Shown: positions 1-64,000 of the stretch, piece after piece | Layout: each line of letters starts with the position of its first letter | Numbering within the stretch: position 1 is the stretch's first letter | Assembly: GCA_016932255.1 (NCBI GenBank) | Contig: JAFGDE010000012.1 | Coordinates: 58,049-122,048 of the forward strand | Reading direction: 5' to 3' | Origin: Candidatus Saganbacteria bacterium | GTDB taxonomy: Bacteria > Margulisbacteria > WOR-1 > O2-12-FULL-45-9 | Length of the DNA stretch: 64,000 bases | Made by a program: the position numbers and the translations under genes | Notes under the pieces: model-generated | Seen by the model: only the letters and a program-made list of their open reading frames with translations | What the model was told of the DNA's origin: nothing | Databases searched by the model: none

Positions 1-243
1 GACCGAGGTTAAAGAAGAGATCAAGGTCCAGGGAGAACAGCTCCTGTCCAAGGTCAAGGAGATCATCAGGGAAGGCAATGTCCGCCGCATCACCATCAAG
101 GACAGGAAAAAGAACACCATCCTGTCGATCCCGGTCACTTTCGGCGTGATCGGCGCGGTCCTGGCCCCTATCCTGGCCGCGGTCGGCGCTATTGCTGCGC
201 TGGTGGCCGAATGCACTATCACGGTGGAGCGCAAAGGCAAGTA
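1..243 (+). CDS. C-terminal fragment of a DUF4342-like protein (gene begins upstream of window)
   Basis: Frame open from window edge to TAA 241-243. Tail ...PVTFGVIGAVLAPILAAVGAIAALVAECTITVERKGK resembles the conserved C-terminus of DUF4342-family proteins. Confidence 0.45.
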
Positions 244-244
244 A

Positions 245-631
245 TTGATACTTAACCTGACCTTACTGGCGCTGGGCGGCGGTTTTGGCAGCGTCCTGCG
301 TTATATAATTTATACAGCGACCCATGAAACTTTTACGCACCATTTCCCCTGGGGCACGGTCACGGTCAATCTGCTCGGGTCTTTCTTTATCGGCCTGGCC
401 TGGGGTATTTTGGGCGAGAATAATTTAAGCAAACCCTGGCGTCTGATGCTGTTCACCGGTTTTTTCGGCGGCTTCACCACCTTTTCCGCCTTTGCTTTGG
501 AGAACGTCAACTTGTTCAGTGAAGGCAAGACCAGCCTAGCCATTTGGAACATCCTGGCCAGCAATATTATTGGTATCCTGTTGGTCTTTATTGGCCTGTA
601 TCTAGGCCGCCTGTTGATTACCTCTAGATAA
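245..631 (+). CDS. crcB: Fluoride ion channel CrcB/FluC
   Basis: 128 aa, TTG start. GGGFGSVLRY and TGFFGGFTTFSAF motifs and four-TM layout align along the full length with E. coli CrcB. Confidence 0.85.
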   Translation: MILNLTLLALGGGFGSVLRYIIYTATHETFTHHFPWGTVTVNLLGSFFIGLAWGILGENNLSKPWRLMLFTGFFGGFTTFSAFALENVNLFSEGKTSLAIWNILASNIIGILLVFIGLYLGRLLITSR

Positions 632-635
632 TCCA

Positions 636-656
636 GCGTGCTATAATTGGGTCATG
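636..656 (+). promoter_or_regulatory. Extended -10 promoter (TGcTATAAT 639-647) 6 nt upstream of the rarA ATG; probable leaderless transcript
   Basis: gTGcTATAATtgggtcATG read directly; no SD sequence. Confidence 0.4.
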
Positions 657-1985
657 GACCTGTTTGCCGCTAATGAGAAGGAATACAAAGGCAGGCACGC
701 GCCTCTGCCCTACAGGATGGCTCCCAAAACCATTGACGAGATCGTGGGCCAGCAGGAGATCATCGGGGCTGGCAAGCTGCTGCGCCGCTTGATCGAAACG
801 GACAAGGTCAGCTCCGTCATTCTGTTCGGCCCGCCCGGCACCGGCAAGACCGCCATTGCCCGGGTCATTGCCAATTCGACCAAAGGCCATTTCGAATGGC
901 TCAACGCTTCCGTGGCCAAGGTCGAGGACGTGCGCCGCGTCAGCCTGCAGGCCCAGCAGCGCATCAAGATGCACAAGACCAAGACGATCCTCTTTTTGGA
1001 CGAGATCCACCGCTTCAATAAACTGCAGCAGGACGCGCTCCTGCCTGATGTTGAAGAAGGCAACATGATCCTGATCGGCGCGACCACAGAGAACCCTTTT
1101 TTCTACGTTAACTCTGCTCTCGTTTCCAGGTCAAACATTTTTGAGCTTAAGCCACTGACAACTAACAACTTACAACAACTTATCAAGCGGGCTTTGACGG
1201 ACAAAGAGAGAGGTCTAGGCAATAAGAAGATCAAGATGAGCGCTGAAGCTGTTGAACACCTGGCCAAATTATCTGACGGCGACGCCAGGCGCTGCCTCTC
1301 AGCCCTGGAGCTGGGAGTCCTCTCAACCAAGCCCGATAAAAAAGGCGTAATCGATTTTGACCTGGCAGTGGCTGAGGAGTCGATCCAAAAGAAGGCTGTT
1401 GTTTACGACAAGAAAGGCGAAGGCCATTACAACACGATCTCAGCCTTTATCAAATCCATGCGCGGCTCTGATCCCGACGCCGCGCTCTACTACCTGGCCA
1501 AGATGATCTACGCCGGCGAAGACCCCAGGTTCATCGCCCGGAGAATAGTCATCTGCGCGGCCGAGGACGTGGGCAATGCCGATCCCCTGGCCCTGGTCGT
1601 GGCCAATTCCGCCATGCAGGTGGCCGAGTTTGTCGGCCTGCCTGAAGCCCGCATTCCCCTGGCCCAGGCCGCTGTTTATGTGGCCTGCGCGCCCAAGAGC
1701 AATGCCGCTTACCTGGGCATTGATGCCGCGATCAAGGATGTGAAAGACAACCCGACCCTGGAAGTACCCAAACACCTGCAGAACGCGGTCTATGAAGGCG
1801 AAAAGAAGATGGGCAAAAGCAAAGGCTACAAATACGCCCATGATTATAAAGGCGGGCATGTTGATCTTGATTACCTGCCGGTCAAAAAGAAATATTACGA
1901 GCCAAAGGACATCGGCTACGAGAAAAAGATCAAGGCGAGGCTGGACCAATTAAAGAACGATCTGTTCCCTGAGGCCCAACACTGA
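654..1985 (+). CDS. rarA: Replication-associated recombination protein A (AAA+ ATPase RarA/MgsA)
   Basis: 443 aa. Walker A GPPGTGKT, full-length RarA architecture, conserved C-terminal MgsA domain. Confidence 0.9.
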   Translation: MDLFAANEKEYKGRHAPLPYRMAPKTIDEIVGQQEIIGAGKLLRRLIETDKVSSVILFGPPGTGKTAIARVIANSTKGHFEWLNASVAKVEDVRRVSLQAQQRIKMHKTKTILFLDEIHRFNKLQQDALLPDVEEGNMILIGATTENPFFYVNSALVSRSNIFELKPLTTNNLQQLIKRALTDKERGLGNKKIKMSAEAVEHLAKLSDGDARRCLSALELGVLSTKPDKKGVIDFDLAVAEESIQKKAVVYDKKGEGHYNTISAFIKSMRGSDPDAALYYLAKMIYAGEDPRFIARRIVICAAEDVGNADPLALVVANSAMQVAEFVGLPEARIPLAQAAVYVACAPKSNAAYLGIDAAIKDVKDNPTLEVPKHLQNAVYEGEKKMGKSKGYKYAHDYKGGHVDLDYLPVKKKYYEPKDIGYEKKIKARLDQLKNDLFPEAQH

Positions 1986-3206
1986 GACCCGTCCGTTAAA
2001 ATCCTCTTCAGCCGCAAAGCGCTTCAATTTAGCTGGCGAACCGTGCATAAGATAGGTCGGCCGCGCGACTTCCAGGATCAAGGATTTCAATTCAGGACCT
2101 GTTATATGATTAAAGACATGAAATAAGGCTGTGCGGGAGGACCAATCAGCGGATAGGTTCCTTTTTCCGATCCTTTTTTGGACAGAGCTCTTGCTAAAAC
2201 GGCCATCCACGATCAGCTGTCCGCCTGCTGACAGTATTTGGCCGACCACCCTGCGGGGAAATTCCCGGCGCAGGCTGCCCGGTCCGGCAAAATAGCAAAA
2301 GGGACCGATCTCCTTAAAATTGGCTTTTCTGCCAAAGGGTTCCATGACCAAATAAGCGGACGTATATGCTTCCGGATCACCTTCGAGCCACAGATCGGAG
2401 AATTCCTTGTGGTCAAGATATGAGGTAAAGGCATTCTTAAGATACTGATTGATGAATATCTGGAAACGATGGGGCGCGGCGTCATCCTGCCATCGGCTTA
2501 ACAGCAAAGCGAACTCGTTGAACACCCCGTAAGGCTCTGTGGCAACAACGACCGAACGCTCTCTGGCTATTGTCCGGCCGATCAGCTCAAAAAACCTTTG
2601 TTTTTCCGCTTCCGGCTCAGGCAGCTCGGAAACGCCGACCAGGCTGCCTTCCGTGATCAAAGCCCTGAGGTTCATGTCAGGCAGACGAAAGGGGGCCAGT
2701 ACTCCTCTGGGCTGGGCGGCAAAATCACCTGTGATCAAAAAATTGCCTTCAGGGGCCGTGATAATGATCGAAGCTGATCCCAAGATATGTCCGGCCGGGA
2801 TAAGCCTGGCATAAATGTTCCGGCCTAAATGGAACTCCTTTTGATAAGGCACGGCCCTGATCCTGTCCAAGCACTCCTCCACCAGATGGGGCTGGTCTTG
2901 ATCCGAAAGACCGAATACCTGTTCAACAATGGCCTTGGTCGGCGCGGTCGCGTAGATCCTGACCTTGGGATTCTTTTTATATACTTCGATCAGATTCCCA
3001 ACATGGTCAGCGTGGGCGTGGGTCAACAAGATAATATCCGGCTGGCATAATTTGACCATGCCATTGCTTTGATTTCCCGGATCTATCAGGATCTTCCGTT
3101 TTCCTATCTCAAAGAGCAGAGAATGCCGGCCGATGCCGTTGCCGGCCAAAGCTGTTGCCCTGATCGGCCGGTCCCTATTCAAACGTTTTATCGCTGTTAC
3201 TGCCAT
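1950..3206 (-). CDS. MBL-fold metallo-hydrolase, function unknown
   Basis: 418 aa with LTHAHADH metallo-beta-lactamase motif. 36-nt convergent overlap with rarA. Confidence 0.65.
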   Translation of the reverse strand: MAVTAIKRLNRDRPIRATALAGNGIGRHSLLFEIGKRKILIDPGNQSNGMVKLCQPDIILLTHAHADHVGNLIEVYKKNPKVRIYATAPTKAIVEQVFGLSDQDQPHLVEECLDRIRAVPYQKEFHLGRNIYARLIPAGHILGSASIIITAPEGNFLITGDFAAQPRGVLAPFRLPDMNLRALITEGSLVGVSELPEPEAEKQRFFELIGRTIARERSVVVATEPYGVFNEFALLLSRWQDDAAPHRFQIFINQYLKNAFTSYLDHKEFSDLWLEGDPEAYTSAYLVMEPFGRKANFKEIGPFCYFAGPGSLRREFPRRVVGQILSAGGQLIVDGRFSKSSVQKRIGKRNLSADWSSRTALFHVFNHITGPELKSLILEVARPTYLMHGSPAKLKRFAAEEDFNGRVSVLGLREQIVL

Positions 3207-3227
3207 ACAAGGATATCGCTTCGCTGA

Positions 3228-3256
3228 TTGAGAAATTTCGCTTCATTAGCTATAAT
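3228..3256 (+). promoter_or_regulatory. Sigma70-like promoter for larB (TTGAGA-N17-TATAAT), ATG 7 nt downstream
   Basis: TTGAGA 3228-3233, 17-nt spacer, TATAAT 3251-3256, ATG 3264. The ORF-track TTG start at 3228 lies inside the promoter. Confidence 0.45.
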
Positions 3257-3263
3257 CACTCTG

Positions 3264-3980
3264 ATGAGCAAAAAAGCTTATGAAGACATCGGCTTTGCCA
3301 AGATCGATCACCTCCGCATCAAGCGCAAGGGCTTCCCTGAAGTGATCTTCTGCCAGGGCAAGACCCCGGCTCAGATCGCCCAGATCGCCAAAAGGATCGC
3401 GGCCAATAAGCATGACGTGTTGGCTACCCGGGCTGACAGGAAAGATTTTCAGGCAATAAAAAAGGTCATCAAAAAAGCAAAGTATCACCCCGAAGCCAGG
3501 ATTGTCACATTCAAAAACACTGGCTACCGGCTACGGACTACTGGCTCCGTTGCGATCATCACCGCCGGCACATCCGATATCCCAGTTGCCGAAGAAGCCG
3601 CCGTGACCGCGGAATTTCTCGGCCTTAAGGTCGATCGGATATTCGATGTCGGCGTGGCGGGCATTCACCGGCTGGCCAGTAACCTGGAACGGATCAATAA
3701 AGCCAAAGCAGTCATCGTGGTCGCGGGCATGGAAGGGGCACTCCCCTCAGTCGTCGGCGGCTTGATCGAACAACCGGTCATTGCCGTTCCCACCAGCGTC
3801 GGCTACGGCGCCAACTTCAAAGGGCTGTCCGCGCTGCTCACAATGATGAACAGTTGCGCACCTGGCGTGGCCGTAGTGAACATCGACAATGGTTTCGGCG
3901 CCGCGGTCATGGCCTTTAGTATTTTAAAGAGTGCCGGAGCATCCCCCTCTCCCAGAGGGAGAGGGGGAAAGAGGGGGTGA
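3264..3980 (+). CDS. larB: Nickel-pincer cofactor biosynthesis protein LarB (PurE-like P2CMN carboxylase/hydrolase)
   Basis: ITAGTSDIPVAEEA, VAGMEGALPSVVGG and VIAVPTSVGYG motifs of the LarB/PurE-like family. Start moved to ATG 3264 (MSKKAY...). Confidence 0.8.
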   Translation: MSKKAYEDIGFAKIDHLRIKRKGFPEVIFCQGKTPAQIAQIAKRIAANKHDVLATRADRKDFQAIKKVIKKAKYHPEARIVTFKNTGYRLRTTGSVAIITAGTSDIPVAEEAAVTAEFLGLKVDRIFDVGVAGIHRLASNLERINKAKAVIVVAGMEGALPSVVGGLIEQPVIAVPTSVGYGANFKGLSALLTMMNSCAPGVAVVNIDNGFGAAVMAFSILKSAGASPSPRGRGGKRG

Positions 3981-3984
3981 GGGC

Positions 3985-5136
3985 ATGAGGACCGCGTATT
4001 TTGACTGTTCATCCGGCATAGCCGGCAATATGATCATCGGAGCCCTGCTTGACGCGGGGCTCGATCCCGCTTATTTAAAAAAGGAACTCAACAAATTGCG
4101 CGTCTCGCATTACACACTGCGCATTACCAGGAAGAACAAGCTGGCCGGCACTTATTTCGACGTCGCCTTAAAGAGCAAAGAACCTCAGAGAAACCTGAAA
4201 GGCATCCTTAAGATCATCAGCGCGAGCAGATTAAGCAAAGACGTCAAAGAATTAAGCTCGCGTATATTCAAAAGGCTGGCCCAGGCTGAGGCAAAAGTCC
4301 ACGGCATCACGGTCAACAAAGTCCATTTCCACGAGGTCGGCGCAATTGACGCGATCGTTGACATTGTCGGCGCCTGCATCGGCCTGGAAAAGCTGGGCAT
4401 TGAGCAGGTCGTTTGCTCCCCGATTCCCTTTGGCACTGGCCGCATCAAGCATGCTCACGGCCTCCTGCCCATCCCCGCGCCGGCTACAGCCGAGCTGCTC
4501 AAGGGGGTGCCGATCTATCAGCTCGATGTCAAAGGCGAACTGACCACCCCAACCGGAGCAGCAATCATCACCACAATCACTGACCGGTTCGGCCTGGCGC
4601 CCAGGCTGGAGCTTGAGGCTTCTGGCAGCGGCCAGGGCTCAAAAAAGTACCCGGGATTGCCCAATACATTTAGAATCCACATCGGCGAAGCCCTTGACTT
4701 GTCGGCAACAGACGCGGTCGTTCAGATTGAGGCCAACATCGATGACATGGCCCCCGGCTCTTTTAACCAGGTGATCAAGGAGTTGATGAAAGCCGGCGCA
4801 CTCGACGCATACATGATACAGGTGATGATGAAGAAGCAAAGACAGGCCCTCCAACTGGTCGCCCTGTGCCGGCCGGAAGACCGTCACCTAATCATCACCC
4901 GGATATTTGAGCTGACCACGACCTTTGGGGTACGGGTCTTTCTGGTGCCAAGGGAAAAGCTGGCCCGGCATTTCAAGACCGTCAAGACAAAGTACGGCCA
5001 GGCTCGCGTCAAGATCGGCTCGCTTGGCTCAAGAAGAGTGACCGTTGCCCCTGAGTTTGAGGATTACAAAAGGCTGGCCAGGAAACACAACGTTCCGATC
5101 CAGCAAGTCTACAAGGAGATCAAGCGATGTTTATAG
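3985..5136 (+). CDS. larC: Nickel insertion protein LarC (DUF111)
   Basis: MRTAYFDCSSGIAGNM N-terminus typical of LarC and full-length DUF111 architecture. Start at internal ATG 3985, 4 nt after the larB stop. Confidence 0.8.
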   Translation: MRTAYFDCSSGIAGNMIIGALLDAGLDPAYLKKELNKLRVSHYTLRITRKNKLAGTYFDVALKSKEPQRNLKGILKIISASRLSKDVKELSSRIFKRLAQAEAKVHGITVNKVHFHEVGAIDAIVDIVGACIGLEKLGIEQVVCSPIPFGTGRIKHAHGLLPIPAPATAELLKGVPIYQLDVKGELTTPTGAAIITTITDRFGLAPRLELEASGSGQGSKKYPGLPNTFRIHIGEALDLSATDAVVQIEANIDDMAPGSFNQVIKELMKAGALDAYMIQVMMKKQRQALQLVALCRPEDRHLIITRIFELTTTFGVRVFLVPREKLARHFKTVKTKYGQARVKIGSLGSRRVTVAPEFEDYKRLARKHNVPIQQVYKEIKRCL

Positions 5137-5894
5137 ACACCCACGCGCACTTGACCTTCCCTGAGTACAAAGCCGATCTGCCGGAAGTGATCGAGCGGTC
5201 CAAACAGGCCAATGTAGAGGCCATCGTCAACATCGCGCTGGACGATGAAGCCCTGGCTGCTTCGCTGAGAATGGCTGAAGACTATCCTGGTTATGTTCTT
5301 AACGCTTACGGCCTGCACCCACACGACGCCTCGACCTGGACTGACGGCATCGCGCAAAGGACCAGAGAGCTGGCTAAGGCCAATAAGATCGTGGCCCTGG
5401 GCGAGATGGGCCTGGATTATCATTACAAGCTTTCTCCCATTGAAGAGCAAAAAGAAGTTTTCAGGAAACTGCTGCAGCTCTCCCAGGAGCTGGACCTGCC
5501 GGCCATTATCCATTCCCGCGAAGCTTCAAAGGACACTCTGACCATCCTACACGAAGAGAACCAGGGCAAGCTCAAAGGCGTGCTGCATTGTTTCGGCGGG
5601 GACATGGAATTGGGGCAACAGGCCCTGGATATGGGTTTGATGATCTCATTTACCGGCACCGTCACGTTCAAGAAAGCCGAAGCTGTCAGGCAGGCGGTGC
5701 AACAGATCCCAATCGAGCGGATCATGATCGAGACCGACTGCCCTTTTCTGGCGCCGCAGGTTTACCGCGGCAAAAGGAACGAGCCGGCTTATGTTGTGGA
5801 AGTGGCGGCCAAGATAGCCGAGGTCAAGGGTCTGTCGCTGGAAGATGTCGCAGCCCGAACAACGGCCAACGCCCGTAATTTCTTTGAGCTTTAA
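5127..5894 (+). CDS. TatD-family metal-dependent hydrolase/DNase (YcfH-like)
   Basis: 255 aa with FIDTHAHL and full TatD TIM-barrel signature. Overlaps the larC stop by 10 nt. Confidence 0.85.
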   Translation: MFIDTHAHLTFPEYKADLPEVIERSKQANVEAIVNIALDDEALAASLRMAEDYPGYVLNAYGLHPHDASTWTDGIAQRTRELAKANKIVALGEMGLDYHYKLSPIEEQKEVFRKLLQLSQELDLPAIIHSREASKDTLTILHEENQGKLKGVLHCFGGDMELGQQALDMGLMISFTGTVTFKKAEAVRQAVQQIPIERIMIETDCPFLAPQVYRGKRNEPAYVVEVAAKIAEVKGLSLEDVAARTTANARNFFEL

Positions 5895-6475
5895 GCTTTA
5901 CGCCGTTCGTAAACGTGGTTATTCCTGGCGTCCTTAAGCCGTGGATGCACCTGGTCGCGCTCAGAAACGATCAACTTGCCGCCGACCTCAGCCAGCGGCC
6001 ATTTGACCCCGACCTCAGGATCGTTCCAGATGATGGCTGCCTCATTCTCCTTGCTGTAGAAACCGGTGCATTTATAGTAGACGTGAGTATCTTCCTCAAG
6101 CGAGAGAAAGCCATGGGCGAATCCCGGAGGGAAATAGAGCATTTTCATGTTATCACCGGTCAAGACCTCGCCGTACCATTTGCCAAAAGTCGGCGAGCCT
6201 TTGCGTATATCAACGCCGACATCAAAGATCCGGCCCTTGATGCAGCGGACCAGTTTTCCCATGGGGCTGGGATTGTTCTGGTAATGCAAGCCTCTGAGAA
6301 CACCTTTTTTCGAGACACTGTGGTTATCCTGGACAATCGGATGAGTAAACCCATTCTGGATAAAATCCTTTAAATTATATGATTCCATGAAAAAACCGCG
6401 ATCGTCATTGAACGCTTTGGCTTCGATCAAGAACACTTCTTCGATCGGGGTTTTATTGAATTTAAAGATGCCCAT
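5891..6475 (-). CDS. rmlC: dTDP-4-dehydrorhamnose 3,5-epimerase
   Basis: 194 aa cupin with RmlC motifs (GLHYQ, FPPGFAHGF). Confidence 0.85.
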   Translation of the reverse strand: MGIFKFNKTPIEEVFLIEAKAFNDDRGFFMESYNLKDFIQNGFTHPIVQDNHSVSKKGVLRGLHYQNNPSPMGKLVRCIKGRIFDVGVDIRKGSPTFGKWYGEVLTGDNMKMLYFPPGFAHGFLSLEEDTHVYYKCTGFYSKENEAAIIWNDPEVGVKWPLAEVGGKLIVSERDQVHPRLKDARNNHVYERRKA

Positions 6476-6492
6476 TGAGATCCTCCTTTGAT

Positions 6493-7206
6493 CTATAAAC
6501 CGCCGTAACCGGTCAATTCCATCAGCCAGAACGATATTATCTTAAAATAATCCGCGGCCAGTAGCAAGCCCACGATCACCAGAAAGACGCCGGCGATCCT
6601 ATGTATCAGAGGCAGTCTATCCTGGAGTTGTTTGAGCAAAGAGATAAAATGGTCGACCGCCAGTGAAGCCAGGAAAAGCGGCAGTCCCAAGCCAAGTGAA
6701 AAGGCCACCAGCAGCAGCGCGCCCTGCCCGGCCATTCCGCTCTGCGCGGCCAGGGTCAGGATCCCGGCCAGGACCGGCCCGACACAGGGCGACCAGCCTA
6801 GGGCAAAGACCATCCCCACAATAAAAGTGCCCAGATATCCGGAAGGCTTGGCCGCCAGAGTCATTTTACGTTCAATGTCCAGGAAAGGCAGTTTAAGCAG
6901 ACCGATCAGATAAAAGCCCAGCAGGATAAGAAAACCACCGCCCAGCACCCGCAACAGGTCACACAGGTTGAAAAGCAGGTCACCCAGCAAGCCGGCCGCC
7001 GAACCCAGCAGGGTAAATATAAAAGTGAAGCCGGCGATGAACAACAGGGAATGGATAATGGTCTTTAAACGCACATTCTTGACCTCTTCGAACGAAAGGC
7101 CTGTGATATAGACCAGATAAGCCGGCACCAGCGGCAAAAAACAGGGAGAAAAGAAAGCCAGCACGCCGCCGCCAAATGCAATGAATAGACTGATGTTTTG
7201 ATTCAT
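6493..7206 (-). CDS. ccdA: Cytochrome c-type biogenesis / thiol-disulfide transporter CcdA (DsbD family)
   Basis: 237 aa, six TM segments, FSPCFLPLVPAYL and SPCVGPVL Cys motifs. Confidence 0.8.
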   Translation of the reverse strand: MNQNISLFIAFGGGVLAFFSPCFLPLVPAYLVYITGLSFEEVKNVRLKTIIHSLLFIAGFTFIFTLLGSAAGLLGDLLFNLCDLLRVLGGGFLILLGFYLIGLLKLPFLDIERKMTLAAKPSGYLGTFIVGMVFALGWSPCVGPVLAGILTLAAQSGMAGQGALLLVAFSLGLGLPLFLASLAVDHFISLLKQLQDRLPLIHRIAGVFLVIVGLLLAADYFKIISFWLMELTGYGGL

Positions 7207-7736
7207 TGGATCAGCGGCAGGAATTCAGACCATCTCCAGTGGCGCGCTCCGGTGATACGGCCGATTATCCGGCCGGACCGGTCGATGATAATGGTCGTGG
7301 GAAAAGCTCGAATGCCGTAAAGGCGGGCTATTTTGCCGTCGCTATCCAGCAGCACCGGAAAAGTATGACCCTCATTATCAACATACTGCTTGACCCGTTC
7401 CTGCGGCTCATCAACGCTGACCGCCAGGACGACGAATTTGTTCTTATCGGAATCGTTGTGCATTTGCTGGATGGTCGGCAACTCTGACCGACACGGCGGG
7501 CACCAGGTCGTCCAAAAATGCAGGAAGACCAGTTTGCCTTGATGGTCGCTCAAGCGGTGGACATTACCTTTCAGGCCGCGCAGAGTGAAGTTAGAGGCAG
7601 CCACCAGCTTAGCCTCAGGGGCCCTGGGCACTTTGCCCATCGCCTGGACCCCGGCACCCAGCCCCTGGACCCAAAAGCAAACCAAGAGGAACAGAGCGAT
7701 ATATCTCAGAGCTTTACGATGCATTTGGTCGGACAC
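7203..7736 (-). CDS. TlpA/ResA-like periplasmic thiol:disulfide oxidoreductase
   Basis: 177 aa, signal-anchor plus thioredoxin fold with WCPPC. Confidence 0.75.
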   Translation of the reverse strand: MSDQMHRKALRYIALFLLVCFWVQGLGAGVQAMGKVPRAPEAKLVAASNFTLRGLKGNVHRLSDHQGKLVFLHFWTTWCPPCRSELPTIQQMHNDSDKNKFVVLAVSVDEPQERVKQYVDNEGHTFPVLLDSDGKIARLYGIRAFPTTIIIDRSGRIIGRITGARHWRWSEFLPLIQ

Positions 7737-8500
7737 TTGGCCACGGCAGGTTCAGCCGCAGCATCCCCTTTTTCATAATCAACGCGGGCCAGATTATCCT
7801 TGATCTCATAAGCGCCGGGCGCGTTCTTGACGCAAAGATTGCAGCCGATACAGCCAACCTTACAGGCTTTGCGCACCACAGCAACCTTATCCTTTGAATT
7901 ACAGCTGACCACAACGCGATTGGAACACGGGACCAGTTCAATTATTTTTCTGGGACAGGCATGGACGCACAGGCCGCAGGCCGTACATTTCAATTCATCA
8001 ACATGCGGCAGGCCGTCTTCCCCCATTTTGATCGCGTTAAAAGGACAGACAGCCACACAGTCGCCAAAGCCGAGACAGCCATAAGTGCAGGCCTTATACC
8101 CTCCGGCGACCAGTTCAGCAGCCGCGCAGGTCTTGACCCCTTGATAATCAGCCCGGGCCGCGGCCAACTCTTTAGTACCGCCGCATTTGACCACCGCGCG
8201 CTTCTTGATCCCCGCCTCTGCTGTGATGCCCAGGATCTCAGCGATCTCATCCATTACTACGGATCCGCCGGGCGGGCAATTCAATCCGGTCAGGTCGCCC
8301 TGGGCCACGATCTTTTCCGCCAGGTCATGGCAGCCAGCCTGGCCGCAGGCACCGCAGTTAAGCCCGGGCAAGGCCGCGCTTACAGCCAGGACCTTGGGGT
8401 CCTCTTCGACATGGAGCTTCTCCGAAGCCACGGCCAGCACACTGGCAAAGAACAGTCCCAGTCCGCCCATTGTTACTAAAGCTATGAGAAATAAATTCAT
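7706..8500 (-). CDS. rnfB: Rnf complex subunit B (polyferredoxin)
   Basis: N-terminal TM helix, CGACGQAGC cluster, multiple 4Fe-4S ferredoxin CxxCxxCxxxCP motifs. Confidence 0.85.
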   Translation of the reverse strand: MNLFLIALVTMGGLGLFFASVLAVASEKLHVEEDPKVLAVSAALPGLNCGACGQAGCHDLAEKIVAQGDLTGLNCPPGGSVVMDEIAEILGITAEAGIKKRAVVKCGGTKELAAARADYQGVKTCAAAELVAGGYKACTYGCLGFGDCVAVCPFNAIKMGEDGLPHVDELKCTACGLCVHACPRKIIELVPCSNRVVVSCNSKDKVAVVRKACKVGCIGCNLCVKNAPGAYEIKDNLARVDYEKGDAAAEPAVAKCPTKCIVKL

Positions 8501-8541
8501 CCCACTCTCTCCATCCCTCTATCTCCCCATCTCTCCATCTG

Positions 8542-9120
8542 TTAACCCGATATAAGCCCCGCAAAGCCCATAAAAGCCAGGGCCAGTAATCCCGCAATGA
8601 TCAGCGTTATCGGTGCACCTTTAAAATGCTCCGGTACCGGCGCCAGGTCAAGTTCCTCGCGGATGCCGGCCATGATGCAAAGCGCCAAAGTAAAACCCAC
8701 CCCGGCGGCCAGACCAAAAGTCACGCTTTGAAGAAAATTATATTCTCTTAAAGCTGCTAAAAGCGCCAGGCCCAGGATAGCGCAGTTAGTGGTGATCAGC
8801 GGTAAAAATATGCCCAGCGAGCGGTAAAGCGCCGGCGAGGTCTTTTTGATGAACATTTCCACGAACTGCACCAGCGAAGCAATAACTATAATGAAAGAGA
8901 CATACTGCAAGAATGGCAGGCCAAAGGGAACAAGGATGAGATTATTGATCAACCAGGTGACCATAGCGGCCAGCACCATGACAAAGGTCGTGGCCAAGCC
9001 CATGCTGAGCGCTTTTTCCAGTTTATTGGACACGCCCAGGAAGGGACAGATGCCCAAAAACATGCTCAGAACAAAGTTATTGACGATCGCCGCAGAGATA
9101 AAAATCAATAACAGGTCCAT
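8542..9120 (-). CDS. rnfA: Rnf complex subunit A
   Basis: 192-aa polytopic membrane protein with full-length RnfA/NqrE-family similarity. Confidence 0.9.
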
Positions 9121-9121
9121 G

Positions 9122-9778
9122 TTAGTTCACCTCCGCCTGCGAGTCAACAGGCAGGCAAGCAGGCGCGGCCTGCTGTTGACCGGTCTTTTCTTTGAGATAG
9201 TTCAGCAGGCCGATCAGCAGGCCCAGAGTAATAAAAGCGCCGCCCGGCAGGATCATGATGACCCATGGTTCGAAATTGACCAGGCCGAACAGCGAGCCCG
9301 TACCAAAGATCTCCCTGATCGTGCCCAGCACGGTCAGAGCAACAACAAAACCAGAGCCCATACCCAGCGCATCGACAAAGGACTTCGCCGGGTCGTTCTT
9401 TGAAGCAAAGACTTCGGCCCGGCCCAGGATGATACAGTTGACCACGATCAAGGGCACGAACGGTCCTAAGGCCTTGGAAATATCAGGAAAGATGCCTTTG
9501 AGGAACAGGTCAGCCATGGTCACAAAAGTGGCAATGACCACGATAAATGAAGCGATCCTGACCTGGTCAGGGATAAGTTTCCTGATCAATGAGACGATCG
9601 TACTGGAACAGACCAGAACAAAGGTCGTGGCTAATCCCATGGACAGGCCGTTGATGGTGCTGGTCGTTACGGCCAGTGTTGGGCACATGCCCAGCAACTG
9701 CCTGAAGACCGGGTTCTCGTCCCAGAGGCCTTTGAGGTATTCCGTAAGATATCCGCGTTTTACTTTGCTTGCTGCCAT
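9122..9778 (-). CDS. rnfE: Rnf complex subunit E
   Basis: 218 aa, RnfE/NqrD family ([10 protein letters not shown]...). Confidence 0.9.
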
Positions 9779-10308
9779 TGCTGCACCGTTTTATTAATGA
9801 TGTTCACTACCGCCCGGCTGGAGATGGTCGCGCCTGTGATCGCCTCGATCTGGTTTAACTTGCTGGGCTTGGCGCTTTTGACATATTCGATCGGCGGCTT
9901 GCTGGCCAGGCCCTTGAACTGGGCGGTAAAAGCGCCTTCCGCGATCTTAGCGCCCAGGCCGGGTGTTTCAACCTGCTCCAGCACGATCATGCCAGTGAAC
10001 TTGGAAAAGTCGGCATTAACGCCGACCATCATCTTGATCACGCCCTGATAACCATTGCCCTGACAAAGAATAGCTGTACCGGTCTTTTCTCCCCGTTGAC
10101 CATAGCATTCAAAATACGTCAGGTCTTTGTCCGATATCTGCTTGTATTTGACCGTGCCGGGTACGACCTGAAAGACCGCAGCGTCGTTGGCCTTGATCTG
10201 GTTGACCTTGATCTTGGGCTCGGCCCATTGATACATCAGCGAGAGAATGCCGCCGGAGACCAGGCCGATCACGCTCAGGACCACGATCATTTTTGTCAGT
10301 TTGTTCAC
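9760..10308 (-). CDS. rnfG: Rnf complex subunit G (FMN-binding)
   Basis: Start moved to GTG 10308 (VNKLTKMIVVLSV...) overlapping the rnfD TGA (GTGA). The ORF-track N-terminal 60 aa overlap rnfD and are probably not translated. Confidence 0.75.
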   Translation of the reverse strand: MNKLTKMIVVLSVIGLVSGGILSLMYQWAEPKIKVNQIKANDAAVFQVVPGTVKYKQISDKDLTYFECYGQRGEKTGTAILCQGNGYQGVIKMMVGVNADFSKFTGMIVLEQVETPGLGAKIAEGAFTAQFKGLASKPPIEYVKSAKPSKLNQIEAITGATISSRAVVNIINKTVQQWQQAK

Positions 10309-11273
10309 TTGACCGGCCTCCCAAAACGTTTTTGCGGATAGCCCAGGATGCGCGGCCTGGTATAGCAGTTGATCAGCGGCACAAAGGCGTTCATGATCAG
10401 AATCGAATACATGACGCCTTCGGGCAGTCCGGAAAAAAGCCGGATGACCACGACCAGAACACCAGCAGCTGCGCCAAAGACCCACATACCTTTAGGCGTG
10501 AGCGGCGAAGTGACCAGGTCGGTCGCCATATAGAGCGCGCCCAGCATCAAGCCGCCCGCCAGCAAATGGAACAGCGGATCAGGATATTTTGTCGGATCGA
10601 TCAACCAGAACAAGCCGCCCAGGACAGCCACACTGCCCAGATAGCTGGCCGGAATGCGCCAGTTGATCAGGCCTTTGAACATAAAGAAAAGCGCGGGTAA
10701 AAGCAACAGTAAAGCCGAGGTTTCGCCGATACAGCCGCTGACATTGCCAAAGAACAGCTTGCTGTAGACGGTTGTCTGCTGTTGGAACTTCATCAGGGCC
10801 AGCGGCGTGGCAGAAGAGACCGCCTCAACGCCGCGCCAGAACATCGGCGCAGCCCAGGTAGTCATCTGGACAGGAAAAGCCGCGGCCAGAAAGGCCCGGC
10901 CGACCAAAGCGGGATTAAAAATATTATAGCCTAGGCCGCCGAACAGCATCTTGCCCACAGCAATGGCAAAGACAGCACCCAAGGCTGCCTGCCACCAGGG
11001 CATGACCGGAGAAAGCGTTAAGGCCAGCAGCAGACCGGTCAGCGCGGCACTGCCGTCGCTGATGGTCGGTTCGACTTTCATTATCTTATTGACCGCCAGC
11101 TCGGTCAGCACAGCCGCGATAACGCTGGACAGGATGACCAGCAGGGCCGGCCAGCCGAACAGGACGATACCAGCAATGGTCGCCGGCAGCAGGCCAATGA
11201 TAACGGTCCGCATCATCAGCGGCACTGAGCCAAAGTCATTACTGTGCGGAGATGAAGTTATCAGAAAGCTCAT
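10305..11273 (-). CDS. rnfD: Rnf complex subunit D
   Basis: 322-aa membrane subunit, RnfD/NqrB family. Confidence 0.9.
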   Translation of the reverse strand: MSFLITSSPHSNDFGSVPLMMRTVIIGLLPATIAGIVLFGWPALLVILSSVIAAVLTELAVNKIMKVEPTISDGSAALTGLLLALTLSPVMPWWQAALGAVFAIAVGKMLFGGLGYNIFNPALVGRAFLAAAFPVQMTTWAAPMFWRGVEAVSSATPLALMKFQQQTTVYSKLFFGNVSGCIGETSALLLLLPALFFMFKGLINWRIPASYLGSVAVLGGLFWLIDPTKYPDPLFHLLAGGLMLGALYMATDLVTSPLTPKGMWVFGAAAGVLVVVIRLFSGLPEGVMYSILIMNAFVPLINCYTRPRILGYPQKRFGRPVK

Positions 11274-12583
11274 TTCATTTGCCTCAGCTTATACTTTGCC
11301 AGTCTGACCCACTGGACGATCGGGATCTTAGCCGGACAAACATATGCGCAGCAGCCGCATTCAATGCAGTCCTGGCCGCCCCACTCTTCGAACTCGCCGT
11401 ACTTGCCGTTATCAGCAAAGGCCGCCAGGCGGCTCGGGACAAGGTACATCGGGCAGTTGCTGACACAGCGTCCGCATTTGACGCAGGGATATATCTTTTC
11501 TTCCTTAATGTCGCGCTGGCGCAGGACCAGGATACAGCTGGTCGCTTTGACGACCGGTATGTCGACCGAGGTCTGGGCCACGCCCATCATCGGCCCGCCC
11601 ATGATGATCTTGGAGGCATCCTCGCACAGGCCGCCGCACTGGTCGATCACTTCCTTAAAACTGGTGCCGATGCGCACCAAGAGGTTCTTGGGCTCTTTAA
11701 TGCCCGGCCCGGTCACGGTCAGGACCCGGCTGACCAACGGCTGGCCGCGGGTCAATGCCTCAAAGATGGCAACAGCAGTTCCGACATTGACGACCACCAC
11801 ACCGATATCGAGCGGCAGGCCTCTGGCCGGCACCTCGCGATCCAGTGCCGCCTTGATCAGCATCTTCTCCCCGCCCTGGGGATATTTCGTTTCAAGCACG
11901 ACAACATCAACGATAGCTTCAGAATGCTTGCGCGCCACTGATTTAAGCCGTTCTATCGCGTCAGGCTTATTGTCCTCGATACCGACAACGACTTTTTCCG
12001 CACCGGCGGCCCTGGCCGCGAGCAGCGCCCCCTGAACGATCTCATCAGCTTTTTCCACCATGACCCGGTGGTCAGCTGTGATATATGGCTCGCACTCGCA
12101 GCCGTTGACCAGGATCGTATAGATCTTCTTGCCCTCAGGCGGGGCCAGTTTAACATGGGTCGGGAAAGCCGCCCCACCCAGACCGACAATACCTGCCTCA
12201 CGCACGGCCTGCCTGATCTCTTCAGGCCTCAAAGCATCGGTCTTTCTGCTGTCAACGGTCCTGGCCTTGGGCTCTTCTTCCTCCCCAGCTTCGATGACCA
12301 CAGCAAGGATCTCTGTGCCGCAGGGATGCGGCATTTTATCTATCTTGGTGACCTTGCCGGAAATAGAGGCATGGACCGGCGCGGAAATGAACTTAGAGGA
12401 ATCAGCTATTTTCTGTCCCTGGACGACCTGGTCGCCCACTTTGACCAGCGGCTCACAGGTGGCCCCGGTGTGCTGATGAAGCGGGATAATGACCTTTTTC
12501 GGGGCCGGCAGCTCCCTAATGGCCTTCCCCTGGGTTGCGGTCTTATTGTATTTTAGATGTATTCCCTGAGCGAAAGTTTTCAT
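11270..12583 (-). CDS. rnfC: Rnf complex subunit C (NADH-binding, Fe-S)
   Basis: 437 aa. C-terminal CxxCxxCxxxCP pair (CVKCGRCVSNCP, CIECGCCAYVCP) and RnfC N-terminal domain. Confidence 0.9.
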   Translation of the reverse strand: MKTFAQGIHLKYNKTATQGKAIRELPAPKKVIIPLHQHTGATCEPLVKVGDQVVQGQKIADSSKFISAPVHASISGKVTKIDKMPHPCGTEILAVVIEAGEEEEPKARTVDSRKTDALRPEEIRQAVREAGIVGLGGAAFPTHVKLAPPEGKKIYTILVNGCECEPYITADHRVMVEKADEIVQGALLAARAAGAEKVVVGIEDNKPDAIERLKSVARKHSEAIVDVVVLETKYPQGGEKMLIKAALDREVPARGLPLDIGVVVVNVGTAVAIFEALTRGQPLVSRVLTVTGPGIKEPKNLLVRIGTSFKEVIDQCGGLCEDASKIIMGGPMMGVAQTSVDIPVVKATSCILVLRQRDIKEEKIYPCVKCGRCVSNCPMYLVPSRLAAFADNGKYGEFEEWGGQDCIECGCCAYVCPAKIPIVQWVRLAKYKLRQMK

Positions 12584-12654
12584 TTTTGTCCCTTGTCAAA
12601 TGCTCGATAATTTGGTACGGGGCAAAACAAAACCGAGTTATTATAACATAAAAT

Positions 12655-13086
12655 TTAAGCTGGGAAAATGACCTTAATTACCTTCGCTCTCAATGATCCG
12701 GCCTGCTGGATGCTCCGGTCATACAAGCTGATGATGAAATAGGTCAAGGCAGCTGAACCCAAGCCGCAGACAATGCCGCCCCATTCCTGCCAGACCGCCA
12801 GACCCAGGATACGCGCTAAGGTCGAGCCGATCACATAACCAAGCAGCAGACCGAGCACGGGGACGATAAAAACGATAAAAGATGCCTTGACTATCACTTG
12901 TGAAGGGATTTCTATCTCAACAATATCGCCTTGTTTTGCTCCGAGATCGTTAACAGCTTCAATGCCGACCAGTCCCTCTCCGACATTATGACATAAACGG
13001 CATTTGTCGCAGGCTGCGCTGCGCTGGAAAGCGATCAAAACAATATTGCCCCGGACAGGTCCGGCAACGACCCCCTGTTCCCTCAT
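12655..13086 (-). CDS. rseC: RseC/MucC-family protein (SoxR-reducing system component)
   Basis: 143 aa. N-terminal CDKCRLCHNVGEG Cys cluster and two C-terminal TM helices as in E. coli RseC. Directly upstream of rnfC. Confidence 0.65.
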   Translation of the reverse strand: MREQGVVAGPVRGNIVLIAFQRSAACDKCRLCHNVGEGLVGIEAVNDLGAKQGDIVEIEIPSQVIVKASFIVFIVPVLGLLLGYVIGSTLARILGLAVWQEWGGIVCGLGSAALTYFIISLYDRSIQQAGSLRAKVIKVIFPA

Positions 13087-13457
13087 TAACCGCTCTTTTT
13101 GGCCAGGACCTTCTTGATACGCTCAACGAGATCATCCGGATCGAATGGCTTGGTGATATAATCTGACGCGCCAACCTTCAGGCCCATATCAACATCCTTC
13201 TGCTCTCGCTTGACCGAGACCATAATGACCGGGATATCTTTGTATGTCGAAGCCTTGAGCTCGGCACAAAACTCATACCCGCTCTTGCCCGGCATCATGA
13301 TATCGAGCAGGATCAAGGTCGGTGCGCTTAACCTGACCTTTTCCCAGGCCGCATTGGCATTAGCAGCAGCTTCGACCTCATAGCCAAAAGGCCTGAGGAT
13401 ATCCTCCATCAGGATCGATATCTCAGGTGCGTCATCGACCACCAGGATCTTGGTCAT
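13086..13457 (-). CDS. Stand-alone response-regulator receiver domain (CheY-like)
   Basis: 123 aa: VDD acidic pocket, phospho-acceptor D in LILLDIMMP, K near C-terminus. ATGA overlap with rseC. Confidence 0.8.
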   Translation of the reverse strand: MTKILVVDDAPEISILMEDILRPFGYEVEAAANANAAWEKVRLSAPTLILLDIMMPGKSGYEFCAELKASTYKDIPVIMVSVKREQKDVDMGLKVGASDYITKPFDPDDLVERIKKVLAKKSG

Positions 13458-14887
13458 CTTGACTGTCCTTCCTTCTCTTTGGCCGACGCCTCTTCAACCG
13501 ATTTAGCCGCCGGAAAATCCTGGCCTGCCTGGCCGCCGATCACGTCAAGATTGTTCCTGATCGCGTCCGTGGTCACCCAGTCGCAAACCTTGAGGATCAT
13601 GCGCGGCCGGCCTTTGCTCATTCTGTAAATGTTCTCTATCGCTTCGTCAGTGAACGGCTTGATCCCTTTGCCGCCGGCATCCTCGATGCGCTTGCGGATC
13701 ATCTCTTTGGTATCAGCCTGGCTCAAGTGGTCGATGTAGACCTCCAGTACGATGCGGTCAAAGAACGGCGGGCTGTCCTTCTTGATCTTTTCCCTGGTCT
13801 CAGGCAGTCCGCCCAGCACATAATTCACTCCCTGGATATCACCCAGGCTGCGCATCTGTTGTTCGATCTCAGCCGTGAACTCATGCGCCTCGTCCAGCAA
13901 AATGACCAGCGGTTTCTTTGCCTTCTTGACCAATTCCTCAATATCGTATAGGGATATCTTTTTGGTCTTGCTGAAACGCCCGCCTTTCAGCTCGCCGACC
14001 ACGAACCTGAGCATGTCATCAAAATTAAGCGGCGGCCGGGCGATATAGACCGCATGGTTATTAGGTTTAAGATTGTCGGTCAGCCAGCGCAGCAGAGTGG
14101 TCTTGCCCACACCCTTGTCTCCGTATACCAGGATATGGCCGCTGCGCGTGTTTATCTTTTCCATGATCGAACCTACCTGAGCCGAATAGCCGGTGAACAA
14201 ATTGGGCAAGACATCCAGAGTAAAAGGATTGTGCTTCCAGCCGAACTTGTCGAACCATTTTTTCTGGTTGCCGGTAATCCCTGACCAGACCTTGAGTCTG
14301 GTGCCGCAAACCTGGCAAAACTCAGCTGTCTCCGGGTTCTTGGTCTTGCAGTCCGGGCAGGTCTGACGCCGGCGGCTGGCAATCGTATCACGGATGATGA
14401 AATAAGTCCCGCGGGCGGCAATGATCAGAGTGAAAACAATGACTGTCAGGATCAGCAGCATGATCTGATTAATGGTCGTTTCCATATCGGCAAAATCAGG
14501 TGATTTGGCTTGCGGCAGAACGATCGCCGGCGCACCCCTTGATGCGGCGATCGTGGTGGTCGTGACCCGAATGGCCGCCGGCCGCCGGACCGGAGTTGTC
14601 CGGACAACAGGTTGAGGCTTGGGGGCCCTGCTGGTCGTCGGCAGTGTGGTTGTCGGTGTTTCGCTCACGCCCATCTCTCGTCTGACAACGCCCAATAATT
14701 GCTTTGCCTTATCGTGGGCGGAATCGATCGACAGGACCCTTTCCAGATCAGCCTCTGCTCCAGCCAGGTCACCGCTTAAATATTTCTGGGCCGCACGGCT
14801 GTAAAGCTCGTCAGAAGTGATCCCCGCCGCCAGCGAAGCCGTGATGCAGACCAATAACAGTGAAAGCAGCAGCTTTTTCCAGTCCAC
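13454..14887 (-). CDS. Membrane AAA+ ATPase with periplasmic TPR-like N-domain, Pro/Thr linker, TM helix, zinc ribbon and ExeA/GspA-like AAA domain
   Basis: Signal/anchor MDWKKLLLSLLLVC, second TM INQIMLLILTVIVFTLII, CPDCKTKNPETAEFCQVCGTRL zinc ribbon, Walker A GDKGVGKTT, Walker B LLDEAHEF. Confidence 0.6.
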   Translation of the reverse strand: MDWKKLLLSLLLVCITASLAAGITSDELYSRAAQKYLSGDLAGAEADLERVLSIDSAHDKAKQLLGVVRREMGVSETPTTTLPTTSRAPKPQPVVRTTPVRRPAAIRVTTTTIAASRGAPAIVLPQAKSPDFADMETTINQIMLLILTVIVFTLIIAARGTYFIIRDTIASRRRQTCPDCKTKNPETAEFCQVCGTRLKVWSGITGNQKKWFDKFGWKHNPFTLDVLPNLFTGYSAQVGSIMEKINTRSGHILVYGDKGVGKTTLLRWLTDNLKPNNHAVYIARPPLNFDDMLRFVVGELKGGRFSKTKKISLYDIEELVKKAKKPLVILLDEAHEFTAEIEQQMRSLGDIQGVNYVLGGLPETREKIKKDSPPFFDRIVLEVYIDHLSQADTKEMIRKRIEDAGGKGIKPFTDEAIENIYRMSKGRPRMILKVCDWVTTDAIRNNLDVIGGQAGQDFPAAKSVEEASAKEKEGQSR

Positions 14888-14901
14888 TTTGATACCCCCT
14901 A

Positions 14902-16341
14902 TTATTTCTTTTCCAGTTCCATGATGTTCTGGAGTTTTTTATAAAGCTGGAGCGCCTGAACATTGCCGGGATCTATCTTCAGCACTTCCTGGACCTCTTT
15001 CATTGCCTCTGTATAGTTCTCCTCAGCGATATACTTCCTGGCCAGACCTAAGTGATTGGCCGCTTCCTGTTTAACCTGTTCGGCCACTTCCTTTTCCAGG
15101 GCTTCCTGGGATTCCCGGATCATTTTAACTGCTTCAGGATGGGACGGAACCACCTTGAGCGCCTTATTAAATTCAGCAATGGCTTCCAGATACTGTTTTT
15201 CAGCAAAGAATTTATTGCCGTTATCGATAAAGACCTGGGCTTCTTCCTGCTTCTCAGCTTTAATATCTTTCTCGACCGTGCCTTCTGCCTTTCCAGACAG
15301 CGCGTTCTCAGCTTTGGTCAACAATGCCCGGGCGTCGGCATCATTGGGGTCCAGCTCCAGTACGTTCTTGGCCGCGACGATCGCCTCAGAGAACCTGGCT
15401 TTATCATAATAAGCCTTAGCCATGGCCAGATATTCCAGTTTGATGGCCTGACGGTCATCCCTGGTGCCGAAAGAATAGCTGAAACTGATCTGATGGGCCG
15501 AGCCAAGATCGTCATGGGCCACATAAGCATAATCCAGGCCATAATTGCCGGAACTGATACCTACTCCGGCCCTCATCCGGCCGGCAGCTGAACCATATCT
15601 AAGAGCGACCAGACCGCTGAGCAAATATTCCAGACCATAATTGAGCGAAGCAGTTGACCCGGCACTGCTGACATAGTCAATCGCCAGGGAAAGCTTGTTC
15701 TCAAGCAGCCGGTTAACCGAAGCTAATCCTAAACGATATGTCTGGGGCAAGGGGGTATTTTCCGAGATGAACTTCAGCGGCGTGCCAACGTTCTGCACGG
15801 CCAGGCCAAAGGTCAGGTTCGGATTGAATTCGTAGAGCAAACCGGCGTCAAGGGCTGTGGCAACGGCTGATGAATTCTCCAAATTTTCAGTGATGTTCTT
15901 GGCCCCGATCCCCCAAGCAAAACGCTCATTGACCCTGCGACCCCAGGCAATTGCCAGGCCGGTGTCGGTCGCTTTGATCGTGGAGGTCGGCGCGCCGGTC
16001 GAGTCATAGCCCTGGATGTTGCCTGAATCAAGGATAGAATAGCTGCCGCCAAAAACACCATTATCGGTCGGATACGCCAGATCAAGGTATTGGTGCTTGA
16101 CATCAACGAACCACTGGTTATACATGTAGCCGATCTGAGTGAATTCTGTCCTAGACAGGCCGGCAGGGTTCCAGAAAACAGCTGACGATCCTTCTGCCAA
16201 AGCCACATAGGCGTCCCCCATGGCGATCGCCCGGGCGCCGCCGCCCAAAAGGAGGAACTGGCCGCCGGCAGTGCCAGCACCGGCCCAGGCAAGATCGATC
16301 AGGAGTAATAGCGCGCAACCTGTTATAAATATTTTTTTCAT
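14902..16341 (-). CDS. PorV/PorQ-like outer-membrane beta-barrel fused to C-terminal TPR repeats
   Basis: Signal peptide then GARAIAMGDAYVALAEGSSAVFWNPAGL N-terminal motif typical of PorV/PorQ/UPF0164 barrels. C-terminal ~180 aa with three TPR-like repeats. Confidence 0.5.
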   Translation of the reverse strand: MKKIFITGCALLLLIDLAWAGAGTAGGQFLLLGGGARAIAMGDAYVALAEGSSAVFWNPAGLSRTEFTQIGYMYNQWFVDVKHQYLDLAYPTDNGVFGGSYSILDSGNIQGYDSTGAPTSTIKATDTGLAIAWGRRVNERFAWGIGAKNITENLENSSAVATALDAGLLYEFNPNLTFGLAVQNVGTPLKFISENTPLPQTYRLGLASVNRLLENKLSLAIDYVSSAGSTASLNYGLEYLLSGLVALRYGSAAGRMRAGVGISSGNYGLDYAYVAHDDLGSAHQISFSYSFGTRDDRQAIKLEYLAMAKAYYDKARFSEAIVAAKNVLELDPNDADARALLTKAENALSGKAEGTVEKDIKAEKQEEAQVFIDNGNKFFAEKQYLEAIAEFNKALKVVPSHPEAVKMIRESQEALEKEVAEQVKQEAANHLGLARKYIAEENYTEAMKEVQEVLKIDPGNVQALQLYKKLQNIMELEKK

Positions 16342-16679
16342 TTGTTTATGATCAACCGTCCTTTCGCTTCCTGGCTCTGGCTCTTGATCAGGTAGAGGTA
16401 GATCCCGGAAACGACATCTTCCCCAGCTTGGTTCTTCAGGTCCCAGCTGGCCTGTCCGTCGCCGTCGGTCTCGCTGATCCTGCGCACCAGCGAGCCGTCC
16501 AGCATCGTGATCTCGATGGTGCAGACAGCCGCCAGGTCGATAAAAACGACTTCGTTCGATCCCTGTCCCATCACGTACGGGTCAGGGAAGACCTGGCTGG
16601 TGGTCACGGTCTCGGTACAACCCGACAGCAGCAGACCGGCGATAAACAATAGACCAATTGTTATAATTAATGGTCTCAT
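16338..16679 (-). CDS. Mini-lipoprotein consisting essentially of a T9SS type-A C-terminal sorting domain (FlgD-Ig-like)
   Basis: 113 aa; lipobox LLLSGC; C-terminus ...GDGQASWDLKNQAGEDVVSGIYLYLIKSQSQEAKGRLIINK matches the TIGR04183-like tail and the adhesin tail. 4-nt overlaps on both sides. Confidence 0.5.
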   Translation of the reverse strand: MRPLIITIGLLFIAGLLLSGCTETVTTSQVFPDPYVMGQGSNEVVFIDLAAVCTIEITMLDGSLVRRISETDGDGQASWDLKNQAGEDVVSGIYLYLIKSQSQEAKGRLIINK

Positions 16680-19600
16680 TTGATCACCAGCAATTTACCT
16701 CTCTTGATATCATTGCCGCTCTTGACCACATAAAGATACAGGCCGCTGGCCAGAGCCTCGCCGCTGTCATTCTGCACGTTCCAGCTGGCCACGCCGTCGC
16801 CGTCGGTCTCATTGATCGTCTTGACCAGATCGCCCCGCAGGGTAAAGATCTTGATCGTGCTGACCGAACCCAGGTTGGTAAAGGTCACTGTGGTATGGTT
16901 ATCAGGTGGATTCGGCTTGAATGGGTTCGGGTAGGCATAGGCAGCTGAAACATCCTCAAAAGCCGTGGCCATCAGGGTATAGACCGAGAAATGGCTGACA
17001 ACAGCTGAAACACAGTTCTGGTCAGCATCAACGATCGAGTTGGGCATCCTGATCCACAACCCGTGATCCTCATCCAGGCGATAGATCTTGAGCGCCTTTT
17101 CCATGATCCGCGGGCTGGTGTTATCAACATAACCGTCATCATTCTCGTCGTCGTAATAAAGACTGATTGTGACCGGTGCCGCAAAATCAGAGGTTATCCG
17201 GACATCATCCGTGCCGTAAGCGTTGATCTCGCTGATCGATGAAGTAAAGGGATATTTAAAAGGATCGTTCTCCAGCAGGACCTTGGCATTGGCCTCGGTG
17301 ATCTTGGCCGGGTCGATCTCCCTGGGATCATTGATCGGGTTGCGGTTGATGTCAATGTAAGCGTCATTGCTGACGGCTCCCAATGACAGGACCACTTTGG
17401 TCCGGCCGTCAGCGCTGAAGAAGATATTGCTGATCTGGCGGTCCAACACCGTCCTGAAAGTCCAGGTAAGGTCGAGCGTCAGGTCGTTGCCGTCAAAGTC
17501 TTTGACCGGGCCTGACAGTCTGACACGGTAGGTATAACCCTTTGACAGAGTAGCGGCCGGAGTGAAAGTGAGGACACGGTTCCTTGCCCAGCTGAAAGCG
17601 CCGCTGACCGGCGTATAAACGAAATTGCCCGAGTTGTCGTAAACAGCTTCCATGGAAAAGACCGCCTGGACTTCCAGTGTGCTCATGTCCCTGTCAAAGG
17701 TTACGCTGACCACGGCTTCGGGCGAGACATTGTCAGCTCCGGCGGACGGGAAATACGAGACAACGCCTTCAGGGACCGGCGGCAGGCCGGTAGTATTGGC
17801 AGCGTCGCTCAGGTCGGACTGGCTGGTCGTCTGGTCCGCCGCGTCGGAAGTATTGCGGGACTTTACTTTGAAATAATAATCCGAGACCGGATCGCTTAAG
17901 CCCGTGACAGTGATCGTCCCCCAGTCAAAGGTCGGCTGCCAGGCCGCACTATCGCCGAGAGTGCCGTCGGTCTGGACATATTTATTATGCGAAGAAACGT
18001 AAATGGAATATTCGAGGCCGGCGACCTCGGCCGGATATTTATTTATCTTGACATCGGCAGTTGTCGCTGTCCCATTGCTCACCGTCGGCACCGCCGGAGT
18101 ATACGGCTTTATATACTGTTTTACTGTGCTGGGCGAAGTGTTCTCATTGTCGCCGATATTGCCGAAATCATCGACCGCGGTGCACTTGACCTGGCTGACA
18201 TAGTCATTGCCGTCAAGTGTCGCTCCAACGGCCGTGGCCTGCGGCGATGGCGTGGCGGTATTGGCCTCCCCGGTGGTCGGGCTGCCGTACGCGCCGCCAT
18301 TGAGCGCCAGGTCAAACGTATTGGTATCAGGATTGATCTCGGTAAAGGCCGCGCTAAGCGTTACCGTTGTCTGCCCGGCCCGGGGCTGTGTCTGAATATC
18401 TGTCGCGCTGGCCACGGCAGGATCAAGATTGTCAACATTAAAGCCTGTGGGCGAAACTCCGTACGTGCTGTTGCTGCTGCCGTCATCGACCTGGAACCTG
18501 ATCTGCACGTTCTGACTGTACGCGTCATCGATATATTCCTTGGAATTGTCCCAGACCAGTGTATGCAGAGTGCCGCTCATATCGGAAGCCGAGCTTAAAC
18601 CCGTCTTGGTCCCGGCCACATCTGCGTCAAGGATATTGTTCCAGCCGCCGCCATTGACCTGATATTGCACACTGCCGCTGACGACCGAACAATCGTCAAG
18701 GTCAAGGTCCCGGATCCTGAAAGTAAAGGTTATCCGCCCGCTCCTGTCAGTGGCCTGGACCAGTACCGGCAGCTGGTTCTGCGTTGAACCGTCGTTCAAT
18801 GCCGGAGCTGTGTTGGCGGAAGAAGCGCCGCCGGACAAACTGCTTTCCGGATTATCGCCGTTGGGGTTGCGGGATTTGGTGCTGAAAACATAATTACTCA
18901 CCGGAGCCGATAGTCCCGTGACCGTCTTGGTGCCCCAAGCCGCGATGGTCTGCCAGACCGCGGCGCCGCCCAATGTCCCACCGGCCTGGACATATTGACC
19001 GCCACTCTCACGGATGGCGTATTCCAGGCCGCTGGCTTCACTGGCATTCTTGTTAACAGTAACATTGACCGTTGTGACAGTTGGAGTATCGACCGTCGGC
19101 GCCGGCGGCGTATACGGTGTCACGCCATCATTTGCCGGCGCCAGTGTTTCATTGATGCCGACATTGCCAAAGTCATCAACAGCTACGCAGCGAACTTTGC
19201 TGATATAATCATTGCCATCCAGGGTTGCGCCTGCGGCCACAGCCTGGGCTGACGGATCAGCCGTGTTGCTTTGCCCGGCAGTGCCGGCTCCGTAAGTTGG
19301 ACCGTTAAGCGCCAAATAAAATGTATTGGTATTCGGATTGGATTCAGTGAACGAACAGTCCAGGATAACCGTTGTACCGCCCGCCTGAGGTCGGCTGGTA
19401 ATATCCGTGGCAGCCAGGGCCGCCGGATCAAGATTGTCAACATTAAAGCCTGAAGGCGACGTGCCGTCAGCACTGGTCAAGGCGCCGTCGCTGATATTAA
19501 AGCGCACCTGGACGTTAGTACTGACCGCGTCATCGATATGTTCTTTTGAGTTATCCCAGACCAGTGTATGAAGTGTGCCGGAATAATCAGTTGCCGAGCT

Positions 19601-20410
19601 TAAATTTGTTTTTGTGCCGGTAATATCACCATCGGCGATCGGGTTCCAGCCGCCGCCGTTGACCTGGTATTCAAAACTGCCGTTGACCACGCCGCAGGAA
19701 TCAGCCTCGCCATCCTTGATGCGGAAAGTTATCGCGATTCTACCGGTCCCGTCAGTATATTGTGATAATGCTGGCAGAACATTATCAGAAGAGCCATTAT
19801 TCAAGATCGGGGCAGTATTGAGAGGAGTATAATCAACTGTTGCATAAACCTGCGTTACATAAGGATTCCTTGTAACATCATTAGTATAAACGCCGTAAGC
19901 TTGTAAGGCATTTGAACCAACACCATTGATATCATCCACCGCCCAAGCCAGTCCAGTCTTTGGATTTGTCGCATAGTCATAAGTTCTGGTAGCCCAACTG
20001 TTGGCTGTCGGTGTCACTCCAGGATCGACGGTATCATAATTATTCCCGCCGACCAGAAGCGCTGATCTGATATTTGAAGTCTGACCACCCTGTTTCCTTT
20101 CATGCCTATATGTAAGCCTTAAGAAATTGATCGTTGAGCCAGCCGGCACGCTAAAAGCGGGAAAACTGAACAGGTTTCGTCCCGTTGCTGTAGCCCAGAT
20201 ATAACTGCCATCATCATCAGCCACAGCTTCGTTCACTTTATCATAGTAACTGCCCGTACTGCCTCCCGGGGGATTAATATAATCAATCCAAGTTCCAGTA
20301 TGAGAATGATCGCCAGTAGGCCGCTGGGTCTGCGTAACTGAAAGTGAAGGTAAAGCCCAAACACAGAGAATTACAAATACAATCGTTATATGAATAGCCA
20401 GCCGGCTCAT
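16676..20410 (-). CDS. Giant secreted surface protein/adhesin: signal peptide, two ~337-aa tandem repeat modules (Ig/FN3-like), SbsA-type Ig domain, T9SS type-A C-terminal sorting domain
   Basis: 1244 aa. Repeat 1 (NTAPILNNGSSDNVLP...) and repeat 2 (NTAPALNDGSTQNQLP...) are ~60% identical. C-terminus YAYPNPFKPNPPDNHTTVTFTNLGSVSTIKIFTLRGDLVKTI...SGLYLYVVKSGNDIKRGKLLVIK is a classical Por_Secre_tail pattern. Confidence 0.8.
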   Translation of the reverse strand: MSRLAIHITIVFVILCVWALPSLSVTQTQRPTGDHSHTGTWIDYINPPGGSTGSYYDKVNEAVADDDGSYIWATATGRNLFSFPAFSVPAGSTINFLRLTYRHERKQGGQTSNIRSALLVGGNNYDTVDPGVTPTANSWATRTYDYATNPKTGLAWAVDDINGVGSNALQAYGVYTNDVTRNPYVTQVYATVDYTPLNTAPILNNGSSDNVLPALSQYTDGTGRIAITFRIKDGEADSCGVVNGSFEYQVNGGGWNPIADGDITGTKTNLSSATDYSGTLHTLVWDNSKEHIDDAVSTNVQVRFNISDGALTSADGTSPSGFNVDNLDPAALAATDITSRPQAGGTTVILDCSFTESNPNTNTFYLALNGPTYGAGTAGQSNTADPSAQAVAAGATLDGNDYISKVRCVAVDDFGNVGINETLAPANDGVTPYTPPAPTVDTPTVTTVNVTVNKNASEASGLEYAIRESGGQYVQAGGTLGGAAVWQTIAAWGTKTVTGLSAPVSNYVFSTKSRNPNGDNPESSLSGGASSANTAPALNDGSTQNQLPVLVQATDRSGRITFTFRIRDLDLDDCSVVSGSVQYQVNGGGWNNILDADVAGTKTGLSSASDMSGTLHTLVWDNSKEYIDDAYSQNVQIRFQVDDGSSNSTYGVSPTGFNVDNLDPAVASATDIQTQPRAGQTTVTLSAAFTEINPDTNTFDLALNGGAYGSPTTGEANTATPSPQATAVGATLDGNDYVSQVKCTAVDDFGNIGDNENTSPSTVKQYIKPYTPAVPTVSNGTATTADVKINKYPAEVAGLEYSIYVSSHNKYVQTDGTLGDSAAWQPTFDWGTITVTGLSDPVSDYYFKVKSRNTSDAADQTTSQSDLSDAANTTGLPPVPEGVVSYFPSAGADNVSPEAVVSVTFDRDMSTLEVQAVFSMEAVYDNSGNFVYTPVSGAFSWARNRVLTFTPAATLSKGYTYRVRLSGPVKDFDGNDLTLDLTWTFRTVLDRQISNIFFSADGRTKVVLSLGAVSNDAYIDINRNPINDPREIDPAKITEANAKVLLENDPFKYPFTSSISEINAYGTDDVRITSDFAAPVTISLYYDDENDDGYVDNTSPRIMEKALKIYRLDEDHGLWIRMPNSIVDADQNCVSAVVSHFSVYTLMATAFEDVSAAYAYPNPFKPNPPDNHTTVTFTNLGSVSTIKIFTLRGDLVKTINETDGDGVASWNVQNDSGEALASGLYLYVVKSGNDIKRGKLLVIK

Positions 20411-20450
20411 TTACTTGATATTTTATGCTTATAATAGCGATGTTTCAAGC
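20411..20450 (-). promoter_or_regulatory. Sigma70-like promoter of the adhesin operon (TTGAAA-N17-TAAAAT), start codon 9 nt after the -10
   Basis: Minus strand reads gcTTGAAAcatcgctattataagcaTAAAATatcaagtaaATG. Confidence 0.35.
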
Positions 20451-20474
20451 TGAAATTTCAATGATCCAGGATCA
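20451..20474. promoter_or_regulatory. Two adjacent perfect palindromes (TGAAATTTCA 20451-60; TGATCCaGGATCA 20462-74) immediately upstream of the adhesin-operon -35
   Basis: Read directly; operator-like dyads. Confidence 0.35.
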
Positions 20475-20478
20475 ATTA

Positions 20479-20832
20479 TCAGCGGCCTATCAATAAAGCC
20501 TTATCAGGAACTGTCAGCCGTTCATTTTCACTGACCACCTGGCTGGCGTGCAGCCAGGCATTGGCCGTTGAGATAATCAGGGTTGACAGGGCTACTGCTT
20601 GCCAGCGCATGCCCTGGCCCGGGAACAGCATCTCGGACAGCCGGCGTTCAGCAAAGCTGCTCCAGAGCGCGGCGAACGGCAGGGTCTGCCAGAAAGTGAT
20701 GTCAAATTCCTGCAGGAAATTGACCTGCCCGGCTTCGCTGGAAACAGCCGTTGCCGGCAGCGTTGGCGCTGTGGTCAGCAGCAGCCAGGCGGCTAGCCAC
20801 AGGCTCAGCAGGCTTTTCCCCCTGCTGCTCAT
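20479..20832 (-). CDS. Hypothetical small secreted protein
   Basis: 117 aa with N-terminal signal peptide. 4-nt overlap with the upstream membrane-protein gene. No recognisable domain. Confidence 0.4.
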   Translation of the reverse strand: MSSRGKSLLSLWLAAWLLLTTAPTLPATAVSSEAGQVNFLQEFDITFWQTLPFAALWSSFAERRLSEMLFPGQGMRWQAVALSTLIISTANAWLHASQVVSENERLTVPDKALLIGR

Positions 20833-21926
20833 CGTTCTCTGACCTTCCTGACCAGCCTGCCGTAATAGACCGCCGCGGCCATTTCATCCGCGACAGCCTC
20901 AAGCATCTTCTCCAGGTCATGGGTGATATTCAGGCCTTCGCCATGGCTGAACAAAATAAAAAAGCCGACCGTCTTGCGGCGGAAGACCAGTTTTCTGACC
21001 AGTTCTTTTTGGATGAATTCCTTGCCCAAAAAGATCCCCTGAACATTATCTAAGACGTCGCTGATTTCTTTGATCTTCTTGCTGCGTAAAGCGGATAGGA
21101 ATTCTTCCGGAACGCCCATGTTCGCGCCGACCCTGACCACCTTCTTTTTATCCATCAACACGATCAAACCCGAATGCAGTCCCAGGACCGCCAGCATCTT
21201 TTCCAGCGCATCTTTAAGCATGACATCGAGATTAAACACGTGGGTAAGTGTCCAAAATATCGAAGTAAAAGCAGAATATTTTCGCTCAACGTCCCTTTCC
21301 CTGTTCAAGGCTGACTCAAGGTTGAGCCGTTCCTTCCCCAGGTACTGGATAATAAAGACCTCGCACAGGGAGATACAAAAGAGCACGATAGGCAGTACTA
21401 TCCCGTTCACATGGCACAGTTTAGGCAGGTATTGCTGGTCGATTATTAATCCGCCGTCTATTTGGACCAGCGGCAGGACACCCAAAGAGACCAGTATCAA
21501 CATGCTTTCATAAAGACCTATGGTTAAGAGAGCCCAGATCAAGGGGCCATAAGCTGAATACGGCGACCAAAAAGGCACAAGCGCAATAAACAGAACATAA
21601 GCGATAACATAAGGGCTTTGCGGCCCGCCGCTGAAATAATTAAATAACGTCATAACGATCAGATCAACAATGCCCAGGAACGTCGAGAGGAAAATTATCT
21701 CGTTAAGCGAGATCTTCTGAGTGCGCAAATAATAATAAGTTAACAAGGAATAAAAAAGGATGCCTAAGCCCAGCAGCATCAGCACAAAAACGTTCTCTGA
21801 GAGCCTGACACAAAAAATGTTCTGGATGACCAGGATAACAAAAAAAGAACCGCCGAGCAACAGACGGAAATTATTCATCCAGTAGACCCTGTCGATAATC
21901 TCTGTCTTGGTGTACCTGGGAAGCAT
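20829..21926 (-). CDS. Polytopic membrane protein with C-terminal cytoplasmic GAF-like domain
   Basis: 365 aa, about 8 predicted TM helices, then ~150 aa resembling the C-terminal half of a GAF domain. No kinase or output domain. Confidence 0.55.
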   Translation of the reverse strand: MLPRYTKTEIIDRVYWMNNFRLLLGGSFFVILVIQNIFCVRLSENVFVLMLLGLGILFYSLLTYYYLRTQKISLNEIIFLSTFLGIVDLIVMTLFNYFSGGPQSPYVIAYVLFIALVPFWSPYSAYGPLIWALLTIGLYESMLILVSLGVLPLVQIDGGLIIDQQYLPKLCHVNGIVLPIVLFCISLCEVFIIQYLGKERLNLESALNRERDVERKYSAFTSIFWTLTHVFNLDVMLKDALEKMLAVLGLHSGLIVLMDKKKVVRVGANMGVPEEFLSALRSKKIKEISDVLDNVQGIFLGKEFIQKELVRKLVFRRKTVGFFILFSHGEGLNITHDLEKMLEAVADEMAAAVYYGRLVRKVRER

Positions 21927-21981
21927 TTGCCGATTATATTAGAACATATCACAGCTAAAAGCAACAAACCTTTCCCCTGCG

Positions 21982-22010
21982 TTGAAAAGGCCCGGCGGCT
22001 GCGCTATAAT
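21982..22010 (+). promoter_or_regulatory. Sigma70-like promoter of panD (TTGAAA-N17-TATAAT), ATG 9 nt downstream
   Basis: TTGAAA 21982-87, TATAAT 22005-10, ATG 22020, no SD. Confidence 0.45.
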
Positions 22011-22019
22011 AATAGTTCA

Positions 22020-22361
22020 ATGTTGCTTACGATACTTAAATCCAAGATACACTTGGCCAAAGTGACCGATAACCAGCTCTATTACGAAGGCAGTATTGGC
22101 ATTTGCAAGGACCTGATGAAAGCCTGCGGCCTGTTGGCCGGCGAAAAAGTCCAGGTGCTCAATTTCAATAATTCCAACCGTTTTGAGACTTACGTGATCG
22201 AAGGCCAGAAAGGCGAGATCTCCCTGCGCGGGCCGGCGGCCAAGCTCGGCAAAAAAGGCGACAAGCTGATCATCCTGGCCTACGCCCTGATGGACCCGAA
22301 CGAGGCAAAGATGTTCAAGCCCAAGGTCATCAAAGTTGATGACCGGAATGAGTTGAGATGA
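22020..22361 (+). CDS. panD: Aspartate 1-decarboxylase
   Basis: MLLTILKSKIHLAKVTDNQLYYEGSIGI aligns with PanD (pyruvoyl Ser in YEGS). Start moved to ATG 22020. Confidence 0.85.
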   Translation: MLLTILKSKIHLAKVTDNQLYYEGSIGICKDLMKACGLLAGEKVQVLNFNNSNRFETYVIEGQKGEISLRGPAAKLGKKGDKLIILAYALMDPNEAKMFKPKVIKVDDRNELR

Positions 22362-22711
22362 CTGATTCAATAACCAAGAACCAAGATACAATAACCAAGA
22401 AGTTTTCAAGACCCAATATCCGATCTCCATTGACTATTGGGTCCTGTTTATTGGTGCTTTCCTGGTTATTGGTGTTTGGTAATTGGTCATTGGCTGCCGC
22501 CATGGGCGGCACGCCGCCAAAAGAAGAGGAACCCAAATACAAGCTTGAGATCCTCAAGATGGATATAGTGCCCGCCCAAACCAGCGTCATGAGCACTGAG
22601 ACCGGTACAGCCAGCTCTGAAGCGAAATATAAGCTGGAGATACTCAAAATGGACTTTATCTCAACCCCTACCTCAGATGAGCCCCAAAGTTCTCCCGCAT
22701 CCGCTGATTAA
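22358..22711 (+). CDS. Small membrane-anchored protein with a duplicated KYKLEILKMD peptide motif
   Basis: ATGA overlap with the panD stop. One TM helix, then two copies of KYKLEILKMD 30 aa apart whose DNA differs only at synonymous sites. Confidence 0.5.
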   Translation: MTDSITKNQDTITKKFSRPNIRSPLTIGSCLLVLSWLLVFGNWSLAAAMGGTPPKEEEPKYKLEILKMDIVPAQTSVMSTETGTASSEAKYKLEILKMDFISTPTSDEPQSSPASAD

Positions 22712-22776
22712 TTTTCCGGCTTGCGGCCTTTTTTCATTAGTGCTACAATCAAAATCTCTTGATAAGGAGGAAAATC

Positions 22777-23652
22777 ATGTCCAAAATGCTTAAAATAGGC
22801 CTACCCAAGGGCTCGCTTCAGGAATCCACTTTTGAATTGTTCAAAAAAGCCGGCTGGAACATCAAGGCCTCTTCACGTTCATACTACCCTTCGGTGGATG
22901 ACGCTGAGCTGGAAGTCATGCTCAGCCGGGCCCAGGAAATGGCCCGGTATGTTGAGAGCGGCGTGATCGACTGCGGCCTGACCGGCATTGACTGGGTCAT
23001 GGAATCAGGCTGCAAGGTCAAACAGGTCGCCGACCTAGTCTATGCCAAGCAGGGCTTACGCAAGGTCCGCTGGGTGCTGGCTGTACCGGAAAGCTCAAAA
23101 TTCAAGACCGTCAAGGACCTGAAAGGCAAACGCATCGCCACCGAGCTGGTCAACGTGACCAAGAAATGGCTCAAGGCCAGCAAGGTCAATGCTTCGGTTG
23201 ATTTCTCCTGGGGCGCGACCGAGGCTAAACCGCCGGAGCTGGCCGACGCGATTGTCGAGCTGACCGAGACCGGCTCATCCCTGCGCGCCAACAAGCTCAA
23301 GATCATTGACACGGTCATGGAAAGCAACACCGTGGTCATCGCCAACCAGGACTGCCTCAAGGACCCTTGGAAAAAGGAAAAACTGGACAATCTTATCACG
23401 CTGCTGCAGGGCGCGCTGGTGGCTGAAACCAAGGTCGGTTTGAAGATGAACGTGATCAAGAGCCGCCTGCGTCAGGTGCTCAAGCTTCTGCCGGCACTTC
23501 AGACCCCGACGATCTCTGAACTTACCAATGCCGCCTGGGTGGACCTTGACACAGTGGTCGATGAAAGTGTTGTCAGGGAACTTATCCCGAAACTGAAGAA
23601 AGCTGGAGCCAAGGGCATCATCGAATACCCGCTGAACAAGGTCATCGAGTGA
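22777..23652 (+). CDS. hisG: ATP phosphoribosyltransferase, long form with C-terminal regulatory domain
   Basis: HisG signature throughout. Start at ATG 22777 with AAGGAGG 6 nt upstream and TACAAT at 22743-48. Confidence 0.9.
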
Positions 23653-23658
23653 GGGATC

Positions 23659-23705
23659 CCGCGACTGAACGTCGCGGATAACTCTAACAGCGAGGTTCAC
23701 TCGCT
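23659..23705. terminator. Pair of hairpins (CCGCGAC-TGAAC-GTCGCGG and AGCGAG-GTTCA-CTCGCT) followed by TTTT; probable bidirectional terminator between hisG and the acyltransferase gene
   Basis: Stems and loops read directly. The same loop pair recurs at 38233-38284. Confidence 0.45.
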
Positions 23706-23706
23706 T

Positions 23707-24432
23707 TTAGCTCGAAGAGAGAGCCACGATCCTCTGCCTCAGTTCTTCGGTCAGGGCCTTGTAACCGTCATAAGCCGGACCGCCGTTTAAGCGGTACGCC
23801 TCTGGATCAAGCGGCCGGTCAAAACGCACTTCGATCCGCGCCGGCCTAGGCAGTATCGAGCCCGGCCGCAGGACCTTCCAAGTATCTTTGAGATATACAG
23901 GAATAATCGGAACAGAGGTCTCGATCGAGAGCAGTCCGACCCCCGGCCTAAAGGGTAAGATAGCGCCGTTGACCGACCTGGTCCCCTCAGGATTGATATA
24001 AACAGCTTTACCCGCTAACAGTACCTTGGCCGCTGCCCGCAAGGCAGGGAAAAAATCAGCAACCGTATCAATGCGCACTGCATTAGCTGCCAGCTTGATC
24101 CAGAACCGGGTAAAAGCGATGTCATAGAAAAGCTTGGTCGTCAGGGCAAAGAGCTCTTCCCGCCTCTTACCCATGGCCCAGGCAACAACAGCAAAATCCA
24201 TTGAAGAAGCGTGATTGGCCGCTATTATATAGGGCGGCCGGGGCGGCAGGTTCTCAAGTCCAACGACCTTGACCGGACAATAGCTTCGGAATATAAGTCC
24301 GAGCAGATGATAAAATGCCGGCCGCAGACCCGCCTGCCAGACCGGCTTCAGCTTGAACAACGCGGGATTGCCCGGCTCATCAAGGCCGAGCAGTTTCCTC
24401 CAGTACGCGGCAGTCCCTTCTTCAGCTTTCAC
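23707..24432 (-). CDS. Lysophospholipid (1-acyl-glycerol-3-phosphate-type) acyltransferase, PlsC family
   Basis: 241 aa. HX4D motif NHASSMD and FRPG-like PFRPGVG motif. Confidence 0.8.
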   Translation of the reverse strand: MKAEEGTAAYWRKLLGLDEPGNPALFKLKPVWQAGLRPAFYHLLGLIFRSYCPVKVVGLENLPPRPPYIIAANHASSMDFAVVAWAMGKRREELFALTTKLFYDIAFTRFWIKLAANAVRIDTVADFFPALRAAAKVLLAGKAVYINPEGTRSVNGAILPFRPGVGLLSIETSVPIIPVYLKDTWKVLRPGSILPRPARIEVRFDRPLDPEAYRLNGGPAYDGYKALTEELRQRIVALSSS

Positions 24433-24677
24433 TTGTTAGCCAGAAAAGAAGCGACCATTTCAACGATATCATTGAGCGTCTTAATGTCCTTCAACCTGCC
24501 TTCCGGCACATCAAGGCTGTATTTCCTGTCCAGGGAAGCGATGATCTCGACCCCAAGCAGGGAGTCCACCCCAAGATCAGAGAATAGATTGGCGTCAGGC
24601 AATATCCTGTCCTCCGGCTGTTTTATTATCCTGGCGACCATTGATCTGATCTCAGCGGTCAATTGTTCCCTGTTCAT
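24429..24677 (-). CDS. Acyl carrier protein (dedicated, not the housekeeping acpP)
   Basis: 82 aa with DSL phosphopantetheine site (LGVDSLLGVE). Confidence 0.8.
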   Translation of the reverse strand: MNREQLTAEIRSMVARIIKQPEDRILPDANLFSDLGVDSLLGVEIIASLDRKYSLDVPEGRLKDIKTLNDIVEMVASFLANK

Positions 24678-26308
24678 TAAATTCCCAGCTCCTTTTTCAG
24701 CTCAAAACGCTTGATCTTCTTCAGCCTGGTCTTGGGCAGTTCTTCCTGCCGGATAACGAACCTGGCCACCCGCTTGAAATCAGCCAGCTGCTGGTTCAGT
24801 TCGGCCACTTGCTGATCAAGCGTCCTTTTGATGAACGCTTCGTCACGGCAGCCCAGTTTATCGAAGTATTCCATGTCCGGCACGATCAGGGCCATGACCT
24901 CTTCAGTGTTGCGGCGCGCACCGGCCGTGACCTTATCACCCATAACACAGCATTCGAGCACCGCGGGCAGCTTGTTAAGCGCGAACTCGACCTCTTCAGG
25001 ATAAACATTGACCCCGGAACCGGTCACGATGACGTCCTTGGACCGTCCGGTGATAAAGAGGAAACCGTCCTCATCGATATAGCCAACATCGCCGGTATAA
25101 AGCCAGCCGTTAACAACAACTCGCGAGCTCAGCTCCTTGCGTTTATAGTATCCTTTCATGATATTCGGCCCGAAAGCCAGTATCTCGCCAACCGGATCGG
25201 TCCCAGCGATCCTGATCTCGACCCCGGGTATCGGCCGGCCGACCGAGCCCAGCTTATTCTGTTTCAGCGTATTACAGGTCAGCACCGGCGCTGATTCGGA
25301 CAGGCCGTAACCCTGGAGGATAGTGAAGCCCATCAGGCTAAAATTTGCCGCTACTTCCGGATCAAGGGCCGCGCCACCGGAAACAAAAAAGCGTATCTTG
25401 CCACCGAATTTTTTATGTACCGTCTTGAACAGCCAGCTCCCCAAGTTTACGCCGATTATATGCTTAAAGAACCTGGCCAGACCGAACAGAACAGTAAAGG
25501 CCCGCTGCAGGCTGCGCTCTTCGACCTCGCGCAAAATACCATCATAAAAAAGCTGGTAAAGGAGCGGCACACCGCACATGATCGTCACGCCGGTCTCCTG
25601 CATATTGCGCAGTATCGCATGTGATTTAAGGCTCTCAGCATAAGTGACGCGGCAGCCCATATAGAACGGGCCGAGAAAACCGGCGGTCGTTTCAAAAGTA
25701 TGGTGCAGCGGCAGGACAGAGAGGAAGTTATCCTTGGGCCCTAGATCGAACAGCGACGCCACGGCCATGACATTCGACATGATATTACGATGGGTCAGAA
25801 CAACGCCTTTAGGTATGCCGGTCGTGCCCGATGTGTAGACGATCGAGGCAACGTCATCAAGACCGACCTGATCCGGCAGCCCCTGGCCTGCCGGCGGCAA
25901 AGTTCCAAGATCTTCCATCCTGACCGCCTGGGCCTGCAAACCGGTCTCTGCCAGATGGCCGATATATTGCGCTGACACGACGGCAGCGACCGCTCCGGAA
26001 TCCTCGATCAGCGGCTTAAGGTCATCGGGCTGCTGCATGGCATCCAGCGGTACAACAATCGCGCCCATGGAAGTTACCGCCAGATAAGCAATGGCCCATT
26101 CCGGCCGGTTCTCAGACAAGAGGATGACCCGCGCCCCCTTGATCACCCCCTGGCCTGCCAGTTTTGCCCTCAGCCTGACGGCCAGATCAGCCACCTGTTG
26201 AAATGTGAAGCACTTGTAGCCGTCAGCCTGTCTTATCTGATAGGCCGTCAGGTGGGCGTAACGGCCAGTGTTCTTTTTCAGCATTTCTCGAATGGTGATC
26301 AATTCCAT
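24677..26308 (-). CDS. AMP-dependent acyl-CoA/acyl-ACP synthetase (long-chain fatty acid ligase)
   Basis: 543 aa with AMP-binding motif YTSGTTGIPKGV and full ANL-superfamily layout. Confidence 0.85.
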   Translation of the reverse strand: MELITIREMLKKNTGRYAHLTAYQIRQADGYKCFTFQQVADLAVRLRAKLAGQGVIKGARVILLSENRPEWAIAYLAVTSMGAIVVPLDAMQQPDDLKPLIEDSGAVAAVVSAQYIGHLAETGLQAQAVRMEDLGTLPPAGQGLPDQVGLDDVASIVYTSGTTGIPKGVVLTHRNIMSNVMAVASLFDLGPKDNFLSVLPLHHTFETTAGFLGPFYMGCRVTYAESLKSHAILRNMQETGVTIMCGVPLLYQLFYDGILREVEERSLQRAFTVLFGLARFFKHIIGVNLGSWLFKTVHKKFGGKIRFFVSGGAALDPEVAANFSLMGFTILQGYGLSESAPVLTCNTLKQNKLGSVGRPIPGVEIRIAGTDPVGEILAFGPNIMKGYYKRKELSSRVVVNGWLYTGDVGYIDEDGFLFITGRSKDVIVTGSGVNVYPEEVEFALNKLPAVLECCVMGDKVTAGARRNTEEVMALIVPDMEYFDKLGCRDEAFIKRTLDQQVAELNQQLADFKRVARFVIRQEELPKTRLKKIKRFELKKELGI

Positions 26309-26316
26309 GATAATTT

Positions 26317-26386
26317 GGGTGCTGGGTACTGTGTTCTAGGCACTGGGTTCTAGGATCCCAGAACCCAGCACCTAATAACCTAGAAC
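26317..26386. repeat. Nested palindromic / direct-repeat element in the ligase-Yip1 intergenic region
   Basis: Outer 10-bp inverted repeat GGTGCTGGGT/ACCCAGCACC and inner CTGGGTTCT/AGAACCCAG. Direct repeats GTTCTAGG x2 and CCTAATAA x2. Confidence 0.4.
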
Positions 26387-26983
26387 CTAATAAGCCATCA
26401 TCCTCAAGTACATCGGCCCGTAGATAAAGTTGATCATGATGATCGAAAAGACAAAACTAACGACGATGGCCAAACCGATCACTGCCAGTGTATAAAGCAA
26501 TACCCTTTCTGCGGGTGTATCAAGGACCTCTTTCAGACCCAAATATAAAAGATAAAGACCGTACAAGCCCAGAATGGAAAGCACTCCCAGTCCAGGGACA
26601 AGCGAAAAGATCCCGACCAGCCAGGCCGGCGTCATTGAGTAAGCAACTACCTTCATGGAGCCTGCCAAGTCTGCCCTGGCTTTAAAGACCGGCGCCAGGA
26701 CCTTGACCAGCCAGCCAACAGCGAACAGCGCAGCCAGGTTCAGCACATAGCCAATTACCGCTCCTAACAGCGACTGGAGCAGCGGAGCCCGGACAATTCC
26801 GCCGACCGGCAGGCTGATGCCGACCAGCGTGATGCCGATCAAGCCGGCAACTGACGGTATCAGCGCCAACGGCGCCGCGTAATTGACAAAAAGAGCCTTG
26901 ATATCTGTTTTCTCGGCCTTGATCGTCTGCCATTCTTCCTTGGGGTGGATAATGATGTCCCGCGCCCGGTCAAAGATGTTCAT
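26387..26983 (-). CDS. Yip1-family integral membrane protein
   Basis: 198 aa; N-terminal cytosolic segment then five TM helices in the Yip1/DUF1282 pattern. Confidence 0.65.
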   Translation of the reverse strand: MNIFDRARDIIIHPKEEWQTIKAEKTDIKALFVNYAAPLALIPSVAGLIGITLVGISLPVGGIVRAPLLQSLLGAVIGYVLNLAALFAVGWLVKVLAPVFKARADLAGSMKVVAYSMTPAWLVGIFSLVPGLGVLSILGLYGLYLLYLGLKEVLDTPAERVLLYTLAVIGLAIVVSFVFSIIMINFIYGPMYLRMMAY

Positions 26984-27093
26984 TTAGCTTACCTCCTTGA
27001 ATAATAAACTGATTTTATCATTCATAACTTGTGCAAACAAGCCGGTTTTGTTAGAATTCGAGCGACAGGAGCAAAAGTCCGAGGAGGCTGACA

Positions 27094-28359
27094 ATGAAAA
27101 AACTTTTCGTTATGATCCTTTCCCTGGCTCTAATCGGCAACAGCGCGTTTGCCATCTACGCGCCGCGCGCTATGGCTATGGGCGGCGCTTTTACCGCAAT
27201 AGCTGATGATGCTTTTGCCGCATACTGGAACCCGGCCGGTTTTGCCATTAATCCTGGCGTGGACCTGGCCGGCTCCTACCAGATGACCAACCGCAATGCG
27301 CAGATCGGCGACAACACTTTCGCTCTCAAGGGCTGTTTTGAAATTGGCATGAATCCCTTTGCCTGGGTCGCGGGCATCGGGCTGGCTTCGATTGTCGCCT
27401 ATCAGGGCGCCCGATATCTGGCTGACCAGGATGTGATCAAAAAGAACTGGGGCCGGGCTGAAGAAAAACAGGCCAAGGAAGAATCCATGTCAGAAGAGGT
27501 CAAAGAAGAGGACGAAAAAGCCGAAGCAGCAGGCAAGGAACCGGTCAGGGAACCGATCTCCCGGAAGGAAACAGTGAAGAAGGCCGCAAAAAAGGCCGGT
27601 GAGGCGGCTATCCATGTGGGAGACCAGTTCATTAATGCTGTGGCCCGGGAAGTTCCCAAACAGACCAACATCTATCTCTACGCGCCCGGCTGGTACCAGC
27701 CGAACTATTACCGGCCTAACTATTGGGATAATAGGTATATGTATAAAGAAAAAGAATTGACTCCGCAGGGCAAAGCTCAGTTCGCCATGGGGCTGACCGT
27801 TATATCGGATAAAAACGCCGTGCTTGACCAGGATACGGGCTGGTATTCCTTTTCCCTAGCTTCTGGTTACGGCGAAATAGTCGCCCTGGGCGCCAATATC
27901 AACGCATACGATCTGAAGATACCAAGCCTTAATGTCAGAGGTATTGGCGCCGGCATGGATGTGGGCGGCCTGATCCGGATCAATGAATCATTGATGTTCG
28001 GCGTGGCGGTCAAGGAACTGCTGACGACCGACATCAAGTTCGAGAACGGTTTTATCACGCGCTACCAGATGTCAGTCAATTCCGGAGTGGCCATCAAGCC
28101 CATCCCGCAGGTGACCGTTGCCGCCGATGTTCACAATCTTTTTGAGCAGAGCGGCCGGCCAGCGACCATGCACTACGGCGTTGAGATGCGGCCGATCTAT
28201 GGACTGGCCTTACGCGCTGGCCTGTCAGATACCGATACCAGCCAGAGCAATAAGACCGCCGGCATAAGCGTCGGCTTCGGCCAGATGATCATTGACTACA
28301 CCTATCTGGGCGGGGAATATAACCGGACCCAGATGATCGGAGCGACCTGGAAGATATAA
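27094..28359 (+). CDS. PorV/PorQ-like outer-membrane beta-barrel protein (paralogue of 14902-16341) with an acidic low-complexity insert
   Basis: Signal peptide then APRAMAMGGAFTAIADDAFAAYWNPAGFA motif. C-terminus ends in an aromatic residue typical of OM barrels. Confidence 0.5.
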   Translation: MKKLFVMILSLALIGNSAFAIYAPRAMAMGGAFTAIADDAFAAYWNPAGFAINPGVDLAGSYQMTNRNAQIGDNTFALKGCFEIGMNPFAWVAGIGLASIVAYQGARYLADQDVIKKNWGRAEEKQAKEESMSEEVKEEDEKAEAAGKEPVREPISRKETVKKAAKKAGEAAIHVGDQFINAVAREVPKQTNIYLYAPGWYQPNYYRPNYWDNRYMYKEKELTPQGKAQFAMGLTVISDKNAVLDQDTGWYSFSLASGYGEIVALGANINAYDLKIPSLNVRGIGAGMDVGGLIRINESLMFGVAVKELLTTDIKFENGFITRYQMSVNSGVAIKPIPQVTVAADVHNLFEQSGRPATMHYGVEMRPIYGLALRAGLSDTDTSQSNKTAGISVGFGQMIIDYTYLGGEYNRTQMIGATWKI

Positions 28360-28363
28360 GGAC

Positions 28364-29872
28364 ATGAACCAAAGCTTGCTTGATGCCAAGAGACCCAACA
28401 CCTGGGCCAATTTAACGCGGCTTAATTACCGCGGTCGCACCGAATGGATCAGGGATAACTTCACTGAGATAATCCGGGCCTTGCAGCGCCTTAACAGCGA
28501 CAGCTCCGACCCCTGGAACCTGCTCGGCCACATCTGCATTGACGACAATCTGTACCAGGAGGCTGAAAAGATCTACGACGAATTGTTCAAGAAGACCCAG
28601 AAGGAGCACGGCGATGTCAGTATCCCGGCCTACCTGCGCGGCATTACCCATTTCCTCCAGGGCCGCTTTCAGGAAGCTTACAAGGATTTCAAGGCCTCGC
28701 GCCATTACGAGGTCCAGATAAAGAAAGTCAACAGCGCTTCGGCCAATGCCATCCAGTATATGGAAGAAATGCTCTTCCCCACGCGCGAGATCATCAAGAC
28801 GAACCAGAGCAAGCTGGTCCACTATCTTAACACGCCAAAGATGCTGGACCGGACCATGGGGGCCTATGCCCTGCGCACGATCCATAAATGGAATTCCGCT
28901 TCGCCCCTTTACTCGCAGGGCATCTCACAGGGCGGCGGCTATTTCCTGACCCTCAAGAACCAGCGCGGCCAGACCAAAGGCATTGCTATTGATCCGGGAT
29001 ATGATTTCTTCACTATTTTCCGCGACCTCGGCCTGGGGATCGCTGATATCGACGCCATCATCATCACCCACGACCACGACGATCACACTGAATCGGTCGA
29101 AGGCATCCTTTCGCTGCTGGCAAAATACAACGACCACAACGAGCAGCACCAGAGCAAGGTGTTGGACATTTTCGGCTCCGCCGGCGTCCTGCTCAAGTTC
29201 CACGGCCTGCTCTCGGCCACCGATCTGTTCGGCAACCGCGAAATAAACTTCAAGCTGCTGGTCCCCGGAGCGGAAGTCACTGAGATCGAAGGCGAATCAC
29301 TCTTGGAAAAGCACGGCTTCACCCTGTCGGTCAAACCGGCGCACCACACCGAACGCTGGACCAACCAGGAATCTTCGGTCGGGGTCGTCATCAATACCAA
29401 CATCAGGGACCCCAAGAACAGCGGCTATTTGAAGATCGGCATTACCGGTGATACGCGCTATGAGGTCGGTTTGGGCCGCGAGTACAAGGACGTCCAGGTC
29501 CTGCTGCTTAATATCGGTTCGGTCGAGAAAGAAGAAGGCAAATTCCTCAGACAGCATCTTGGCATGCTGGGCTGCATCAATCTGTTGAAAGAAGCCCGTT
29601 TAGGCAAGCACTTGCTGGCCATATTAACGGAGTTCGGCGAGGAATTCTCCGGCAAGCGCGAAGCGATCAGCCGGATCATCGAAAGCTGGGCCCAGCCCAT
29701 GGCCGGCAACCATTCCCAGCTGCTCAGGGTCGTGCCGGCTGACGTGCATCTTGAGGTCAGGTTGAGCGACCTGAACATCCGCGAGACCGAAACTGACGTT
29801 TTCTTCCCTTATAATATGATCACGATCGATGAAACTGACCCTGAAATCCTGAGGTACCGCTTTAATGGTTAG
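28364..29872 (+). CDS. Two-domain protein: N-terminal TPR-like helical domain plus C-terminal MBL-fold metallo-hydrolase
   Basis: 502 aa with HxHxDH motif IITHDHDDH and downstream GITGDTRY / His motifs. Confidence 0.6.
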   Translation: MNQSLLDAKRPNTWANLTRLNYRGRTEWIRDNFTEIIRALQRLNSDSSDPWNLLGHICIDDNLYQEAEKIYDELFKKTQKEHGDVSIPAYLRGITHFLQGRFQEAYKDFKASRHYEVQIKKVNSASANAIQYMEEMLFPTREIIKTNQSKLVHYLNTPKMLDRTMGAYALRTIHKWNSASPLYSQGISQGGGYFLTLKNQRGQTKGIAIDPGYDFFTIFRDLGLGIADIDAIIITHDHDDHTESVEGILSLLAKYNDHNEQHQSKVLDIFGSAGVLLKFHGLLSATDLFGNREINFKLLVPGAEVTEIEGESLLEKHGFTLSVKPAHHTERWTNQESSVGVVINTNIRDPKNSGYLKIGITGDTRYEVGLGREYKDVQVLLLNIGSVEKEEGKFLRQHLGMLGCINLLKEARLGKHLLAILTEFGEEFSGKREAISRIIESWAQPMAGNHSQLLRVVPADVHLEVRLSDLNIRETETDVFFPYNMITIDETDPEILRYRFNG

Positions 29873-31019
29873 TCTAGCGCTGCTGCGAGAATCTAAAACA
29901 GACACTAAAGGACGCGAAGTCGAGAACCGTGTCCTTTTTATCCCCGCCCAGATACAAGAGCTCAGCTCGCTCAAGCAGGTCGAATTGTTCGTGGAAAAAG
30001 AGGCCGGCGCCAGGATCGACTTCGGTGATAATGCCTATGAAAAGGCCGGTGCTGCGATCATCAGTCATCAAGAGGCTCTGGCCAAGGATATTGTTCTCGG
30101 CGTTAAAGAGACCAGGCTGGCTGATATGGACGGCCTCAGGAACAACCTCTGGATCTCCTACCAGCATTTTGCCCAAAGCAAACCGCGCACCGAAGCCGCG
30201 CTTCAGGCCAGTAAAAAACTTGGCACGACCTTTTTAGCTCTGGAAACCATGGAGCTCAAAAAGGACGGGCGGTCCTTTTTTCCCTGTTTGGCGCCGATGA
30301 GCGAAGCGGCGGCCAAGATCATCGCCCGCCATGCGGACGAATACGCGCTATTAAAGAAGAAGATCATCACGAGCGGCCTGCCCGGGACCGGACTGTGCGG
30401 GGTCAAAACCGCTATTCTCGGCGGCGGCAATGTCGGCCGTACCGCGGCTGAGGAGTTCTCAGAGCGCGGCTGCGAGGTCTTTCTACTGGAAAAGACGCCG
30501 GAACGGGCCAAAGAACTAACGGAATACTTTAGCGCCAATTCCATCCGTTTTCCCAAGGTCAGAGTGGTTGAGCTGACCCCGGAGAACCTGCGCAACAGCG
30601 TGCGCGAAGCGCTCTTCTTGGTCAGCTCCATGTACACTGCCGGCAAAAAACCGGAAAAATTGATCACTGTTGACTTGCTCAAGACCATGACGCCTGGCGG
30701 TTGCGTCTATCCGGTGGATATCGACCAGGGCGGCGGGGTAGAAGGCGTGATCGAAACAAGTATCCTGGAACCGTTCGCCCTACCGGTGATCCCGGGCACT
30801 GAGGTGTTCTTTTTCGCGCCGCCTAATCTGCCTTCTCTGGGCGCAAAGACCACATCCGAAGCCCTGGGCGCGGCCTTGCTGCCTTATCTGGAAGCGATCA
30901 TTACCAAAGGTTTGAAAAAAGCCGCGGAAGAGGATCCAACAATAGCCAGCGGGATTAATATCCAGCAGGGCAAGATCATCCATCCTGGACTTGCCTCGGT
31001 CTTCCCCACGTTGAAGTAG
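29865..31019 (+). CDS. Alanine dehydrogenase/PNT-family NAD(P)-dependent dehydrogenase (divergent)
   Basis: 384 aa; N-terminal AlaDH/PNT domain and Rossmann ILGGGNVGRTAA. 8-nt overlap with the preceding gene. Confidence 0.6.
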   Translation: MVSLALLRESKTDTKGREVENRVLFIPAQIQELSSLKQVELFVEKEAGARIDFGDNAYEKAGAAIISHQEALAKDIVLGVKETRLADMDGLRNNLWISYQHFAQSKPRTEAALQASKKLGTTFLALETMELKKDGRSFFPCLAPMSEAAAKIIARHADEYALLKKKIITSGLPGTGLCGVKTAILGGGNVGRTAAEEFSERGCEVFLLEKTPERAKELTEYFSANSIRFPKVRVVELTPENLRNSVREALFLVSSMYTAGKKPEKLITVDLLKTMTPGGCVYPVDIDQGGGVEGVIETSILEPFALPVIPGTEVFFFAPPNLPSLGAKTTSEALGAALLPYLEAIITKGLKKAAEEDPTIASGINIQQGKIIHPGLASVFPTLK

Positions 31020-31035
31020 GGGAAACTCAAAACAT

Positions 31036-31100
31036 CCCACACTAAAGTGTGGGGAATGATTCCCCAGAATTCATTCTGGGGTTCAAAGTGAAAAGACTTA
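31036..31100. terminator. Two tandem hairpins between convergent genes; candidate bidirectional terminator
   Basis: CCCACAC-taaa-GTGTGGG, and CCCCAGAAT-tc-ATTCTGGGG as a perfect 9-bp stem. Confidence 0.4.
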
Positions 31101-31154
31101 TCTTTATGCATCCAGGGGCAGAACCCCAGCGCCAAGATCAAACAGGCGCACAAT

Positions 31155-32558
31155 TCATTTTAGTGAAGAGATCAACTGAGCCACCACTTCCCTATCATCC
31201 AGCGCCACTTTCTTGCCCTTAAAATCCTGATACTTCTCATGTCCCCTGCCCGCGATCAGGACCGTGTCGCCTTTCTTGGCCAGTTTCAGCGCAGCTTCGA
31301 TCGCTTTCTTTCTGTCGGTGATCTTCGTAAGCTTCAACTTACCGGCAACTTCCTTGATAATAGCCTCCGGCCCTTCTGAATGAGGATCGTCGGTCGTAAC
31401 AATGGCCTCGTCCGCCAGCTCAGCCGCGATCCTGCCCATGATCGGCCGTTTATCGCGGTCTCGGTCGCCCGGACAGCCAAAGACCAGGATGATCCTGCCC
31501 GGGGTCAGCGGCCGGTAAGCCTCGATCAGCTTCTGCAGAGCATCGGGAGAATGAGCAAAGTCAACAATGACAGAGAAAGGCTGGCCCAGATCGATGCGCT
31601 CGAACCTGCCGGGCACCAGCTTGAGCGCTTCTATGCCCTTTTTGATCGTCTTGTTCGGAATACCGAGAACGAGCGCACACTGGAACGCGGCCACAATATT
31701 ATAAATATTGGGCAGGCCGATCAGATGGGTCTTGAGCTTGACCGAATTGACCTTAAGCGCCATCTGGTCGGGCTTGACCTGGACCTCGGACACGACCGCG
31801 TCGAACTCATTATGCTTGGTGGAACGCAGTTCATGCCTGGCCTGCGCCACTCCGTAAGTGATGGTCTCACCTTTGACCACATTGATGATATGGGAGCTGA
31901 CCGGATCGTCCACATTGACGATCGCCACCCCTTCGGGCTTAAGCATTTCGAACAAACGCTTTTTGATGCAGAGATATTCTTCTCGGGTATGGTGGAAATC
32001 AAGATGGTCATGGGTCAGGTTGGTAAAGATCGCGATGTCAAAATCACAGCCCAGCACCCGGTCCTGGGCCAGGGCGTGAGAAGAAACCTCCATGACCACG
32101 TGGGTCACGCCCTGCTCCACCATTCTCGCCAGTAACGCTTGAAGCTCCAGTGATTCAGGGGTTGTCAGACCGGAAGGTATTTCCTCTCCATTGATCCGCG
32201 CGCCGACCGTACCGATCAAACCGACCTTATATCCGGCCGCGCGCAAAATTGACTCGATCAAAAAAGCGGTCGTGGTCTTGCCGTTGGTCCCGGTAATACC
32301 GATCAGCTTTACTTTTTGCGACGGATGATCGTAAAACATGTTGGCCAGCCGGGCCAGGGCCTGGCGGGCCGACGGCACCAGCTGAAGATCAACATCATCT
32401 GGGACCTGGACCTTATGCTCGGCTACGATGGTCGCAGCGCCATTCTCGATCGCCTGCGGGATGAACTCCTCGCCATTAACCATAAAGCCGGGAATTGCAA
32501 CGAACACATCTCCTGGTTTAACTTTTCTAGAATCGTACGCTATTCCTTTATATTGCAT
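31155..32558 (-). CDS. murE: UDP-N-acetylmuramoyl-L-alanyl-D-glutamate--2,6-diaminopimelate ligase
   Basis: 467 aa. Mur ligase P-loop GTNGKTT and full-length MurE similarity. Confidence 0.9.
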   Translation of the reverse strand: MQYKGIAYDSRKVKPGDVFVAIPGFMVNGEEFIPQAIENGAATIVAEHKVQVPDDVDLQLVPSARQALARLANMFYDHPSQKVKLIGITGTNGKTTTAFLIESILRAAGYKVGLIGTVGARINGEEIPSGLTTPESLELQALLARMVEQGVTHVVMEVSSHALAQDRVLGCDFDIAIFTNLTHDHLDFHHTREEYLCIKKRLFEMLKPEGVAIVNVDDPVSSHIINVVKGETITYGVAQARHELRSTKHNEFDAVVSEVQVKPDQMALKVNSVKLKTHLIGLPNIYNIVAAFQCALVLGIPNKTIKKGIEALKLVPGRFERIDLGQPFSVIVDFAHSPDALQKLIEAYRPLTPGRIILVFGCPGDRDRDKRPIMGRIAAELADEAIVTTDDPHSEGPEAIIKEVAGKLKLTKITDRKKAIEAALKLAKKGDTVLIAGRGHEKYQDFKGKKVALDDREVVAQLISSLK

Positions 32559-32715
32559 GGCTTTCTTTGACCTAAAGTAAGAGTATCAGAAAATCATAAT
32601 ACCAGAACAAGAGTTCAGAGAATCAGAGTCTCTTCATCTGCTATTCTGCTCATCTCGATCAGATGATCTGATATTCTGATAATCTTTCACTCCTGAGCCC
32701 AAAAATACACACAAA

Positions 32716-33792
32716 TCACTCACTCAACGAGTCTGATATCTTACCCTTCTTTATTAGACTATTGATGTTCTTCCACCAGGTCGCGCCGAATTCGAAGAGA
32801 TTATAGAACAACGGGCTGTAAGGGAAATCATACGCGCCAATGAACCTGACCTGTTTGCCGTTAAAGCCTTTTTTAAAGCGATAGACCCCGTATAAAGGAT
32901 GCTCCGGCCTTGGATCAACAGGTATGCCCCAAAGATCATATATTTTATAACCCTTGGCTTTAGCCCACTGGATGATATACCAATGCAGCAGATGATTGGG
33001 CATTACATTACGGTGCTCGGAGCGCGAGGCGCCGTACATGTACCAGACCCGCGAGCCGAAACAAAAGACAATGACCGCACCGACAGCCCGTTCATTGTAA
33101 TAAGCGATAAAACAGCTGCCCATATTTTTTTTGAACAGCAGTTCCCTGATCGATTGATAATACTTGAGGGGATGGATCATGAACTTGTCCCGGCCGGCGG
33201 TCTCCTGATAGATGTTGAAGAAGAGATTGACGCCTTTTTCGCTCGCATCTTCTTTGATCGTTACGTCTTTCTTGATCGCCAGGCGCACATTGTAGCGGGT
33301 CTTTTCCTCAAAACTTTTGAGGATATCGGCGCTGTCCCTGGTCAGATCGAGCAGAAAGGTCGCTCGCGGCTGGACCTGCTTGGCCGAGCGCACGAACCCA
33401 AGTGTTTTGAGCGTCTCCAAAGCCGGGCTCTGATCCGCGCTAACGTCCGGCACTTCTGGATCGATCTTCAGGGAAATTGCTTTATACGCATCAGCCTCTT
33501 CCTCGATCGCGCTGAGCAGGAATTCGACCTGCTCCCGGTTGGCCAGGCTGACCAGTGGTCCGCGCGGCGCATAAAAGACCGAATAACCGATATAAGGGAT
33601 CTTCTTTTTGAGGATGGAAACACCGGCGACCAGCTTGCCGTTATCTTCGACCGCGATGCGCAACGGTTCCCAGCTAAAGAGGGATTTTAATTCGCCCCAC
33701 TCAAATGATTGAAGGATCGGAGATGACCTTGAGGCCGCGACAAAATCGTTCCACAGATCCCTGTCAGCATAAGTTATCAGTCGCTTCTTCAT
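32716..33792 (-). CDS. FemAB/FemX-family aminoacyl-tRNA-dependent peptidyl- or aminoacyl-transferase
   Basis: 358 aa in the FemAB-family (GNAT-like double domain) layout; adjacent to murE. Confidence 0.65.
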
Positions 33793-33810
33793 CTGTGCTA
33801 TAATTATAAC

Positions 33811-34374
33811 ATGATTTTAATGATCGATAACTATGACAGTTTTACCTATAATCTAGTCCAATATATGGGTGAGTTGGGCGCGCAGCTTGATGTCTATCGC
33901 AATGACAAGATCACCATCGCACAGATAGAAAAACTTAAGCCCGAGCGCATCGTCATCTCGCCTGGTCCGGGCCAGCCAAAGGACGCGGGTATCTCTGAAG
34001 AAGTGATCAGGACTTTTGCCGGTAAAGTGCCGATCCTCGGGGTCTGTCTGGGAGAACAAGCCATGGCCGAGACATTCGGCGGCAGGATCGTGCTGGCCAA
34101 GAATCTGATGCATGGCAAGACCTCAGAAGTGTATCATGACGGCAAGACGATCTTCAAAGGCCTGCCCGACCCTTTTACAGCCACCAGGTATCATTCACTG
34201 ATCGTGGAAAAGAAAAGCCTGCCGGATTGTTTTGAGGTCTCGGCCTGGACGGATCAGGATGAGATCATGGGGATCAGACATAAAGAATATAAGCTAGAAG
34301 GCGTGCAGTTCCACCCGGAATCTATTTTGACTTCGTCTGGGAAGGCCCTTTTGGCGAACTTTTTGTCTCTGTAG
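33811..34374 (+). CDS. Glutamine amidotransferase component II of anthranilate/aminodeoxychorismate synthase
   Basis: 187 aa class-I GATase with catalytic Cys in GVCLGEQ and His/Glu in HPES. TrpG or PabA cannot be distinguished by eye. Confidence 0.85.
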
Positions 34375-34624
34375 CACCTCGACTTTGCTCGGCGCTAGTT
34401 TTCTTTGGCTCTCCTGCTTTCTGCTCTCCACTTTCTACTTTCGACTTTCTAGAATAGTCGGTCACATGAAAGCCTGAACCTTTAAAGACAATGCCGACTG
34501 GAGAAATGAGTTTTTTGATCGGTCCCTTGCATTCGGGACAGAACTTAAGCGGCTCTTCTGAGATCTTCTGCATCACCTCAAAAACATGGCCGCATTTCTG
34601 GCATTTATAGTCGTAAAGTGGCAT
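34322..34624 (-). CDS. FmdB-family zinc-ribbon regulatory protein
   Basis: [16 protein letters not shown]...CPECKG is the classical FmdB zinc ribbon, followed by a charged tail. 53-nt convergent overlap with the GATase gene. Confidence 0.7.
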
Positions 34625-34652
34625 GGAATAATTATATCACAAGGGGCAAGCT

Positions 34653-34889
34653 TTAAATTGCGGGCGTTTCAGGAGTTGCTTCAGTGATATCAAGTGAGGC
34701 CAGGGTCTGGGGCGGTTCAGGGTTCATGGTAAAAACACCGGACAGGCCTTCGACCTGTTTCATTCTGGCCTGGGCTGAATCGAACTGATCGCGCAGTATC
34801 TGCATAAAATTGCCGTCGCCCGCCCTGGTCACAGGGTTAAGCGAGGTTATCCGAAAACTGTCATGTATGCGTGAGAGTTCCGCAGCCAT
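34653..34889 (-). CDS. Hypothetical 78-aa protein
   Basis: ORF in tight operon context between serS and the FmdB gene; no recognisable motif. Confidence 0.35.
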   Translation of the reverse strand: MAAELSRIHDSFRITSLNPVTRAGDGNFMQILRDQFDSAQARMKQVEGLSGVFTMNPEPPQTLASLDITEATPETPAI

Positions 34890-34928
34890 ACATATATTTA
34901 TCGTGGCAAAGGAGGAAAAACTTGCGTG

Positions 34929-37604
<2,676 letters not shown>

Positions 37605-37608
<4 letters not shown>

Positions 37609-38213
37609 TTTTTGCTTTTTGCTTCCAGTTCCTTGAGCCGGGTATTCAGCTCATCGATGGCTTTGTGGATGGGATCCGGCAGAGCACCGTGTTCCAGCGG
37701 AGCAAGCCGCCTGCCTTCCCGCCTGATCGTCCAGGAAGGATTGCCTACAACAGTTGTTTCCGGCGGTACTGATTTCGTGACCACTGCGCCAGCGCCGATC
37801 CTGGCATTGTCGCCGATGATAATATTGCCCAGAACGATCGCGCCAGCGCCAATTACCACGCCGTTGCCGATCGTGGGATGGCGCTTGCCCCGTTCCTTGC
37901 CAGTACCGCCAAGGGTCACGCCCTGATAAATCACGACATCGTCACCGATCACTGAGGTCGCGCCAATGACTACGCCGTTGCCATGGTCAATAAAGAACCG
38001 TCTACCTATCTTAGCACCCGGATGGATCTCGATCAGGGTCAGCAACCTGGAGATCTGCGAGATCAGTCTGGGTAGAATAGGTATATGGAGCCAGTGCAGA
38101 AAGTGGGCAATGCGGTGAAAGAACATTGCCCAGATGCTCTGGTACATCCAGATCTCCCAGAGATTGGCTGCCGGGTCCTTTTGAAAAATCGTTTTGATCC
38201 CATCAAATAACAT
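37605..38213 (-). CDS. cysE: Serine O-acetyltransferase
   Basis: 202 aa with left-handed beta-helix hexapeptide repeats and the CysE N-terminal helical domain. Confidence 0.88.
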
Positions 38214-38232
38214 TTTATCCTCCTAAAACCAA

Positions 38233-38284
38233 CCTGCGACTGAACGTCGCGGTTGAGTTAGAAAAGAACCGAGACGTTCAGTCT
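38233..38284. terminator. Second copy of the paired hairpin element (GCGAC-TGAAC-GTCGC and GAGAC-GTTCA-GTCTC) between the DUF2148 gene and cysE
   Basis: 17 nt GCGACTGAACGTCGCGG identical to 23661-23677. Confidence 0.45.
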
Positions 38285-38297
38285 CCTGTTCCTTTCT

Positions 38298-38831
38298 CTA
38301 TTTTCGGTCAAAGAACGGATTCTTGCCTGTGGCCGACAGGGGAATGCCATAAGCCAGCTTAACTTTAGGTCCCAGCCAGCCCAGCTCGATCGCTGCTTTG
38401 CCCACCGTGTACATGATACGGTTATCCAGCCGGTTGTCCATGGCGACCGAGACCGCCGAACCGATGGCGATCCCCAGATCGCCCGGATTGAAAGCGCACA
38501 TGCCGCCTGCCTTATCATTGGCCGCGCAGTCGGCATAACCGCACAGACCGCAATATTTCAGCTGAAGCGCCTGGCGCCTGGTCCCTATAATTACAATGGC
38601 CGCCGCTTTCAGGATATTCTCTCCATCGCGCAAAAAGGTTTTATGCTCCTGCTGCTGGCCGATGTTGAGCATTTTTTTTGACAGTTCGGCTATATCTTCT
38701 TTCCCCTTGATCACGATAACTTCCAGAAGATCCAATCCCCTGGCCTTGGGAGCTGTCCTGGCGGCCAGGCACATTGCCTCAGCTATTTTCTCGATCCTGG
38801 CCTGTTTGAATTCGCCGTCCTTCACTATCAT
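38298..38831 (-). CDS. DUF2148-like ferredoxin-domain protein
   Basis: 177 aa with CGLCGYADC and MCAFN Cys motifs. 4-nt overlap with the channel gene. Confidence 0.55.
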   Translation of the reverse strand: MIVKDGEFKQARIEKIAEAMCLAARTAPKARGLDLLEVIVIKGKEDIAELSKKMLNIGQQQEHKTFLRDGENILKAAAIVIIGTRRQALQLKYCGLCGYADCAANDKAGGMCAFNPGDLGIAIGSAVSVAMDNRLDNRIMYTVGKAAIELGWLGPKVKLAYGIPLSATGKNPFFDRK

Positions 38832-39823
38832 TTGATCATCCTTGACAGCAGCTCAAGCTGTTCCTGGGTGCCGATAACTATCAGGATATCGCCGCCTTCG
38901 ATCGTTGAGACAGCCAGCGGCTGCAGATTGAAGCCGCCGTCAGCCTTGCGGATCGCCAGCACTGTAGCGCCTGATTTCTGCCGGATACTGGCCTCTTCCA
39001 GTGATTTGCCGATAAGTTTTGATTTTTCCGGTATCGCTATCTCACGCAGGCTGAACTCAAGATGTTCGCCATGCATCACCGTGTCCAGGAAATCAGAGGC
39101 CACCGGCCGCATGATCAGGCCGGCCATGCGGCGGCCGGAAATGAAATAAGGCGAGATGACCCGGTTAGCGCCCGCCAGTTTGAGCTTTTCCTCGGCGTCC
39201 TTGCCGCTGGCCCGGGCCACGATATACAGGTCCGGGTTGGCCGCCCGGCCGGACAAGGTGACAAAAACGTTCTCCATGTCCGAATCAGCGCAGGCCACCA
39301 GGCCTCTAGCCCGCTGCACGCCGGCCTCTTCCAGTTTACCGTCGGTCGTTGTGTCACCAATGATATAAGGGATACCGGTCTGCTCCAGTTCATCAGCGGT
39401 TTCAGGTTTGATATCGATCACTACGTAGGGTAGCTTGGCCGCCGCGAATTCCGCGGCCACTTGATGCCCCACCCGGCCGAAACCACAAATTATATAGTGC
39501 TCTTTCATATCCTTGATCTTGTGTTCCATTCTTTTCCTCCTCCTGTAACCGAAGATCTGGCCTTCAATGATCATTTCACCAAAAAGACCGACAGTATAGA
39601 TAGCCGTGCCGACACCGGAAATAATGATCACCATCGTTAATACGCGGCCGGCGGCGGAAAGTTCATGGACCTCATGAAAACCGACCGTGAACAATGTGAT
39701 GACAAGCATATAAAGAGAATCGAACACACTCCAGCCTTCAATAACCTCATAACCGATCACCCCTAAGAGAACGATGACCAGCAGTATCAGGAAAGGCAGC
39801 ATTAATCTCTTGAACGGATTCAT
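38828..39823 (-). CDS. MthK-like RCK-gated cation channel with non-canonical selectivity filter
   Basis: 2TM pore module (filter TVGFHE in place of TVGYGD) plus TrkA-N Rossmann (ICGFGRVGHQVA) and TrkA-C domain. Confidence 0.75.
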   Translation of the reverse strand: MNPFKRLMLPFLILLVIVLLGVIGYEVIEGWSVFDSLYMLVITLFTVGFHEVHELSAAGRVLTMVIIISGVGTAIYTVGLFGEMIIEGQIFGYRRRKRMEHKIKDMKEHYIICGFGRVGHQVAAEFAAAKLPYVVIDIKPETADELEQTGIPYIIGDTTTDGKLEEAGVQRARGLVACADSDMENVFVTLSGRAANPDLYIVARASGKDAEEKLKLAGANRVISPYFISGRRMAGLIMRPVASDFLDTVMHGEHLEFSLREIAIPEKSKLIGKSLEEASIRQKSGATVLAIRKADGGFNLQPLAVSTIEGGDILIVIGTQEQLELLSRMIK

Positions 39824-39869
39824 TCCCAGCTCTTCTCCTTACTTCGCATTTTTTGCAGGGATCACGGGC

Positions 39870-40538
39870 CTACTTTAATAAATATACCGTAAAATCACCT
39901 GGATGATAATCATGCCGGATAATGAACCGGCTGCTGATAAAACGGCAAAAACTCATGATCTCCTCCGGTTTGAAATAATAATAACGTCCGGAATTCACGT
40001 CCTCCGGCACGCTGATCGGCAAAGCTCCCTCGCTCAGGAAATTAGCTGCCACTCCATGCTTAGCCAGGTCGGACATGCGTAGCAGCATTGCCTTGACGAA
40101 CTCGATATGGCTGCCGCTGTCCGTTGTCCTGATATTGAAAATACCCGAAGCCAAAATATAATCGAATTTCGGCACATGCCTGTCCTCCAGGATGTCCTTT
40201 AATTCGAACCTGGCCTCAGGATATTTCTTCCTGGCCACTTCCAGCAATTTTTCAGAGATATCATAGCCAGTGTAGCGGATCTTTTGACGGCCCAGCATTT
40301 TCTCCGACTTGAAGAAGCCGTAAAGATCGCCAAAACCGCAGCCCACGTCCAGCACCGAGATATTCGCCGCTTTTTGGGCGTAAATAAATATCTCCCTGAA
40401 GACCTGATATCTCAATTTCTGGCTTTCATTGCTGTTCCAGTCAAGCGCCAGGAAATTCTCACCATGCTTGGCCAGCAGGCCTTCGAAATACTCGATCTGT
40501 TTGCGTTTATCCGTCATACCGGTTCGGATAATTAGCAT
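39870..40538 (-). CDS. Class I SAM-dependent methyltransferase
   Basis: VLDVGCGFGDL motif I. ORF track extends to 40634, but a start at Met 40538 or 40517 is more plausible. Confidence 0.65.
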   Translation of the reverse strand: MLIIRTGMTDKRKQIEYFEGLLAKHGENFLALDWNSNESQKLRYQVFREIFIYAQKAANISVLDVGCGFGDLYGFFKSEKMLGRQKIRYTGYDISEKLLEVARKKYPEARFELKDILEDRHVPKFDYILASGIFNIRTTDSGSHIEFVKAMLLRMSDLAKHGVAANFLSEGALPISVPEDVNSGRYYYFKPEEIMSFCRFISSRFIIRHDYHPGDFTVYLLK

Positions 40539-40608
40539 ATCATTACTAATAACCGTTTTCAACGGAAAAAGTGAAATTAGAAGCGAAAAAACAGGATAAA
40601 CTAGCGGC

Positions 40609-41193
40609 ATGAGACACCTCGAAAAAATAGGCACTTGCTACAGCGGCCTGCTCAGCCCATCCAACAGCCGATACGGCCGGATTGTACTGGCCACTGCCGG
40701 CGCTTTGAGGCGCGTTAAGGCCAGCAAAACTCTTCAGCGGGTCATCCACAATGTCAATGACCCTCATTTCAGTAATTCCCCAGCCTATGCAATGCATTAT
40801 CTGGTCAAAGAGGATTTTGTCACTAACAGGGGTGTGATCAATGTCGGTCTGCGGCTGGCCAAACCTGAAAGTGAGGCGATCGAGTATCAGACAGCTCTTG
40901 ATACCCTGATCAGCATGGCCCGGGGCATTCACCGCCGGGTGCTGCTGCTGAGTTTTGGTTTGCAGGTCGCCCCAGAAATAGATACGCTCCGGCCCGACCA
41001 ATATGCGGCAATCCTGGCGGATATTTCGGAAAGACAGCAAGACCCGACTTTCAAAAACATTGCGGAGATCGGCCTGTCAGAAACCGCGGCTTTTCACGTT
41101 ATCAAAGGGCCGGAGGAAGCAAAGCAGCTGATCTATTCCATCCAGATGTTGGGCGAGGCGCCGACCTGGGCGCACTGGGAAAAAGTTCAGTAG
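40609..41193 (+). CDS. Hypothetical protein (194 aa), no recognisable domain
   Basis: Fills the gap between the methyltransferase and phosphoesterase genes; coding status uncertain. Confidence 0.3.
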   Translation: MRHLEKIGTCYSGLLSPSNSRYGRIVLATAGALRRVKASKTLQRVIHNVNDPHFSNSPAYAMHYLVKEDFVTNRGVINVGLRLAKPESEAIEYQTALDTLISMARGIHRRVLLLSFGLQVAPEIDTLRPDQYAAILADISERQQDPTFKNIAEIGLSETAAFHVIKGPEEAKQLIYSIQMLGEAPTWAHWEKVQ

Positions 41194-41999
41194 CCGGCCG
41201 CAGCAGCCTGGTCAAGTGCCACGTTCCTGCCTGCCGGGACACCGTCCTGAAGTATTACCACGCCAAACGAGTTATTTACATTACTATGCAGGATAAAGTG
41301 GTTCAGTCCGTTGAACGGCCGATAGAGCCAGCCAGCGTCCATATTTGGCGTATGGCCGGACAACAGATATGTATTGGCCGGCCCGCCCCGGAGACCCAGA
41401 CGGGCGATCGTCGCAATGACATCTGCCTCAGTGTATTTGTCGCTTGAGCCGATCCTGGCCACATGTGAGTTCCATATTAACTGTTGCATCAAACCATTCG
41501 TCCGGGCATTGACCAGTTCCGCCTGAGTCACTCCGCCCCTGATCACCGCAGAGTGAGCCAGGAAGCTGGAACCGCGCGAACCCTCAACAATGGCAGCCAA
41601 AGGGCAACCATCAAAGAACGATTGATAAGCCGCTCTCACCCGGCTGATATCCTGAGGCGAATAGCCCAAATCCTCAAAGAACTGCTGCAGATGGTCATTG
41701 AACATCATGGTCTGCATTACGCCATGTTTAATAATCAAACGATTAGGATCGTTCGGCCTAATCTCGTCATGATTGCCCAACAACAGATTGACCCTATCAG
41801 GAAACAGCTGTTTCAACCTGATGATCGTGTTCAGGGCTTCAAGTGACGAGCGCATGTCTCTAAGATTGTTCTCGCCTTCCGGATGGATGATATCGCCTAA
41901 AAAGAGGAGGGATATTTCACCGGCCGCCAGGCGCGGGCCGAATTCCTGAAGGATCCGCTCTAACCTGTCCGTATTACCGTGCAGGTCGCCGATGACCAC
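41187..41999 (-). CDS. Calcineurin-like metallophosphoesterase
   Basis: VIGDLHGN, GDIIHPEG and GNHD motifs; GTG start. Confidence 0.75.
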   Translation of the reverse strand: MVIGDLHGNTDRLERILQEFGPRLAAGEISLLFLGDIIHPEGENNLRDMRSSLEALNTIIRLKQLFPDRVNLLLGNHDEIRPNDPNRLIIKHGVMQTMMFNDHLQQFFEDLGYSPQDISRVRAAYQSFFDGCPLAAIVEGSRGSSFLAHSAVIRGGVTQAELVNARTNGLMQQLIWNSHVARIGSSDKYTEADVIATIARLGLRGGPANTYLLSGHTPNMDAGWLYRPFNGLNHFILHSNVNNSFGVVILQDGVPAGRNVALDQAAAAGY

Positions 42000-42389
42000 T
42001 GTTTCTTTTTCCGGGCTGAGACGGACCAGCGCTCCCTCGCGGCTGAAGAACCGGCCGTTATAGCTGATCTCATTGGCCAGCTGCTGATTGAACAGTAAAA
42101 ATTCATTGAGCGACAGGGGTCGGAACAGATTCTGGACGGTTAGTTTAGGATATCCCCGGGAGACCTGGTGTCTGGCGCCAATGCTAAAAAAAACTCTTGA
42201 CGCTGTTCAGCATCCTGGTACCCAGCGGTTGAATTGGTCTAGCTACGTTACCTTGTGCCATATAATGCTCCTCTCACGCCTCTGGGGCGGGAGTCATCTA
42301 CCATATATATCGGAATTCTATGCCGGAAACTTGAGCGAAATTCTGAAATTTATAATGTTATTTTAAGAAAAAGTATTGGTGATAATGCT

Positions 42390-42824
42390 ATGACCATCGA
42401 TCCAGTCAGCGGAAAAAGCAGCAGCCGAACGCCCGGCAACAGGCGTTTTGGTTCATATTTTTGCCGTATCGACCATAAAAATAGATTTTCTATGCCTGTG
42501 GCTATCAGGCATAATCTGCCGGGGACCGAGCTGGTGCTTGTTCCCAGCCTGAACCGTTTCACCAATAAGAAGGTCCTGCGGGTTTTTTCTTTGACCGAAT
42601 GGGAAAAAATGATCGATAATTTGAGACCTGAAGAGCGCGATATCTATATCGCCCATAGCCAACTGGCTGAACTGGATAAGATCGGCCGTCTCAGGATACC
42701 GAACGATGTCATGCAACGCCTGGAATTCAGGCCGAGTTCAGAGCTGGCCGTGATCCAGGATACGAACCATATAAGGGTCATGCCAAAAAGCGATTTCCAG
42801 TCCATACCCCTGCCGACCCTCTGA
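42390..42824 (+). CDS. MraZ-like tandem SpoVT/AbrB-domain protein
   Basis: Two repeats with the MraZ-type motif (FCRIDHKNRFSMPVAIRHNL and LDKIGRLRIPNDVMQRL). Start taken at ATG 42390. Confidence 0.5.
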   Translation: MTIDPVSGKSSSRTPGNRRFGSYFCRIDHKNRFSMPVAIRHNLPGTELVLVPSLNRFTNKKVLRVFSLTEWEKMIDNLRPEERDIYIAHSQLAELDKIGRLRIPNDVMQRLEFRPSSELAVIQDTNHIRVMPKSDFQSIPLPTL

Positions 42825-42850
42825 GATATATATTGTCAGATAATATTTTG

Positions 42851-42868
42851 TGCTATAATATCGCCATG
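42851..42868 (+). promoter_or_regulatory. Extended -10 (TGcTATAAT 42851-59) 6 nt before ATG 42866; probable leaderless start
   Basis: Same geometry as the rarA promoter. Confidence 0.4.
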
Positions 42869-43498
42869 ATAAAAAGAACTTTAGTTTTTTTGCTGCTCAT
42901 TTCGCTTCTGCCCCTGCCCGCTCTGGCACAGGACCAGGCTGACCAGGAATATATCAATAAACTGAAATACCAGCGCAATAAACTGACGCTGGTGGTCAAA
43001 CAGCGGGAGGTCGATGAGCGCCGCAGCTACAGTTACACGGACATCGACACTTATACTTACTCTTATGAAGCCTACAGCCATAGTTCGACCGATATCTCGA
43101 CCACGGGTTATGACCGCTCAGAGAAAAAAGAGATCACCGACTGGTACATATATAAAGGTGATATCAGGAAGCTGTCTGACACGGAATTCCTGGCCCTGGT
43201 CGGCGACCAAAAGAAACTGGACTACGTCCTTCAGGAGGAGGAAGCAAAAGGCCGGATGCGCCTGATCGGTAATATCTTTATCGGCGGTGGCCTGCTCGTA
43301 ATGCTGGGAGGGGCCGCAGCCTCAGCTCCGGAAGGCACAACAACGGCCGGAGCGCTGGGCATGACCGCGGGATTCTTCATCAACGCCTTCAATATGTCGC
43401 CGCAGCACTACATCGAACCTGATTACGCCCAGGAAAAGATGGACGAATATAATTTCAAGCTCAAGCAGGAGCTTGGCCTGCCGCTCAATTACAACTGA
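42866..43498 (+). CDS. Hypothetical exported protein with C-terminal hydrophobic anchor
   Basis: Signal peptide MIKRTLVFLLLISLLPLPALA; Tyr/Ser/Thr-rich segment; C-terminal TM-like GGGLLVMLGGAAASA. Confidence 0.5.
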   Translation: MIKRTLVFLLLISLLPLPALAQDQADQEYINKLKYQRNKLTLVVKQREVDERRSYSYTDIDTYTYSYEAYSHSSTDISTTGYDRSEKKEITDWYIYKGDIRKLSDTEFLALVGDQKKLDYVLQEEEAKGRMRLIGNIFIGGGLLVMLGGAAASAPEGTTTAGALGMTAGFFINAFNMSPQHYIEPDYAQEKMDEYNFKLKQELGLPLNYN

Positions 43499-43499
43499 T

Positions 43500-44528
43500 C
43501 TAGATCAGTTTGTCCGTGATCATCTTTTGAGCGATCAGGACAGCGTTGAGCGCGGCGCCGCGGCGCAGGTTATCTGAAACGATCCACATATCAATGCCGT
43601 TCTCCTGGGAAATATCCTCGCGAATACGGCCGACAAAGGTCTCATTCCTGCCTTCGCACTCGATCGGCGTCGGATAAATGCCTTTAGCCGGATCATCCAT
43701 GACCACGCAGGTCGGAAAGCTGCCTATCAGCTTCCTGACCTCGGCTATTGATATTTTCTTTCTGGTCTTGACATTGACCGTTTCCGAATGGCCGATAGCC
43801 ACGGGTACGCGCACGCAGGTAGCCGTGACCTGGATATTATCGTCCTCAAAGATCTTCCTGGTCTCGTCATACATCTTCATTTCTTCTTTGGTATAGCCGT
43901 TGTCAGTGAACTGATCAATCTGCGGCACGCAGTTGAAAGCTATCTGCTTAAAGATATATTTCGCCTCGACCCTGGCCCTGGGATCGGCCAGCAGTTTCTT
44001 GGTCTGGTCGTACATCTCGGCGATCGCTTCTTTGCCCCAGCCGGAGGTCGATTGATAGGTCGAGACCACGATCCGCTCGATGCCGGCCTTATCATAGATC
44101 GGTTTGAGCGGCAGGACCATTTGGGCGGTCGAGCAGTTCGGGTTGGCGATAATGCCTTTATGGCGTTTGATCGCCTGCGGATTGACCTCGGGCACGACCA
44201 GTGGCACACTGGGATCCATGCGGAACTGGCTGGTGTTATCAATGACCACGCAGCCGGCTTTGGCAGCTTCGGGCGCAAAGACCTTTGATACTTTAGCGCC
44301 GGCCGAGAACAGGCCGATCTGCATGTCTTTGAACGATCCGGGTTTAGCTTCCTCAACAGTGTATTCTTTACCCCTGAAAGTGACCTTGCTGCCGGCAGTC
44401 CTCTCGGAAGCCAGCGGCAGGAAACGCGCGACAGGGAAGTTCTGCTCCTCAAGTATTTTGATCATCTCTTTACCGACCATGCCGGTAGCGCCGAGAACAC
44501 AAACGTTGTAATTATTGGCCATTCTCAC
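43500..44528 (-). CDS. asd: Aspartate-semialdehyde dehydrogenase
   Basis: 342 aa; Rossmann VLGATGMVG and the catalytic Cys region. Confidence 0.9.
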   Translation of the reverse strand: MRMANNYNVCVLGATGMVGKEMIKILEEQNFPVARFLPLASERTAGSKVTFRGKEYTVEEAKPGSFKDMQIGLFSAGAKVSKVFAPEAAKAGCVVIDNTSQFRMDPSVPLVVPEVNPQAIKRHKGIIANPNCSTAQMVLPLKPIYDKAGIERIVVSTYQSTSGWGKEAIAEMYDQTKKLLADPRARVEAKYIFKQIAFNCVPQIDQFTDNGYTKEEMKMYDETRKIFEDDNIQVTATCVRVPVAIGHSETVNVKTRKKISIAEVRKLIGSFPTCVVMDDPAKGIYPTPIECEGRNETFVGRIREDISQENGIDMWIVSDNLRRGAALNAVLIAQKMITDKLI

Positions 44529-44599
44529 TCCTCCTTAACAAAAAGAACCATGACCCAAAGGCCGCTGGTTCCTTTATTCAGGAAAATTATAGCATAATG

Positions 44600-44608
44600 T
44601 GGTATAAT
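44600..44608 (+). promoter_or_regulatory. Extended -10 TGgTATAAT 12 nt before the gmhA ATG
   Basis: Read directly. Confidence 0.35.
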
Positions 44609-44620
44609 TGCCAATCTGAC

Positions 44621-45193
44621 ATGCAGGAAATCATTAAAAAAGAACTTCAGGCCGGTATAAGTCTTAAGCAACAGGTGCTCAACGACCTGGTGCCGCAGAT
44701 AGAACAAGCCGCTAAAATCATTATCGGGGCGCTTAAAAAGGGCAATAAGATCATGCTCTTCGGCAACGGCGGTTCAGCCGCCGATGCCCAGCACCTGGCA
44801 GGTGAATTGGTCGGCCGTTTTCTCAAGGACCGATCTGCCCTGCCGGCAATTGCATTATCTACGGACACTTCCGTATTGACATGTCTGGCCAATGATTTCG
44901 GCTATGAGACAGTATTTGCCCGCCAGATCGAAGCTTTGGCCAAGCCAGGGGACATTGCTTTTGGCCTGTCCACCTCAGGTAATTCTCTTAACGTAATGCT
45001 GGCCTTGGAAAAAGCCGAACAGATCGGCTGTAAAACGATCGGTCTGCTGGGCAAGGACGGCGGCAAGATCGCCGGAAAAGTCGACCTGGCACTGACGGTC
45101 AGGAGCCAGGCCACACCCCGGGTCCAGGAATGCCATATTACTATAGGCCATATTATCTGCGGGCTGGTAGAACAGGAGATCTTTGCCAAGTGA
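44621..45193 (+). CDS. gmhA: D-sedoheptulose 7-phosphate isomerase (SIS domain)
   Basis: Aligns from MQEIIKKELQ with E. coli GmhA; GNGGSAADAQH and STSGNS motifs. Start moved from 44597 to 44621. Confidence 0.85.
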   Translation: MQEIIKKELQAGISLKQQVLNDLVPQIEQAAKIIIGALKKGNKIMLFGNGGSAADAQHLAGELVGRFLKDRSALPAIALSTDTSVLTCLANDFGYETVFARQIEALAKPGDIAFGLSTSGNSLNVMLALEKAEQIGCKTIGLLGKDGGKIAGKVDLALTVRSQATPRVQECHITIGHIICGLVEQEIFAK

Positions 45194-45753
45194 ATAAGGC
45201 AGTTTTTCTTGACCGTGACGGCACCATCGTAAATGATATCGGTTACATGAATTCCCCTGAACAGCTACAATTCATTCCGGGTTCGATCGCAGCGATCAAA
45301 AAGCTCAATGAAGCCGGCTACAAAGTCGTGGTCATCACCAACCAGTCAGGCGTTGCCCGGGGATTGATCACCGAGGATATGCTGCAGACCATTGACAAGA
45401 CCATGCATAAGAAAATCCTTAGCGGCGGCGCTCATCTCGACGGTATTTATTATTGCCCGCATCATCCGGAGCATGGCGTTTACCCCTACAAACAGGTCTG
45501 CGAATGCCGCAAGCCCCATCCCGGCCTGATCAAGCAAGCCGAGCGTGAGCTGGGTCTGGACCTGAAGTATTCCTTCATGATCGGTGACAAAGCCACTGAC
45601 ATCGAGGCAGGCAAACGCGCCGGCACCAGGACCATCATGGTCATGAGCGGCCGGGGCCAGCAGGAAAGGCAGAAGCTCAAGCAACAGCCTGATTATATAG
45701 CCGCTGATCTGAGCCGCGCCGTCAACTGGCTGCTGGAACAGAAGAATAGTTGA
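45190..45753 (+). CDS. gmhB: D-glycero-D-manno-heptose 1,7-bisphosphate phosphatase (HAD-IIIA)
   Basis: FLDRDGT HAD motif I and Zn-binding CxH...CxC. GTG start overlapping the gmhA TGA (GTGA). Confidence 0.8.
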   Translation: MNKAVFLDRDGTIVNDIGYMNSPEQLQFIPGSIAAIKKLNEAGYKVVVITNQSGVARGLITEDMLQTIDKTMHKKILSGGAHLDGIYYCPHHPEHGVYPYKQVCECRKPHPGLIKQAERELGLDLKYSFMIGDKATDIEAGKRAGTRTIMVMSGRGQQERQKLKQQPDYIAADLSRAVNWLLEQKNS

Positions 45754-45796
45754 TTTTTCTGGCGCAGCTGCCCAAATTAAGCTATAATTATCTGTC

Positions 45797-47248
45797 ATGG
45801 AAAATCTCAAACTGCTCATTCCCAAATTAAAGGGCAAAAAGATCCTTGTCTTTGGGGACCTGATGCTGGATGAACATATCTGGAGCAAGGTTGAGCGGAT
45901 CTCCCCCGAAGCCCCGGTACCGGTCGCTGACGTTTCCCGGATCACTCATGTACCCGGCGGCTGCGGCAACGTGGCGGTCAACATCGCCGCCCTGGGCGGC
46001 ATTCCCTACCTGGTCGGGATCATCGGCCGGGACAGTTCCGGAGAAAAACTGAAAAAGGCCCTGAAACAGGCTTTTGTGCCTGTCCAACACCTGGTCCTGG
46101 AGCCTTCGCGGCCAACGATCCTCAAATCAAGGATCATTGCCGCTTCGCAGCACGTGGTCCGTGTCGACCGTGAAGACAGGACAGAACTTTCCCCTGCCCT
46201 GCTCAAACGTCTGAGTTCTAAACTGAAACAGCTGATCACTGCTGTCGACGCAGTGATAATTTCCGATTACGCCAAAGGCGCGGTCAATCATCAAACTGCT
46301 CAATTAGCTATTTCCCTGGCAAAGAAGCATAAAAAGTTCGCGGCGGTCGACCCTAAAGGCAGCAGCTACGCCCGCTACCGCGGCGCCTCGATCATCACGC
46401 CGAACCTCAAAGAAGCCGGGGAAGCCTCCGGCCTGGCCATAACTGACGCCGAGAGCGCGGCCCGGGCCGGCAAGGCCCTCCTGAAAAAGTGCCGCAGCGA
46501 TAACATACTTATCACCCGCGGCGGCGAAGGCATGTCGCTTTTCTCTGCCAGGGAAACCGTCAATATCCCGGCCGTGCCGCGCGAGGTCTTTGATATTACC
46601 GGAGCCGGCGACACGGTGATCAGTACGCTAGCTCTGGCCATGGCAGCCGGCGCCCGGATCAAACAGGCCTGCCTGCTGGCTAATACGGCGGCTGCGGTCG
46701 TTGTGGGCAAGATCAGCACTGCACCCTGTTTCCGCGAGGAGCTGGAAGAAGCCCTGGAAGGGCACGAACCTATAACCAGAAAGATCAAGCTGCGGCAGGA
46801 ACTTAAGGCTATCGTCCAGAATCTAAAGAATGACGGCGCCAGGATCGTCTTTACCAATGGCTGCTTTGATATATTGCATCTCGGCCATGTCCGTTACCTG
46901 CGCGAAGCCAAGCGCCTGGGTGACACGCTGATCGTGGGCCTGAACAGCGACGATTCGGTCAGGGCGCTGAAAGGCAGGGACCGGCCCTATGTTTCCGAAC
47001 TGGAACGGGCCGAGATCCTGGCCTCGCTGGAATGCGTCGATTATGTGACGATCTTCAGCGAACTGCGGCCCGATAACCTTATCAAGGTGGTTAAACCTGA
47101 CATTCATGTCAAAGGCGGCGATTATAAAATTGGCCAATTGCCCGAAAAAAAACTGGTCGAAAAGCTCGGCGGCAAGGTCGTGGTCATCCCGCCGATCAAG
47201 GGCCGCTCAACGACCAATATCGTTGAAAGGATACTATCAGGAAAATGA
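45797..47248 (+). CDS. hldE: Bifunctional D-beta-D-heptose 7-phosphate kinase / heptose 1-phosphate adenylyltransferase
   Basis: 483 aa; N-terminal ribokinase-like domain and C-terminal cytidylyltransferase TNGCFDILHLGH. Confidence 0.9.
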   Translation: MENLKLLIPKLKGKKILVFGDLMLDEHIWSKVERISPEAPVPVADVSRITHVPGGCGNVAVNIAALGGIPYLVGIIGRDSSGEKLKKALKQAFVPVQHLVLEPSRPTILKSRIIAASQHVVRVDREDRTELSPALLKRLSSKLKQLITAVDAVIISDYAKGAVNHQTAQLAISLAKKHKKFAAVDPKGSSYARYRGASIITPNLKEAGEASGLAITDAESAARAGKALLKKCRSDNILITRGGEGMSLFSARETVNIPAVPREVFDITGAGDTVISTLALAMAAGARIKQACLLANTAAAVVVGKISTAPCFREELEEALEGHEPITRKIKLRQELKAIVQNLKNDGARIVFTNGCFDILHLGHVRYLREAKRLGDTLIVGLNSDDSVRALKGRDRPYVSELERAEILASLECVDYVTIFSELRPDNLIKVVKPDIHVKGGDYKIGQLPEKKLVEKLGGKVVVIPPIKGRSTTNIVERILSGK

Positions 47249-47853
47249 AAAATTATAGATCTGTTATTATATTGCTGATCGCATCACTGATCCTGAGCAG
47301 CGCGGCAGGCGCCTGGCGCATCAGCAGGGAACTCCAGCAGGAGCTTGAAGAAAAAAAAGCCGCGGTGACCAAAGAACCTGACAGCGCGGACGCCTTGTTC
47401 GATCTGGCCGTCACACAAGCCTATACCAATTACCTGATCGACGGGATGAGCACGATCAAAAAGATCCCTGAGGCTGATCCCACATATAAAGAAAAAGCCC
47501 TGACCAAATATATCATCCTGGTGACAGAGAAACCGGGCGACTGGAAACTGCGTTTCAGGCTGGCTTTCGCTTATTACTTCAACGATGACCGGGATGACGC
47601 CATCAGGGAGTTCGAGAACGTTCTTAAGATCGATCCTTACAATGTCTGGGCCTACGGTTATCTTGCCCTGCTCTATGGCGAGATTGGCGACGTTGACAAA
47701 GCTATGGAAACAACCCGCGCGGGCCTGAAGATCGACAGCAACGTCGCGGCCCTGCACCTGCTCCTCTCGGAAGGCTACTATAAAAAGGGCGACGCCTGGA
47801 ACGGCTTTTTTGAAAGGATGGAGGCGCTGCGCCTGAAAGCCCTGGGCTATTGA
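47245..47853 (+). CDS. Secreted TPR-repeat protein
   Basis: Signal peptide plus TPR-like repeats; 4-nt overlap with hldE. Confidence 0.55.
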   Translation: MKNYRSVIILLIASLILSSAAGAWRISRELQQELEEKKAAVTKEPDSADALFDLAVTQAYTNYLIDGMSTIKKIPEADPTYKEKALTKYIILVTEKPGDWKLRFRLAFAYYFNDDRDDAIREFENVLKIDPYNVWAYGYLALLYGEIGDVDKAMETTRAGLKIDSNVAALHLLLSEGYYKKGDAWNGFFERMEALRLKALGY

Positions 47854-47854
47854 A

Positions 47855-48877
47855 ATGAAGCTGTCTTACCGCATCATCCTGATCGTAGCGGCTGTTTTTT
47901 TGATCGGCATCTTCCTTTGGGCCGTCTTTTCTCCCAAACAGGAAATATCCGAGCGCATCTATGAAACACTGAAAGAACAGGAAAAAAGGGCCGACTTGTC
48001 CTTTAAGGATGTCGTCTTTGAAGAGGTAGTGGCCGGCATCCGCTACTGGCAGCTCAACGCCAAGAGCGCTGCGGTCAACAATTCGACCAAGATCGCAACG
48101 CTCAAGACCGCCCGGGGCACGTTCTTCAAGAACGGCAAAGCCGTGCTGCGCTTCAGGTCGCCAGCCGCTCTCTGGGACATGAAGGAAAAGGAGATCCTGC
48201 TGGACGATCCGCTCGGTTACGACGTCAATCTGGACAACAAGATCAACAGCTTGGTCAAGGAGCTTAAAGATTCCCGGTTCTCCATCTTCAACCTGCCCCG
48301 CCTCTACCAAAAAAGCCTGGGTTACTGGTTCCAGGCCAATAATCTGAGCTGGAAATTATCGGATCAGAAGCTGCTTTGCACCGGCGGTATCATCCTGAAC
48401 AAAGGCGAGGTCACCGGTTATGCCCAGAAGCTTCAGGGTGACGTTGCCCTGGAAAAGATCAAACTGGAAGGCAAACCAAAACTGGAGATAACCCCGGAGA
48501 ACAGCGCGACGATCACCCTGGAAGCCGAGGTCTTTGAGGTCCTGAGCACTGAGGACTTGATCCTAGCTTACGGCCAGCCGCTCATTTCCTGGCGTTCGGC
48601 CCATATCTGGTGCAACAAATTGACCTATGACCAACGCAACAACCAGCTCAAGCTCGAGGGCAATATCCGGATAGAGTACGGCGACATCCGCGCCTGGGGC
48701 AATTCAGCAGATTACCAGACAGACAAGGCACAGATCATCCTTTCCGGCCGAGCCCGCGCAGAGCAGGCCGACAATAAACTAACAGGTGACAAAGTGCTTG
48801 TCTCATTAAATGACAGGACCATTTCCCTGCTGGGCCAGGGCAAGGTCGTGATCAAAGAAGAGGACCTGAAGCGATGA
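47855..48877 (+). CDS. LptC/LptA (OstA-like) family protein, double length
   Basis: N-terminal TM anchor followed by ~310 aa of beta-jellyroll-like OstA repeats, roughly twice the size of LptC. Confidence 0.45.
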   Translation: MKLSYRIILIVAAVFLIGIFLWAVFSPKQEISERIYETLKEQEKRADLSFKDVVFEEVVAGIRYWQLNAKSAAVNNSTKIATLKTARGTFFKNGKAVLRFRSPAALWDMKEKEILLDDPLGYDVNLDNKINSLVKELKDSRFSIFNLPRLYQKSLGYWFQANNLSWKLSDQKLLCTGGIILNKGEVTGYAQKLQGDVALEKIKLEGKPKLEITPENSATITLEAEVFEVLSTEDLILAYGQPLISWRSAHIWCNKLTYDQRNNQLKLEGNIRIEYGDIRAWGNSADYQTDKAQIILSGRARAEQADNKLTGDKVLVSLNDRTISLLGQGKVVIKEEDLKR

Positions 48878-49875
48878 CCACCCAGGTCAAGGCAAGACCA
48901 AAGCCTCAACTAGCAAAAAAGGCCGAACGGCCGGACCTGTTCGATCTAATCATCGTTGGCGGCGGGCCAGCCGGCATGACAGCCGCGCTCTACGCTTGCC
49001 GTTCCAGGCTCAAGGTCCTGATGATCGAGAAGATGATCCTGGGCGGCCAGGCGACCACGACATTCTTCATCGAGAACTATCCCGGCTTCCCCGAAGGCAT
49101 CTCCGGCATGGACCTGGGCAACCGCATGCAGGACCAGGTCAGGCGGCTCGGCCTGGACATCGTCTGGGGCAATGCCACTTCTCTTGAGAACAAGAAAGAC
49201 CATCGCGAGATCACGGTCGACAACAAGATCTTCAACGCCAAAAGTGTGATCATCGCCACCGGCACTGAAGCCGCCAGGCTGGGAGTGCCGGGAGAAGAGG
49301 ATCTGCGCGGCCGGGGAGTGTCTTACTGCGCCACCTGCGATGGGCCTTTTTACAAGGACAAGAACATCATGGTCGTGGGCGGCGGCAACTCAGCTATTGA
49401 GGAAGCGCTGTTCCTGACCCGTTACGCCAAGAAGATCTCAGTGGTCCACCGCCGCGATGAATTGCGAGCTGACAAGATCCTGGGCGAGCGCGCCCTGGCC
49501 GATCCCAAGATATATTTCTTCTGGCACTCGGTCGTCGAAGCGATCAAAGGCGACAAAACCGTTTCAGAGGTCGTGCTCAAGGACAAGAACAGCAATAAAA
49601 AGCTCAAAGTACCGGTGGACGGTGTCTTCATCTATATCGGCAGCAAACCGAACTCAGAGCTTGTCAAAGGCGCTGTCAAACTTGATAAGAACGGTTTTAT
49701 CGTGACCGACAATGAGATGAAGACCTCGATCCCGGGTATTTTTGCCGCGGGCGATGTCCGCGCCAAATCACTGCGTCAGATCGTGACCGCTGCTGCCGAT
49801 GGGGCGATCGCAGCCGAGGCCGCCAGAAAATCCATTGAACAAGGACCGAAAAAGAAAAGGAACAAATATAAATAA
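48874..49875 (+). CDS. trxB: Thioredoxin-disulfide reductase
   Basis: GGGPAG FAD motif, redox-active CATCDG, GGGNSA NADPH motif. Confidence 0.9.
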   Translation: MTTQVKARPKPQLAKKAERPDLFDLIIVGGGPAGMTAALYACRSRLKVLMIEKMILGGQATTTFFIENYPGFPEGISGMDLGNRMQDQVRRLGLDIVWGNATSLENKKDHREITVDNKIFNAKSVIIATGTEAARLGVPGEEDLRGRGVSYCATCDGPFYKDKNIMVVGGGNSAIEEALFLTRYAKKISVVHRRDELRADKILGERALADPKIYFFWHSVVEAIKGDKTVSEVVLKDKNSNKKLKVPVDGVFIYIGSKPNSELVKGAVKLDKNGFIVTDNEMKTSIPGIFAAGDVRAKSLRQIVTAAADGAIAAEAARKSIEQGPKKKRNKYK

Positions 49876-50765
49876 TGTCAATATTTGAGATACTTAAGAT
49901 ACTCATCCCGATCATCATTATTGCTTCATTGGGTGCTTTGTTCGGCCGTTTCAGGAAGATCGAGATCAAAGCCCTGGCCGAATATCTTCTTTATATCGGC
50001 GTGCCGGCCCTGGTATTCAGCCAGCTGTCGATGCAGCAGGTCCGGCCAGCCTATCTGCTGTTGATCTCACTGGCTGCTTTCTTTGTTATCCTGGGCAGCG
50101 GACTTCTGAGCTGGTTCTTGCTGCGTGTTCTCAGGTTCAGGATACCGGACCCGCTCTTCCTGCCCATTATGTTCATGAATTCAGGTTATTTAGGTTTTCC
50201 TCTGGCCTTGTTCGCCTTTGGTGAATTAAGCCTGAATTACGCCATAATTTATAATACGGCCATGTCGATCCTGTTATTCACGCTTGGTATATATATACTC
50301 TGCCGCGGCACAGATCCCTACCGGGCCCTAAAAATTCCGTTCATTTACGCTGCCCTGGCAGGGCTGATCCTGTCTTACAGCGGCATCAGGCTGCCCCAGC
50401 CGTTATATGTGCCTATTTATATTTTAGGCAACACGACCATCCCGCTGGCATTGTTCATGCTGGGCTACCGGCTGGCCAATATGGGACTGACATCCTGGAA
50501 AATGCCGCTGCTGGCATCCCTGCTGCGGCTAGGATTAGGCCTGGGACTCGGCTGGCTGGCTGTCATGATCTTTCAGCTGCACGGCATCGCGGCCAAGACG
50601 ATCATCTTGCTTTCTTGTCTGGCTTCAGCCGTTACCTCATTGCCTCTGGCCGAAGAATATGATTCAGAACCCGAACTGATCGCTTCAAGCATCATGCTAA
50701 GCACGCTGGTCTCGTTCCTGGCTTTATTCGCCATTCTGCCCTGGCTGGCCAGCTTGACAATATAG
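49875..50765 (+). CDS. AEC (auxin efflux carrier) family transporter
   Basis: 296 aa, about 10 TM segments, typical AEC N-terminus. Confidence 0.75.
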   Translation: MSIFEILKILIPIIIIASLGALFGRFRKIEIKALAEYLLYIGVPALVFSQLSMQQVRPAYLLLISLAAFFVILGSGLLSWFLLRVLRFRIPDPLFLPIMFMNSGYLGFPLALFAFGELSLNYAIIYNTAMSILLFTLGIYILCRGTDPYRALKIPFIYAALAGLILSYSGIRLPQPLYVPIYILGNTTIPLALFMLGYRLANMGLTSWKMPLLASLLRLGLGLGLGWLAVMIFQLHGIAAKTIILLSCLASAVTSLPLAEEYDSEPELIASSIMLSTLVSFLALFAILPWLASLTI

Positions 50766-51299
50766 ATGAAAGGCGTATACTTGAAAAAAATGTTACGCGG
50801 AACGATCGCAATTTTGATCGTAGCTCTGATGGCTTGTTCGGCTTCAGCCGGCCCCAGTTTGAAGATCGGCTCTCCTGCCCCAAGCTTCGACCTTAAACTT
50901 ACCAGCGGCCAGCCTCTTTCTCTGGAAAAATATCTTGGCCGCGACGTGATAATCCTTTCGTTCTTCGCCTCCTGGAGCAAGACCTGCCAGCAGGAGATCT
51001 CTTATATGCAGGAACTAGAGCGGGCCTACGGCCGGAAGGGCCTGAGCATCATCGGCGTTTCTTACGACCGTAAAACAGGGGAGCTAAAGGATTTCCTTAA
51101 TGACAATAAAGTGGCTTTCCCGGTCGCTCATGACCAGAAGCTCAAGACCCTGCAAACATACCGGGTGATTATCCTGCCCACCCTGATAGTCATAGACAGA
51201 CAGGGCAATATTTCACAGATATATCTTGACTTTGACGGTAATGTAGAAAAAGCGCTGGACCAGGATATCCAGCGGCTGCTGACCACCCGCCAGGGTTAA
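50766..51299 (+). CDS. Periplasmic redoxin/peroxiredoxin-like lipoprotein (SxxC active site)
   Basis: Lipobox LMAC; thioredoxin fold with WSKTC (single Cys, T/S-x-x-C peroxiredoxin-type) rather than CxxC. Confidence 0.55.
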   Translation: MKGVYLKKMLRGTIAILIVALMACSASAGPSLKIGSPAPSFDLKLTSGQPLSLEKYLGRDVIILSFFASWSKTCQQEISYMQELERAYGRKGLSIIGVSYDRKTGELKDFLNDNKVAFPVAHDQKLKTLQTYRVIILPTLIVIDRQGNISQIYLDFDGNVEKALDQDIQRLLTTRQG

Positions 51300-51300
51300 T

Positions 51301-52494
51301 TCATTCGTAGCGCAGCGCCTCGACCGGGTCAAGCGCCGCAGCCCGCATCGCCGGATAGACCCCGGAAACAACTCCCACAAAGGTCGCGACAAAAGTAGCT
51401 AAAAGTATCGCCCAGAACGAAACGACCAGCGGCATGCCAATGATCACCATGATAAAAGAAGCCAACCCCACCCCACTGCTGATCCCGATCACACCGCCCA
51501 ACAAGCTGATGATCACTGATTCTGTCAGGAACTGGACCAGAATATCGCGTTTCTTGGCGCCGATTGCCTTGCGCACGCCTATCTCCCTGACCCGCTCATT
51601 GACCGCCACCAGCATTATGTTCATAATGCCGATACCGCCCACCAGCAGGGAAATAGCCGCGATCCCGGTCACGATCGCGGTCAAAGCGCTCATGATCGTG
51701 TCCATTATGGCCATAGAATTCTCCATGGTATCGACCCGGATATCTTCCTTGCCATGGCGTTCGGCCATCACTGTTTTGATCTCCGCGACCGCCTGAGGCA
51801 CCAGTTCAATTGACCTGGCTACTGCCCCAATCTCAGCCAGCTTGTCAGTATCAAAAACATCTTCTGCCGCAGTGACCGGGATGGCAACATACTCGTCCAT
51901 GTTAACACCCATAATCGAGCCTTTCTTCTTGAATAGGCCGATCACCAGGAACTTGGAGCCGTTGATCCTGACCTTTTCTCCGATCGCCGGAAAACCGCCG
52001 AAGAGCTTCCTGGCCAGGTCCTGGCCCAGCACTACGACTTTTTTTCTGCCCAGCACATCAACGTCAGAAAGGAACCTGCCCTGGCTCACGCCCCAGTTCA
52101 TCATCTCCATCAGTGCCGGGCTGCAGCCGGAAATAAAGGGAGAAGTATAGGATTTGTCCAGATAGGTGATCTTTCCGGACTGGATATTGCGCGGATCTAC
52201 CAGCTCCAGTGAAGGGCATCTGTCCTCGATCGCCTTAGCGTCAGAGAGGGTCATCTTAACCGTAGCCATCGCCGCCAGCTGGCCTTCTTTCCCGCCATGT
52301 ACTTCCATGTAGGTAGGGCCTGTGCCAAACTTATCGATCTGTTCGTACATGAATCCCTTCATGCCCTCGCCCAGGGTGACCAGGCTGATCACGGAAAAGA
52401 TGCCGATGATCACGCCCAGCATGGTCAGGAAACTGCGCATCTTCGCCCGCATGATATCTTTCCAGGCCATGGTAATTGCTTCCCAGAAAGTCAT
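51301..52494 (-). CDS. ABC transporter permease, MacB/FtsX-like
   Basis: 397 aa; N-terminal TM, large periplasmic domain, C-terminal FtsX 3-TM bundle. Confidence 0.85.
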   Translation of the reverse strand: MTFWEAITMAWKDIMRAKMRSFLTMLGVIIGIFSVISLVTLGEGMKGFMYEQIDKFGTGPTYMEVHGGKEGQLAAMATVKMTLSDAKAIEDRCPSLELVDPRNIQSGKITYLDKSYTSPFISGCSPALMEMMNWGVSQGRFLSDVDVLGRKKVVVLGQDLARKLFGGFPAIGEKVRINGSKFLVIGLFKKKGSIMGVNMDEYVAIPVTAAEDVFDTDKLAEIGAVARSIELVPQAVAEIKTVMAERHGKEDIRVDTMENSMAIMDTIMSALTAIVTGIAAISLLVGGIGIMNIMLVAVNERVREIGVRKAIGAKKRDILVQFLTESVIISLLGGVIGISSGVGLASFIMVIIGMPLVVSFWAILLATFVATFVGVVSGVYPAMRAAALDPVEALRYE

Positions 52495-52495
52495 C

Positions 52496-53707
52496 TTAGC
52501 CTCTCAATGCCTCCACCGGATCAAGTTTAGCAGCACGTATAGCCGGGTAAACACCGGAAACAACGCCGACCGCGATCGCGACCGTGACCGCCATAATTAC
52601 CGCGTTAAGTGAGGGGACCAATCTTAAGCCGGCGTAGGCACCCATAAGGAATAAAACCAGCGCCGAAAAGGTGACACCAAGCACTCCGCCAATAAAACCA
52701 ATGGTAACCGACTCGATTAGGAACTGCAGGAAAATATCGCTCCTCCTGGCACCAACTGACTTTCGGATGCCAATTTCCGCGATCCTTTCTGAAACTGAGA
52801 CCAGCATGATGTTCATGATGCCGACACTTCCCACTAATAGAGAGATCGCGGCAATGGCCGCGACCACTGCGGTCAAGACCCCTAGGATCATATCGAGCTG
52901 ATCCAATATTTCTGTGGCCATCCTCAACTGGAAGTCCTCTTCGCCATGGCGGTCCAGCAAGACGGCATGGATCTGATCTTTTGCTTCAGGCACAGAAAAT
53001 CCCTTGCGCACCGCAGCCCAGCTCTCCATGATCTCGGTCTTTTCAAAAAGGTTCTCGGCGGTGGTAATAGGAATGGCTGTCTCGTCATTCATGTCCATGC
53101 CGAACATTGAGCCCATATCTTTCATAATGCCAATAACCTTGAAAGGAACACCATTAAGGCGCACTGTTTCGCCCAGCGCCGGAAAATCCCCGAACAGGTT
53201 CCTGGCAACGTTCTGACCAAGAAAGACCACTCGCTTGCGATAGGCAACGTCAACCGGAGTGAAAAAGCGGCCCTCCTTGACCAGGTCAGGGACCATCTTG
53301 TCGTAATCCTCATTTGTGCCAAAGACAAAAGGAGTTTCATAGGTTTTATTGCCGTATTTGAACTCTCCAACGCCTGTAATAACCGGCGTGACCGCTTCGA
53401 CCGCCGGCACACGCTCCTTGATGGCATCAATATCCCGCCTGGTGATCGAAGATTTCATAAAGGCTAGAGTGAACATGCCCATGCTTTCCTGTTCTGTCTC
53501 CGGGGCACCGTAAATGCCGATAGTGTTCGCCCCTGCTCCCATTGAAGACATCTGGTCATAAACAAAATTTTTCGCCCCTTCTCCCATACTGACCGTGGTA
53601 ATAACTATAAAAACGCCTATGATCACTCCCAGCATTGTCAAAAAACTGCGTAGGGGATTAGCTTTTAAAGCCCTTATCGCGATAGGGAAAACCTGAAAGA
53701 TCCTCAT
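52496..53707 (-). CDS. ABC transporter permease, MacB/FtsX-like (paralogue)
   Basis: 403 aa; same architecture as the neighbouring permease. Confidence 0.85.
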   Translation of the reverse strand: MRIFQVFPIAIRALKANPLRSFLTMLGVIIGVFIVITTVSMGEGAKNFVYDQMSSMGAGANTIGIYGAPETEQESMGMFTLAFMKSSITRRDIDAIKERVPAVEAVTPVITGVGEFKYGNKTYETPFVFGTNEDYDKMVPDLVKEGRFFTPVDVAYRKRVVFLGQNVARNLFGDFPALGETVRLNGVPFKVIGIMKDMGSMFGMDMNDETAIPITTAENLFEKTEIMESWAAVRKGFSVPEAKDQIHAVLLDRHGEEDFQLRMATEILDQLDMILGVLTAVVAAIAAISLLVGSVGIMNIMLVSVSERIAEIGIRKSVGARRSDIFLQFLIESVTIGFIGGVLGVTFSALVLFLMGAYAGLRLVPSLNAVIMAVTVAIAVGVVSGVYPAIRAAKLDPVEALRG

Positions 53708-53718
53708 CTGGCCTCCGC

Positions 53719-54432
53719 TTATGACCTGTCTGCCGGGAGGCAGACCTGTTTTACAGGCTGATCCGCAAGTACCTGGCCGTCCTTTAAATTGATATTCCTT
53801 TTAGTGCAGTTGGCAATATCATGTTCATGGGTGACCATAATGATGGTCGCTCCCTCATTATTGAGCCCTTGAAAGATCGCCATTATTTCTTCGCTGGACT
53901 TTGAATCCAGGTTGCCAGTCGGTTCATCAGCTAATATAATCGAGGGTTCGACGACCAAAGCCCGAGCAATGGCCACTCTTTGCCTCTCACCTCCCGACAT
54001 TTCCGGCGGCCTGTGCTCAGCCCGGTGGGCCAAGCCAACCTTTTCTAGAACGGCCATTGACTTCTCTTTCATCTGTCTGGGCGTAAAAAAGCCATAAATC
54101 AGCGGCAGTTCCACGTTCTCGATCGCGCTCAGACGGGGCAAGAGGTTAAAAGTCTGGAAAACAAAACCGATCTTTTTATTGCGGATCTCTGCCAGCTGAT
54201 TATCATTAAGTTTGGAGACATTTATGTCGTCAAGATAGACCGTTCCGGAATCGGGATGGTCCAAACAACCGATCAAATGCATCAGAGTGGACTTGCCGCA
54301 GCCGGAGGGGCCGGTAATAGAAACAAATTCTCCTTTGGTTACTTCGAATGAAAGACCCCGTAGGGCTGGAACTTCAACTTTTCCTAAAATATATGTCCTA
54401 TGCAGATCTTCAACCTTGACTATCCTGCTCAT
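53719..54432 (-). CDS. ABC transporter ATP-binding protein (MacB/LolD-type)
   Basis: Walker [10 protein letters not shown], signature LSGGERQR, Walker B ILADEPT. Confidence 0.9.
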
Positions 54433-55418
54433 TATTTGTTGTTATCTTTAACGACCAGAACCCTAGACCTGTCTTTCAGATTATCCAGATTAGAAACAGC
54501 GACGAGCTGACCGACCTTCAGCCCTTTAATGATCTCAACTTTTACAGCGTCCTTGATCCCCAGATCAACCTCCGCTGCCCTAACCCTGCCGTCATTGAGC
54601 ACAAAAGCGACCCGCTTGCCTGAACGCAGAGTAATTGATTCGCGCGGAACAGCGACCACATCCTTCTGCTCGCCGGTAATGATCTCAGCGTAGACCGACA
54701 TGCCCGGCCGCAAATTTTCCCTGCCGTCCTCAAAAGCCACTTTGCCCCGGAAGACCAGGTCTTCCTCGTCCAGCCGGACGCGGCCACCGACCTTCTTGAG
54801 CTCAGCCCTGTCGTTGAGCCAGACTATCCTGCCAAAGAACTCTTCATCAGGAAAAGCGTCAGTGGTAAACCTGACCCGCTGACCGACCTTGGCCACTGAA
54901 ATATCAACTTCATCGACTTGGATCTCCAGCCAGGGGTGGTCGATGTCAACTATGCTCATTATCGGCACGCCGGGTGAGATCGCCTCGCCGGGGGTGACCG
55001 CTTTTTCCGTGACCACGCCGGCAAAAGGAGCGACCACTTCGGAATTCTCCAGCGCCTGCTTGGCCCGCTCCAGCTCCAGATCACTGACGAACCCCTGGGC
55101 ATGCAGTTTCTTTAAACGCTGATATTCTTTCTCCGCCTGATTATAACCGTCCAATTTGACCAGGACCTGCCCCTTGATCACCCTGGCGCCTTCCTCGACC
55201 CCGACCCAGTCAACACGGCCGGCCATCCGGGCACTGCCCAGGGCCACTGAATTAGCCCTGACCAGGCCGGAAGCTGAGATGGTGGAGAGGATGTTGGCTT
55301 TTTCGACCCGGGCGACCCTGACCTCAACACTACTGCTGCGAACTTTCAAAAACCAGATCCCGGCGAAAGCCAGAACGATCACCAGGATAACTATCCAGAA
55401 TATCTTGTTCTTCAGCAT
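54432..55418 (-). CDS. Periplasmic adaptor (membrane fusion protein, MacA/HlyD family)
   Basis: N-terminal anchor, coiled-coil, beta-barrel/lipoyl layout. Confidence 0.8.
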   Translation of the reverse strand: MLKNKIFWIVILVIVLAFAGIWFLKVRSSSVEVRVARVEKANILSTISASGLVRANSVALGSARMAGRVDWVGVEEGARVIKGQVLVKLDGYNQAEKEYQRLKKLHAQGFVSDLELERAKQALENSEVVAPFAGVVTEKAVTPGEAISPGVPIMSIVDIDHPWLEIQVDEVDISVAKVGQRVRFTTDAFPDEEFFGRIVWLNDRAELKKVGGRVRLDEEDLVFRGKVAFEDGRENLRPGMSVYAEIITGEQKDVVAVPRESITLRSGKRVAFVLNDGRVRAAEVDLGIKDAVKVEIIKGLKVGQLVAVSNLDNLKDRSRVLVVKDNNK

Positions 55419-55430
55419 TGACCCCTCCCT

Positions 55431-56750
55431 TTAATAGATGTTGTGGCCGATCAGCTTGTTCAGCCTGGCTTGGGCAATCTGCAGGTCATGCTTGGCCTGG
55501 AGCTGTTCGGTCCTGGCTTGGGTCAGCGAAACCTGGGCATCAATGACCTCAAGATTGGTCCCAACTCCAGAATCATAACGGAGTCCAGCGATGCGGTAAT
55601 TCTCGTCAGCCAGCTCTTCGGCTTTAGCCGTGCTGGCCAGGTTCTCGATCGCGCTCTTCAGAGTGAAATTGGCGTCCCGGATCTCCAGTTCGATACCCCT
55701 TCTCACCTGCAGTTCATCGGCCTGCTGTGCGGACAACTTTGCCCTGGCTTGTTTGATCCGGTTCCAGGTCGCAGTACCGTCAAAGATGTTCCAGCTGGCG
55801 GAGATCAAGGCGGTCCAGGTCTTTAGATCGATCTGATAAGAGGAGTATTTGGTCGAGCCAACATCATACTGCCCGACCAGGGAAACCATCGGCCAGAGAT
55901 CGCTGTATGCCAGCCCGACCTCATCTGCGGAGATCTGTTTGGCTAGCTGGAACTGCTGCCAGTCCGGCCTTTCGCTGAAAGCGATCCTCTGCAGCTCCTC
56001 GTCGCTATAGACCTTGATGTTGGCGGTATTATATTCGACCTCGGCCAGATCAACGTTCGAGCTCAGCTCGCGGCCCAAAGCGTTGTTGAAGCTGTTCCGG
56101 GCGATCTCCAGTCCCTGTTTTGCCCTGGTCAGGCCGATCTCAGCCTTGGCCTGCTGGACCTCGGTGCGCAACAGGTCAGCCTTGGTCGACATGCCGACCT
56201 GAAGCATGGCTTTGATCCGGTCCATATGCTTGCCGGCCATCTCCAGCGATTGATTGCTGAGCTCGACCATTTTTTGAGCGGTGACCACGCTGAAATAACC
56301 ATTGATGACATTGAAGCGGACCTCTTCACCGACCCTTTTCAGTTCTTGCTTGGCCGCGGCCAATCTTTTATTGGCCATGCCCAGGCTGTTGGAAAGTTTG
56401 CCACCGGTAAATATCGCCTGGCTCAGGCTTGCCTGTAAACTGTTGCTGTCTGCCTGCTCATCAGTCCCCATAATGAAAGTTTGAGGCACGCCGCCGACTG
56501 AAACCTGCATTGTCTGGGGCTCGGAGTAATATTTGCCCAAGCCGCCGGAGAGGGAAAGTTGAGGCAAAAAACCGGCAAAGGCCTGGCCGGCACCCCCTTC
56601 AGCCGCTTCGACTTCAAACCGCGCTTTTAGGACCAGGGGGCTCTGGGCCAGCGCGATCTCAATGCTCTGCTTAAGGGATAGTTCGGCCCGGGCGGCGGTC
56701 AGGCTGACCGCAGTAAATAATATCAGGCAGCATATTAAAGAACGTTTCAT
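55431..56750 (-). CDS. TolC-family outer membrane efflux protein
   Basis: 439 aa; signal peptide and two OEP repeats. Confidence 0.85.
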   Translation of the reverse strand: MKRSLICCLILFTAVSLTAARAELSLKQSIEIALAQSPLVLKARFEVEAAEGGAGQAFAGFLPQLSLSGGLGKYYSEPQTMQVSVGGVPQTFIMGTDEQADSNSLQASLSQAIFTGGKLSNSLGMANKRLAAAKQELKRVGEEVRFNVINGYFSVVTAQKMVELSNQSLEMAGKHMDRIKAMLQVGMSTKADLLRTEVQQAKAEIGLTRAKQGLEIARNSFNNALGRELSSNVDLAEVEYNTANIKVYSDEELQRIAFSERPDWQQFQLAKQISADEVGLAYSDLWPMVSLVGQYDVGSTKYSSYQIDLKTWTALISASWNIFDGTATWNRIKQARAKLSAQQADELQVRRGIELEIRDANFTLKSAIENLASTAKAEELADENYRIAGLRYDSGVGTNLEVIDAQVSLTQARTEQLQAKHDLQIAQARLNKLIGHNIY

Positions 56751-56789
56751 CCTCTCACCTCCCGGAGGTATTTTTAACTATTGACGTTC

Positions 56790-57740
56790 TTAATCGCCGT
56801 GGACCAGGCCGTGATAGAACTCGGCATATTTATCTTTTTTCTCGCTTGCCCTGAGCGCCATAGCGGCCCGTGGGTGCTGGTTCAGAATGCCGGTGACCAT
56901 GTAGGGAATGATGTAGCCCCACTCGATCTGTTCGCGCAACGGCAGGAACTCTTTTTCGATCACTTCCAGGATCGGTTCAAGGTCGAATTTCGGGTTCTTG
57001 AGAAAAGCCAGCAGCAACTCCAGGGGGCAGTTGCCGGCCGCGCGGCCGATGCCATAGATCGTGCCGTCAAGATAATTAGCGCCTTTACGGATCGCTTCAA
57101 TGGTATTGGCAAAGCCCAGCTGCTGGTTGTTGTGCGCGTGCATGCCGACCTCTTTGCCTTTTGGCTTGAGGTATTTTGCATAGAGATCGACCAGGAAATG
57201 GACCTGCTCGGAGAACAGCCCGCCAAAGCTGTCAACGATATAAACAGCCTGCGCCGCGCTTTCGGCCAGACCGGCCAGGCCCTCTTCCAGGTCGGGCTGC
57301 AGTGCCGTGGATATCGCCATTATGTTGACCGTGGTCTCATAGCCTTTTTCCGCAAAGTGGTTGACCATGTCAATGGCCTTGTCGATATCCTTGACATAGG
57401 TCGCCACGCGTATCATATCGACCACGCTTTTTTTCTTGGGTGCAACCTTGTCCATCTCCACTCGGCCGATGTCGACCATGGTCGAAAGCTTGGTCCTTGA
57501 CTTGATCCCCTCGATCGCTTTTTTAATATGGTCCTCGTCGCAGAATTTCCACTTGCCGTATTTATCAGGGGAAAAGAATTTTTTCGAAGCCTGATAACCC
57601 AGCTCACAATAATCGACACCGGCCAGAGAACAAGCTTGATAGACCGCCCTAACGAAGTTGTCTTCAAAACAGTGGTCGTTAATCAAGCCGCCGTCACGGA
57701 TGCTGCAGTCCAATACTTTGATCTCAGGTCTATACATCAT
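56790..57740 (-). CDS. DRE-TIM metallolyase (HMGL-like aldolase catalytic domain) protein
   Basis: CSIRDGG and HAHNNQQLGFANTIEA motifs of pyruvate carboxyltransferase / 4-hydroxy-2-oxovalerate aldolase-type barrels. Confidence 0.6.
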   Translation of the reverse strand: MMYRPEIKVLDCSIRDGGLINDHCFEDNFVRAVYQACSLAGVDYCELGYQASKKFFSPDKYGKWKFCDEDHIKKAIEGIKSRTKLSTMVDIGRVEMDKVAPKKKSVVDMIRVATYVKDIDKAIDMVNHFAEKGYETTVNIMAISTALQPDLEEGLAGLAESAAQAVYIVDSFGGLFSEQVHFLVDLYAKYLKPKGKEVGMHAHNNQQLGFANTIEAIRKGANYLDGTIYGIGRAAGNCPLELLLAFLKNPKFDLEPILEVIEKEFLPLREQIEWGYIIPYMVTGILNQHPRAAMALRASEKKDKYAEFYHGLVHGD

Positions 57741-57757
57741 AATCCGCTAATTATAGC

Positions 57758-58903
57758 TTATTCGAGCTTCTTTTTGAAGCGCAAAATACTGAATGCCAGC
57801 AGCAAGACGCCGATCAGGGTCATCGGCCAGACCTGGGGCCAGAGATAGTTCAGCCCAGTGCCTTTGAGAAAGATGTCGCGCACAATGACCAAAAAGTACC
57901 TGACCGGGATAAAATAGGTCAACAGCTGGATGAACCACGGCATATTGGCTATAGGAAAAATAAAGCCGGACAGTGTCATTTGCGGCGCCAGGATCAGGTT
58001 GTTGGTCATCAACGCCTGGCGCTGGGTCTGGGACACGGTCGAGATGAACAAGCCCATACCAAGCCCGGTCATCATGAACAGGCCGCCCAGGCCGAAGAGC
58101 AGAAAGATGCTGCCTTTGAGCGGCACTGAGAACCAGAAATCAGCCACCAGGTAGACCAGCGCGATCTGGATAAAAGCCACAATGGCAAACGGCAGCAGCT
58201 TGCCCAGGATCAGTTCATAAGGCTTAAGCGGCGTGACCGCCAGCATCTCCATCGTGCCCGACTCTTTTTCCTTAACGATCGAGGACGCGGACAAGATCAT
58301 GCTGATGATCATCAACACCTGGGCAAAGACCGCGGGGACCATGAAGTTGATGCTTTTAAGCTCCGGGTTATACCAGATGCGCTGCTGCACATCCAGCAAT
58401 TCACTGCCGCTGGCCGAGAGGCCTGTCTTGGCCAAACGCTGTTCCAGTATGGCGTTGGCATTATTGAAATTGATCTGGCTGGCATACCCCTGAACGATCG
58501 AAGCGGTGGAGGAATTCGTGCCGTCGATCAGCGCCTGAACGGCCGTGCCCTGGTCATTGACCAGTTTCTGGCCGAAATCAGGCGGGATGTGCAGGCCAAG
58601 CTTGGCTTCGCCGCCATCGATCAAAGCGGTCAGCTCTTTTATGTCATTAACATAATAATTAAGGTCAAAATAGCCTGAATTAGTAAAGCTGGCCAGGTAC
58701 TCCCGGCTATAATAAGTGCGGCTCTCGTCAAAGACCGCGGTCGGCACATGTTTGATATCGGTCGAGGCAACGTAACCAAGGATCAGCAGCTGGATCGCCG
58801 GCGCGATCAGGGCCACAGCCAGCATGCGCGGATCACGCGTCAGCTGGAGGAACTCCTTCTTCATAAAATGGAACAGCCGGCTGTCAAAGAATTTTTTGAT
58901 CAT
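57758..58903 (-). CDS. ABC-2 type transporter permease (YbhR/YbhS-like)
   Basis: 381 aa; N-terminal TM, large extracytoplasmic loop, 5 C-terminal TM. Confidence 0.8.
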   Translation of the reverse strand: MIKKFFDSRLFHFMKKEFLQLTRDPRMLAVALIAPAIQLLILGYVASTDIKHVPTAVFDESRTYYSREYLASFTNSGYFDLNYYVNDIKELTALIDGGEAKLGLHIPPDFGQKLVNDQGTAVQALIDGTNSSTASIVQGYASQINFNNANAILEQRLAKTGLSASGSELLDVQQRIWYNPELKSINFMVPAVFAQVLMIISMILSASSIVKEKESGTMEMLAVTPLKPYELILGKLLPFAIVAFIQIALVYLVADFWFSVPLKGSIFLLFGLGGLFMMTGLGMGLFISTVSQTQRQALMTNNLILAPQMTLSGFIFPIANMPWFIQLLTYFIPVRYFLVIVRDIFLKGTGLNYLWPQVWPMTLIGVLLLAFSILRFKKKLE

Positions 58904-60033
58904 TCGATCCTCTTTTTAAATTGCCGCACGCTGGAAACGATATACCAGAGACTGATCAGGAACATCAGCAGGAACTGCGGCCAGAGATAGACCAGGCCGA
59001 TACCTTTAAGAAAGACGCCGCGCAGGATATCCATATAATACCGCGCCGGGATGATATAAGAGATGGCCTGCAGGAACCAGGGCATGTTCTCCAGCGGAAA
59101 GATGAAGCCTGAGAGCAGCAGCGCCGGCAGCATGGTCACCACGGTCGCGGACTGCATCGCCTCGGCGCTTGAACCAGCGTTAGTCGAGACCAGGACGCCG
59201 ATAGCCATGGCGCCGGTCAGGAAGATCAGGGAACTGACGACCAGTAAAAGGAAGCTGCCGTTGAACGACACCCCGAACCAGAAGATGCCCAGGGCGGTCA
59301 CGACCAGCACGTCCAGGAACGAGATGATAACATAAGGAATGATCTTGCCCAGCATTAATTCGTTCTTCCTGATCGGGCTAACCACCAGGGCCTCCATGGT
59401 CCCCTGCTCCTTTTCTGATACGATGGTCAGACAGGTCAGAGTCGCGGAGATCTGCATCAGAATGACACAGATCAAGCCGGGCACAAAAAAATTCATGCTG
59501 CTGAGCGTTTCGTTATACCAGATACGCGTGACCAGGTCGATCGGCAGCTTCAAGCCAGCGGACACACCCAGCTTGATGAACTTGGCCTGGACCAGGTTCT
59601 GCTGATATGTCTGCACGATACCGCTGATATAACCAATGACCGACGAGGCCCAGGTCGGGTCCGAGCCATCGATCAGTATCTGGACCTCGGCCTTTTGGCC
59701 GGTCTGGACCTTTTTGCCAAAGCCGCCGGGAAGATTGATGATGATCTTAATCCGGTCGCTGTCCATGGCCTCAGCGAACTGCGACTCAGCCGCTAAATTC
59801 TCCTGTAGTTTAAAATAGCCGCTGATCGTGAATTTCTCAATAAAGTTCCTGCTTTCGACCGTCCGATCCTGGTCCAGCACGGCCAGCGGGACGTTCTTAA
59901 CGTCAAGTGAGGCGGCATAGCCGTAAATGAACAATAAGAATATCGGCATAAAAGCCATCAAGGCCAGTGATCTGGGATCGCGGAACAAATGCAAGAACTC
60001 TTTTCTTATTATAGTAATGACCCGCTTGATCAT
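58900..60033 (-). CDS. ABC-2 type transporter permease (paralogue)
   Basis: 377 aa; same architecture. 4-nt overlap. Confidence 0.8.
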   Translation of the reverse strand: MIKRVITIIRKEFLHLFRDPRSLALMAFMPIFLLFIYGYAASLDVKNVPLAVLDQDRTVESRNFIEKFTISGYFKLQENLAAESQFAEAMDSDRIKIIINLPGGFGKKVQTGQKAEVQILIDGSDPTWASSVIGYISGIVQTYQQNLVQAKFIKLGVSAGLKLPIDLVTRIWYNETLSSMNFFVPGLICVILMQISATLTCLTIVSEKEQGTMEALVVSPIRKNELMLGKIIPYVIISFLDVLVVTALGIFWFGVSFNGSFLLLVVSSLIFLTGAMAIGVLVSTNAGSSAEAMQSATVVTMLPALLLSGFIFPLENMPWFLQAISYIIPARYYMDILRGVFLKGIGLVYLWPQFLLMFLISLWYIVSSVRQFKKRIE

Positions 60034-60962
60034 TTTTTGGCCTGCGCCTCCACCAGAAAGACAAAAACATCCTCAAGCGACGGTTTGATCCGCTCGATGC
60101 GGCTGACCTTGATGCCCTTTCGCGTTAACTCCTGCTTGAGCAGTTCCGCAACTGATCCATCAGGCACCACCGCATGGAGAAAGATACCGTAAAGAGCCAC
60201 GTCCTTGATCTGAGGCAGCTGGCGCAGGGCTTCCAGCCCGGCCATGACCTGGTCGCACTCGATCTCCAGCAGCACATCGGTCATGAAAGAGGTCTTGAGG
60301 TTCTCAGGCGTGTCGCAGGCGATCAGCCGGCCGCTGCTGATCAGGGCGATGCGGTCGCAGTATTCCGCCTCGTCCATGTAATGGGTGCTGACCAGCGTGG
60401 TAACGCCGGACCTGGCCAGGTCCTTGATCACGCCCCAGAATTTCCTGCGCGACATCGGATCAACACCGGCGGTCGGCTCGTCCAGAAAAATGATCCTGGG
60501 ATTGTTGACCAGGGCACAGCCCAGGGCCAGGTGCTGTTTGACAGAACCGGCCAGGTTGGCGGTCAATTCTTTTTCCTTGCCAAAAAGCTCAGCCCGTTTG
60601 ATGATCTCTTCCTTGTCCCTGGCGCGCGTGGCAACAGGCGTTTGATAAATACCCTGATAAAAGCTGATGTTCTCGTACACGGTCAGGTCATCATAAAGCG
60701 AGAACTTTTGCGACATATAACCGATGTTCTGTTTGATCTGTTCTGATTGCGTAGCGACATTGAAACCGCCGACCAGGCCCGTGCCGGACGTCGGGTCAAG
60801 CAGGCCGCAAAGCATGCGGATGGTCGTGGTCTTGCCAGCGCCGTTGGGGCCGAGAAAACCGAAGATCTCGCCCTGCTTGACCGAAAAACTGACCCGGTCA
60901 ACGGCAGTGAACCGGCCGAACTGCTTGACCAGGTCCCTGACCTCAATAGCCTGGGCGTTCAT
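60030..60962 (-). CDS. ABC transporter ATP-binding protein
   Basis: Walker A GPNGAGKTT, LSGGxxQ signature, Walker B FLDEPT. Confidence 0.85.
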   Translation of the reverse strand: MNAQAIEVRDLVKQFGRFTAVDRVSFSVKQGEIFGFLGPNGAGKTTTIRMLCGLLDPTSGTGLVGGFNVATQSEQIKQNIGYMSQKFSLYDDLTVYENISFYQGIYQTPVATRARDKEEIIKRAELFGKEKELTANLAGSVKQHLALGCALVNNPRIIFLDEPTAGVDPMSRRKFWGVIKDLARSGVTTLVSTHYMDEAEYCDRIALISSGRLIACDTPENLKTSFMTDVLLEIECDQVMAGLEALRQLPQIKDVALYGIFLHAVVPDGSVAELLKQELTRKGIKVSRIERIKPSLEDVFVFLVEAQAKK

Positions 60963-61705
60963 TGCTTGCCCCCAGCCACAGGCGTGCGGCAGCCCTCAAT
61001 TATATTGATAAAAGCTTCTTCCAGGGTCCTGGCCTGAGCTTGCTGCTTGACGGCCGATGGCGTGTCGCAGGCAAGCAAATGCCCCTCCCGGATCAGGGCC
61101 ACGCGATTACAGCGTTCGGCCTCATCCATATACGGCGTGCTCACAATGATCGTCAGGTCGGTCAGAGAATACAGAATGCGCCAGAATTCACGTCGGGAAA
61201 TAGGATCAACGCCGGTGGTCGGCTCGTCCAGAAAAAGCACTTTAGGCGTATGGATAAGATTGCAGGCCAGGCCAAGCTTTTTCTGCATACCGCCGGAGAG
61301 GTTGCGCGCCCGGCGCGCGGTAAAAGCCGCCATGCTGGTCGAGCTGAGCAGCTGCTCTTTGCGCTGCTTGCGCTGCTCCTGGGGCACGGAATAAATATCA
61401 GCGTAGAACTCGATATTCTCGTCAACGGTCAGGTCGCCGTAAAGGCTGAAGCGCTGTGGCATGTAGCCGATCAGGTCGCGGATCTTCTCTTCCTCATGCC
61501 GGGTATCCAGACCCATCACCCTGGCCTCGCCGGATGTCTGGACCATGGCCGTGGCCAGCATGCGCAGTGTCGTGGTCTTGCCCGCGCCGTCCGGTCCGAC
61601 CAGGCCGAAGATCTCCGCCGGCCTGACCGAAAGTGAAAGCCCCGAAACAGCAACCAGGTCCTTGAACTTCTTGGTCAGCTCGACGGCTTCTACTGCAGAT
61701 CCCAT
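60959..61705 (-). CDS. ABC transporter ATP-binding protein (second ATPase)
   Basis: Walker A GPDGAGKTT, LSGGMQKK, FLDEPT. Confidence 0.85.
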   Translation of the reverse strand: MGSAVEAVELTKKFKDLVAVSGLSLSVRPAEIFGLVGPDGAGKTTTLRMLATAMVQTSGEARVMGLDTRHEEEKIRDLIGYMPQRFSLYGDLTVDENIEFYADIYSVPQEQRKQRKEQLLSSTSMAAFTARRARNLSGGMQKKLGLACNLIHTPKVLFLDEPTTGVDPISRREFWRILYSLTDLTIIVSTPYMDEAERCNRVALIREGHLLACDTPSAVKQQAQARTLEEAFINIIEGCRTPVAGGKQ

Positions 61706-62481
61706 TTAAAGTCCGCGTCAGCCGGCATGCCGGCTTTTAGCTTCATGCCGGGGTTGTCGATCTCGATCTTAATGCCAAAGACCTGGGTCACACGCTCATC
61801 CTTGGTCTGAATAGCTCGGGGCGTGAACTCGGCCTTATCTGAGATGTAAATGACCTTGCCCTGGAATTTTTCATTTGGGTACGAATCGACCGAAATGTCA
61901 ACGGTCTCGCCCAGCTGGACCTTGCCGACATCCCTTTCAGGGACATAGACCGTGAGCTTGACCTTGCTCAGGTCGGCCAGAGTGACTATCGGCGAGCCGA
62001 CCGTGGCCAGTTCGCCTTTTTCAATGGCCTTGACCAGGACCGTGCCGGAGATCGGCGCGGTGATCGTGGCATTGTCCAGCTGGATCCTGGCGCTCTCCAG
62101 CGCTGAAGAAGCTATCTCCAGGTTGGAGGTTATAGTATCGAATTGCTGGGGGCTGATCAATTTGTCCGCGTATAAGCTCTTATTGCGGTCATAGTTATCT
62201 TTGGCGATCTTGTACTGGGCCTGAGCGCTTTTAAAAGTCTGGCTCAGCTGGCTCGTATCCAGTTGGGCCAGCACATCGCCTATCTTGACCTGGTCCCCTT
62301 CCCTGACCTTAAGATCGATCACCCGGCCGACGACCTGGCTGCTGACCACCACTTCTGTGCCTTCGATCGTGCCGGAAGCCAGCAGATCCGGGCTCAGGTT
62401 GCTTTGATAGAGATACCAGCCCAGGCCAATGATCAGCAGAACAATGACCAGCCCGAGAATGGATAACTTCTTCTTGTCCAT
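61690..62481 (-). CDS. HlyD-family membrane fusion protein (YbhG-like)
   Basis: 263 aa; N-terminal TM, coiled coil, beta-barrel domains. Confidence 0.8.
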   Translation of the reverse strand: MDKKKLSILGLVIVLLIIGLGWYLYQSNLSPDLLASGTIEGTEVVVSSQVVGRVIDLKVREGDQVKIGDVLAQLDTSQLSQTFKSAQAQYKIAKDNYDRNKSLYADKLISPQQFDTITSNLEIASSALESARIQLDNATITAPISGTVLVKAIEKGELATVGSPIVTLADLSKVKLTVYVPERDVGKVQLGETVDISVDSYPNEKFQGKVIYISDKAEFTPRAIQTKDERVTQVFGIKIEIDNPGMKLKAGMPADADFKWDLQ

Positions 62482-62501
62482 GTTTACCCCCTATTCTTTC
62501 G

Positions 62502-64000
62502 CTACTGCCCTGTCGACCGAGCGGCCTGGATAATTTTCTTGGCCAAGGCGACCGCACCGACCGCGTCCATGCTGTAATTTGCGCCGATCCGGTCGGCATA
62601 GCCTTTGGTCACGACCGCGCCGCCGACCAGCAATGGTATGTCTAGCCCGGCATCGTCAAGTTCTTGTCTGACAACGCCCATTTCGACCATCGTGGTCGTT
62701 AAGAGGGCCGACAAAGCGATAGCGTCCGGCCGCTCCTTCTTTGCCATTGAAACGATCTGTTCCGGCGGCACGTCCTTACCCAGGTCGATCACTTTAAAAC
62801 CATTGTTCTCCAGGAGCATCTTAACTATATTCTTGCCGATATCGTGGATATCGCCTTTGACCGTGGCCAGCAGGACCTTGCCCGCGACCTTGATCTTACC
62901 CTTGGGTATCTTCGCTTTACACAGTTCAAAACCTGTCTTCATGGCTTCAGCTGAACTGAGCACCTGGGGCAGGAAATACTCTTTTTTGTTGAATTTTTTG
63001 CCGACTATTTCCATGCCCGGGACCAGTGACTGATCGATGATCTTTTGGGGGTCTTTGCCTTTGTCCAGGGCCTGTTCGGTGAGCTGGCACACAGCCTCAG
63101 CATCGCCCTCAATAACCGCAGTCTCGATATCCGCATAGCTTTTGAACTTAAGCTCCTGCAGTTCCACCTCTCTTTTTTTCTCAGCCGGCCTGCCGGAGCG
63201 TTTGGCCGCGCTGACAGCGTCCTTGAACACGTTCAGCAGTTTTTCGCGCGGCTGCGGTTTGGCTTTCAAAGCTTTCTTGATCTGCGGATCGGTCAGGTCG
63301 ATAATAGCCGCGTCCAGGCCGTAAACCCGGGCCAGCTGCAGATAAAGCGCGTTCAATTTGGCACGGTCAGGCATGCCGTGAGACACATTGCTGATCCCCA
63401 GGATCGTTTTAACTCCCAGTTTGTCCTTGACCATGGGAATGGCCTTCAGCGCTTCCAGGCAGTCATTTATCCCGACCCCGGCCGTCATGACCAGATTATC
63501 AACAAAGATATCAGCGCTCTTGATACCGGCGTCATTGGCCGCGGTCACGATCTTCTCCGCGATCCGCAGGCGGTCGGCAGCGGATTTTGGTATCCCTTGC
63601 TCGTCCAGGCACAGTGCAATGACCGCCGCGCCGTACTTCTTGGCCAGCGGCAGGATCTTCTCCAGGCTGTCCTTTTTGCCGTTGACCGAATTGAGCAGGC
63701 CGCGGCCGCAAAAGGCTTTCAAGCCCTCTTCCAAAGCATGCGGGTTTGGGCTATCGATCGACAAAGGCAGATCGGAGAATGATTGGACCACCCTGACAGC
63801 CGCGGGCATGACCTCGGATTCCTGGATCTCCGGCACAGAGATATTAACATCAAGCAGATCAGCCTTAGCCTTGGTCTGGTCAATTGCCTCAGTCTTGATG
63901 ATCTGGGTCTTTCCGGATTGGATCTCTTCCCGAAAAGCTTTTCTGCCGGTCGGGTTGATCCTCTCGCCGACAGACAAGAACCTGCCAGGGCAGACATCGA
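62502..64000 (-). CDS. metH: Cobalamin-dependent methionine synthase, pterin-binding + B12-binding domains; N-terminal Hcy domain lies beyond the window and no C-terminal reactivation domain is present
   Basis: Frame stays open to the window edge (...DVCPGRFLSVGERINPTGRKAFRE). Pterin-binding TIM barrel then cap and DxHxxG B12 motif GDIHDIGKNIV; stop right after the B12 domain. Confidence 0.7.
   Translation of the reverse strand, partial: DVCPGRFLSVGERINPTGRKAFREEIQSGKTQIIKTEAIDQTKAKADLLDVNISVPEIQESEVMPAAVRVVQSFSDLPLSIDSPNPHALEEGLKAFCGRGLLNSVNGKKDSLEKILPLAKKYGAAVIALCLDEQGIPKSAADRLRIAEKIVTAANDAGIKSADIFVDNLVMTAGVGINDCLEALKAIPMVKDKLGVKTILGISNVSHGMPDRAKLNALYLQLARVYGLDAAIIDLTDPQIKKALKAKPQPREKLLNVFKDAVSAAKRSGRPAEKKREVELQELKFKSYADIETAVIEGDAEAVCQLTEQALDKGKDPQKIIDQSLVPGMEIVGKKFNKKEYFLPQVLSSAEAMKTGFELCKAKIPKGKIKVAGKVLLATVKGDIHDIGKNIVKMLLENNGFKVIDLGKDVPPEQIVSMAKKERPDAIALSALLTTTMVEMGVVRQELDDAGLDIPLLVGGAVVTKGYADRIGANYSMDAVGAVALAKKIIQAARSTGQ

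Follow-up and report, generated by a model that had tools for sequence, protein, structure and literature searches.

In the GeneMarkS-2 classification, genomes of group C are those in which a Pribnow box stands 6-8 nt before operon-first genes and Shine-Dalgarno (SD) sequences are used elsewhere; 25-50% of their operons are predicted to be leaderless (PMC6028130). Group C is common in Actinobacteria and Deinococcus-Thermus, with Mycobacterium tuberculosis and Deinococcus deserti as examples, and Cyanobacteria mostly fall into group X (Lomsadze et al., 2018, PMC6028130). For D. deserti, a passage in PMC4007540 gives 60% as the share of mRNAs that start at or very near the start codon. TA-led genes are defined by a TANNNT motif with its first T about 12 nt 5' of the start; the motif takes the form TAtaaT in genomes of medium GC, and initiation mode shifts between orthologues as phylogenetic distance grows (Zheng et al., 2011, PMC3160421). 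Full-text literature searches returned no paper pairing leaderless mRNAs with Margulisbacteria, Saganbacteria or WOR-1. A paper that apparently tied Saccharibacteria to group C was rejected, as the match was a coincidence of its reference list. Extended -10 promoters of the TRTGn type are found in Gram-positive bacteria and Campylobacterota, where the -35 element is weak or absent and the mRNAs are mostly leadered.

The DNA analyzed here is a stretch of 64,000 nt (the window) from a metagenome-assembled genome (MAG) of the uncultured Candidatus Saganbacteria (WOR-1/Margulisbacteria). Its RarA matches a protein of a Candidatus Saganbacteria bacterium MAG at 100% identity. The RarA relatives at 77-87% identity carry the names Margulisbacteria, Margulisiibacteriota, Saganbacteria or WOR-1, and a Logan contig from run SRR13394437 has the same sequence as the window. 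The gene set was built by hand from the ORF list and comprises 67-68 genes, with 67 starts counted. Spacers are given as the count of bases that separate the last base of the hexamer from the ATG. The window gave no match in scans for Rfam families and tRNAs, so no riboswitch or leader RNA accounts for the upstream regions.

The original prediction was that TATAAT or TGnTATAAT boxes recurring shortly before start codons in this DNA point to widespread leaderless mRNAs, and that a count of TATAAT before starts should exceed shuffled controls. Exact TATAAT occurs at 49 sites on the two strands of the window. It precedes 10 of the 67 gene starts at spacer 5-10, compared with 1 of 1,866 non-start ATGs (Fisher p = 1.4e-14). 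When the 40-nt upstream regions were shuffled 2,000 times with dinucleotides preserved, such starts averaged 0.32 per shuffle and never exceeded 3. The count thus favors the prediction on the window. All ten of these starts have spacers of 6-10, with five at exactly 6; at spacer 0-5 the exact hexamer precedes none of the window's gene starts, and farther upstream it is limited to scattered single cases. Seven control hexamers of the same base composition gave a flat spacer profile with no peak. The pattern in the window is therefore far beyond chance.

The seven boxes that had been listed (at rarA, larB, panD, an exported protein, gmhA, hldE and a surface protein) were all read where they had been placed. 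A search for TATAAT followed within 15 nt by the start codon of a long ORF added five box genes, with starts at 21926 (-), 33811 (+), 33792 (-), 34624 (-) and 57740 (-). The rarA gene (+) has the extended -10 element TGcTATAAT at 639-647, followed at spacer 6 by ATG 654 (feature 639..656), and this box sits in the 22-nt gap after crcB. The crcB gene (fluoride channel, in the 245-653 region of the window) is directly 5' of rarA, and a DUF4342 gene precedes it, as seen in locus L001; a fluoride riboswitch was not found in the window by Rfam, the region 5' of position 245 being mostly outside the window. At larB (+), TTGAGA-N17-TATAAT at 3228-3256 precedes ATG 3264 at spacer 7 (feature 3228..3266), and this promoter is the best-scoring match of a generic promoter scan. 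The gene for a 1244-aa surface protein (16676-20410, -) has TTGAAA-N17-TAAAAT at 20448-20420 and ATG 20410 at spacer 9 (feature 20408..20448), with no SD (anti-SD energy -0.2 kcal/mol). Its earlier label of adhesin was not upheld, as the protein ends in a C-terminal sorting domain of the T9SS type (Por_Secre_tail). Since this secretion system is found mainly in Bacteroidota, the domain is unexpected in a Saganbacteria MAG.

Two further box genes are divergent from each other. A 365-aa protein of unknown family (-) has TATAAT at 21938-21933 and ATG 21926 at spacer 6 (feature 21924..21938), and panD (+) has TTGAAA-N17-TATAAT at 21982-22010 and ATG 22020 at spacer 9 (feature 21982..22022). The 365-aa protein (20829-21926) is lineage-specific, and a metagenome scan with it found no relatives. 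An FmdB-type zinc-ribbon protein (-) has TGaTATAAT at 34639-34631 and ATG 34624 at spacer 6 (feature 34622..34639). The gene for a 210-aa exported protein (+) has TGcTATAAT at 42851-42859 and ATG 42866, again at spacer 6 (feature 42851..42868). This product (42866-43498) had been called a lipoprotein, a label that does not hold, as it has a Sec signal peptide (…LPALA/QDQ) and no lipobox cysteine; NCBI annotates it as a hypothetical protein, and its gene adjoins asd and gmhA in the related loci L162, L163 and L165. The gmhA gene (+) has TGgTATAAT at 44600-44608 and the longest spacer, 12, before ATG 44621 (feature 44600..44623), and hldE (+) has TATAAT at 45783-45788 and ATG 45797 at spacer 8 (feature 45783..45799). 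An aldolase-family protein (-) has TATAAT at 57755-57750 and ATG 57740 at spacer 9 (feature 57738..57755), with the box in the 17-nt gap behind the stop codon of the upstream gene. The remaining two genes, trpG/pabA and a FemAB-family gene, share one small gap and are described below.

It might be argued that the geometry is an artefact of chance, of AT-rich intergenic composition or of wrong start choice, and the last point deserves attention because four starts (3264, 22020, 42866 and 44621) were picked as the ATG behind a box and are not those of the longest ORF. Chance is excluded by the shuffles and the non-start ATG controls, and in eight of the twelve box genes no possible start codon of the ORF precedes the ATG. 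The other four are backed by profile alignments, by the N-termini of relatives and by NCBI annotation. The alignment to the NCBIfam profile begins at residue 1 in RarA, PanD, GmhA, TrpG/PabA and FmdB; in HldE and in the FemAB-family and aldolase-family proteins it begins within a few residues of the N-terminus. In exact-sequence look-ups, the NCBI annotation has LarB at 238 aa, PanD at 113 aa, the exported protein at 210 aa and GmhA at 190 aa, all of which correspond to the box-adjacent ATGs. We therefore regard an artefact as extremely improbable.

The same look-ups bear on the ORF-track starts at 3228, 21927, 42833 and 44597, which had been suspected to be wrong because they lie inside the promoters. 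The suspicion is supported. For larB, panD and gmhA, NCBI has the short forms, and the long forms occur only in Logan calls, which begin at TTG 3228 (12 codons longer), TTG 21927 (31 codons) and ATG 44597 (8 codons). The form of the exported protein that starts at 42833 is absent from the protein collection by exact-sequence look-up, where NCBI has the 210-aa form. Prodigal-type callers thus place starts within these promoters, and three of the four alternative starts here are extended by 8-31 codons. Since starts are called inside promoters, N-termini, signal peptides and intergenic analyses of Margulisbacteria MAGs will carry systematic errors unless starts are called with leaderless-aware software.

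The bases next to the hexamers help to identify what the boxes are. When start-proximal TATAAT sites of the window and its relatives were pooled (50 sites) and compared with 314 other TATAAT sites, a TG one base 5' of the hexamer was present at 29/50 and 41/314, respectively, an enrichment of about 4.5-fold (p = 2.7e-11). Column frequencies 5' of the hexamer are T 60%, R 82%, T 76% and G 76%, then n and TATAAT, and TGn is present at 7 of the 12 box sites of the window. The TRTGn element is the extended -10 or '-16 region', which contacts the sigma subunit of RNA polymerase. Its presence indicates that the hexamers are -10 elements acting at the DNA level and not merely AT-rich DNA or mRNA. A conserved -35 element is not evident at these sites. 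The best -35 scores at start-proximal sites do not exceed those at the remaining TATAAT sites, although three window sites (larB, panD and the surface protein) have TTGAAA or TTGAGA at 17 nt from the hexamer. A generic -35/-10 promoter scan of the window gave 14 pairs against 13.6 expected, i.e., no excess, which fits promoters without a -35; the scan was rejected as a useful test.

These features bear directly on another explanation, in which the promoters are distant and the TATAAT-like stretch is an A/U-rich, SD-independent translation enhancer in the mRNA, as proposed for non-SD genes of Bacteroidota and Cyanobacteria. Such an enhancer would suit box genes without an SD, and Cyanobacteria, the sister group of the lineage, are mostly without clear start signals (group X, PMC6028130). 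However, an mRNA element that depends on composition does not account for the absence of a peak with the seven same-composition hexamers, nor for the enrichment of the TGn/TRTGn extension, which is a DNA-level feature. The arrangement of genes points the same way. The box is found at 12 of about 30 transcription-unit heads but at no tightly coupled gene, of which there are at least 34 (overlapping the upstream gene or at most 14 nt from it), and all twelve box genes are either divergent from their neighbor or at least 17 nt behind it. Operon-internal genes never bear the box and instead have an SD (AGGAGG) or are translationally coupled, a restriction that an mRNA enhancer leaves unexplained. 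In its favor, rarA and the gene at 57740 follow their upstream genes at distances of just 22 and 17 nt, and no clear terminator intervenes; read-through transcripts carrying them internally are therefore possible, and both genes could be co-transcribed with their upstream neighbors.

The claim that box genes have no SD is borne out by the anti-SD duplex energies, which range from +1.3 to -3.3 kcal/mol in the 12 box genes compared with a median of -5.8 in the other 55 (Mann-Whitney p = 6e-6). SD-led unit heads reach from -5.0 (rnfC, weak SD) to -12.7 kcal/mol. The approximately 30 unit heads divide into 12 of box type, about 12 of SD type and about 6 that are unclassifiable (3206, 26308, 32558, 41040/40634, 41999 and 42390), so that about 40% of the heads in these 64 kb, a small sample, are of box type. 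The head at 42390 belongs to an MraZ-like gene (42255-42824, +) with an ambiguous start, as the profile alignment begins only at residue 66 of the longest ORF; ATG 42390 is 33 nt behind TATAAT 42351-42356 and has no SD.

SD-led heads carry the same promoter type at a greater distance. The contrast drawn earlier with hisG (+) is confirmed, as this gene has TGcTACAAT at 22741-22749, AAGGAGG at 22764-22770 and ATG 22777 (feature 22741..22779). For asd (-), TGnTATAAT at 44594-44586 lies 57 nt from ATG 44522, with AAGGAGG at 44536-44530 within a leader of about 55 nt (feature 44520..44594), and for rnfC (-) TGnTATAAT at 12648-12640 has a spacer of 56 and a weak SD follows. A divergent pair at 26981..27096 has leaders on both sides: a gene for a Yip1-domain protein (-) with TGaTAAAAT at 27020-27012, AAGGAGG and ATG 26983 (spacer 28), and its partner (+) with TGtTAGAAT at 27049-27057, GAGGAGG at 27081-27087 and ATG 27094 (spacer 36). 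One promoter type is thus used at two distances, far from the start with an SD and adjacent to it without one. A motif some 28-57 nt 5' of SD-led genes is explicable there only as a promoter, which again argues against an mRNA enhancer.

The rnfC gene heads an Rnf-type operon at 7706-12583 (-), in which RnfC is a 437-aa protein (11270-12583) and an RnfB-like Fe-S/4Fe-4S protein (7706-8500) is encoded at the end. By size, the four genes inside are candidates for rnfD, G, E and A. For the 437-aa gene at 12583 the identity hisD was rejected, as the gene encodes RnfC.

A compact arrangement is that of the FemAB-family gene (33792, -) and trpG/pabA (33811, +), the start codons of which are only 18 nt apart. 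The gap holds the palindrome TATAATTATA (33799-33808), which provides one TGnTATAAT per strand. TGcTATAAT at 33796-33804 (+) precedes ATG 33811 at spacer 6 (feature 33796..33813), and TGtTATAAT at 33811-33803 (-) precedes ATG 33792 at spacer 10 (feature 33790..33811), with the hexamers 33799-33804 (+) and 33808-33803 (-) overlapping by 2 bp. An 18-nt gap is too small for other signals, and with this the idea of distant promoters and an mRNA enhancer becomes very unlikely overall. The stretch 33790-33813 may be a minimal bidirectional promoter giving two leaderless, or nearly leaderless, mRNAs. Bidirectional promoters that arise from -10 symmetry have divergent starts 7-25 bp apart, and in their canonical form the distance is 18 bp with reciprocal pairing of -7T and -11A (Warman et al., 2021, as described in PMC10268837). 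The two systems are alike in that the window hexamers overlap in a palindrome and the predicted starts, 15-19 bp apart, fall inside the 7-25 bp definition. They differ in that the canonical form has near-complete hexamer overlap, while here the overlap is 2 bp and both products would be leaderless or nearly so. Assignment to the canonical 18-bp type was therefore rejected for 33799-33808, given an overlap of only 2 bp and predicted starts about 15 bp apart.

The geometry recurs in relatives. A metagenome scan with RarA gave 80 loci, of which the 28 at 67% identity or more form the rarA comparison. A TATAAT-like hexamer (TATAAT, TATACT or TAGAAT) stands 5-8 nt before the rarA start in 21 of these 28, most with TGn, and the DNA farther 5' is unrelated between loci. 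Four or five of the seven exceptions are SD-led or coupled. L088 has AGGAGA before its ATG, in L089 a 28-nt leader containing AGGAG separates TATAAT from a GTG start, and in L092 and L146 the GTG start overlaps the stop codon of the upstream gene. L086, L098 and L108 have rarA without a conserved box and with start signals that are not assignable. Box and SD or coupling are thus mostly alternatives at rarA, as the leaderless reading predicts. In three loci (L100, L103 and L105) the box, at spacer 6-8, precedes GTG instead of ATG; in E. coli, GTG is a poor start for leaderless translation.

A second comparison took no gene calls as input and searched for TATAAT at spacer 5-9 from the first ATG of ORFs encoding 100 aa or more. 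Across the 378 kb of relatives this holds for 40 of 487 long ORFs (8.2%), 18 of them at the spacer-6 peak, compared with 5 of 644 in more distant RarA loci (66% identity or less; p = 9e-11) and 6 of 1,213 in 80 loci of diverse phyla (p = 9e-17), the two controls giving 0.5-0.8%. The same peak is thus obtained without choosing starts behind boxes, which further counts against an artefact of start choice. About two thirds of the box matches in relatives belong to genes other than rarA, among them larB (box at spacer 6-8 in seven relatives' loci), an endonuclease IV gene and several genes for exported proteins. The diverse-phyla set consists of loci from an HldE search of genome contigs; among the matches listed, these had only 47% identity or less and came from many phyla, with no relatives, and they were reused as a negative control. 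Five of the six box matches in this set are from Campylobacterota (L021, L029, L073, L079 and L081, comprising Sulfurimonas, Sulfuricurvum, a Campylobacterales MAG and Campylobacter concisus), at least two of which carry TGn, and the sixth is a Termititenax (Margulisbacteria) locus, L007. L007, L031 and L002, single loci from other Margulisbacteria classes and an Armatimonadota MAG, have 7-13 ORFs each, too few to judge the trait.

Eight independent gmhA-centred loci served as a further comparison. Of their 93 TATAAT sites, 13 precede a long ORF at spacer 6-12; the background is 0.19 for each spacer position. The gmhA box is present in four loci at spacer 12, 10, 6 and 12; in L165, TATAAT is followed by a 22-nt spacer with AGGAGG, three loci have gmhA inside an operon with an SD, and the gene is SD-led in L164-L167. 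The asd gene is SD-led in the window, L162 and L165 and of box type (spacer 9) in L163. Orthologues of the exported protein have TGcTATAAT at spacer 10, 6 and 8, hldE has its box at spacer 8 in two relatives (L162 and L165), and the first gene of a V-ATPase operon has a box at spacer 9-12. For hldE of L162 (5068), the Logan call starts at a downstream TTG and misses the box-adjacent ATG. A WecA/MraY-like GT4 gene lies divergent from gmhA in L168 and L169 and elsewhere in L166. TATAAT precedes it at spacer 11 in all three loci, with TGn in L168 and L169; a strictly leaderless start would be expected to have a shorter spacer. Collectively, the comparisons suggest that the trait is lineage-wide in Saganbacteria/Margulisbacteria relatives and that orthologues (rarA, gmhA and asd) switch initiation mode.

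Taken together, it is likely that the box genes are expressed as leaderless mRNAs from start-adjacent sigma-70/sigma-A extended -10 promoters. Each sequence-level prediction of this reading that could be tested agrees with what was directly observed, namely the specificity of the motif and its extension, the spacing, the restriction to unit heads, the mutual exclusion with the SD, the true N-termini given by the start codons and the conservation. The transcription start positions and the translation mode that we infer from these observations would be as follows. Promoters of the consensus T-R-T-G-n-TATAAT, with no conserved -35, would direct RNA polymerase to start on the A of the start codon or 1-3 nt before it. 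The resulting mRNAs would have neither a 5' UTR nor an SD, and their 5'-terminal AUG would be bound by the ribosome together with initiator tRNA in the leaderless route. The remaining unit heads would use the same promoter type approximately 28-57 nt 5' of the start, combined with a strong AGGAGG.

How strictly leaderless the individual mRNAs are is predicted to depend on the spacer. As the -10 hexamer ends at -7, +1 falls on the A of the ATG when the spacer is 6 nt, and with spacers of 5-8 it stays within about 1-2 bases of that A. Spacers of 9-12, as for panD, the surface protein, 57740, 33792 and gmhA, more likely give leaders of 1-6 nt than none. For gmhA the predicted leader is probably about 5-6 nt without an SD, and this gene should not be called strictly leaderless. 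These five genes could also be taken as a sign that the promoters are real and most of the mRNAs have very short leaders of about 3-8 nt, translated by another SD-independent route; the spread of spacers from 6 to 12 in gmhA-centred relatives, and the GT4 gene held at 11, would fit such leaders. The modal spacer is nevertheless 6 both in the window (5/10) and in the relatives (18/40), and with the usual distance of 7 from the -10 to +1 transcription would then begin on the A of the ATG. Moreover, in a passage on D. deserti, exact and near-exact starts are both counted as leaderless (PMC4007540). We consider predominantly short-leadered mRNAs unlikely, and prefer leaderless mRNAs for the box genes as a class.

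The geometry equals the published definitions of group C and of TA-led genes; the phenomenon is of a well-known kind and points to no new mechanism. The novelty lies in the lineage, in the clean TRTGnTATAAT architecture and in the switching of mode documented among orthologues. We think it likely that Saganbacteria/Margulisbacteria are an unrecognized leaderless-rich group, in which about 40% of units start at the AUG by means of TRTGnTATAAT without a conserved -35 and in which rarA, gmhA and asd toggle repeatedly. This would add a lineage at candidate-phylum level, which is diderm, anaerobic, of medium GC and next to Cyanobacteria, to the short list with abundant leaderless mRNAs (Actinobacteria and Deinococcus-Thermus). 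With many orthologue pairs that differ in initiation mode now on hand, the clade would, if this is true, be a natural series for the interconversion of translation-initiation modes, and it would bear on the initiation mode of the common ancestor with the SD-poor Cyanobacteria.

Compared with group C, the window is similar in having the box near first genes, SDs on internal and leadered first genes, and about 40% of unit heads of the box type. It differs in that Saganbacteria/Margulisbacteria are not among the groups named in the text of PMC6028130. The high-GC leaderless groups have a degenerate TANNNT (PMC3160421), whereas the window has the full TATAAT with TRTGn. The TA-led genes share the position of TANNNT, and the changes of mode between orthologues described for them are seen here for rarA, gmhA and asd; that survey, however, predates the discovery of the candidate phylum, and its definition does not include the extended -10. 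With the promoters of Gram-positive bacteria and Campylobacterota, the window has in common a TRTGn directly 5' of TATAAT and perhaps a weak or absent -35, but whereas those promoters mostly give leadered mRNAs, a large share of the promoters described here abuts the start codon.

Follow-up and report, generated by a model that had tools for sequence, protein, structure and literature searches.

A conserved five-gene cassette of Margulisbacteria, adjacent to rseC-rnf, encodes a putative CTD/barrel surface-anchoring device

Five genes encoding an adhesin, a CTD-only lipoprotein, a PorV/PorQ-like barrel with a TPR tail, an AAA+ ATPase and a receiver form a real, conserved module, since their order recurs in at least ten independent Margulisbacterial contigs at 40–65% identity. 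We interpret this cassette as a dedicated, cognate CTD/barrel surface-anchoring device, to which an ExeA-like ATPase and a receiver have been added in this phylum, and as separate from the adjoining rseC-rnfCDGEAB unit; we hold this interpretation with about even confidence. The original prediction had recognised no described module in this locus, in agreement with our literature search, in which no paper describing the cassette was found. The window, a 64-kb stretch of DNA, lies on a contig from Candidatus Saganbacteria (Margulisiibacteriota).

Organisation and conservation of the cassette

The mechanical ORF list contains six minus-strand ORFs running from 20410 to 12655, with rnfC next at 12583-11270. 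When read from the sequence, the ORFs, their overlaps and both gaps were all located where the original prediction had placed them. ATGA overlaps of 4 nt were read directly at 16676-79, 16338-41 and 13454-57, and a 1-nt TAATG overlap joins the receiver and rseC genes at 13086. The barrel and ATPase genes are separated by a 14-nt gap (14888-14901) with an AGGGGG Shine-Dalgarno sequence ahead of the GTG start of the ATPase gene, and a gap of 71 nt separates the stop of rseC from rnfC.

All six genes had been predicted to form one unit. Gene-neighbourhood comparison upheld the first five across the at least ten contigs and left RseC outside the module. The five genes, their order and the 4-nt overlaps are kept in L002, L024, L026, L028, L031 and L033, and L028 carries the cassette in two tandem copies. 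L035 has a more divergent cassette with all five genes, its ATPase being 37% identical to that of the window, and L003 and L030 contain truncated or variant copies. In the distant versions of L034 and L036 the TPR element is encoded apart from the barrel, as a separate gene, yet neither the CTD-like cargo nor the barrel, the TPR protein or the ATPase has been lost.

The predicted promoter with flanking palindromes at 20411-20474 is present: a TTGAAA-17-TAAAAT match occupies 20448-20420 on the minus strand upstream of the adhesin gene, near the short palindromes TGATCCTGGATCA (20474-20462) and TGAAATTTCA (20460-20451). These elements carry no statistical weight, because a scan of 16 kb gave 13 promoter-like sites where 11.7 would be expected, and a repeat search returned nothing of 10 nt or more. 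Two further minus-strand ORFs, 21926-20829 and 20832-20479, joined by an ATGA overlap, lie upstream. The second (20479..20832, minus strand), directly upstream of the adhesin gene, encodes a small secreted or membrane protein of 117 aa with no Pfam or NCBIfam match. Since homologues with 42–43% identity are kept directly before the adhesin gene in two other lineages (L024 and L031), transcription may start before the predicted promoter, perhaps at 20832 or 21926, and in this sub-lineage the cassette may include the 117-aa protein as a sixth member.

The CTD proteins and the PorV/PorQ-like barrel

The first gene (16676..20410, minus strand) encodes a giant Sec-exported surface protein of 1244 aa, which consists of a signal peptide, an N-terminal domain, two tandem repeats of about 331 aa, a Big_5 Ig-like domain (55.3 bits) and a T9SS type-A-like CTD. 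By local alignment the repeats (residues 206-536 and 541-878; 17777..19795) are an internal tandem duplication with 59.5% identity over 331 aa. Orthologues with 55–65% identity are found in L002, L024, L026, L028 and L031. The second gene (16338..16679, minus strand) encodes a lipoprotein of 113 aa, in which the lipobox LLSG-C21 is followed almost at once by a CTD. Its Gly-Cys is kept in 8/8 aligned orthologues, and the protein is found in L002, L024, L026, L028a, L030, L031, L033 and L035. T9SS-type CTDs had been predicted in both proteins, and both exceed the TIGR04183 cutoff of 23 bits: the adhesin with 32.5 bits over residues 1160-1242 and the lipoprotein with 24.6 bits. The two CTDs are paralogous (40% identity over 99 aa), and the best CTD match of both is the C-terminus of PorZ. 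The adhesin CTD (residues ~1160-1244; 16679..16933, minus strand) is our proposed docking tag for the barrel.

The third gene (14902-16341, minus strand) encodes a protein of 479 aa, and its predicted nature as a PorV-like barrel fused to TPRs was borne out. Residues ~25-291 (15469..16269) form a 14-stranded outer-membrane barrel that scores 141 bits with the PorV/PorQ family model NF033709 (cutoff 90). The scores with the PorQ and PorV equivalog models, the former being higher, are both below cutoff (96 bits against 220 and 53 bits against 250, respectively). The closest PDB structures to the AlphaFold model, which has a moderate pLDDT of 71.8 and a poorly predicted plug/N-terminal region, are the PorV chains 8gl6_F (E-value 1.9e-11) and 6h3i_F (E-value 3.9e-10) of the SprA translocon, followed by FadL and TodX. 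The C-terminal tail (residues ~296-478; 14908..15456) matches TPR_11, TPR_2 and TPR_19, is modelled as helices H296-H478 and has a predicted periplasmic location. A PorV-like barrel with such a tail is not unusual: a search of 1.84 billion library representatives gave, among its best-scoring matches, many proteins of 560–700 aa aligned over both barrel and TPR.

The family assignments and the PorV structures of the SprA complex would also fit an ordinary T9SS cargo. Here a full FCB-derived T9SS would be encoded elsewhere in the genome, of which 64 kb is in view, the adhesin would be exported via SprA/Sov, and the barrel would be one among several that serve in shuttling or attachment. As the original prediction had observed, however, none of the 66 ORFs scanned in the window is a T9SS core gene, and the precomputed Pfam lists for about 12 related loci likewise lack any core family. 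In published accounts the system is restricted to Bacteroidota/FCB (PMC10202324, PMC7192894), and our literature search found no paper tying it to Margulisbacteria. Furthermore, the barrel is far under both equivalog cutoffs, and a CTD HMM built from the cassettes matched only cassette proteins in the window and in the flanks of related Margulisbacterial loci. We consider an ordinary T9SS quite unlikely.

Pairing of CTD genes with barrels extends beyond the phylum. In a comparison set of 79 unrelated, non-Margulisbacterial metagenomic loci with PorV/Q-like barrels, a CTD-ending ORF lies directly upstream on the same strand for 54 of the 80 barrels, and a CTD gene is adjacent in 63 of 86 cases. 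Such pairing has functional parallels: the CTD of PorZ is retained and bound by PorQ while that of PorU is bound by PorV, a review puts forward 'cognate PorV-like barrels' (PMC10202324), and type-B CTD proteins bind neighbouring PorP/SprF-like barrels (PMC9143113).

The similarity to FadL and TodX, together with a weak Pfam match to the treponemal FadL-like family UPF0164, could alternatively point to an uptake channel, in which the barrel imports a hydrophobic substrate captured by the adhesin and the TPR tail passes it on. The model for this would be the FadL orthologues TP0548, TP0859 and TP0865 of Treponema pallidum, which share a C-terminal periplasmic TPR-containing helical extension (PMC8407342) proposed to hand over substrate to partners. 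Nevertheless, by its sequence-model scores the barrel belongs to the PorV/PorQ family rather than with FadL, and its tight, statistically recurrent linkage to CTD genes suggests that it binds a protein and not a lipid substrate. An uptake function is thus barely plausible.

The ExeA-like ATPase and the receiver

The fourth gene (13454..14887, minus strand) encodes a bitopic ExeA/GspA-like AAA+ ATPase of 477 aa. AAA_22 gives 61.9 bits, and the 94.5 bits with TIGR03015 are below cutoff. The predicted inverted ExeA-like topology is seen in the AlphaFold model (pLDDT 85.7): an N-terminal hydrophobic helix, a periplasmic TPR (25-71), a Pro/Thr-rich linker, a TM helix (~135-172), a Zn ribbon (C177, C180, C191 and C194) and the AAA+ domain (215-455) with Walker A at G256-T263 and Walker B at D332-E333. 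Across 38 aligned homologues, both Walker motifs, the Zn ribbon and an FGW..NPF motif show little or no variation, and the more remote relatives are ExeA/GspA proteins that carry PG-binding domains. The fifth gene (13086..13457, minus strand) encodes, as predicted, a single-domain CheY-like receiver (123 aa; Response_reg, 105 bits) with residues D8, D9, D52, S81 and K103 intact. It overlaps the ATPase gene by 4 nt in L002, L024, L026, L028, L031, L033 and L035 also. The ExeA-like ATPase was found in none of the 79 metagenomic barrel loci, so the CTD-barrel pair works without it there, and the role of the ATPase may be unrelated to anchoring.

ExeA is a secretin-assembly factor that, with ExeB, helps the secretin assemble in the outer membrane (PMC4098917). 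The ATPase and TPRs could accordingly be a GspA/GspB or MshM/MshN counterpart serving a type IV filament or T2SS-like system, with the adhesin leaving through a secretin or riding on a pilus before being caught by the barrel. In L002 the cassette sits within a tightly packed same-strand array: three N_methyl pilins and a 407-aa protein come first, then the cassette and the receiver, and after these a PilM-PilN fusion, two small proteins and a secretin. The genes downstream are the same in L033, although the barrels of the two loci are only 41% identical; owing to these common flanking genes the two loci represent one ancestral placement and are counted once. In the unrelated metagenomic locus L054, genes for a type IV pilin, a PilD fragment and PilM come after CTD-barrel pairs, and the TPR tail of the window's barrel protein weakly matches the Amuc_1098 and PilW type IV pilus models. 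On the other hand, these TPR similarities are generic, the adhesin bears a Sec signal peptide and not a prepilin leader, tblastn detected no pilin, PilMNOP or secretin homologue in the window, and no such genes lie beside the cassette in L024, L026, L028, L030, L031 or L035. We therefore regard a filament accessory role as unlikely.

The rseC-rnf unit and a proposed mechanism

The predicted identities of RseC and rnfC were confirmed. The RseC/MucC-family protein (143 aa; 12655..13086, minus strand) matches PF04246 with 89.8 bits, and rnfC matches TIGR01945 with 556 bits. The rnfC-D-G-E-A-B operon (7706..12583, minus strand) further contains NQR2_RnfD_RnfE, FMN_bind, two Rnf-Nqr and FeS/Fer4 domains. 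It had also been suggested that a cargo-shuttle device is tied to the Rnf redox state through RseC, so that the 7.8 kb and rnf would be one functional unit. In line with this, rseC follows the last cassette gene closely in four lineages (1-nt overlap in the window, 8–18 nt in L003, L030 and L031), although their barrels are only 54–67% identical. Synteny weakened the suggestion, as rseC tracks rnfC: it lies 21–71 nt before rnfC in all these cases, while on its upstream side stands a receiver gene in the window and L003, a second AAA gene in L030 and a histidine kinase gene in L031. L002, L024, L026, L028, L033, L035 and L036 carry the cassette with no rseC-rnf nearby; outside the four lineages the cassette is instead bordered by PAS/kinase genes, thiL or an operon of pilin, pilMNOP and secretin genes. 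Moreover, rseC directly precedes rnfCDGEAB in Clostridium ljungdahlii (PMC6203783), which has no cassette, and the documented roles of RseC concern Rnf/Rsx (PMC12174285, PMC11729352). From the constant position before rnfC, the varying neighbour on the other side and the C. ljungdahlii precedent, we assign RseC, on gene order, to the rnf operon, as its usual accessory and leader gene, outside the cassette. Redox coupling of the device is very unlikely; rseC-rnf may be read through from the cassette in this sub-lineage, the abutment being happenstance.

In the anchoring interpretation, the locus would comprise two adjacent units, the cassette at 20410-13086 (perhaps from 20832 or 21926) and rseC-rnfCDGEAB. 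The cassette would display the giant Ig-repeat protein on the cell envelope. After export by Sec, the β-sandwich CTD of the adhesin would serve not as a general secretion tag but as the ligand of the cognate barrel encoded two genes downstream, which would retain the adhesin non-covalently at the cell surface, much as in PorQ-PorZ, PorV-PorU and the PorP/SprF-like barrels with type-B CTD adhesins. The lipidated CTD-only paralogue might fill or compete for the same barrel site, or heterodimerise with the cargo CTD. What counts against this interpretation is that a 14-stranded FadL/PorV-type barrel is too narrow to let the folded 1244-aa adhesin cross the outer membrane and that the window contains no translocon gene (SprA/Sov or secretin). 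The periplasmic TPR tail of the barrel would contact the periplasmic TPR of the inner-membrane ATPase, which is of the ExeA/GspA/MshM type, and through this trans-envelope link ATP hydrolysis could be coupled to the assembly, loading or turnover of the complex in the outer membrane. The receiver might modulate the ATPase after phosphorylation by PAS kinases that differ between genomes. CTD-cargo/barrel pairs are widespread, and the phylum-specific part of the system is the ExeA-like ATPase with its receiver.

Gene organization and the separation from rnf

The ORF list gives exactly the same six minus-strand genes as the original prediction, at the same positions. They encode the adhesin, a giant 1244-aa protein with a type IX-style C-terminal domain (CTD; 20410-16676), a 113-aa CTD-only lipoprotein (16679-16338), a 479-aa PorV/PorQ-like barrel with a TPR tail (16341-14902), a 477-aa TM/Zn-ribbon/AAA+ ATPase with a GTG start (14887-13454), a 123-aa receiver (13457-13086) and the 143-aa RseC (13086-12655). 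The gene for the 437-aa RnfC follows on the minus strand (12583-11270). Read directly from the sequence, the junction overlaps are three ATGA and one TAATG; the 14-nt gap, with AGGGGG before it, and the 71-nt spacing between rseC and rnfC are present as well. The 68 nt ahead of the adhesin do contain the predicted promoter match (TTGAAA-17-TAAAAT) and two short palindromes, but these carry no weight: 13 promoter-like sites were found against 11.7 in shuffled sequence, which is no excess, and the palindrome arms are only 5-6 nt long. A repeat search found no inverted repeats of at least 10 nt in either intergenic gap, and an Rfam scan of the entire window gave no match, with no riboswitch or leader RNA to account for the two gaps.

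Two more ORFs, at 21926-20829 and 20832-20479, lie upstream of the adhesin and overlap each other by ATGA. The first (20829-21926, minus strand), which runs into the start of the small gene ahead of the adhesin, encodes a membrane protein of 365 aa that is polytopic, ends in a cytoplasmic domain and has no family match. This protein is missing at the syntenic position in L031, a related Margulisbacterial locus, and BLASTP showed no similarity to the L031 histidine kinase, of which it had been considered a truncated counterpart. The cassette transcript may start at the 365-aa gene, which faces panD (21927-22361, plus strand).

RseC (PF04246, 89.8 bits against a cutoff of 24.4) belongs to the RseC/MucC family. 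It was originally counted as the last member of the operon, with a possible coupling of the cassette to Rnf. rseC-rnfCDGEAB lies downstream of the cassette in the window and in the Margulisbacterial loci L003, L030 and L031, with rseC 21-71 nt ahead of rnfC in all four; in the window, rseC is followed by rnfC, D, G, E, A and B. The receiver and rseC of L031 are separated by genes for a PAS protein and a 7TM histidine kinase. As the downstream neighbors of the cassette vary between lineages, RseC is tied to rnfC and not to the cassette. In Clostridium ljungdahlii, rseC is likewise found immediately before rnfC in the same rnf order and has been named an Rnf regulator (PMC6203783), and in E. coli RseC works with Rsx/Rnf (PMC12174285). 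The C. ljungdahlii arrangement shows no difference of consequence from that of the window and accounts for the last gene of the claimed operon. Synteny thus takes away a misleading link, and we consider the coupling of the cassette to Rnf quite improbable. After rnfB, the window encodes a thioredoxin/AhpC-TSA-like protein and a DsbD/CcdA-type membrane protein (6493-7736, minus strand). The thioredoxin-like gene is kept after rnfB in L030 and L031, and the rnf unit of this lineage may extend to this thiol-redox pair.

Conservation of the cassette in Margulisbacteria

The synteny of the remaining five genes was compared by BLASTP and our own HMMs on contigs encoding homologues of the barrel or the ATPase, together with one match from a genome collection (L002). 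The order from adhesin to receiver is not unique to this genome. It recurs, with identical 4-nt overlaps, in the Margulisbacterial loci L002, L024, L026, L028, L031 and L033, where the CTD lipoprotein of about 110 aa, the TM-Zn-AAA protein and the receiver keep fixed places, while L003 and L030 carry truncated or variant copies. Identity to the window genes across the cassette loci is 40-65%; L035 keeps all five genes with an ATPase 37% identical to that of the window. L034 and L036 encode an IPT/TIG protein of about 370 aa with a CTD-like end, a barrel-only gene and the ATPase, and their TPR is found at the end of a separate protein of about 260 aa. The fused and split forms are thus two versions of one module. 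In L036 (11683-16272; Margulisiibacteriota, GCA_041658645.1), SLH-domain proteins lie near the split-type cassette, and a receiver and a histidine kinase follow on the opposite strand right after the ATPase.

Downstream of the cassette, L024 has PAS and kinase genes, L026 and L028 have a HisKA fragment and thiL, and L002 and L033 have a PilM-PilN fusion, two small proteins (about 170 aa) and a 421-427-aa secretin. In L002 and L033 (L002 3311-17221 and L033 1-15763), the cassette sits inside a type IV filament operon, and in L002 three N_methyl (prepilin-type) pilins and a 407-aa protein precede it. L002 and L033 have flanking genes in common (gpsA/plsY-like) although identity between their barrels is no higher than 41%, a pattern that suggests differential retention of ancient tandem cassette copies. 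Tandem cassettes, made up of two adhesin/barrel/ATPase sets and one terminal receiver, are found in L028 (2-12471), and in L030 (3236-7317) a second ATPase is preceded by a 221-aa TPR-only remnant of the barrel protein. The cassette family evolves through duplication and decay.

Domains of the cassette proteins

The CTD assignments were borne out by the HMM check, in which TIGR04183 (cutoff 23) matched the extreme C-terminus of the adhesin (residues 1160-1242, 32.5 bits) and residues 30-112 of the CTD-only lipoprotein (24.6 bits), while Pfam PF18962 scored 22.8, under its cutoff of 27. For both proteins the best CTD match is the C-terminus of PorZ. Big_5 was also matched in the adhesin, and the 113-aa protein carries an LLSG-C lipobox. 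The translations have hydrophobic N-termini, which would serve as Sec signal peptides of the kind expected in T9SS-type cargo. The lipidated CTD paralogue may be a placeholder, a competitor or a lipid anchor. Within the adhesin (17777-19795, minus strand), a three-domain unit of about 331 aa has undergone a recent internal tandem duplication, the copies being 59.5% identical. An HMM derived from the cassette CTDs found no matches beyond the cassette proteins in the window and the related Margulisbacterial loci, and with the 95-aa CTD alone as the query, a homology search scored only 6 candidates.

The PorV-like nature of the barrel was confirmed both by HMM and by structure prediction. Residues 25-291 match the PorV/PorQ family model NF033709 with 141 bits (cutoff 90), and the equivalog cutoffs are missed for PorV (NF033710, 52.9 against 250), PorQ (NF033711, 96.4 against 220) and PorV2 (49.6 against 325), with PorQ (96 bits) ranking higher than PorV (53 bits). 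Several TPR families match the 479-aa protein, and the best NCBIfam match of the tail is TIGR02917 (45.8 bits). In the AlphaFold model (pLDDT 71.8), strands across residues 69-290 are followed by eight helices. The top PDB matches by Foldseek were the PorV chains of the Flavobacterium SprA translocon, 8gl6_F and 6h3i_F (TM on target 0.59 and 0.63), ahead of FadL, and the barrel is thus predicted to have a 14-stranded FadL-like fold closest to PorV.

When the barrel-TPR family profile was searched against 1.84 billion representatives, 4190 proteins were found at E ≤ 1e-30. The fusion is common, since many of the best-scoring matches, 560-700 aa in length, cover both barrel and TPR. An NCBI entry from a Candidatus Saganbacteria MAG is identical to the barrel protein, and relatives of the barrel are annotated as Margulisiibacteriota. 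An alignment of 33 distant barrel-TPR sequences was too divergent for pattern design, and a tighter alignment of 11 sequences was used. From an alignment-based scan of genome contigs came only two loci of Margulisbacteria and three barrel loci of Elusimicrobia, along with many matches to the TPR alone. Elsewhere in the window, a 421-aa ORF (27094-28359, plus strand) without a Pfam match has a weak PorV/FadL-like barrel profile match in two stretches (E 2.8e-12), and 4 nt after it lies a gene for a TPR and metallo-beta-lactamase-fold protein (28364-29872, plus strand). These two genes may form another barrel-plus-TPR pair in this genome; an ORF resembling the 421-aa ORF is found in the Spirochaetes locus L014 (9032-10489).

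The ATPase carries AAA_22 (PF13401, 61.9 bits against 27), a P-loop domain whose Walker motifs are intact, and G256/G259/G261/K262/T263 and D332/E333 are invariant across 38 sequences. Its best NCBIfam match, the XrtA/PEP-CTERM-associated ATPase TIGR03015, scored 94.5 bits, which misses the equivalog cutoff of 324.5. The structural model (pLDDT 85.7) runs from an N-terminal hydrophobic helix through a short TPR, a disordered Pro/Thr linker and a long TM helix to the Zn ribbon and an AAA+ domain of the RuvB/ORC/MuB type. Foldseek matches to RuvB, ORC/Cdc6, MuB and TnsC confirmed the AAA+ clade and nothing beyond it, and searching PDB sequences with the ATPase profile yielded no more than generic matches to TPR and P-loop proteins. 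As the AAA+ domain must be cytoplasmic, the TPR is periplasmic, and the inverted ExeA-like topology of the original prediction agrees with the model. The receiver consists of Response_reg alone (PF00072, 105 bits against 30.2) within its 123 aa, without an output domain. It retains the phospho-acceptor residues D8, D9, D52, S81 and K103, and its description as CheY-like was correct.

Known relatives, the wider CTD-barrel pair and a proposed role

The closest precedents are PorZ-PorQ and PorU-PorV of Porphyromonas gingivalis, in which an uncleaved, retained CTD keeps the protein on its cognate surface barrel (PMC10202324). The cassette shares with them a type-A-like CTD nearest to that of PorZ and a PorV/PorQ-family barrel favoring the PorQ model. 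It differs in that the CTD and barrel genes are neighbors and translationally coupled, the barrel has a periplasmic TPR tail of about 185 aa and misses both equivalog models, the unit is extended by a lipidated CTD-only paralogue, an ExeA-like ATPase and a receiver, and the host is a Margulisbacterium whose window shows no T9SS core. In type-B CTD adhesins (SprB-SprF, PG1035-PorP), an adjacent PorP/SprF-like barrel anchors the adhesin via its CTD (PMC9143113). As in the cassette, a large adhesin gene lies next to its own barrel gene, whereas the cassette CTD is type A-like, its barrel is PorV/PorQ and not PorP/SprF, and type-B pairs need a full T9SS.

Slam, of type XI secretion, combines a periplasmic TPR with a 14-stranded barrel and is encoded beside its surface-lipoprotein cargo. 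The cassette likewise has a TPR-barrel outer-membrane protein near its cargo, and a lipoprotein, but the order is reversed, with the TPR C-terminal, the barrel belongs to the PorV/PorQ family, and no DUF560 match was found in it. ExeA-type ATPases accompany MSHA pili and PEP-CTERM sorting, which the TIGR03015 and TIGR02917 matches support. With ExeA/GspA-ExeB/GspB, MshM-MshN and TIGR03015 with PrsT (TIGR02917), pairs that act in outer-membrane assembly or C-terminal sorting, the cassette ATPase shares an ExeA-clade AAA_22 domain with an N-terminal FG..PF motif, membrane anchoring and a periplasmic TPR or scaffold partner. In contrast to the canonical ExeA/GspA layout of N-terminal ATPase, TM and periplasmic peptidoglycan-binding domain, the order is reversed, running from the periplasmic TPR to the ATPase, there is an inserted Zn ribbon, no PG_binding_1 match was found in the ATPase, whose periplasmic part is TPR followed by a Pro/Thr-rich linker, GspB is missing, a secretin adjoins only the L002 and L033 cassettes, and every curated cutoff is missed. 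Together with scaffold or TPR partners, ATPases of this type act in the outer-membrane assembly of secretins (PMC4098917).

The FadL orthologues TP0548, TP0859 and TP0865 of Treponema pallidum are also 14-stranded FadL-superfamily barrels with a C-terminal, presumably periplasmic TPR helical extension (PMC8407342). This extension was taken as unique in that study, whereas our profile search indicates that such fusions are common. The orthologues are assigned to lipid uptake and have no link to CTD cargo or an ATPase. The shared architecture could point to an uptake role for the cassette barrel too, but we consider such a role very improbable.

To follow the CTD-barrel pair more widely, the CTD HMM was iterated over 79 metagenomic loci (L037-L115). 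An adjacent CTD gene was found for 63 of the 86 barrels, and a CTD-ending ORF lay directly upstream on the same strand for 54 of the 80 barrels having upstream sequence. The cargo in these pairs ranges from about 140 to more than 2600 aa, and an ExeA-like ATPase was found at none of the 79 loci. L040 has a trio of a giant CTD protein, a 137-aa CTD protein and a barrel-TPR protein. Elusimicrobia are another non-FCB phylum with the pair: in three loci from MAGs (L004-L006), proteins of about 1270-1300 aa with a PorZ-like CTD, partly resembling the 'TafC family fimbrial protein' model, are encoded directly upstream of barrel-only PorV/PorQ genes (NF033709, 128-134 bits). The metagenomic locus L054 (7222-11432) encodes a PorV/Q-like barrel whose fusion partners are IPT/TIG repeats and, at the C-terminus, an OmpA-like peptidoglycan-binding domain; the next genes are those for a type IV pilin, a fragment of a prepilin peptidase and PilM. 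L054 provides a further and independent case in which CTD-barrel pairs neighbor pilus genes, and it demonstrates that one periplasmic extension can stand in for another in these barrels.

Since the pairing is recurrent and translationally coupled, CTD and barrel can be read as a cognate ligand-receptor pair. Together with the fit to the PorZ-PorQ, PorU-PorV and type-B/PorP-SprF precedents, this leads us to read the cassette as a dedicated device that would tether a giant protein with Ig repeats to the cell surface. The barrel's extension into the periplasm (TPR here, IPT and OmpA-like in L054) would provide a link inward, and in Margulisbacteria its obvious partner would be the periplasmic TPR of the ExeA-like ATPase. 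The complete set of phospho-acceptor residues in the receiver, and the kinase genes that follow in several lineages, suggest that the receiver phospho-controls the ATPase.

A folded 1244-aa protein is too big for a barrel of FadL/PorV size, and a translocon is absent from the window. Export by a T9SS encoded elsewhere in the genome would suit the T9SS-type CTD and barrel; as the original prediction stated for porK/L/M/N and sov, none of the 66 window ORFs, all of which were scanned, is a T9SS core gene (porK/L/M/N or gldK-N, sov/sprA, porU), nor do any appear in the Pfam lists of the related loci, and we regard this route as unlikely. That a secretin carries the adhesin out is hinted at by the neighborhoods in L002, L033 and L054; the ORF scan and tblastn with the L002 pil proteins found no type IV pilus or secretin genes in the window, and the idea is doubtful. 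A third possibility is a route of a kind not yet known. Both the T9SS and the secretin explanations are compatible with the anchoring model and differ from it mainly in the export step. The other window genes are for housekeeping, LPS and efflux. On the plus strand (45797-48877), genes for an HldE-like heptose kinase/adenylyltransferase, an LptC/LptA-like protein and a TPR protein indicate an LPS-containing outer membrane, and the minus strand (51301-62481) carries two TolC/HlyD/ABC efflux clusters (51301-56750 and 57758-62481).

The observation stands, and the module is a conserved one. Literature searches on Margulisbacteria/Saganbacteria secretion, T9SS in Elusimicrobia, PorV with secretin and ExeA, and PorQ-/PorV-like proteins found no description of the cassette, nor was any statement found in the literature searched that type-A-like CTD cargo is generally paired with PorV/Q-family barrels. 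To this extent the original view that the module resembles no described one holds, but every part comes from a known family and the cargo-barrel principle is already precedented. What is notable is its occurrence outside FCB and its joining with an ExeA-like ATPase and a receiver.

In T9SS biology, CTDs and PorV/PorQ/PorP barrels are viewed as Bacteroidota-specific machinery, and the present results bear on that view. The CTD-cargo/PorV-like-barrel pair is a widespread two-gene unit that is also found in Margulisbacteria and Elusimicrobia, and to which Margulisbacteria added an ExeA-type ATPase and a receiver, offering a testable role for ExeA/MshM-like ATPases with TPR partners. If a T9SS is present in these genomes, its known range reaches Cyanobacteria-related lineages; if the pair can function independently of a T9SS translocon, it would be a simpler anchoring route and a tractable minimal system for CTD recognition. 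Only tentatively do we propose that Margulisbacteria, a non-FCB sister group of Cyanobacteria, possess a self-contained, T9SS-independent surface display, in which the CTD is recognized by a PorQ-like barrel and a receiver-gated ATPase, acting via the paired TPRs, powers the loading, export or release of an adhesin of more than 1200 aa, with a co-encoded secretin taking part in some lineages. If this is true, CTD/PorV-like recognition would be an ancient, portable sorting principle that predates the T9SS of Bacteroidota or is separate from it.

Follow-up and report, generated by a model that had tools for sequence, protein, structure and literature searches.

A predicted lipoprotein consisting of a bare PorZ-like C-terminal domain, encoded between a giant adhesin and a PorV/PorQ-family barrel in a Saganbacteria genome

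The T9SS is a machine of about 20 proteins, and how its PorV/PorQ barrels recognise C-terminal domains (CTDs), and how the uncleaved CTDs of PorZ and PorU are retained, is still being worked out. In the attachment complex of Porphyromonas gingivalis, a 14-strand barrel of the PorV/PorQ family is paired with a partner that keeps its CTD, i.e. PorU with PorV and PorZ with PorQ, the latter two forming a subcomplex (PMC10947112, PMC11285876). The extracellular loops of PorV are the place where CTDs bind (PMC10994853), and the CTDs of PorU and PorZ carry an extra beta-hairpin, beta8-beta9, after the fifth strand (PMC11285876). A small CTD protein of the same organism, PorA (PGN_0123), is classed among the components of the T9SS and not among its effectors. 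PorA binds PorV and occurs uncleaved, and the CTD has a function on its own, as a ligand of the sensor kinase PorY (PMC7712824, PMC12152298). In Flavobacterium johnsoniae, adhesin genes adjoin the gene for a cognate PorP/SprF-like barrel that recognises the CTD and sets the final location (PMC12618676). T9SS genes have been reported to be confined to the FCB phyla (PMC11285876).

We analysed a 64-kb stretch of DNA from a Candidatus Saganbacteria contig (the window), in which a small gene lies between the genes for a giant adhesin-like protein and a PorV/PorQ-family barrel (Table 1). The initial annotation had described the product as a stand-alone lipobox protein made only of a CTD, wedged between these two neighbours with 4-nt overlaps, and this description holds: downstream of its signal peptide the protein (hereafter the mini) has a tether of about 10 residues and one Ig-like domain, and its ORF overlaps that of the 1244-aa adhesin by 4 nt (16676-16679) and that of the barrel by a further 4 nt (16338-16341), the start codon of the barrel gene overlapping the stop codon of the mini (ATGA).

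Table 1. Features of the adhesin-mini-barrel cassette and its flanks, in window coordinates
Feature	Coordinates	Strand	Description
Single-domain response regulator	13086..13457	-	Last conserved cassette gene
Membrane-anchored AAA_22 ATPase (ExeA/GspA-like, TIGR03015-like)	13454..14887	-	Zinc ribbon; N-terminal periplasmic TPR-like segment
PorV/PorQ-family 14-strand outer-membrane barrel fused to C-terminal TPR	14902..16341	-	HMM, AF2
TPR domain, residues 294-478	14908..15462	-	Part of the 14902..16341 gene
Barrel domain, residues 25-291	15469..16269	-	Part of the 14902..16341 gene
Mini-lipoprotein gene	16338..16679	-	113 aa; lipobox signal peptide, 10-residue tether, single PorZ-like/type A CTD Ig domain
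Mini CTD-like seven-strand beta-sandwich, residues 30-113	16341..16592	-	HMM, AF2, Foldseek, conserved motifs
Mini signal peptide and lipobox, residues 1-21, LLSG/C	16617..16679	-	Cys21 codon 16617-16619
Adhesin-like cargo, 1244 aa	16676..20410	-	Signal peptide, internally duplicated module, Big_5 domain, C-terminal CTD
Adhesin CTD, residues 1146-1244	16679..16975	-	40% identical to mini
Sigma-70-like promoter match TTGAAA-17-TAAAAT	20420..20448	-	Just upstream of adhesin start; consensus match only
Two upstream genes: 365-aa multi-pass membrane protein and 117-aa secreted or membrane protein	20479..21926	-	No family match

The mini ORF begins with ATG. The NCBI gene call (P0001, 103 aa) begins 10 codons further in, but alignment of the orthologues favours the ATG at 16679. 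The N-terminus, MRPLIITIGLLFIAGLLLSGC, has a charged n-region followed by a hydrophobic core and the lipobox L-S-G-C, which satisfies the pattern [LVI][ASTVI][GAS]C with Cys21 and predicts lipidation from the sequence; G20 and C21 are invariant across the orthologues from loci of the Margulisiibacteriota/Saganbacteria type (hereafter Margulis-type). The mini has no passenger: about 10 residues lie between the predicted lipidated Cys21 and the domain, and the CTD itself must therefore be the working part of the protein.

Against the mini, TIGR04183 scored 24.6 bits (curated cutoff 23, E 1.8e-5), with residues 30-112 aligned to model positions 1-72 of 72, whereas the Pfam models PF18962 (Por_Secre_tail, 14.7 bits, gathering score 27), PF13860 (FlgD_ig, 18.7 bits, gathering score 27) and CHU_C all fell below their gathering scores. 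A precomputed PF13860 match is present on several mini orthologues. By TIGR04183 the mini would be a type A CTD, although this assignment is marginal and depends on the model used. The mini shares with the TIGR04183/PF18962 and FlgD Ig-like PF13860 domains an Ig-like beta-sandwich and the C-terminal motifs GxY and G-K-[LIV]-x-[IV]-x-K/R; however, TIGR04183/PF18962 CTDs are found at the ends of passenger proteins.

A closer relationship emerged with PorZ. Mini residues 22-103 matched the C-terminal portion of NF052228, the PorZ model, at E 2.2e-8, and a profile built from 20 minis matched the PorZ CTD (5m11) at E 1.8e-9, as against 0.013 for PorU and 0.12 and 0.27 for the type A substrates RemZ and NucA, respectively. 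The alignment with the PorZ CTD places a Cys at the same position in both (AGCSVKI versus AVCTIEI). The AF2 model of the mini is a seven-strand beta-sandwich with its strands within residues 35-111 and block-mean pLDDT values of 77-94 from residue 31; Foldseek placed PorZ and PorU at the top of its matches, which also included FlgD, RgpB, RemZ, NucA and the CTDs bound in SprA-PorV complexes. A 12-residue connection in the model (residues 80-91, DLKNQAGEDVVS) aligns with NARGADGNRVAS of PorZ. By both sequence and fold, the closest solved relative of the mini is the uncleaved CTD of PorZ, which is nearer than the cleaved CTDs of cargo proteins. The type A sorting tail proposed in the initial annotation, with alignment to TIGR04183 and FlgD-Ig models as its check, is thus borne out by TIGR04183 and not by PF13860, and the best match is of the PorZ type rather than generic type A. 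Foldseek also returned the DUF3244 stand-alone beta-sandwiches of Bacteroides (4g5a and 3sd2, E 9.5e-5 and 2e-3), which resemble the mini in being about 90-100 residues long but are 15-17% identical to it in sequence, and the mini has no match to the Pfam DUF3244 model. To our knowledge, there is no link between DUF3244 proteins and PorV-like genes.

The mini is 40% identical to the CTD of the adjacent adhesin (E 3e-23), and the giant proteins upstream of minis all end in the same domain. As the Margulis-type minis form a separate clade with its own invariant motifs, the duplication of the CTD is old and has been retained; judged from sequence, the mini is an old paralogue of the adhesin CTD. 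Recent duplication or gene conversion does occur, since at L009 (Elusimicrobiota) the mini is 69% identical to the CTD of its own adhesin.

The mini is a genuine gene that is conserved and evolves under purifying selection. In five other Margulis-type loci the same cassette contains an orthologue of 103-117 aa (51-99% identity), and the reading frame is intact at every locus. The eight close homologues are 103-114 aa long; across eight mini sequences of 52-70% identity 34 positions are invariant, and dN/dS for the closest pair is ~0.13, with dS saturated. The conserved motifs are FPDPY, CTIE, DGDG, W79-D80, SGIY, G107 and a terminal K. More distant short relatives are common: about 30 of the best 150 cluster representatives in a family-profile search are 104-147 aa long, most of them with a plausible signal peptide, and annotation pipelines label such proteins 'T9SS type A sorting domain-containing protein'. 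The initial annotation was right that no CTD-only protein has been described as a T9SS component in the literature searched, where PorA comes nearest, but short CTD proteins as such are not rare. We rejected the suggestion that PorA is already a CTD-only component, as it is 246 aa long and has a FimH-like N-terminal domain; it also has no lipobox.

All of the clear non-Margulis minis whose neighbourhoods were read lack a lipobox and have an ordinary signal peptide, while a lipobox is present on a few other distant short relatives (P0017, P0022, P0023 and P0034). The predicted lipid anchor of the mini is thus lineage-specific and lies outside the conserved core. The family profile also detected giant proteins in which the same domain is repeated 8-15 times in tandem, so the CTD-like domain is not solely a recognition tag. 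Two further candidate minis, with a differing C-terminal end, were set aside as doubtful: the L014 candidate lacks a signal peptide and its ORF overlaps that of the gene upstream, and in L013 the next gene downstream encodes a Plug-domain protein and not PorV.

About a dozen neighbourhoods, picked for long contigs, were read, and a scan of a genome collection yielded one locus, L004. The order of the Margulis-type cassette is adhesin, mini, PorV/PorQ barrel with TPR, AAA ATPase and response regulator. The mini lies directly upstream of the PorV/PorQ-family gene in all six Margulis-type loci (the window, L001, L002, L004, L005 and L011) and in four of the five distant ones (L006, L008, L009 and L012); in the fifth, L010, it adjoins a giant protein and no barrel is nearby. 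Adjacency is therefore seen at 10 of the 11 clear loci including the window; a search for CTD-only ORFs beside PorV-like genes in other genomes was a check suggested in the initial annotation. Of the 11 mini-barrel junctions examined, 8 have an ATGA stop/start overlap. At L006 and L008 the mini-to-barrel junction is tightly conserved, and the gene just upstream of the mini does not encode an adhesin. The adhesin, barrel and TPR occur without a mini in a related locus (L015-L017), indicating that the mini is accessory and that the barrel can work without it.

The barrel protein scored 141 bits against the PorV_fam model NF033709 (cutoff 90), and scored higher against PorQ (96) than against PorV (53) while remaining under the equivalog cutoffs for PorV, PorQ and PorV2. 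The AF2 model of this protein (mean pLDDT 86.7) shows 14 strands and, after them, the TPR helices; in the PDB it is most similar to the PorV chains 8gl6_F (E 3.5e-15) and 6h3i_F (E 5.2e-14), then to FadL. A disulfide between the conserved Cys53 of the mini and the barrel was ruled out, as the mature barrel contains no cysteine. A search for a natural barrel-CTD fusion covered five proteins of ~380 aa and another, of 356 aa, in which the domain is found at the C-terminus; none of the six includes a PorV-like barrel.

The pairing of a 14-strand PorV/PorQ-family barrel with a partner that would keep its CTD recalls PorZ-PorQ and PorU-PorV. Unlike the mini, which is a CTD alone and predicted to be lipidated, PorZ, of 776 aa, and PorU, of 1158 aa, include large functional domains; linkage of their genes to porQ or porV has not been described, whereas translation of the mini is coupled to that of the barrel. 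A further difference is the TPR domain on the present barrel, and neither sortase nor translocon was seen in the 64-kb window, where the proteins scanned with NCBIfam and Pfam included no T9SS translocon or motor protein (SprA/Sov, PorK/L/M/N, PorT) and no PorU sortase. The cargo-shuttle pairs of F. johnsoniae likewise have an adhesin gene beside a barrel gene, as does the mini-less core in L015-L017, but they involve the PorP/SprF barrel family, type B CTDs and dependence on the SprA translocon, and no CTD-only third partner of theirs has been described. The host (Saganbacteria/Margulisiibacteriota) is placed in the Cyanobacteriota/Melainabacteria group and lies outside the FCB phyla credited with a T9SS (PMC11285876); to call the mini a T9SS component therefore presupposes such a system. 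A literature search on T9SS or PorV in Margulisbacteria, Saganbacteria and Elusimicrobia returned nothing relevant.

The initial annotation held that the mini could be a decoy, a PorV-binding chaperone-like adaptor or a cleaved-tag mimic. Taken together, the evidence is in favour of a stable partner for the barrel, on the PorZ-PorQ pattern, and by analogy with those proteins we give about an even chance to the mini being a stable CTD subunit, or dedicated binding partner, of the co-translated barrel. The mini would be a small outer-membrane lipoprotein whose mature part is a non-cleaved, PorZ-like CTD, and its production would be in step with that of the PorV/PorQ-like 14-strand barrel from the next gene downstream. 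Its CTD would bind the barrel stably, as the PorZ CTD binds PorQ and the PorU CTD binds PorV in the Porphyromonas attachment complex. The barrel-TPR protein looks to be a dedicated carrier or anchor of the giant adhesin, itself ending in a CTD, whose gene lies upstream, and the mini would probably occupy the barrel site meant for the paralogous CTD of the adhesin, acting as a resident placeholder or competitor that sets the amount of barrel free for the adhesin. Here we infer the physical binding, the membrane face, the competition with the adhesin and the independence from an SprA-type translocon. One point counts against binding: a mini held in the periplasmic leaflet by a 10-residue tether could not reach the extracellular loops of the barrel, which are the CTD site on PorV. 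Also at odds with a barrel partner are the non-Margulis minis without a lipobox, the L015-L017 locus without a mini, the L010 mini without a barrel and the tandem-array copies of the domain.

If the partner of the mini were instead the adhesin, the mini could be a lipid-anchored receptor whose Ig domain pairs with the adhesin CTD and tethers it through the lipid of the mini, with no contact with the barrel. The genes of the two paralogues adjoin, overlapping by 4 nt, and the Glu of the mini CTIE motif corresponds to a Lys in the TIK of the adhesin CTD in all six Margulis-type loci, a charge swap that could suit a heterodimer. We nevertheless consider such a receptor improbable, because in the clear non-Margulis minis the signal peptide is of the ordinary kind, the lipid anchor is missing and Lys or Arg takes the place of the CTIE Glu, and because at L006 and L008 it is the mini-to-barrel junction that is conserved where the adhesin is not immediately upstream. 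It is slightly less probable again that the mini is ordinary minimal cargo, exported and displayed or shed like the adhesin with no role in any machinery. It does have every sequence feature of a cargo tail, and many unrelated short proteins consisting of a signal peptide and a CTD exist, but removal or burial of the CTD would leave a lipidated decapeptide alone, a position and overlap with the barrel gene conserved across phyla would not be expected of random small cargo, and the minis form a separate clade with invariant motifs of their own.

A periplasmic signalling role, in which the free CTD reports the state of export or anchoring to a regulator and the response regulator of the cassette forms part of the circuit, is prompted by PorA, whose CTD binds the sensor kinase PorY and turns on T9SS genes; even when tethered to the inner membrane, this CTD alone activates PorXY-SigP (PMC12152298). 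The Margulis-type cassette ends in a conserved response regulator, that of L001 has an additional histidine kinase and a second regulator, and at L008 a divergent kinase and three regulators lie beside the mini-barrel pair. Against this, Pfam and NCBIfam scans found no sensor kinase in the cassette of the window, the pair at L006, L009 and L012 has no regulator in its neighbourhood, and the strict translational coupling of the mini is to the barrel and not to the regulator; we regard signalling as quite improbable. By far the least credible reading is that the mini is a functionless relic of a frameshifted or duplicated adhesin tail. Its identity to the adjacent CTD, and the still higher identity at L009, are what such a relic would show, but the mini has its own signal peptide and lipobox, a steady length and an intact frame at every locus, and the Margulis-type clade is older than the divergence of these lineages. 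Given these features, the conservation of its orthologues and the dN/dS value, we rejected the frameshift remnant that the initial annotation had held out as a possible refutation.

A broader reading, which we put forward tentatively and think rather unlikely, is that non-FCB lineages (Margulisiibacteriota/Saganbacteria, Elusimicrobiota and others) possess a self-contained surface-anchoring module without a T9SS translocon, in which a PorQ-like barrel-TPR protein holds giant adhesins by a PorZ-type CTD and a CTD-only subunit (lipidated in Margulisiibacteriota) is a resident ligand of the barrel that gates or tunes adhesin loading. If true, the T9SS attachment complex would have in this module either a simpler relative or a form resembling its ancestor. 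The occurrence of the pair beside giant adhesins in phyla not credited with a T9SS raises the question whether CTD-barrel anchoring is older, or more widely distributed, than the translocon; on the answer depends how one should read a 'T9SS sorting domain' annotation in a candidate phylum. With a barrel of ~270 residues and a bare CTD of 90 residues, the mini and barrel constitute a minimal natural two-gene system for structural and binding studies.

Among the remaining features of the cassette, the AAA_22 ATPase is kept in the Margulis-type version only. The promoter-like site upstream of the adhesin is suggestive by its position alone, as a promoter and terminator scan of the region gave match counts no higher than in shuffled sequence. 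The genes for the 365-aa and 117-aa proteins are both conserved upstream of the adhesin in L011, and the 117-aa gene is also present in L001.

The 113-residue product of the ORF between the adhesin and barrel genes (the mini, outlined as MRPLIITIGLLFIAGLLLSG, then C-TETVTTSQV-FPDPY...GIYLYLIKSQSQEAKGRLIINK) begins with a textbook lipoprotein signal peptide (residues 1-21; Arg2, a hydrophobic core and the lipobox L-S-G-C). In the AF2 model (mean pLDDT 79.7 overall) this is followed by about ten residues of low confidence and then by a seven-strand beta-sandwich, with block means of 77-94 from residue 31. TIGR04183, a model of the type IX secretion (T9SS) C-terminal sorting domain (CTD), aligned to the mini over the full model length and scored 24.6 bits, passing its cutoff of 23, and the last 80 positions of NF052228, the PorZ model, matched it at E 2.2e-8; three related Pfam models gave sub-threshold matches only. 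The ORF overlaps the adhesin ORF by four bases at the adhesin's stop codon, and the barrel ORF by four (ATGA) at the barrel's start. The lipobox, CTD match and shared bases confirm the initial annotation, which described a CTD-only lipoprotein between an adhesin and a PorV-like gene with 4-nt overlaps. A Shine-Dalgarno-like site for the mini, GGTGAT, lies inside the adhesin's last codons (..L-V-I-K/R-stop), so the conserved CTD terminus also serves as the next gene's ribosome-binding site; GGTGAT is found at the same junction in the homologous loci L001, L004 and L005, and GGTCAT in L011.

A search of 5.8 billion proteins returned eight close relatives, 103-114 aa long and 52-99% identical, annotated as Candidatus Saganbacteria or Margulisiibacteriota. 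The 99% match (P0001, 103 aa) is NCBI's own call for the window gene; it begins 10 codons after the ATG and so lacks the signal peptide's charged n-region. The orthologues favour the 113-aa form. Invariant positions in eight mini sequences number 34, including Gly20-Cys21, FPDPY, CTIE, DGDG, W79-D80, SGIY and G107. The mini is under selection: for the closest pair, the window and L005 minis, dN was 0.22 and dS was saturated at 1.7 (ratio about 0.13), with a dN/dS of 0.05 for the adjoining barrel gene. The conserved orthologues, invariant positions and dN/dS contradict the proposal that the mini is a remnant of a frameshifted larger gene; judged by this conservation it is a real gene, and a relic is extremely improbable.

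The window's five-gene order, i.e. adhesin (Big_5 and CTD), mini, PorV/PorQ-family barrel with a TPR domain, membrane AAA_22 ATPase with a zinc ribbon, and response regulator, recurs in L001, L002/L003, L004 (a 783-kb Margulisiibacteriota contig), L005 and L011, where the neighbours show 47-81% identity to their window counterparts. The barrel scored 141 bits on NF033709 (cutoff 90) and resembles PorQ more than PorV by score (96 versus 53). In its AF2 model (pLDDT 86.7) a helical segment at the N-terminus precedes 14 strands (residues 69-290), and TPR helices span residues 294-478; its best PDB matches were the PorV chains of Flavobacterium translocon structures, with FadL next.

Searching 1.84 billion cluster representatives with the mini profile gave 10,529 matches at E ≤ 1e-3, the best 150 of which were grouped by architecture. 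These comprised giant proteins (1100-3000 aa, P0009-P0018 among them) with 8-15 tandem internal copies of the domain, many large proteins with a single C-terminal copy, and about 30 proteins of 104-147 aa, mostly a signal peptide plus the single domain (ordinary signal peptide in most, lipobox in a few). The internal tandem copies indicate that this Ig-like domain is a structural repeat besides a C-terminal tail. A diverse-alignment search yielded 87 proteins, mostly short, some named Elusimicrobiota, Calditrichia or KSB1. Neighbourhoods were read for eight of these short proteins (about a dozen in total), with genes assigned by local HMMs built from our own alignments; one, L011, is Margulis-type and was counted with the cassette loci. 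The initial annotation had suggested looking for CTD-only ORFs beside PorV-like genes elsewhere, and these were found in the other Margulis-type loci and in L006, L008, L009 and L012. In L006 and L008 the mini overlaps the barrel gene by ATGA, with a 3495-aa fn3/Big_5 protein downstream in L006 and a TPR protein next in L008; in L009 (Elusimicrobiota) and L012 the order is giant fn3 adhesin, mini, barrel-TPR fusion; in L010 a giant protein precedes a mini without a barrel. All giant proteins upstream of a mini end in the same domain. Doubtful minis in L013 and L014 were excluded. On this gene order, mini-barrel pairing is a conserved feature of a wide family. The barrel-only relative P0253 (L015-L017), a 301-aa PorV-like barrel, is flanked by an fn3 adhesin that carries a CTD and by a stand-alone TPR protein, with no CTD-only gene at the locus, which indicates that cargo, barrel and TPR form the core module and that the mini is an accessory of some lineages, dispensable for the core.

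The mini and the adhesin CTD are paralogues. The last 99 residues of the window adhesin are 40% identical to the mini (E 3e-23), and in a CTD tree the six Margulis minis and the six adhesin CTDs formed two separate clades, so the duplication is older than these lineages. Minis are 49-59% identical among themselves and adhesin tails 67-73%, with signatures of FPDPY versus PNPF and CTIE versus TIK. At all six Margulis-type loci mini residue 56 is Glu (CTIE) where the adhesin has Lys (TIK); clear non-Margulis minis retain Lys or Arg there. The L009 mini shares 69% identity with the CTD of its own adhesin, compared with 40-55% at Margulis-type loci, which suggests an independent or more recent duplication, or gene conversion. 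Because duplication of a cargo tail next to a barrel gene has been repeated or long maintained, these data suggest that a free-standing version of the barrel's recognition element is selected for.

Among characterised proteins, the PorZ CTD (5m11) was the best sequence match of the mini profile (E 1.8e-9); PorU (0.013) and the type A substrate CTDs from translocon structures (0.12-0.27) matched far less well. The top structural matches included PorZ and PorU; two stand-alone DUF3244 proteins of Bacteroides, FlgD and RgpB also matched by fold. PorZ and PorU are the T9SS proteins with an uncleaved CTD. In the solved translocon the extracellular loops of PorV bind CTDs (PMC10994853), and in Flavobacterium cognate shuttle genes adjoin cargo genes (PMC12618676). 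By analogy with PorZ on PorQ, the mini would most likely be a stoichiometric partner of the barrel, held via its CTD. Lacking a passenger and being paralogous to the adhesin's tail, it would probably use the same barrel site, as a resident placeholder or a competitor. Such binding, at whichever membrane face it would take place, may be independent of a SprA-type translocon.

Several points argue against a barrel partner: a short tether would hold a periplasmic-leaflet lipoprotein off the extracellular loops, lipidation is missing from the clear non-Margulis relatives, and the barrel can occur without a mini. The mini could instead form a direct Ig heterodimer with the adhesin, which we consider unlikely, or be plain minimal cargo, which is slightly less likely again. 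A PorA-like signalling ligand would fit the response regulator in the cassette, and the CTD of PorA alone activates PorY; PorA, at 246 aa with a FimH-like domain, is the smallest CTD component described (PMC7712824, PMC12152298). We regard a signalling role as the most doubtful of the three.

The constituent parts are of known kinds and already auto-annotated. A conserved, translationally coupled pair of a CTD-only protein and a PorQ-like barrel, encoded next to giant adhesins and found in non-FCB phyla, had no description in the literature searched.

The host falls in the Cyanobacteriota/Melainabacteria group and, as TolC and LptC/LptA homologues are encoded in the window, is a diderm; an efflux or lipoprotein-release-type operon is consistent with such an envelope. 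No T9SS core genes were found among the scanned proteins of the 64-kb window. A second, distant PorV/PorQ-like protein scored 41 bits with PorV_fam (below cutoff) and 60 bits with the local barrel HMM, and has neither a CTD-only gene nor an adhesin beside it. The 365-aa and 117-aa proteins encoded upstream of the adhesin had no family matches; both genes are conserved upstream of the L011 adhesin (48% and 51% identity), and the 117-aa one also in L001. Within the adhesin a segment of ~330 residues is duplicated in tandem (about 200-530 and 540-870), and one stretch of the L002 orthologue aligns with both copies. The ATPase is conserved in the cassette, as two separate ORFs in L011. Immediately after the cassette, the window, L001 and L011 each carry an RseC/MucC-like gene, and an Rnf (RnfC/D/G/E/A) operon was identified behind it in the window and L001.

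Coordinates of features in the window and in homologous loci
Locus	Feature	Position	Strand	Description
Window	RseC/MucC-like gene region	8542-13086	-	
Window	ExeA/GspA-like AAA_22 ATPase	13454-14887	-	zinc ribbon, one transmembrane helix, Pro/Thr-rich linker, N-terminal TPR-like periplasmic part
Window	Barrel	14902..16341	-	
Window	Mini	16338..16679	-	
Window	Codons upstream of NCBI start	16650-16679	-	
Window	Adhesin	16676..20410	-	1244 aa; signal peptide, Big_5 domain, C-terminal CTD
Window	Region with GGTGAT	16680-16700	-	
Window	Two genes upstream of adhesin	20479-21926	-	365-aa multi-pass membrane protein with soluble C-terminal part; 117-aa secreted or membrane protein
Window	Second PorV/PorQ-like protein	27094-28359	+	421 aa, outer membrane
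Window	Efflux or lipoprotein-release-type operon	51301-56750	-	TolC-like channel, RND/MacA-type adaptor, ABC ATPase, two MacB/LolC-like permeases
L001	RseC/MucC-like gene region	11065-14555		
L009	Mini and its adhesin	1797-7031		
L011	ATPase ORFs	7809-9232		
L011	RseC/MucC-like gene region	9588-10837		
L015-L017	P0253 locus	4314-9826
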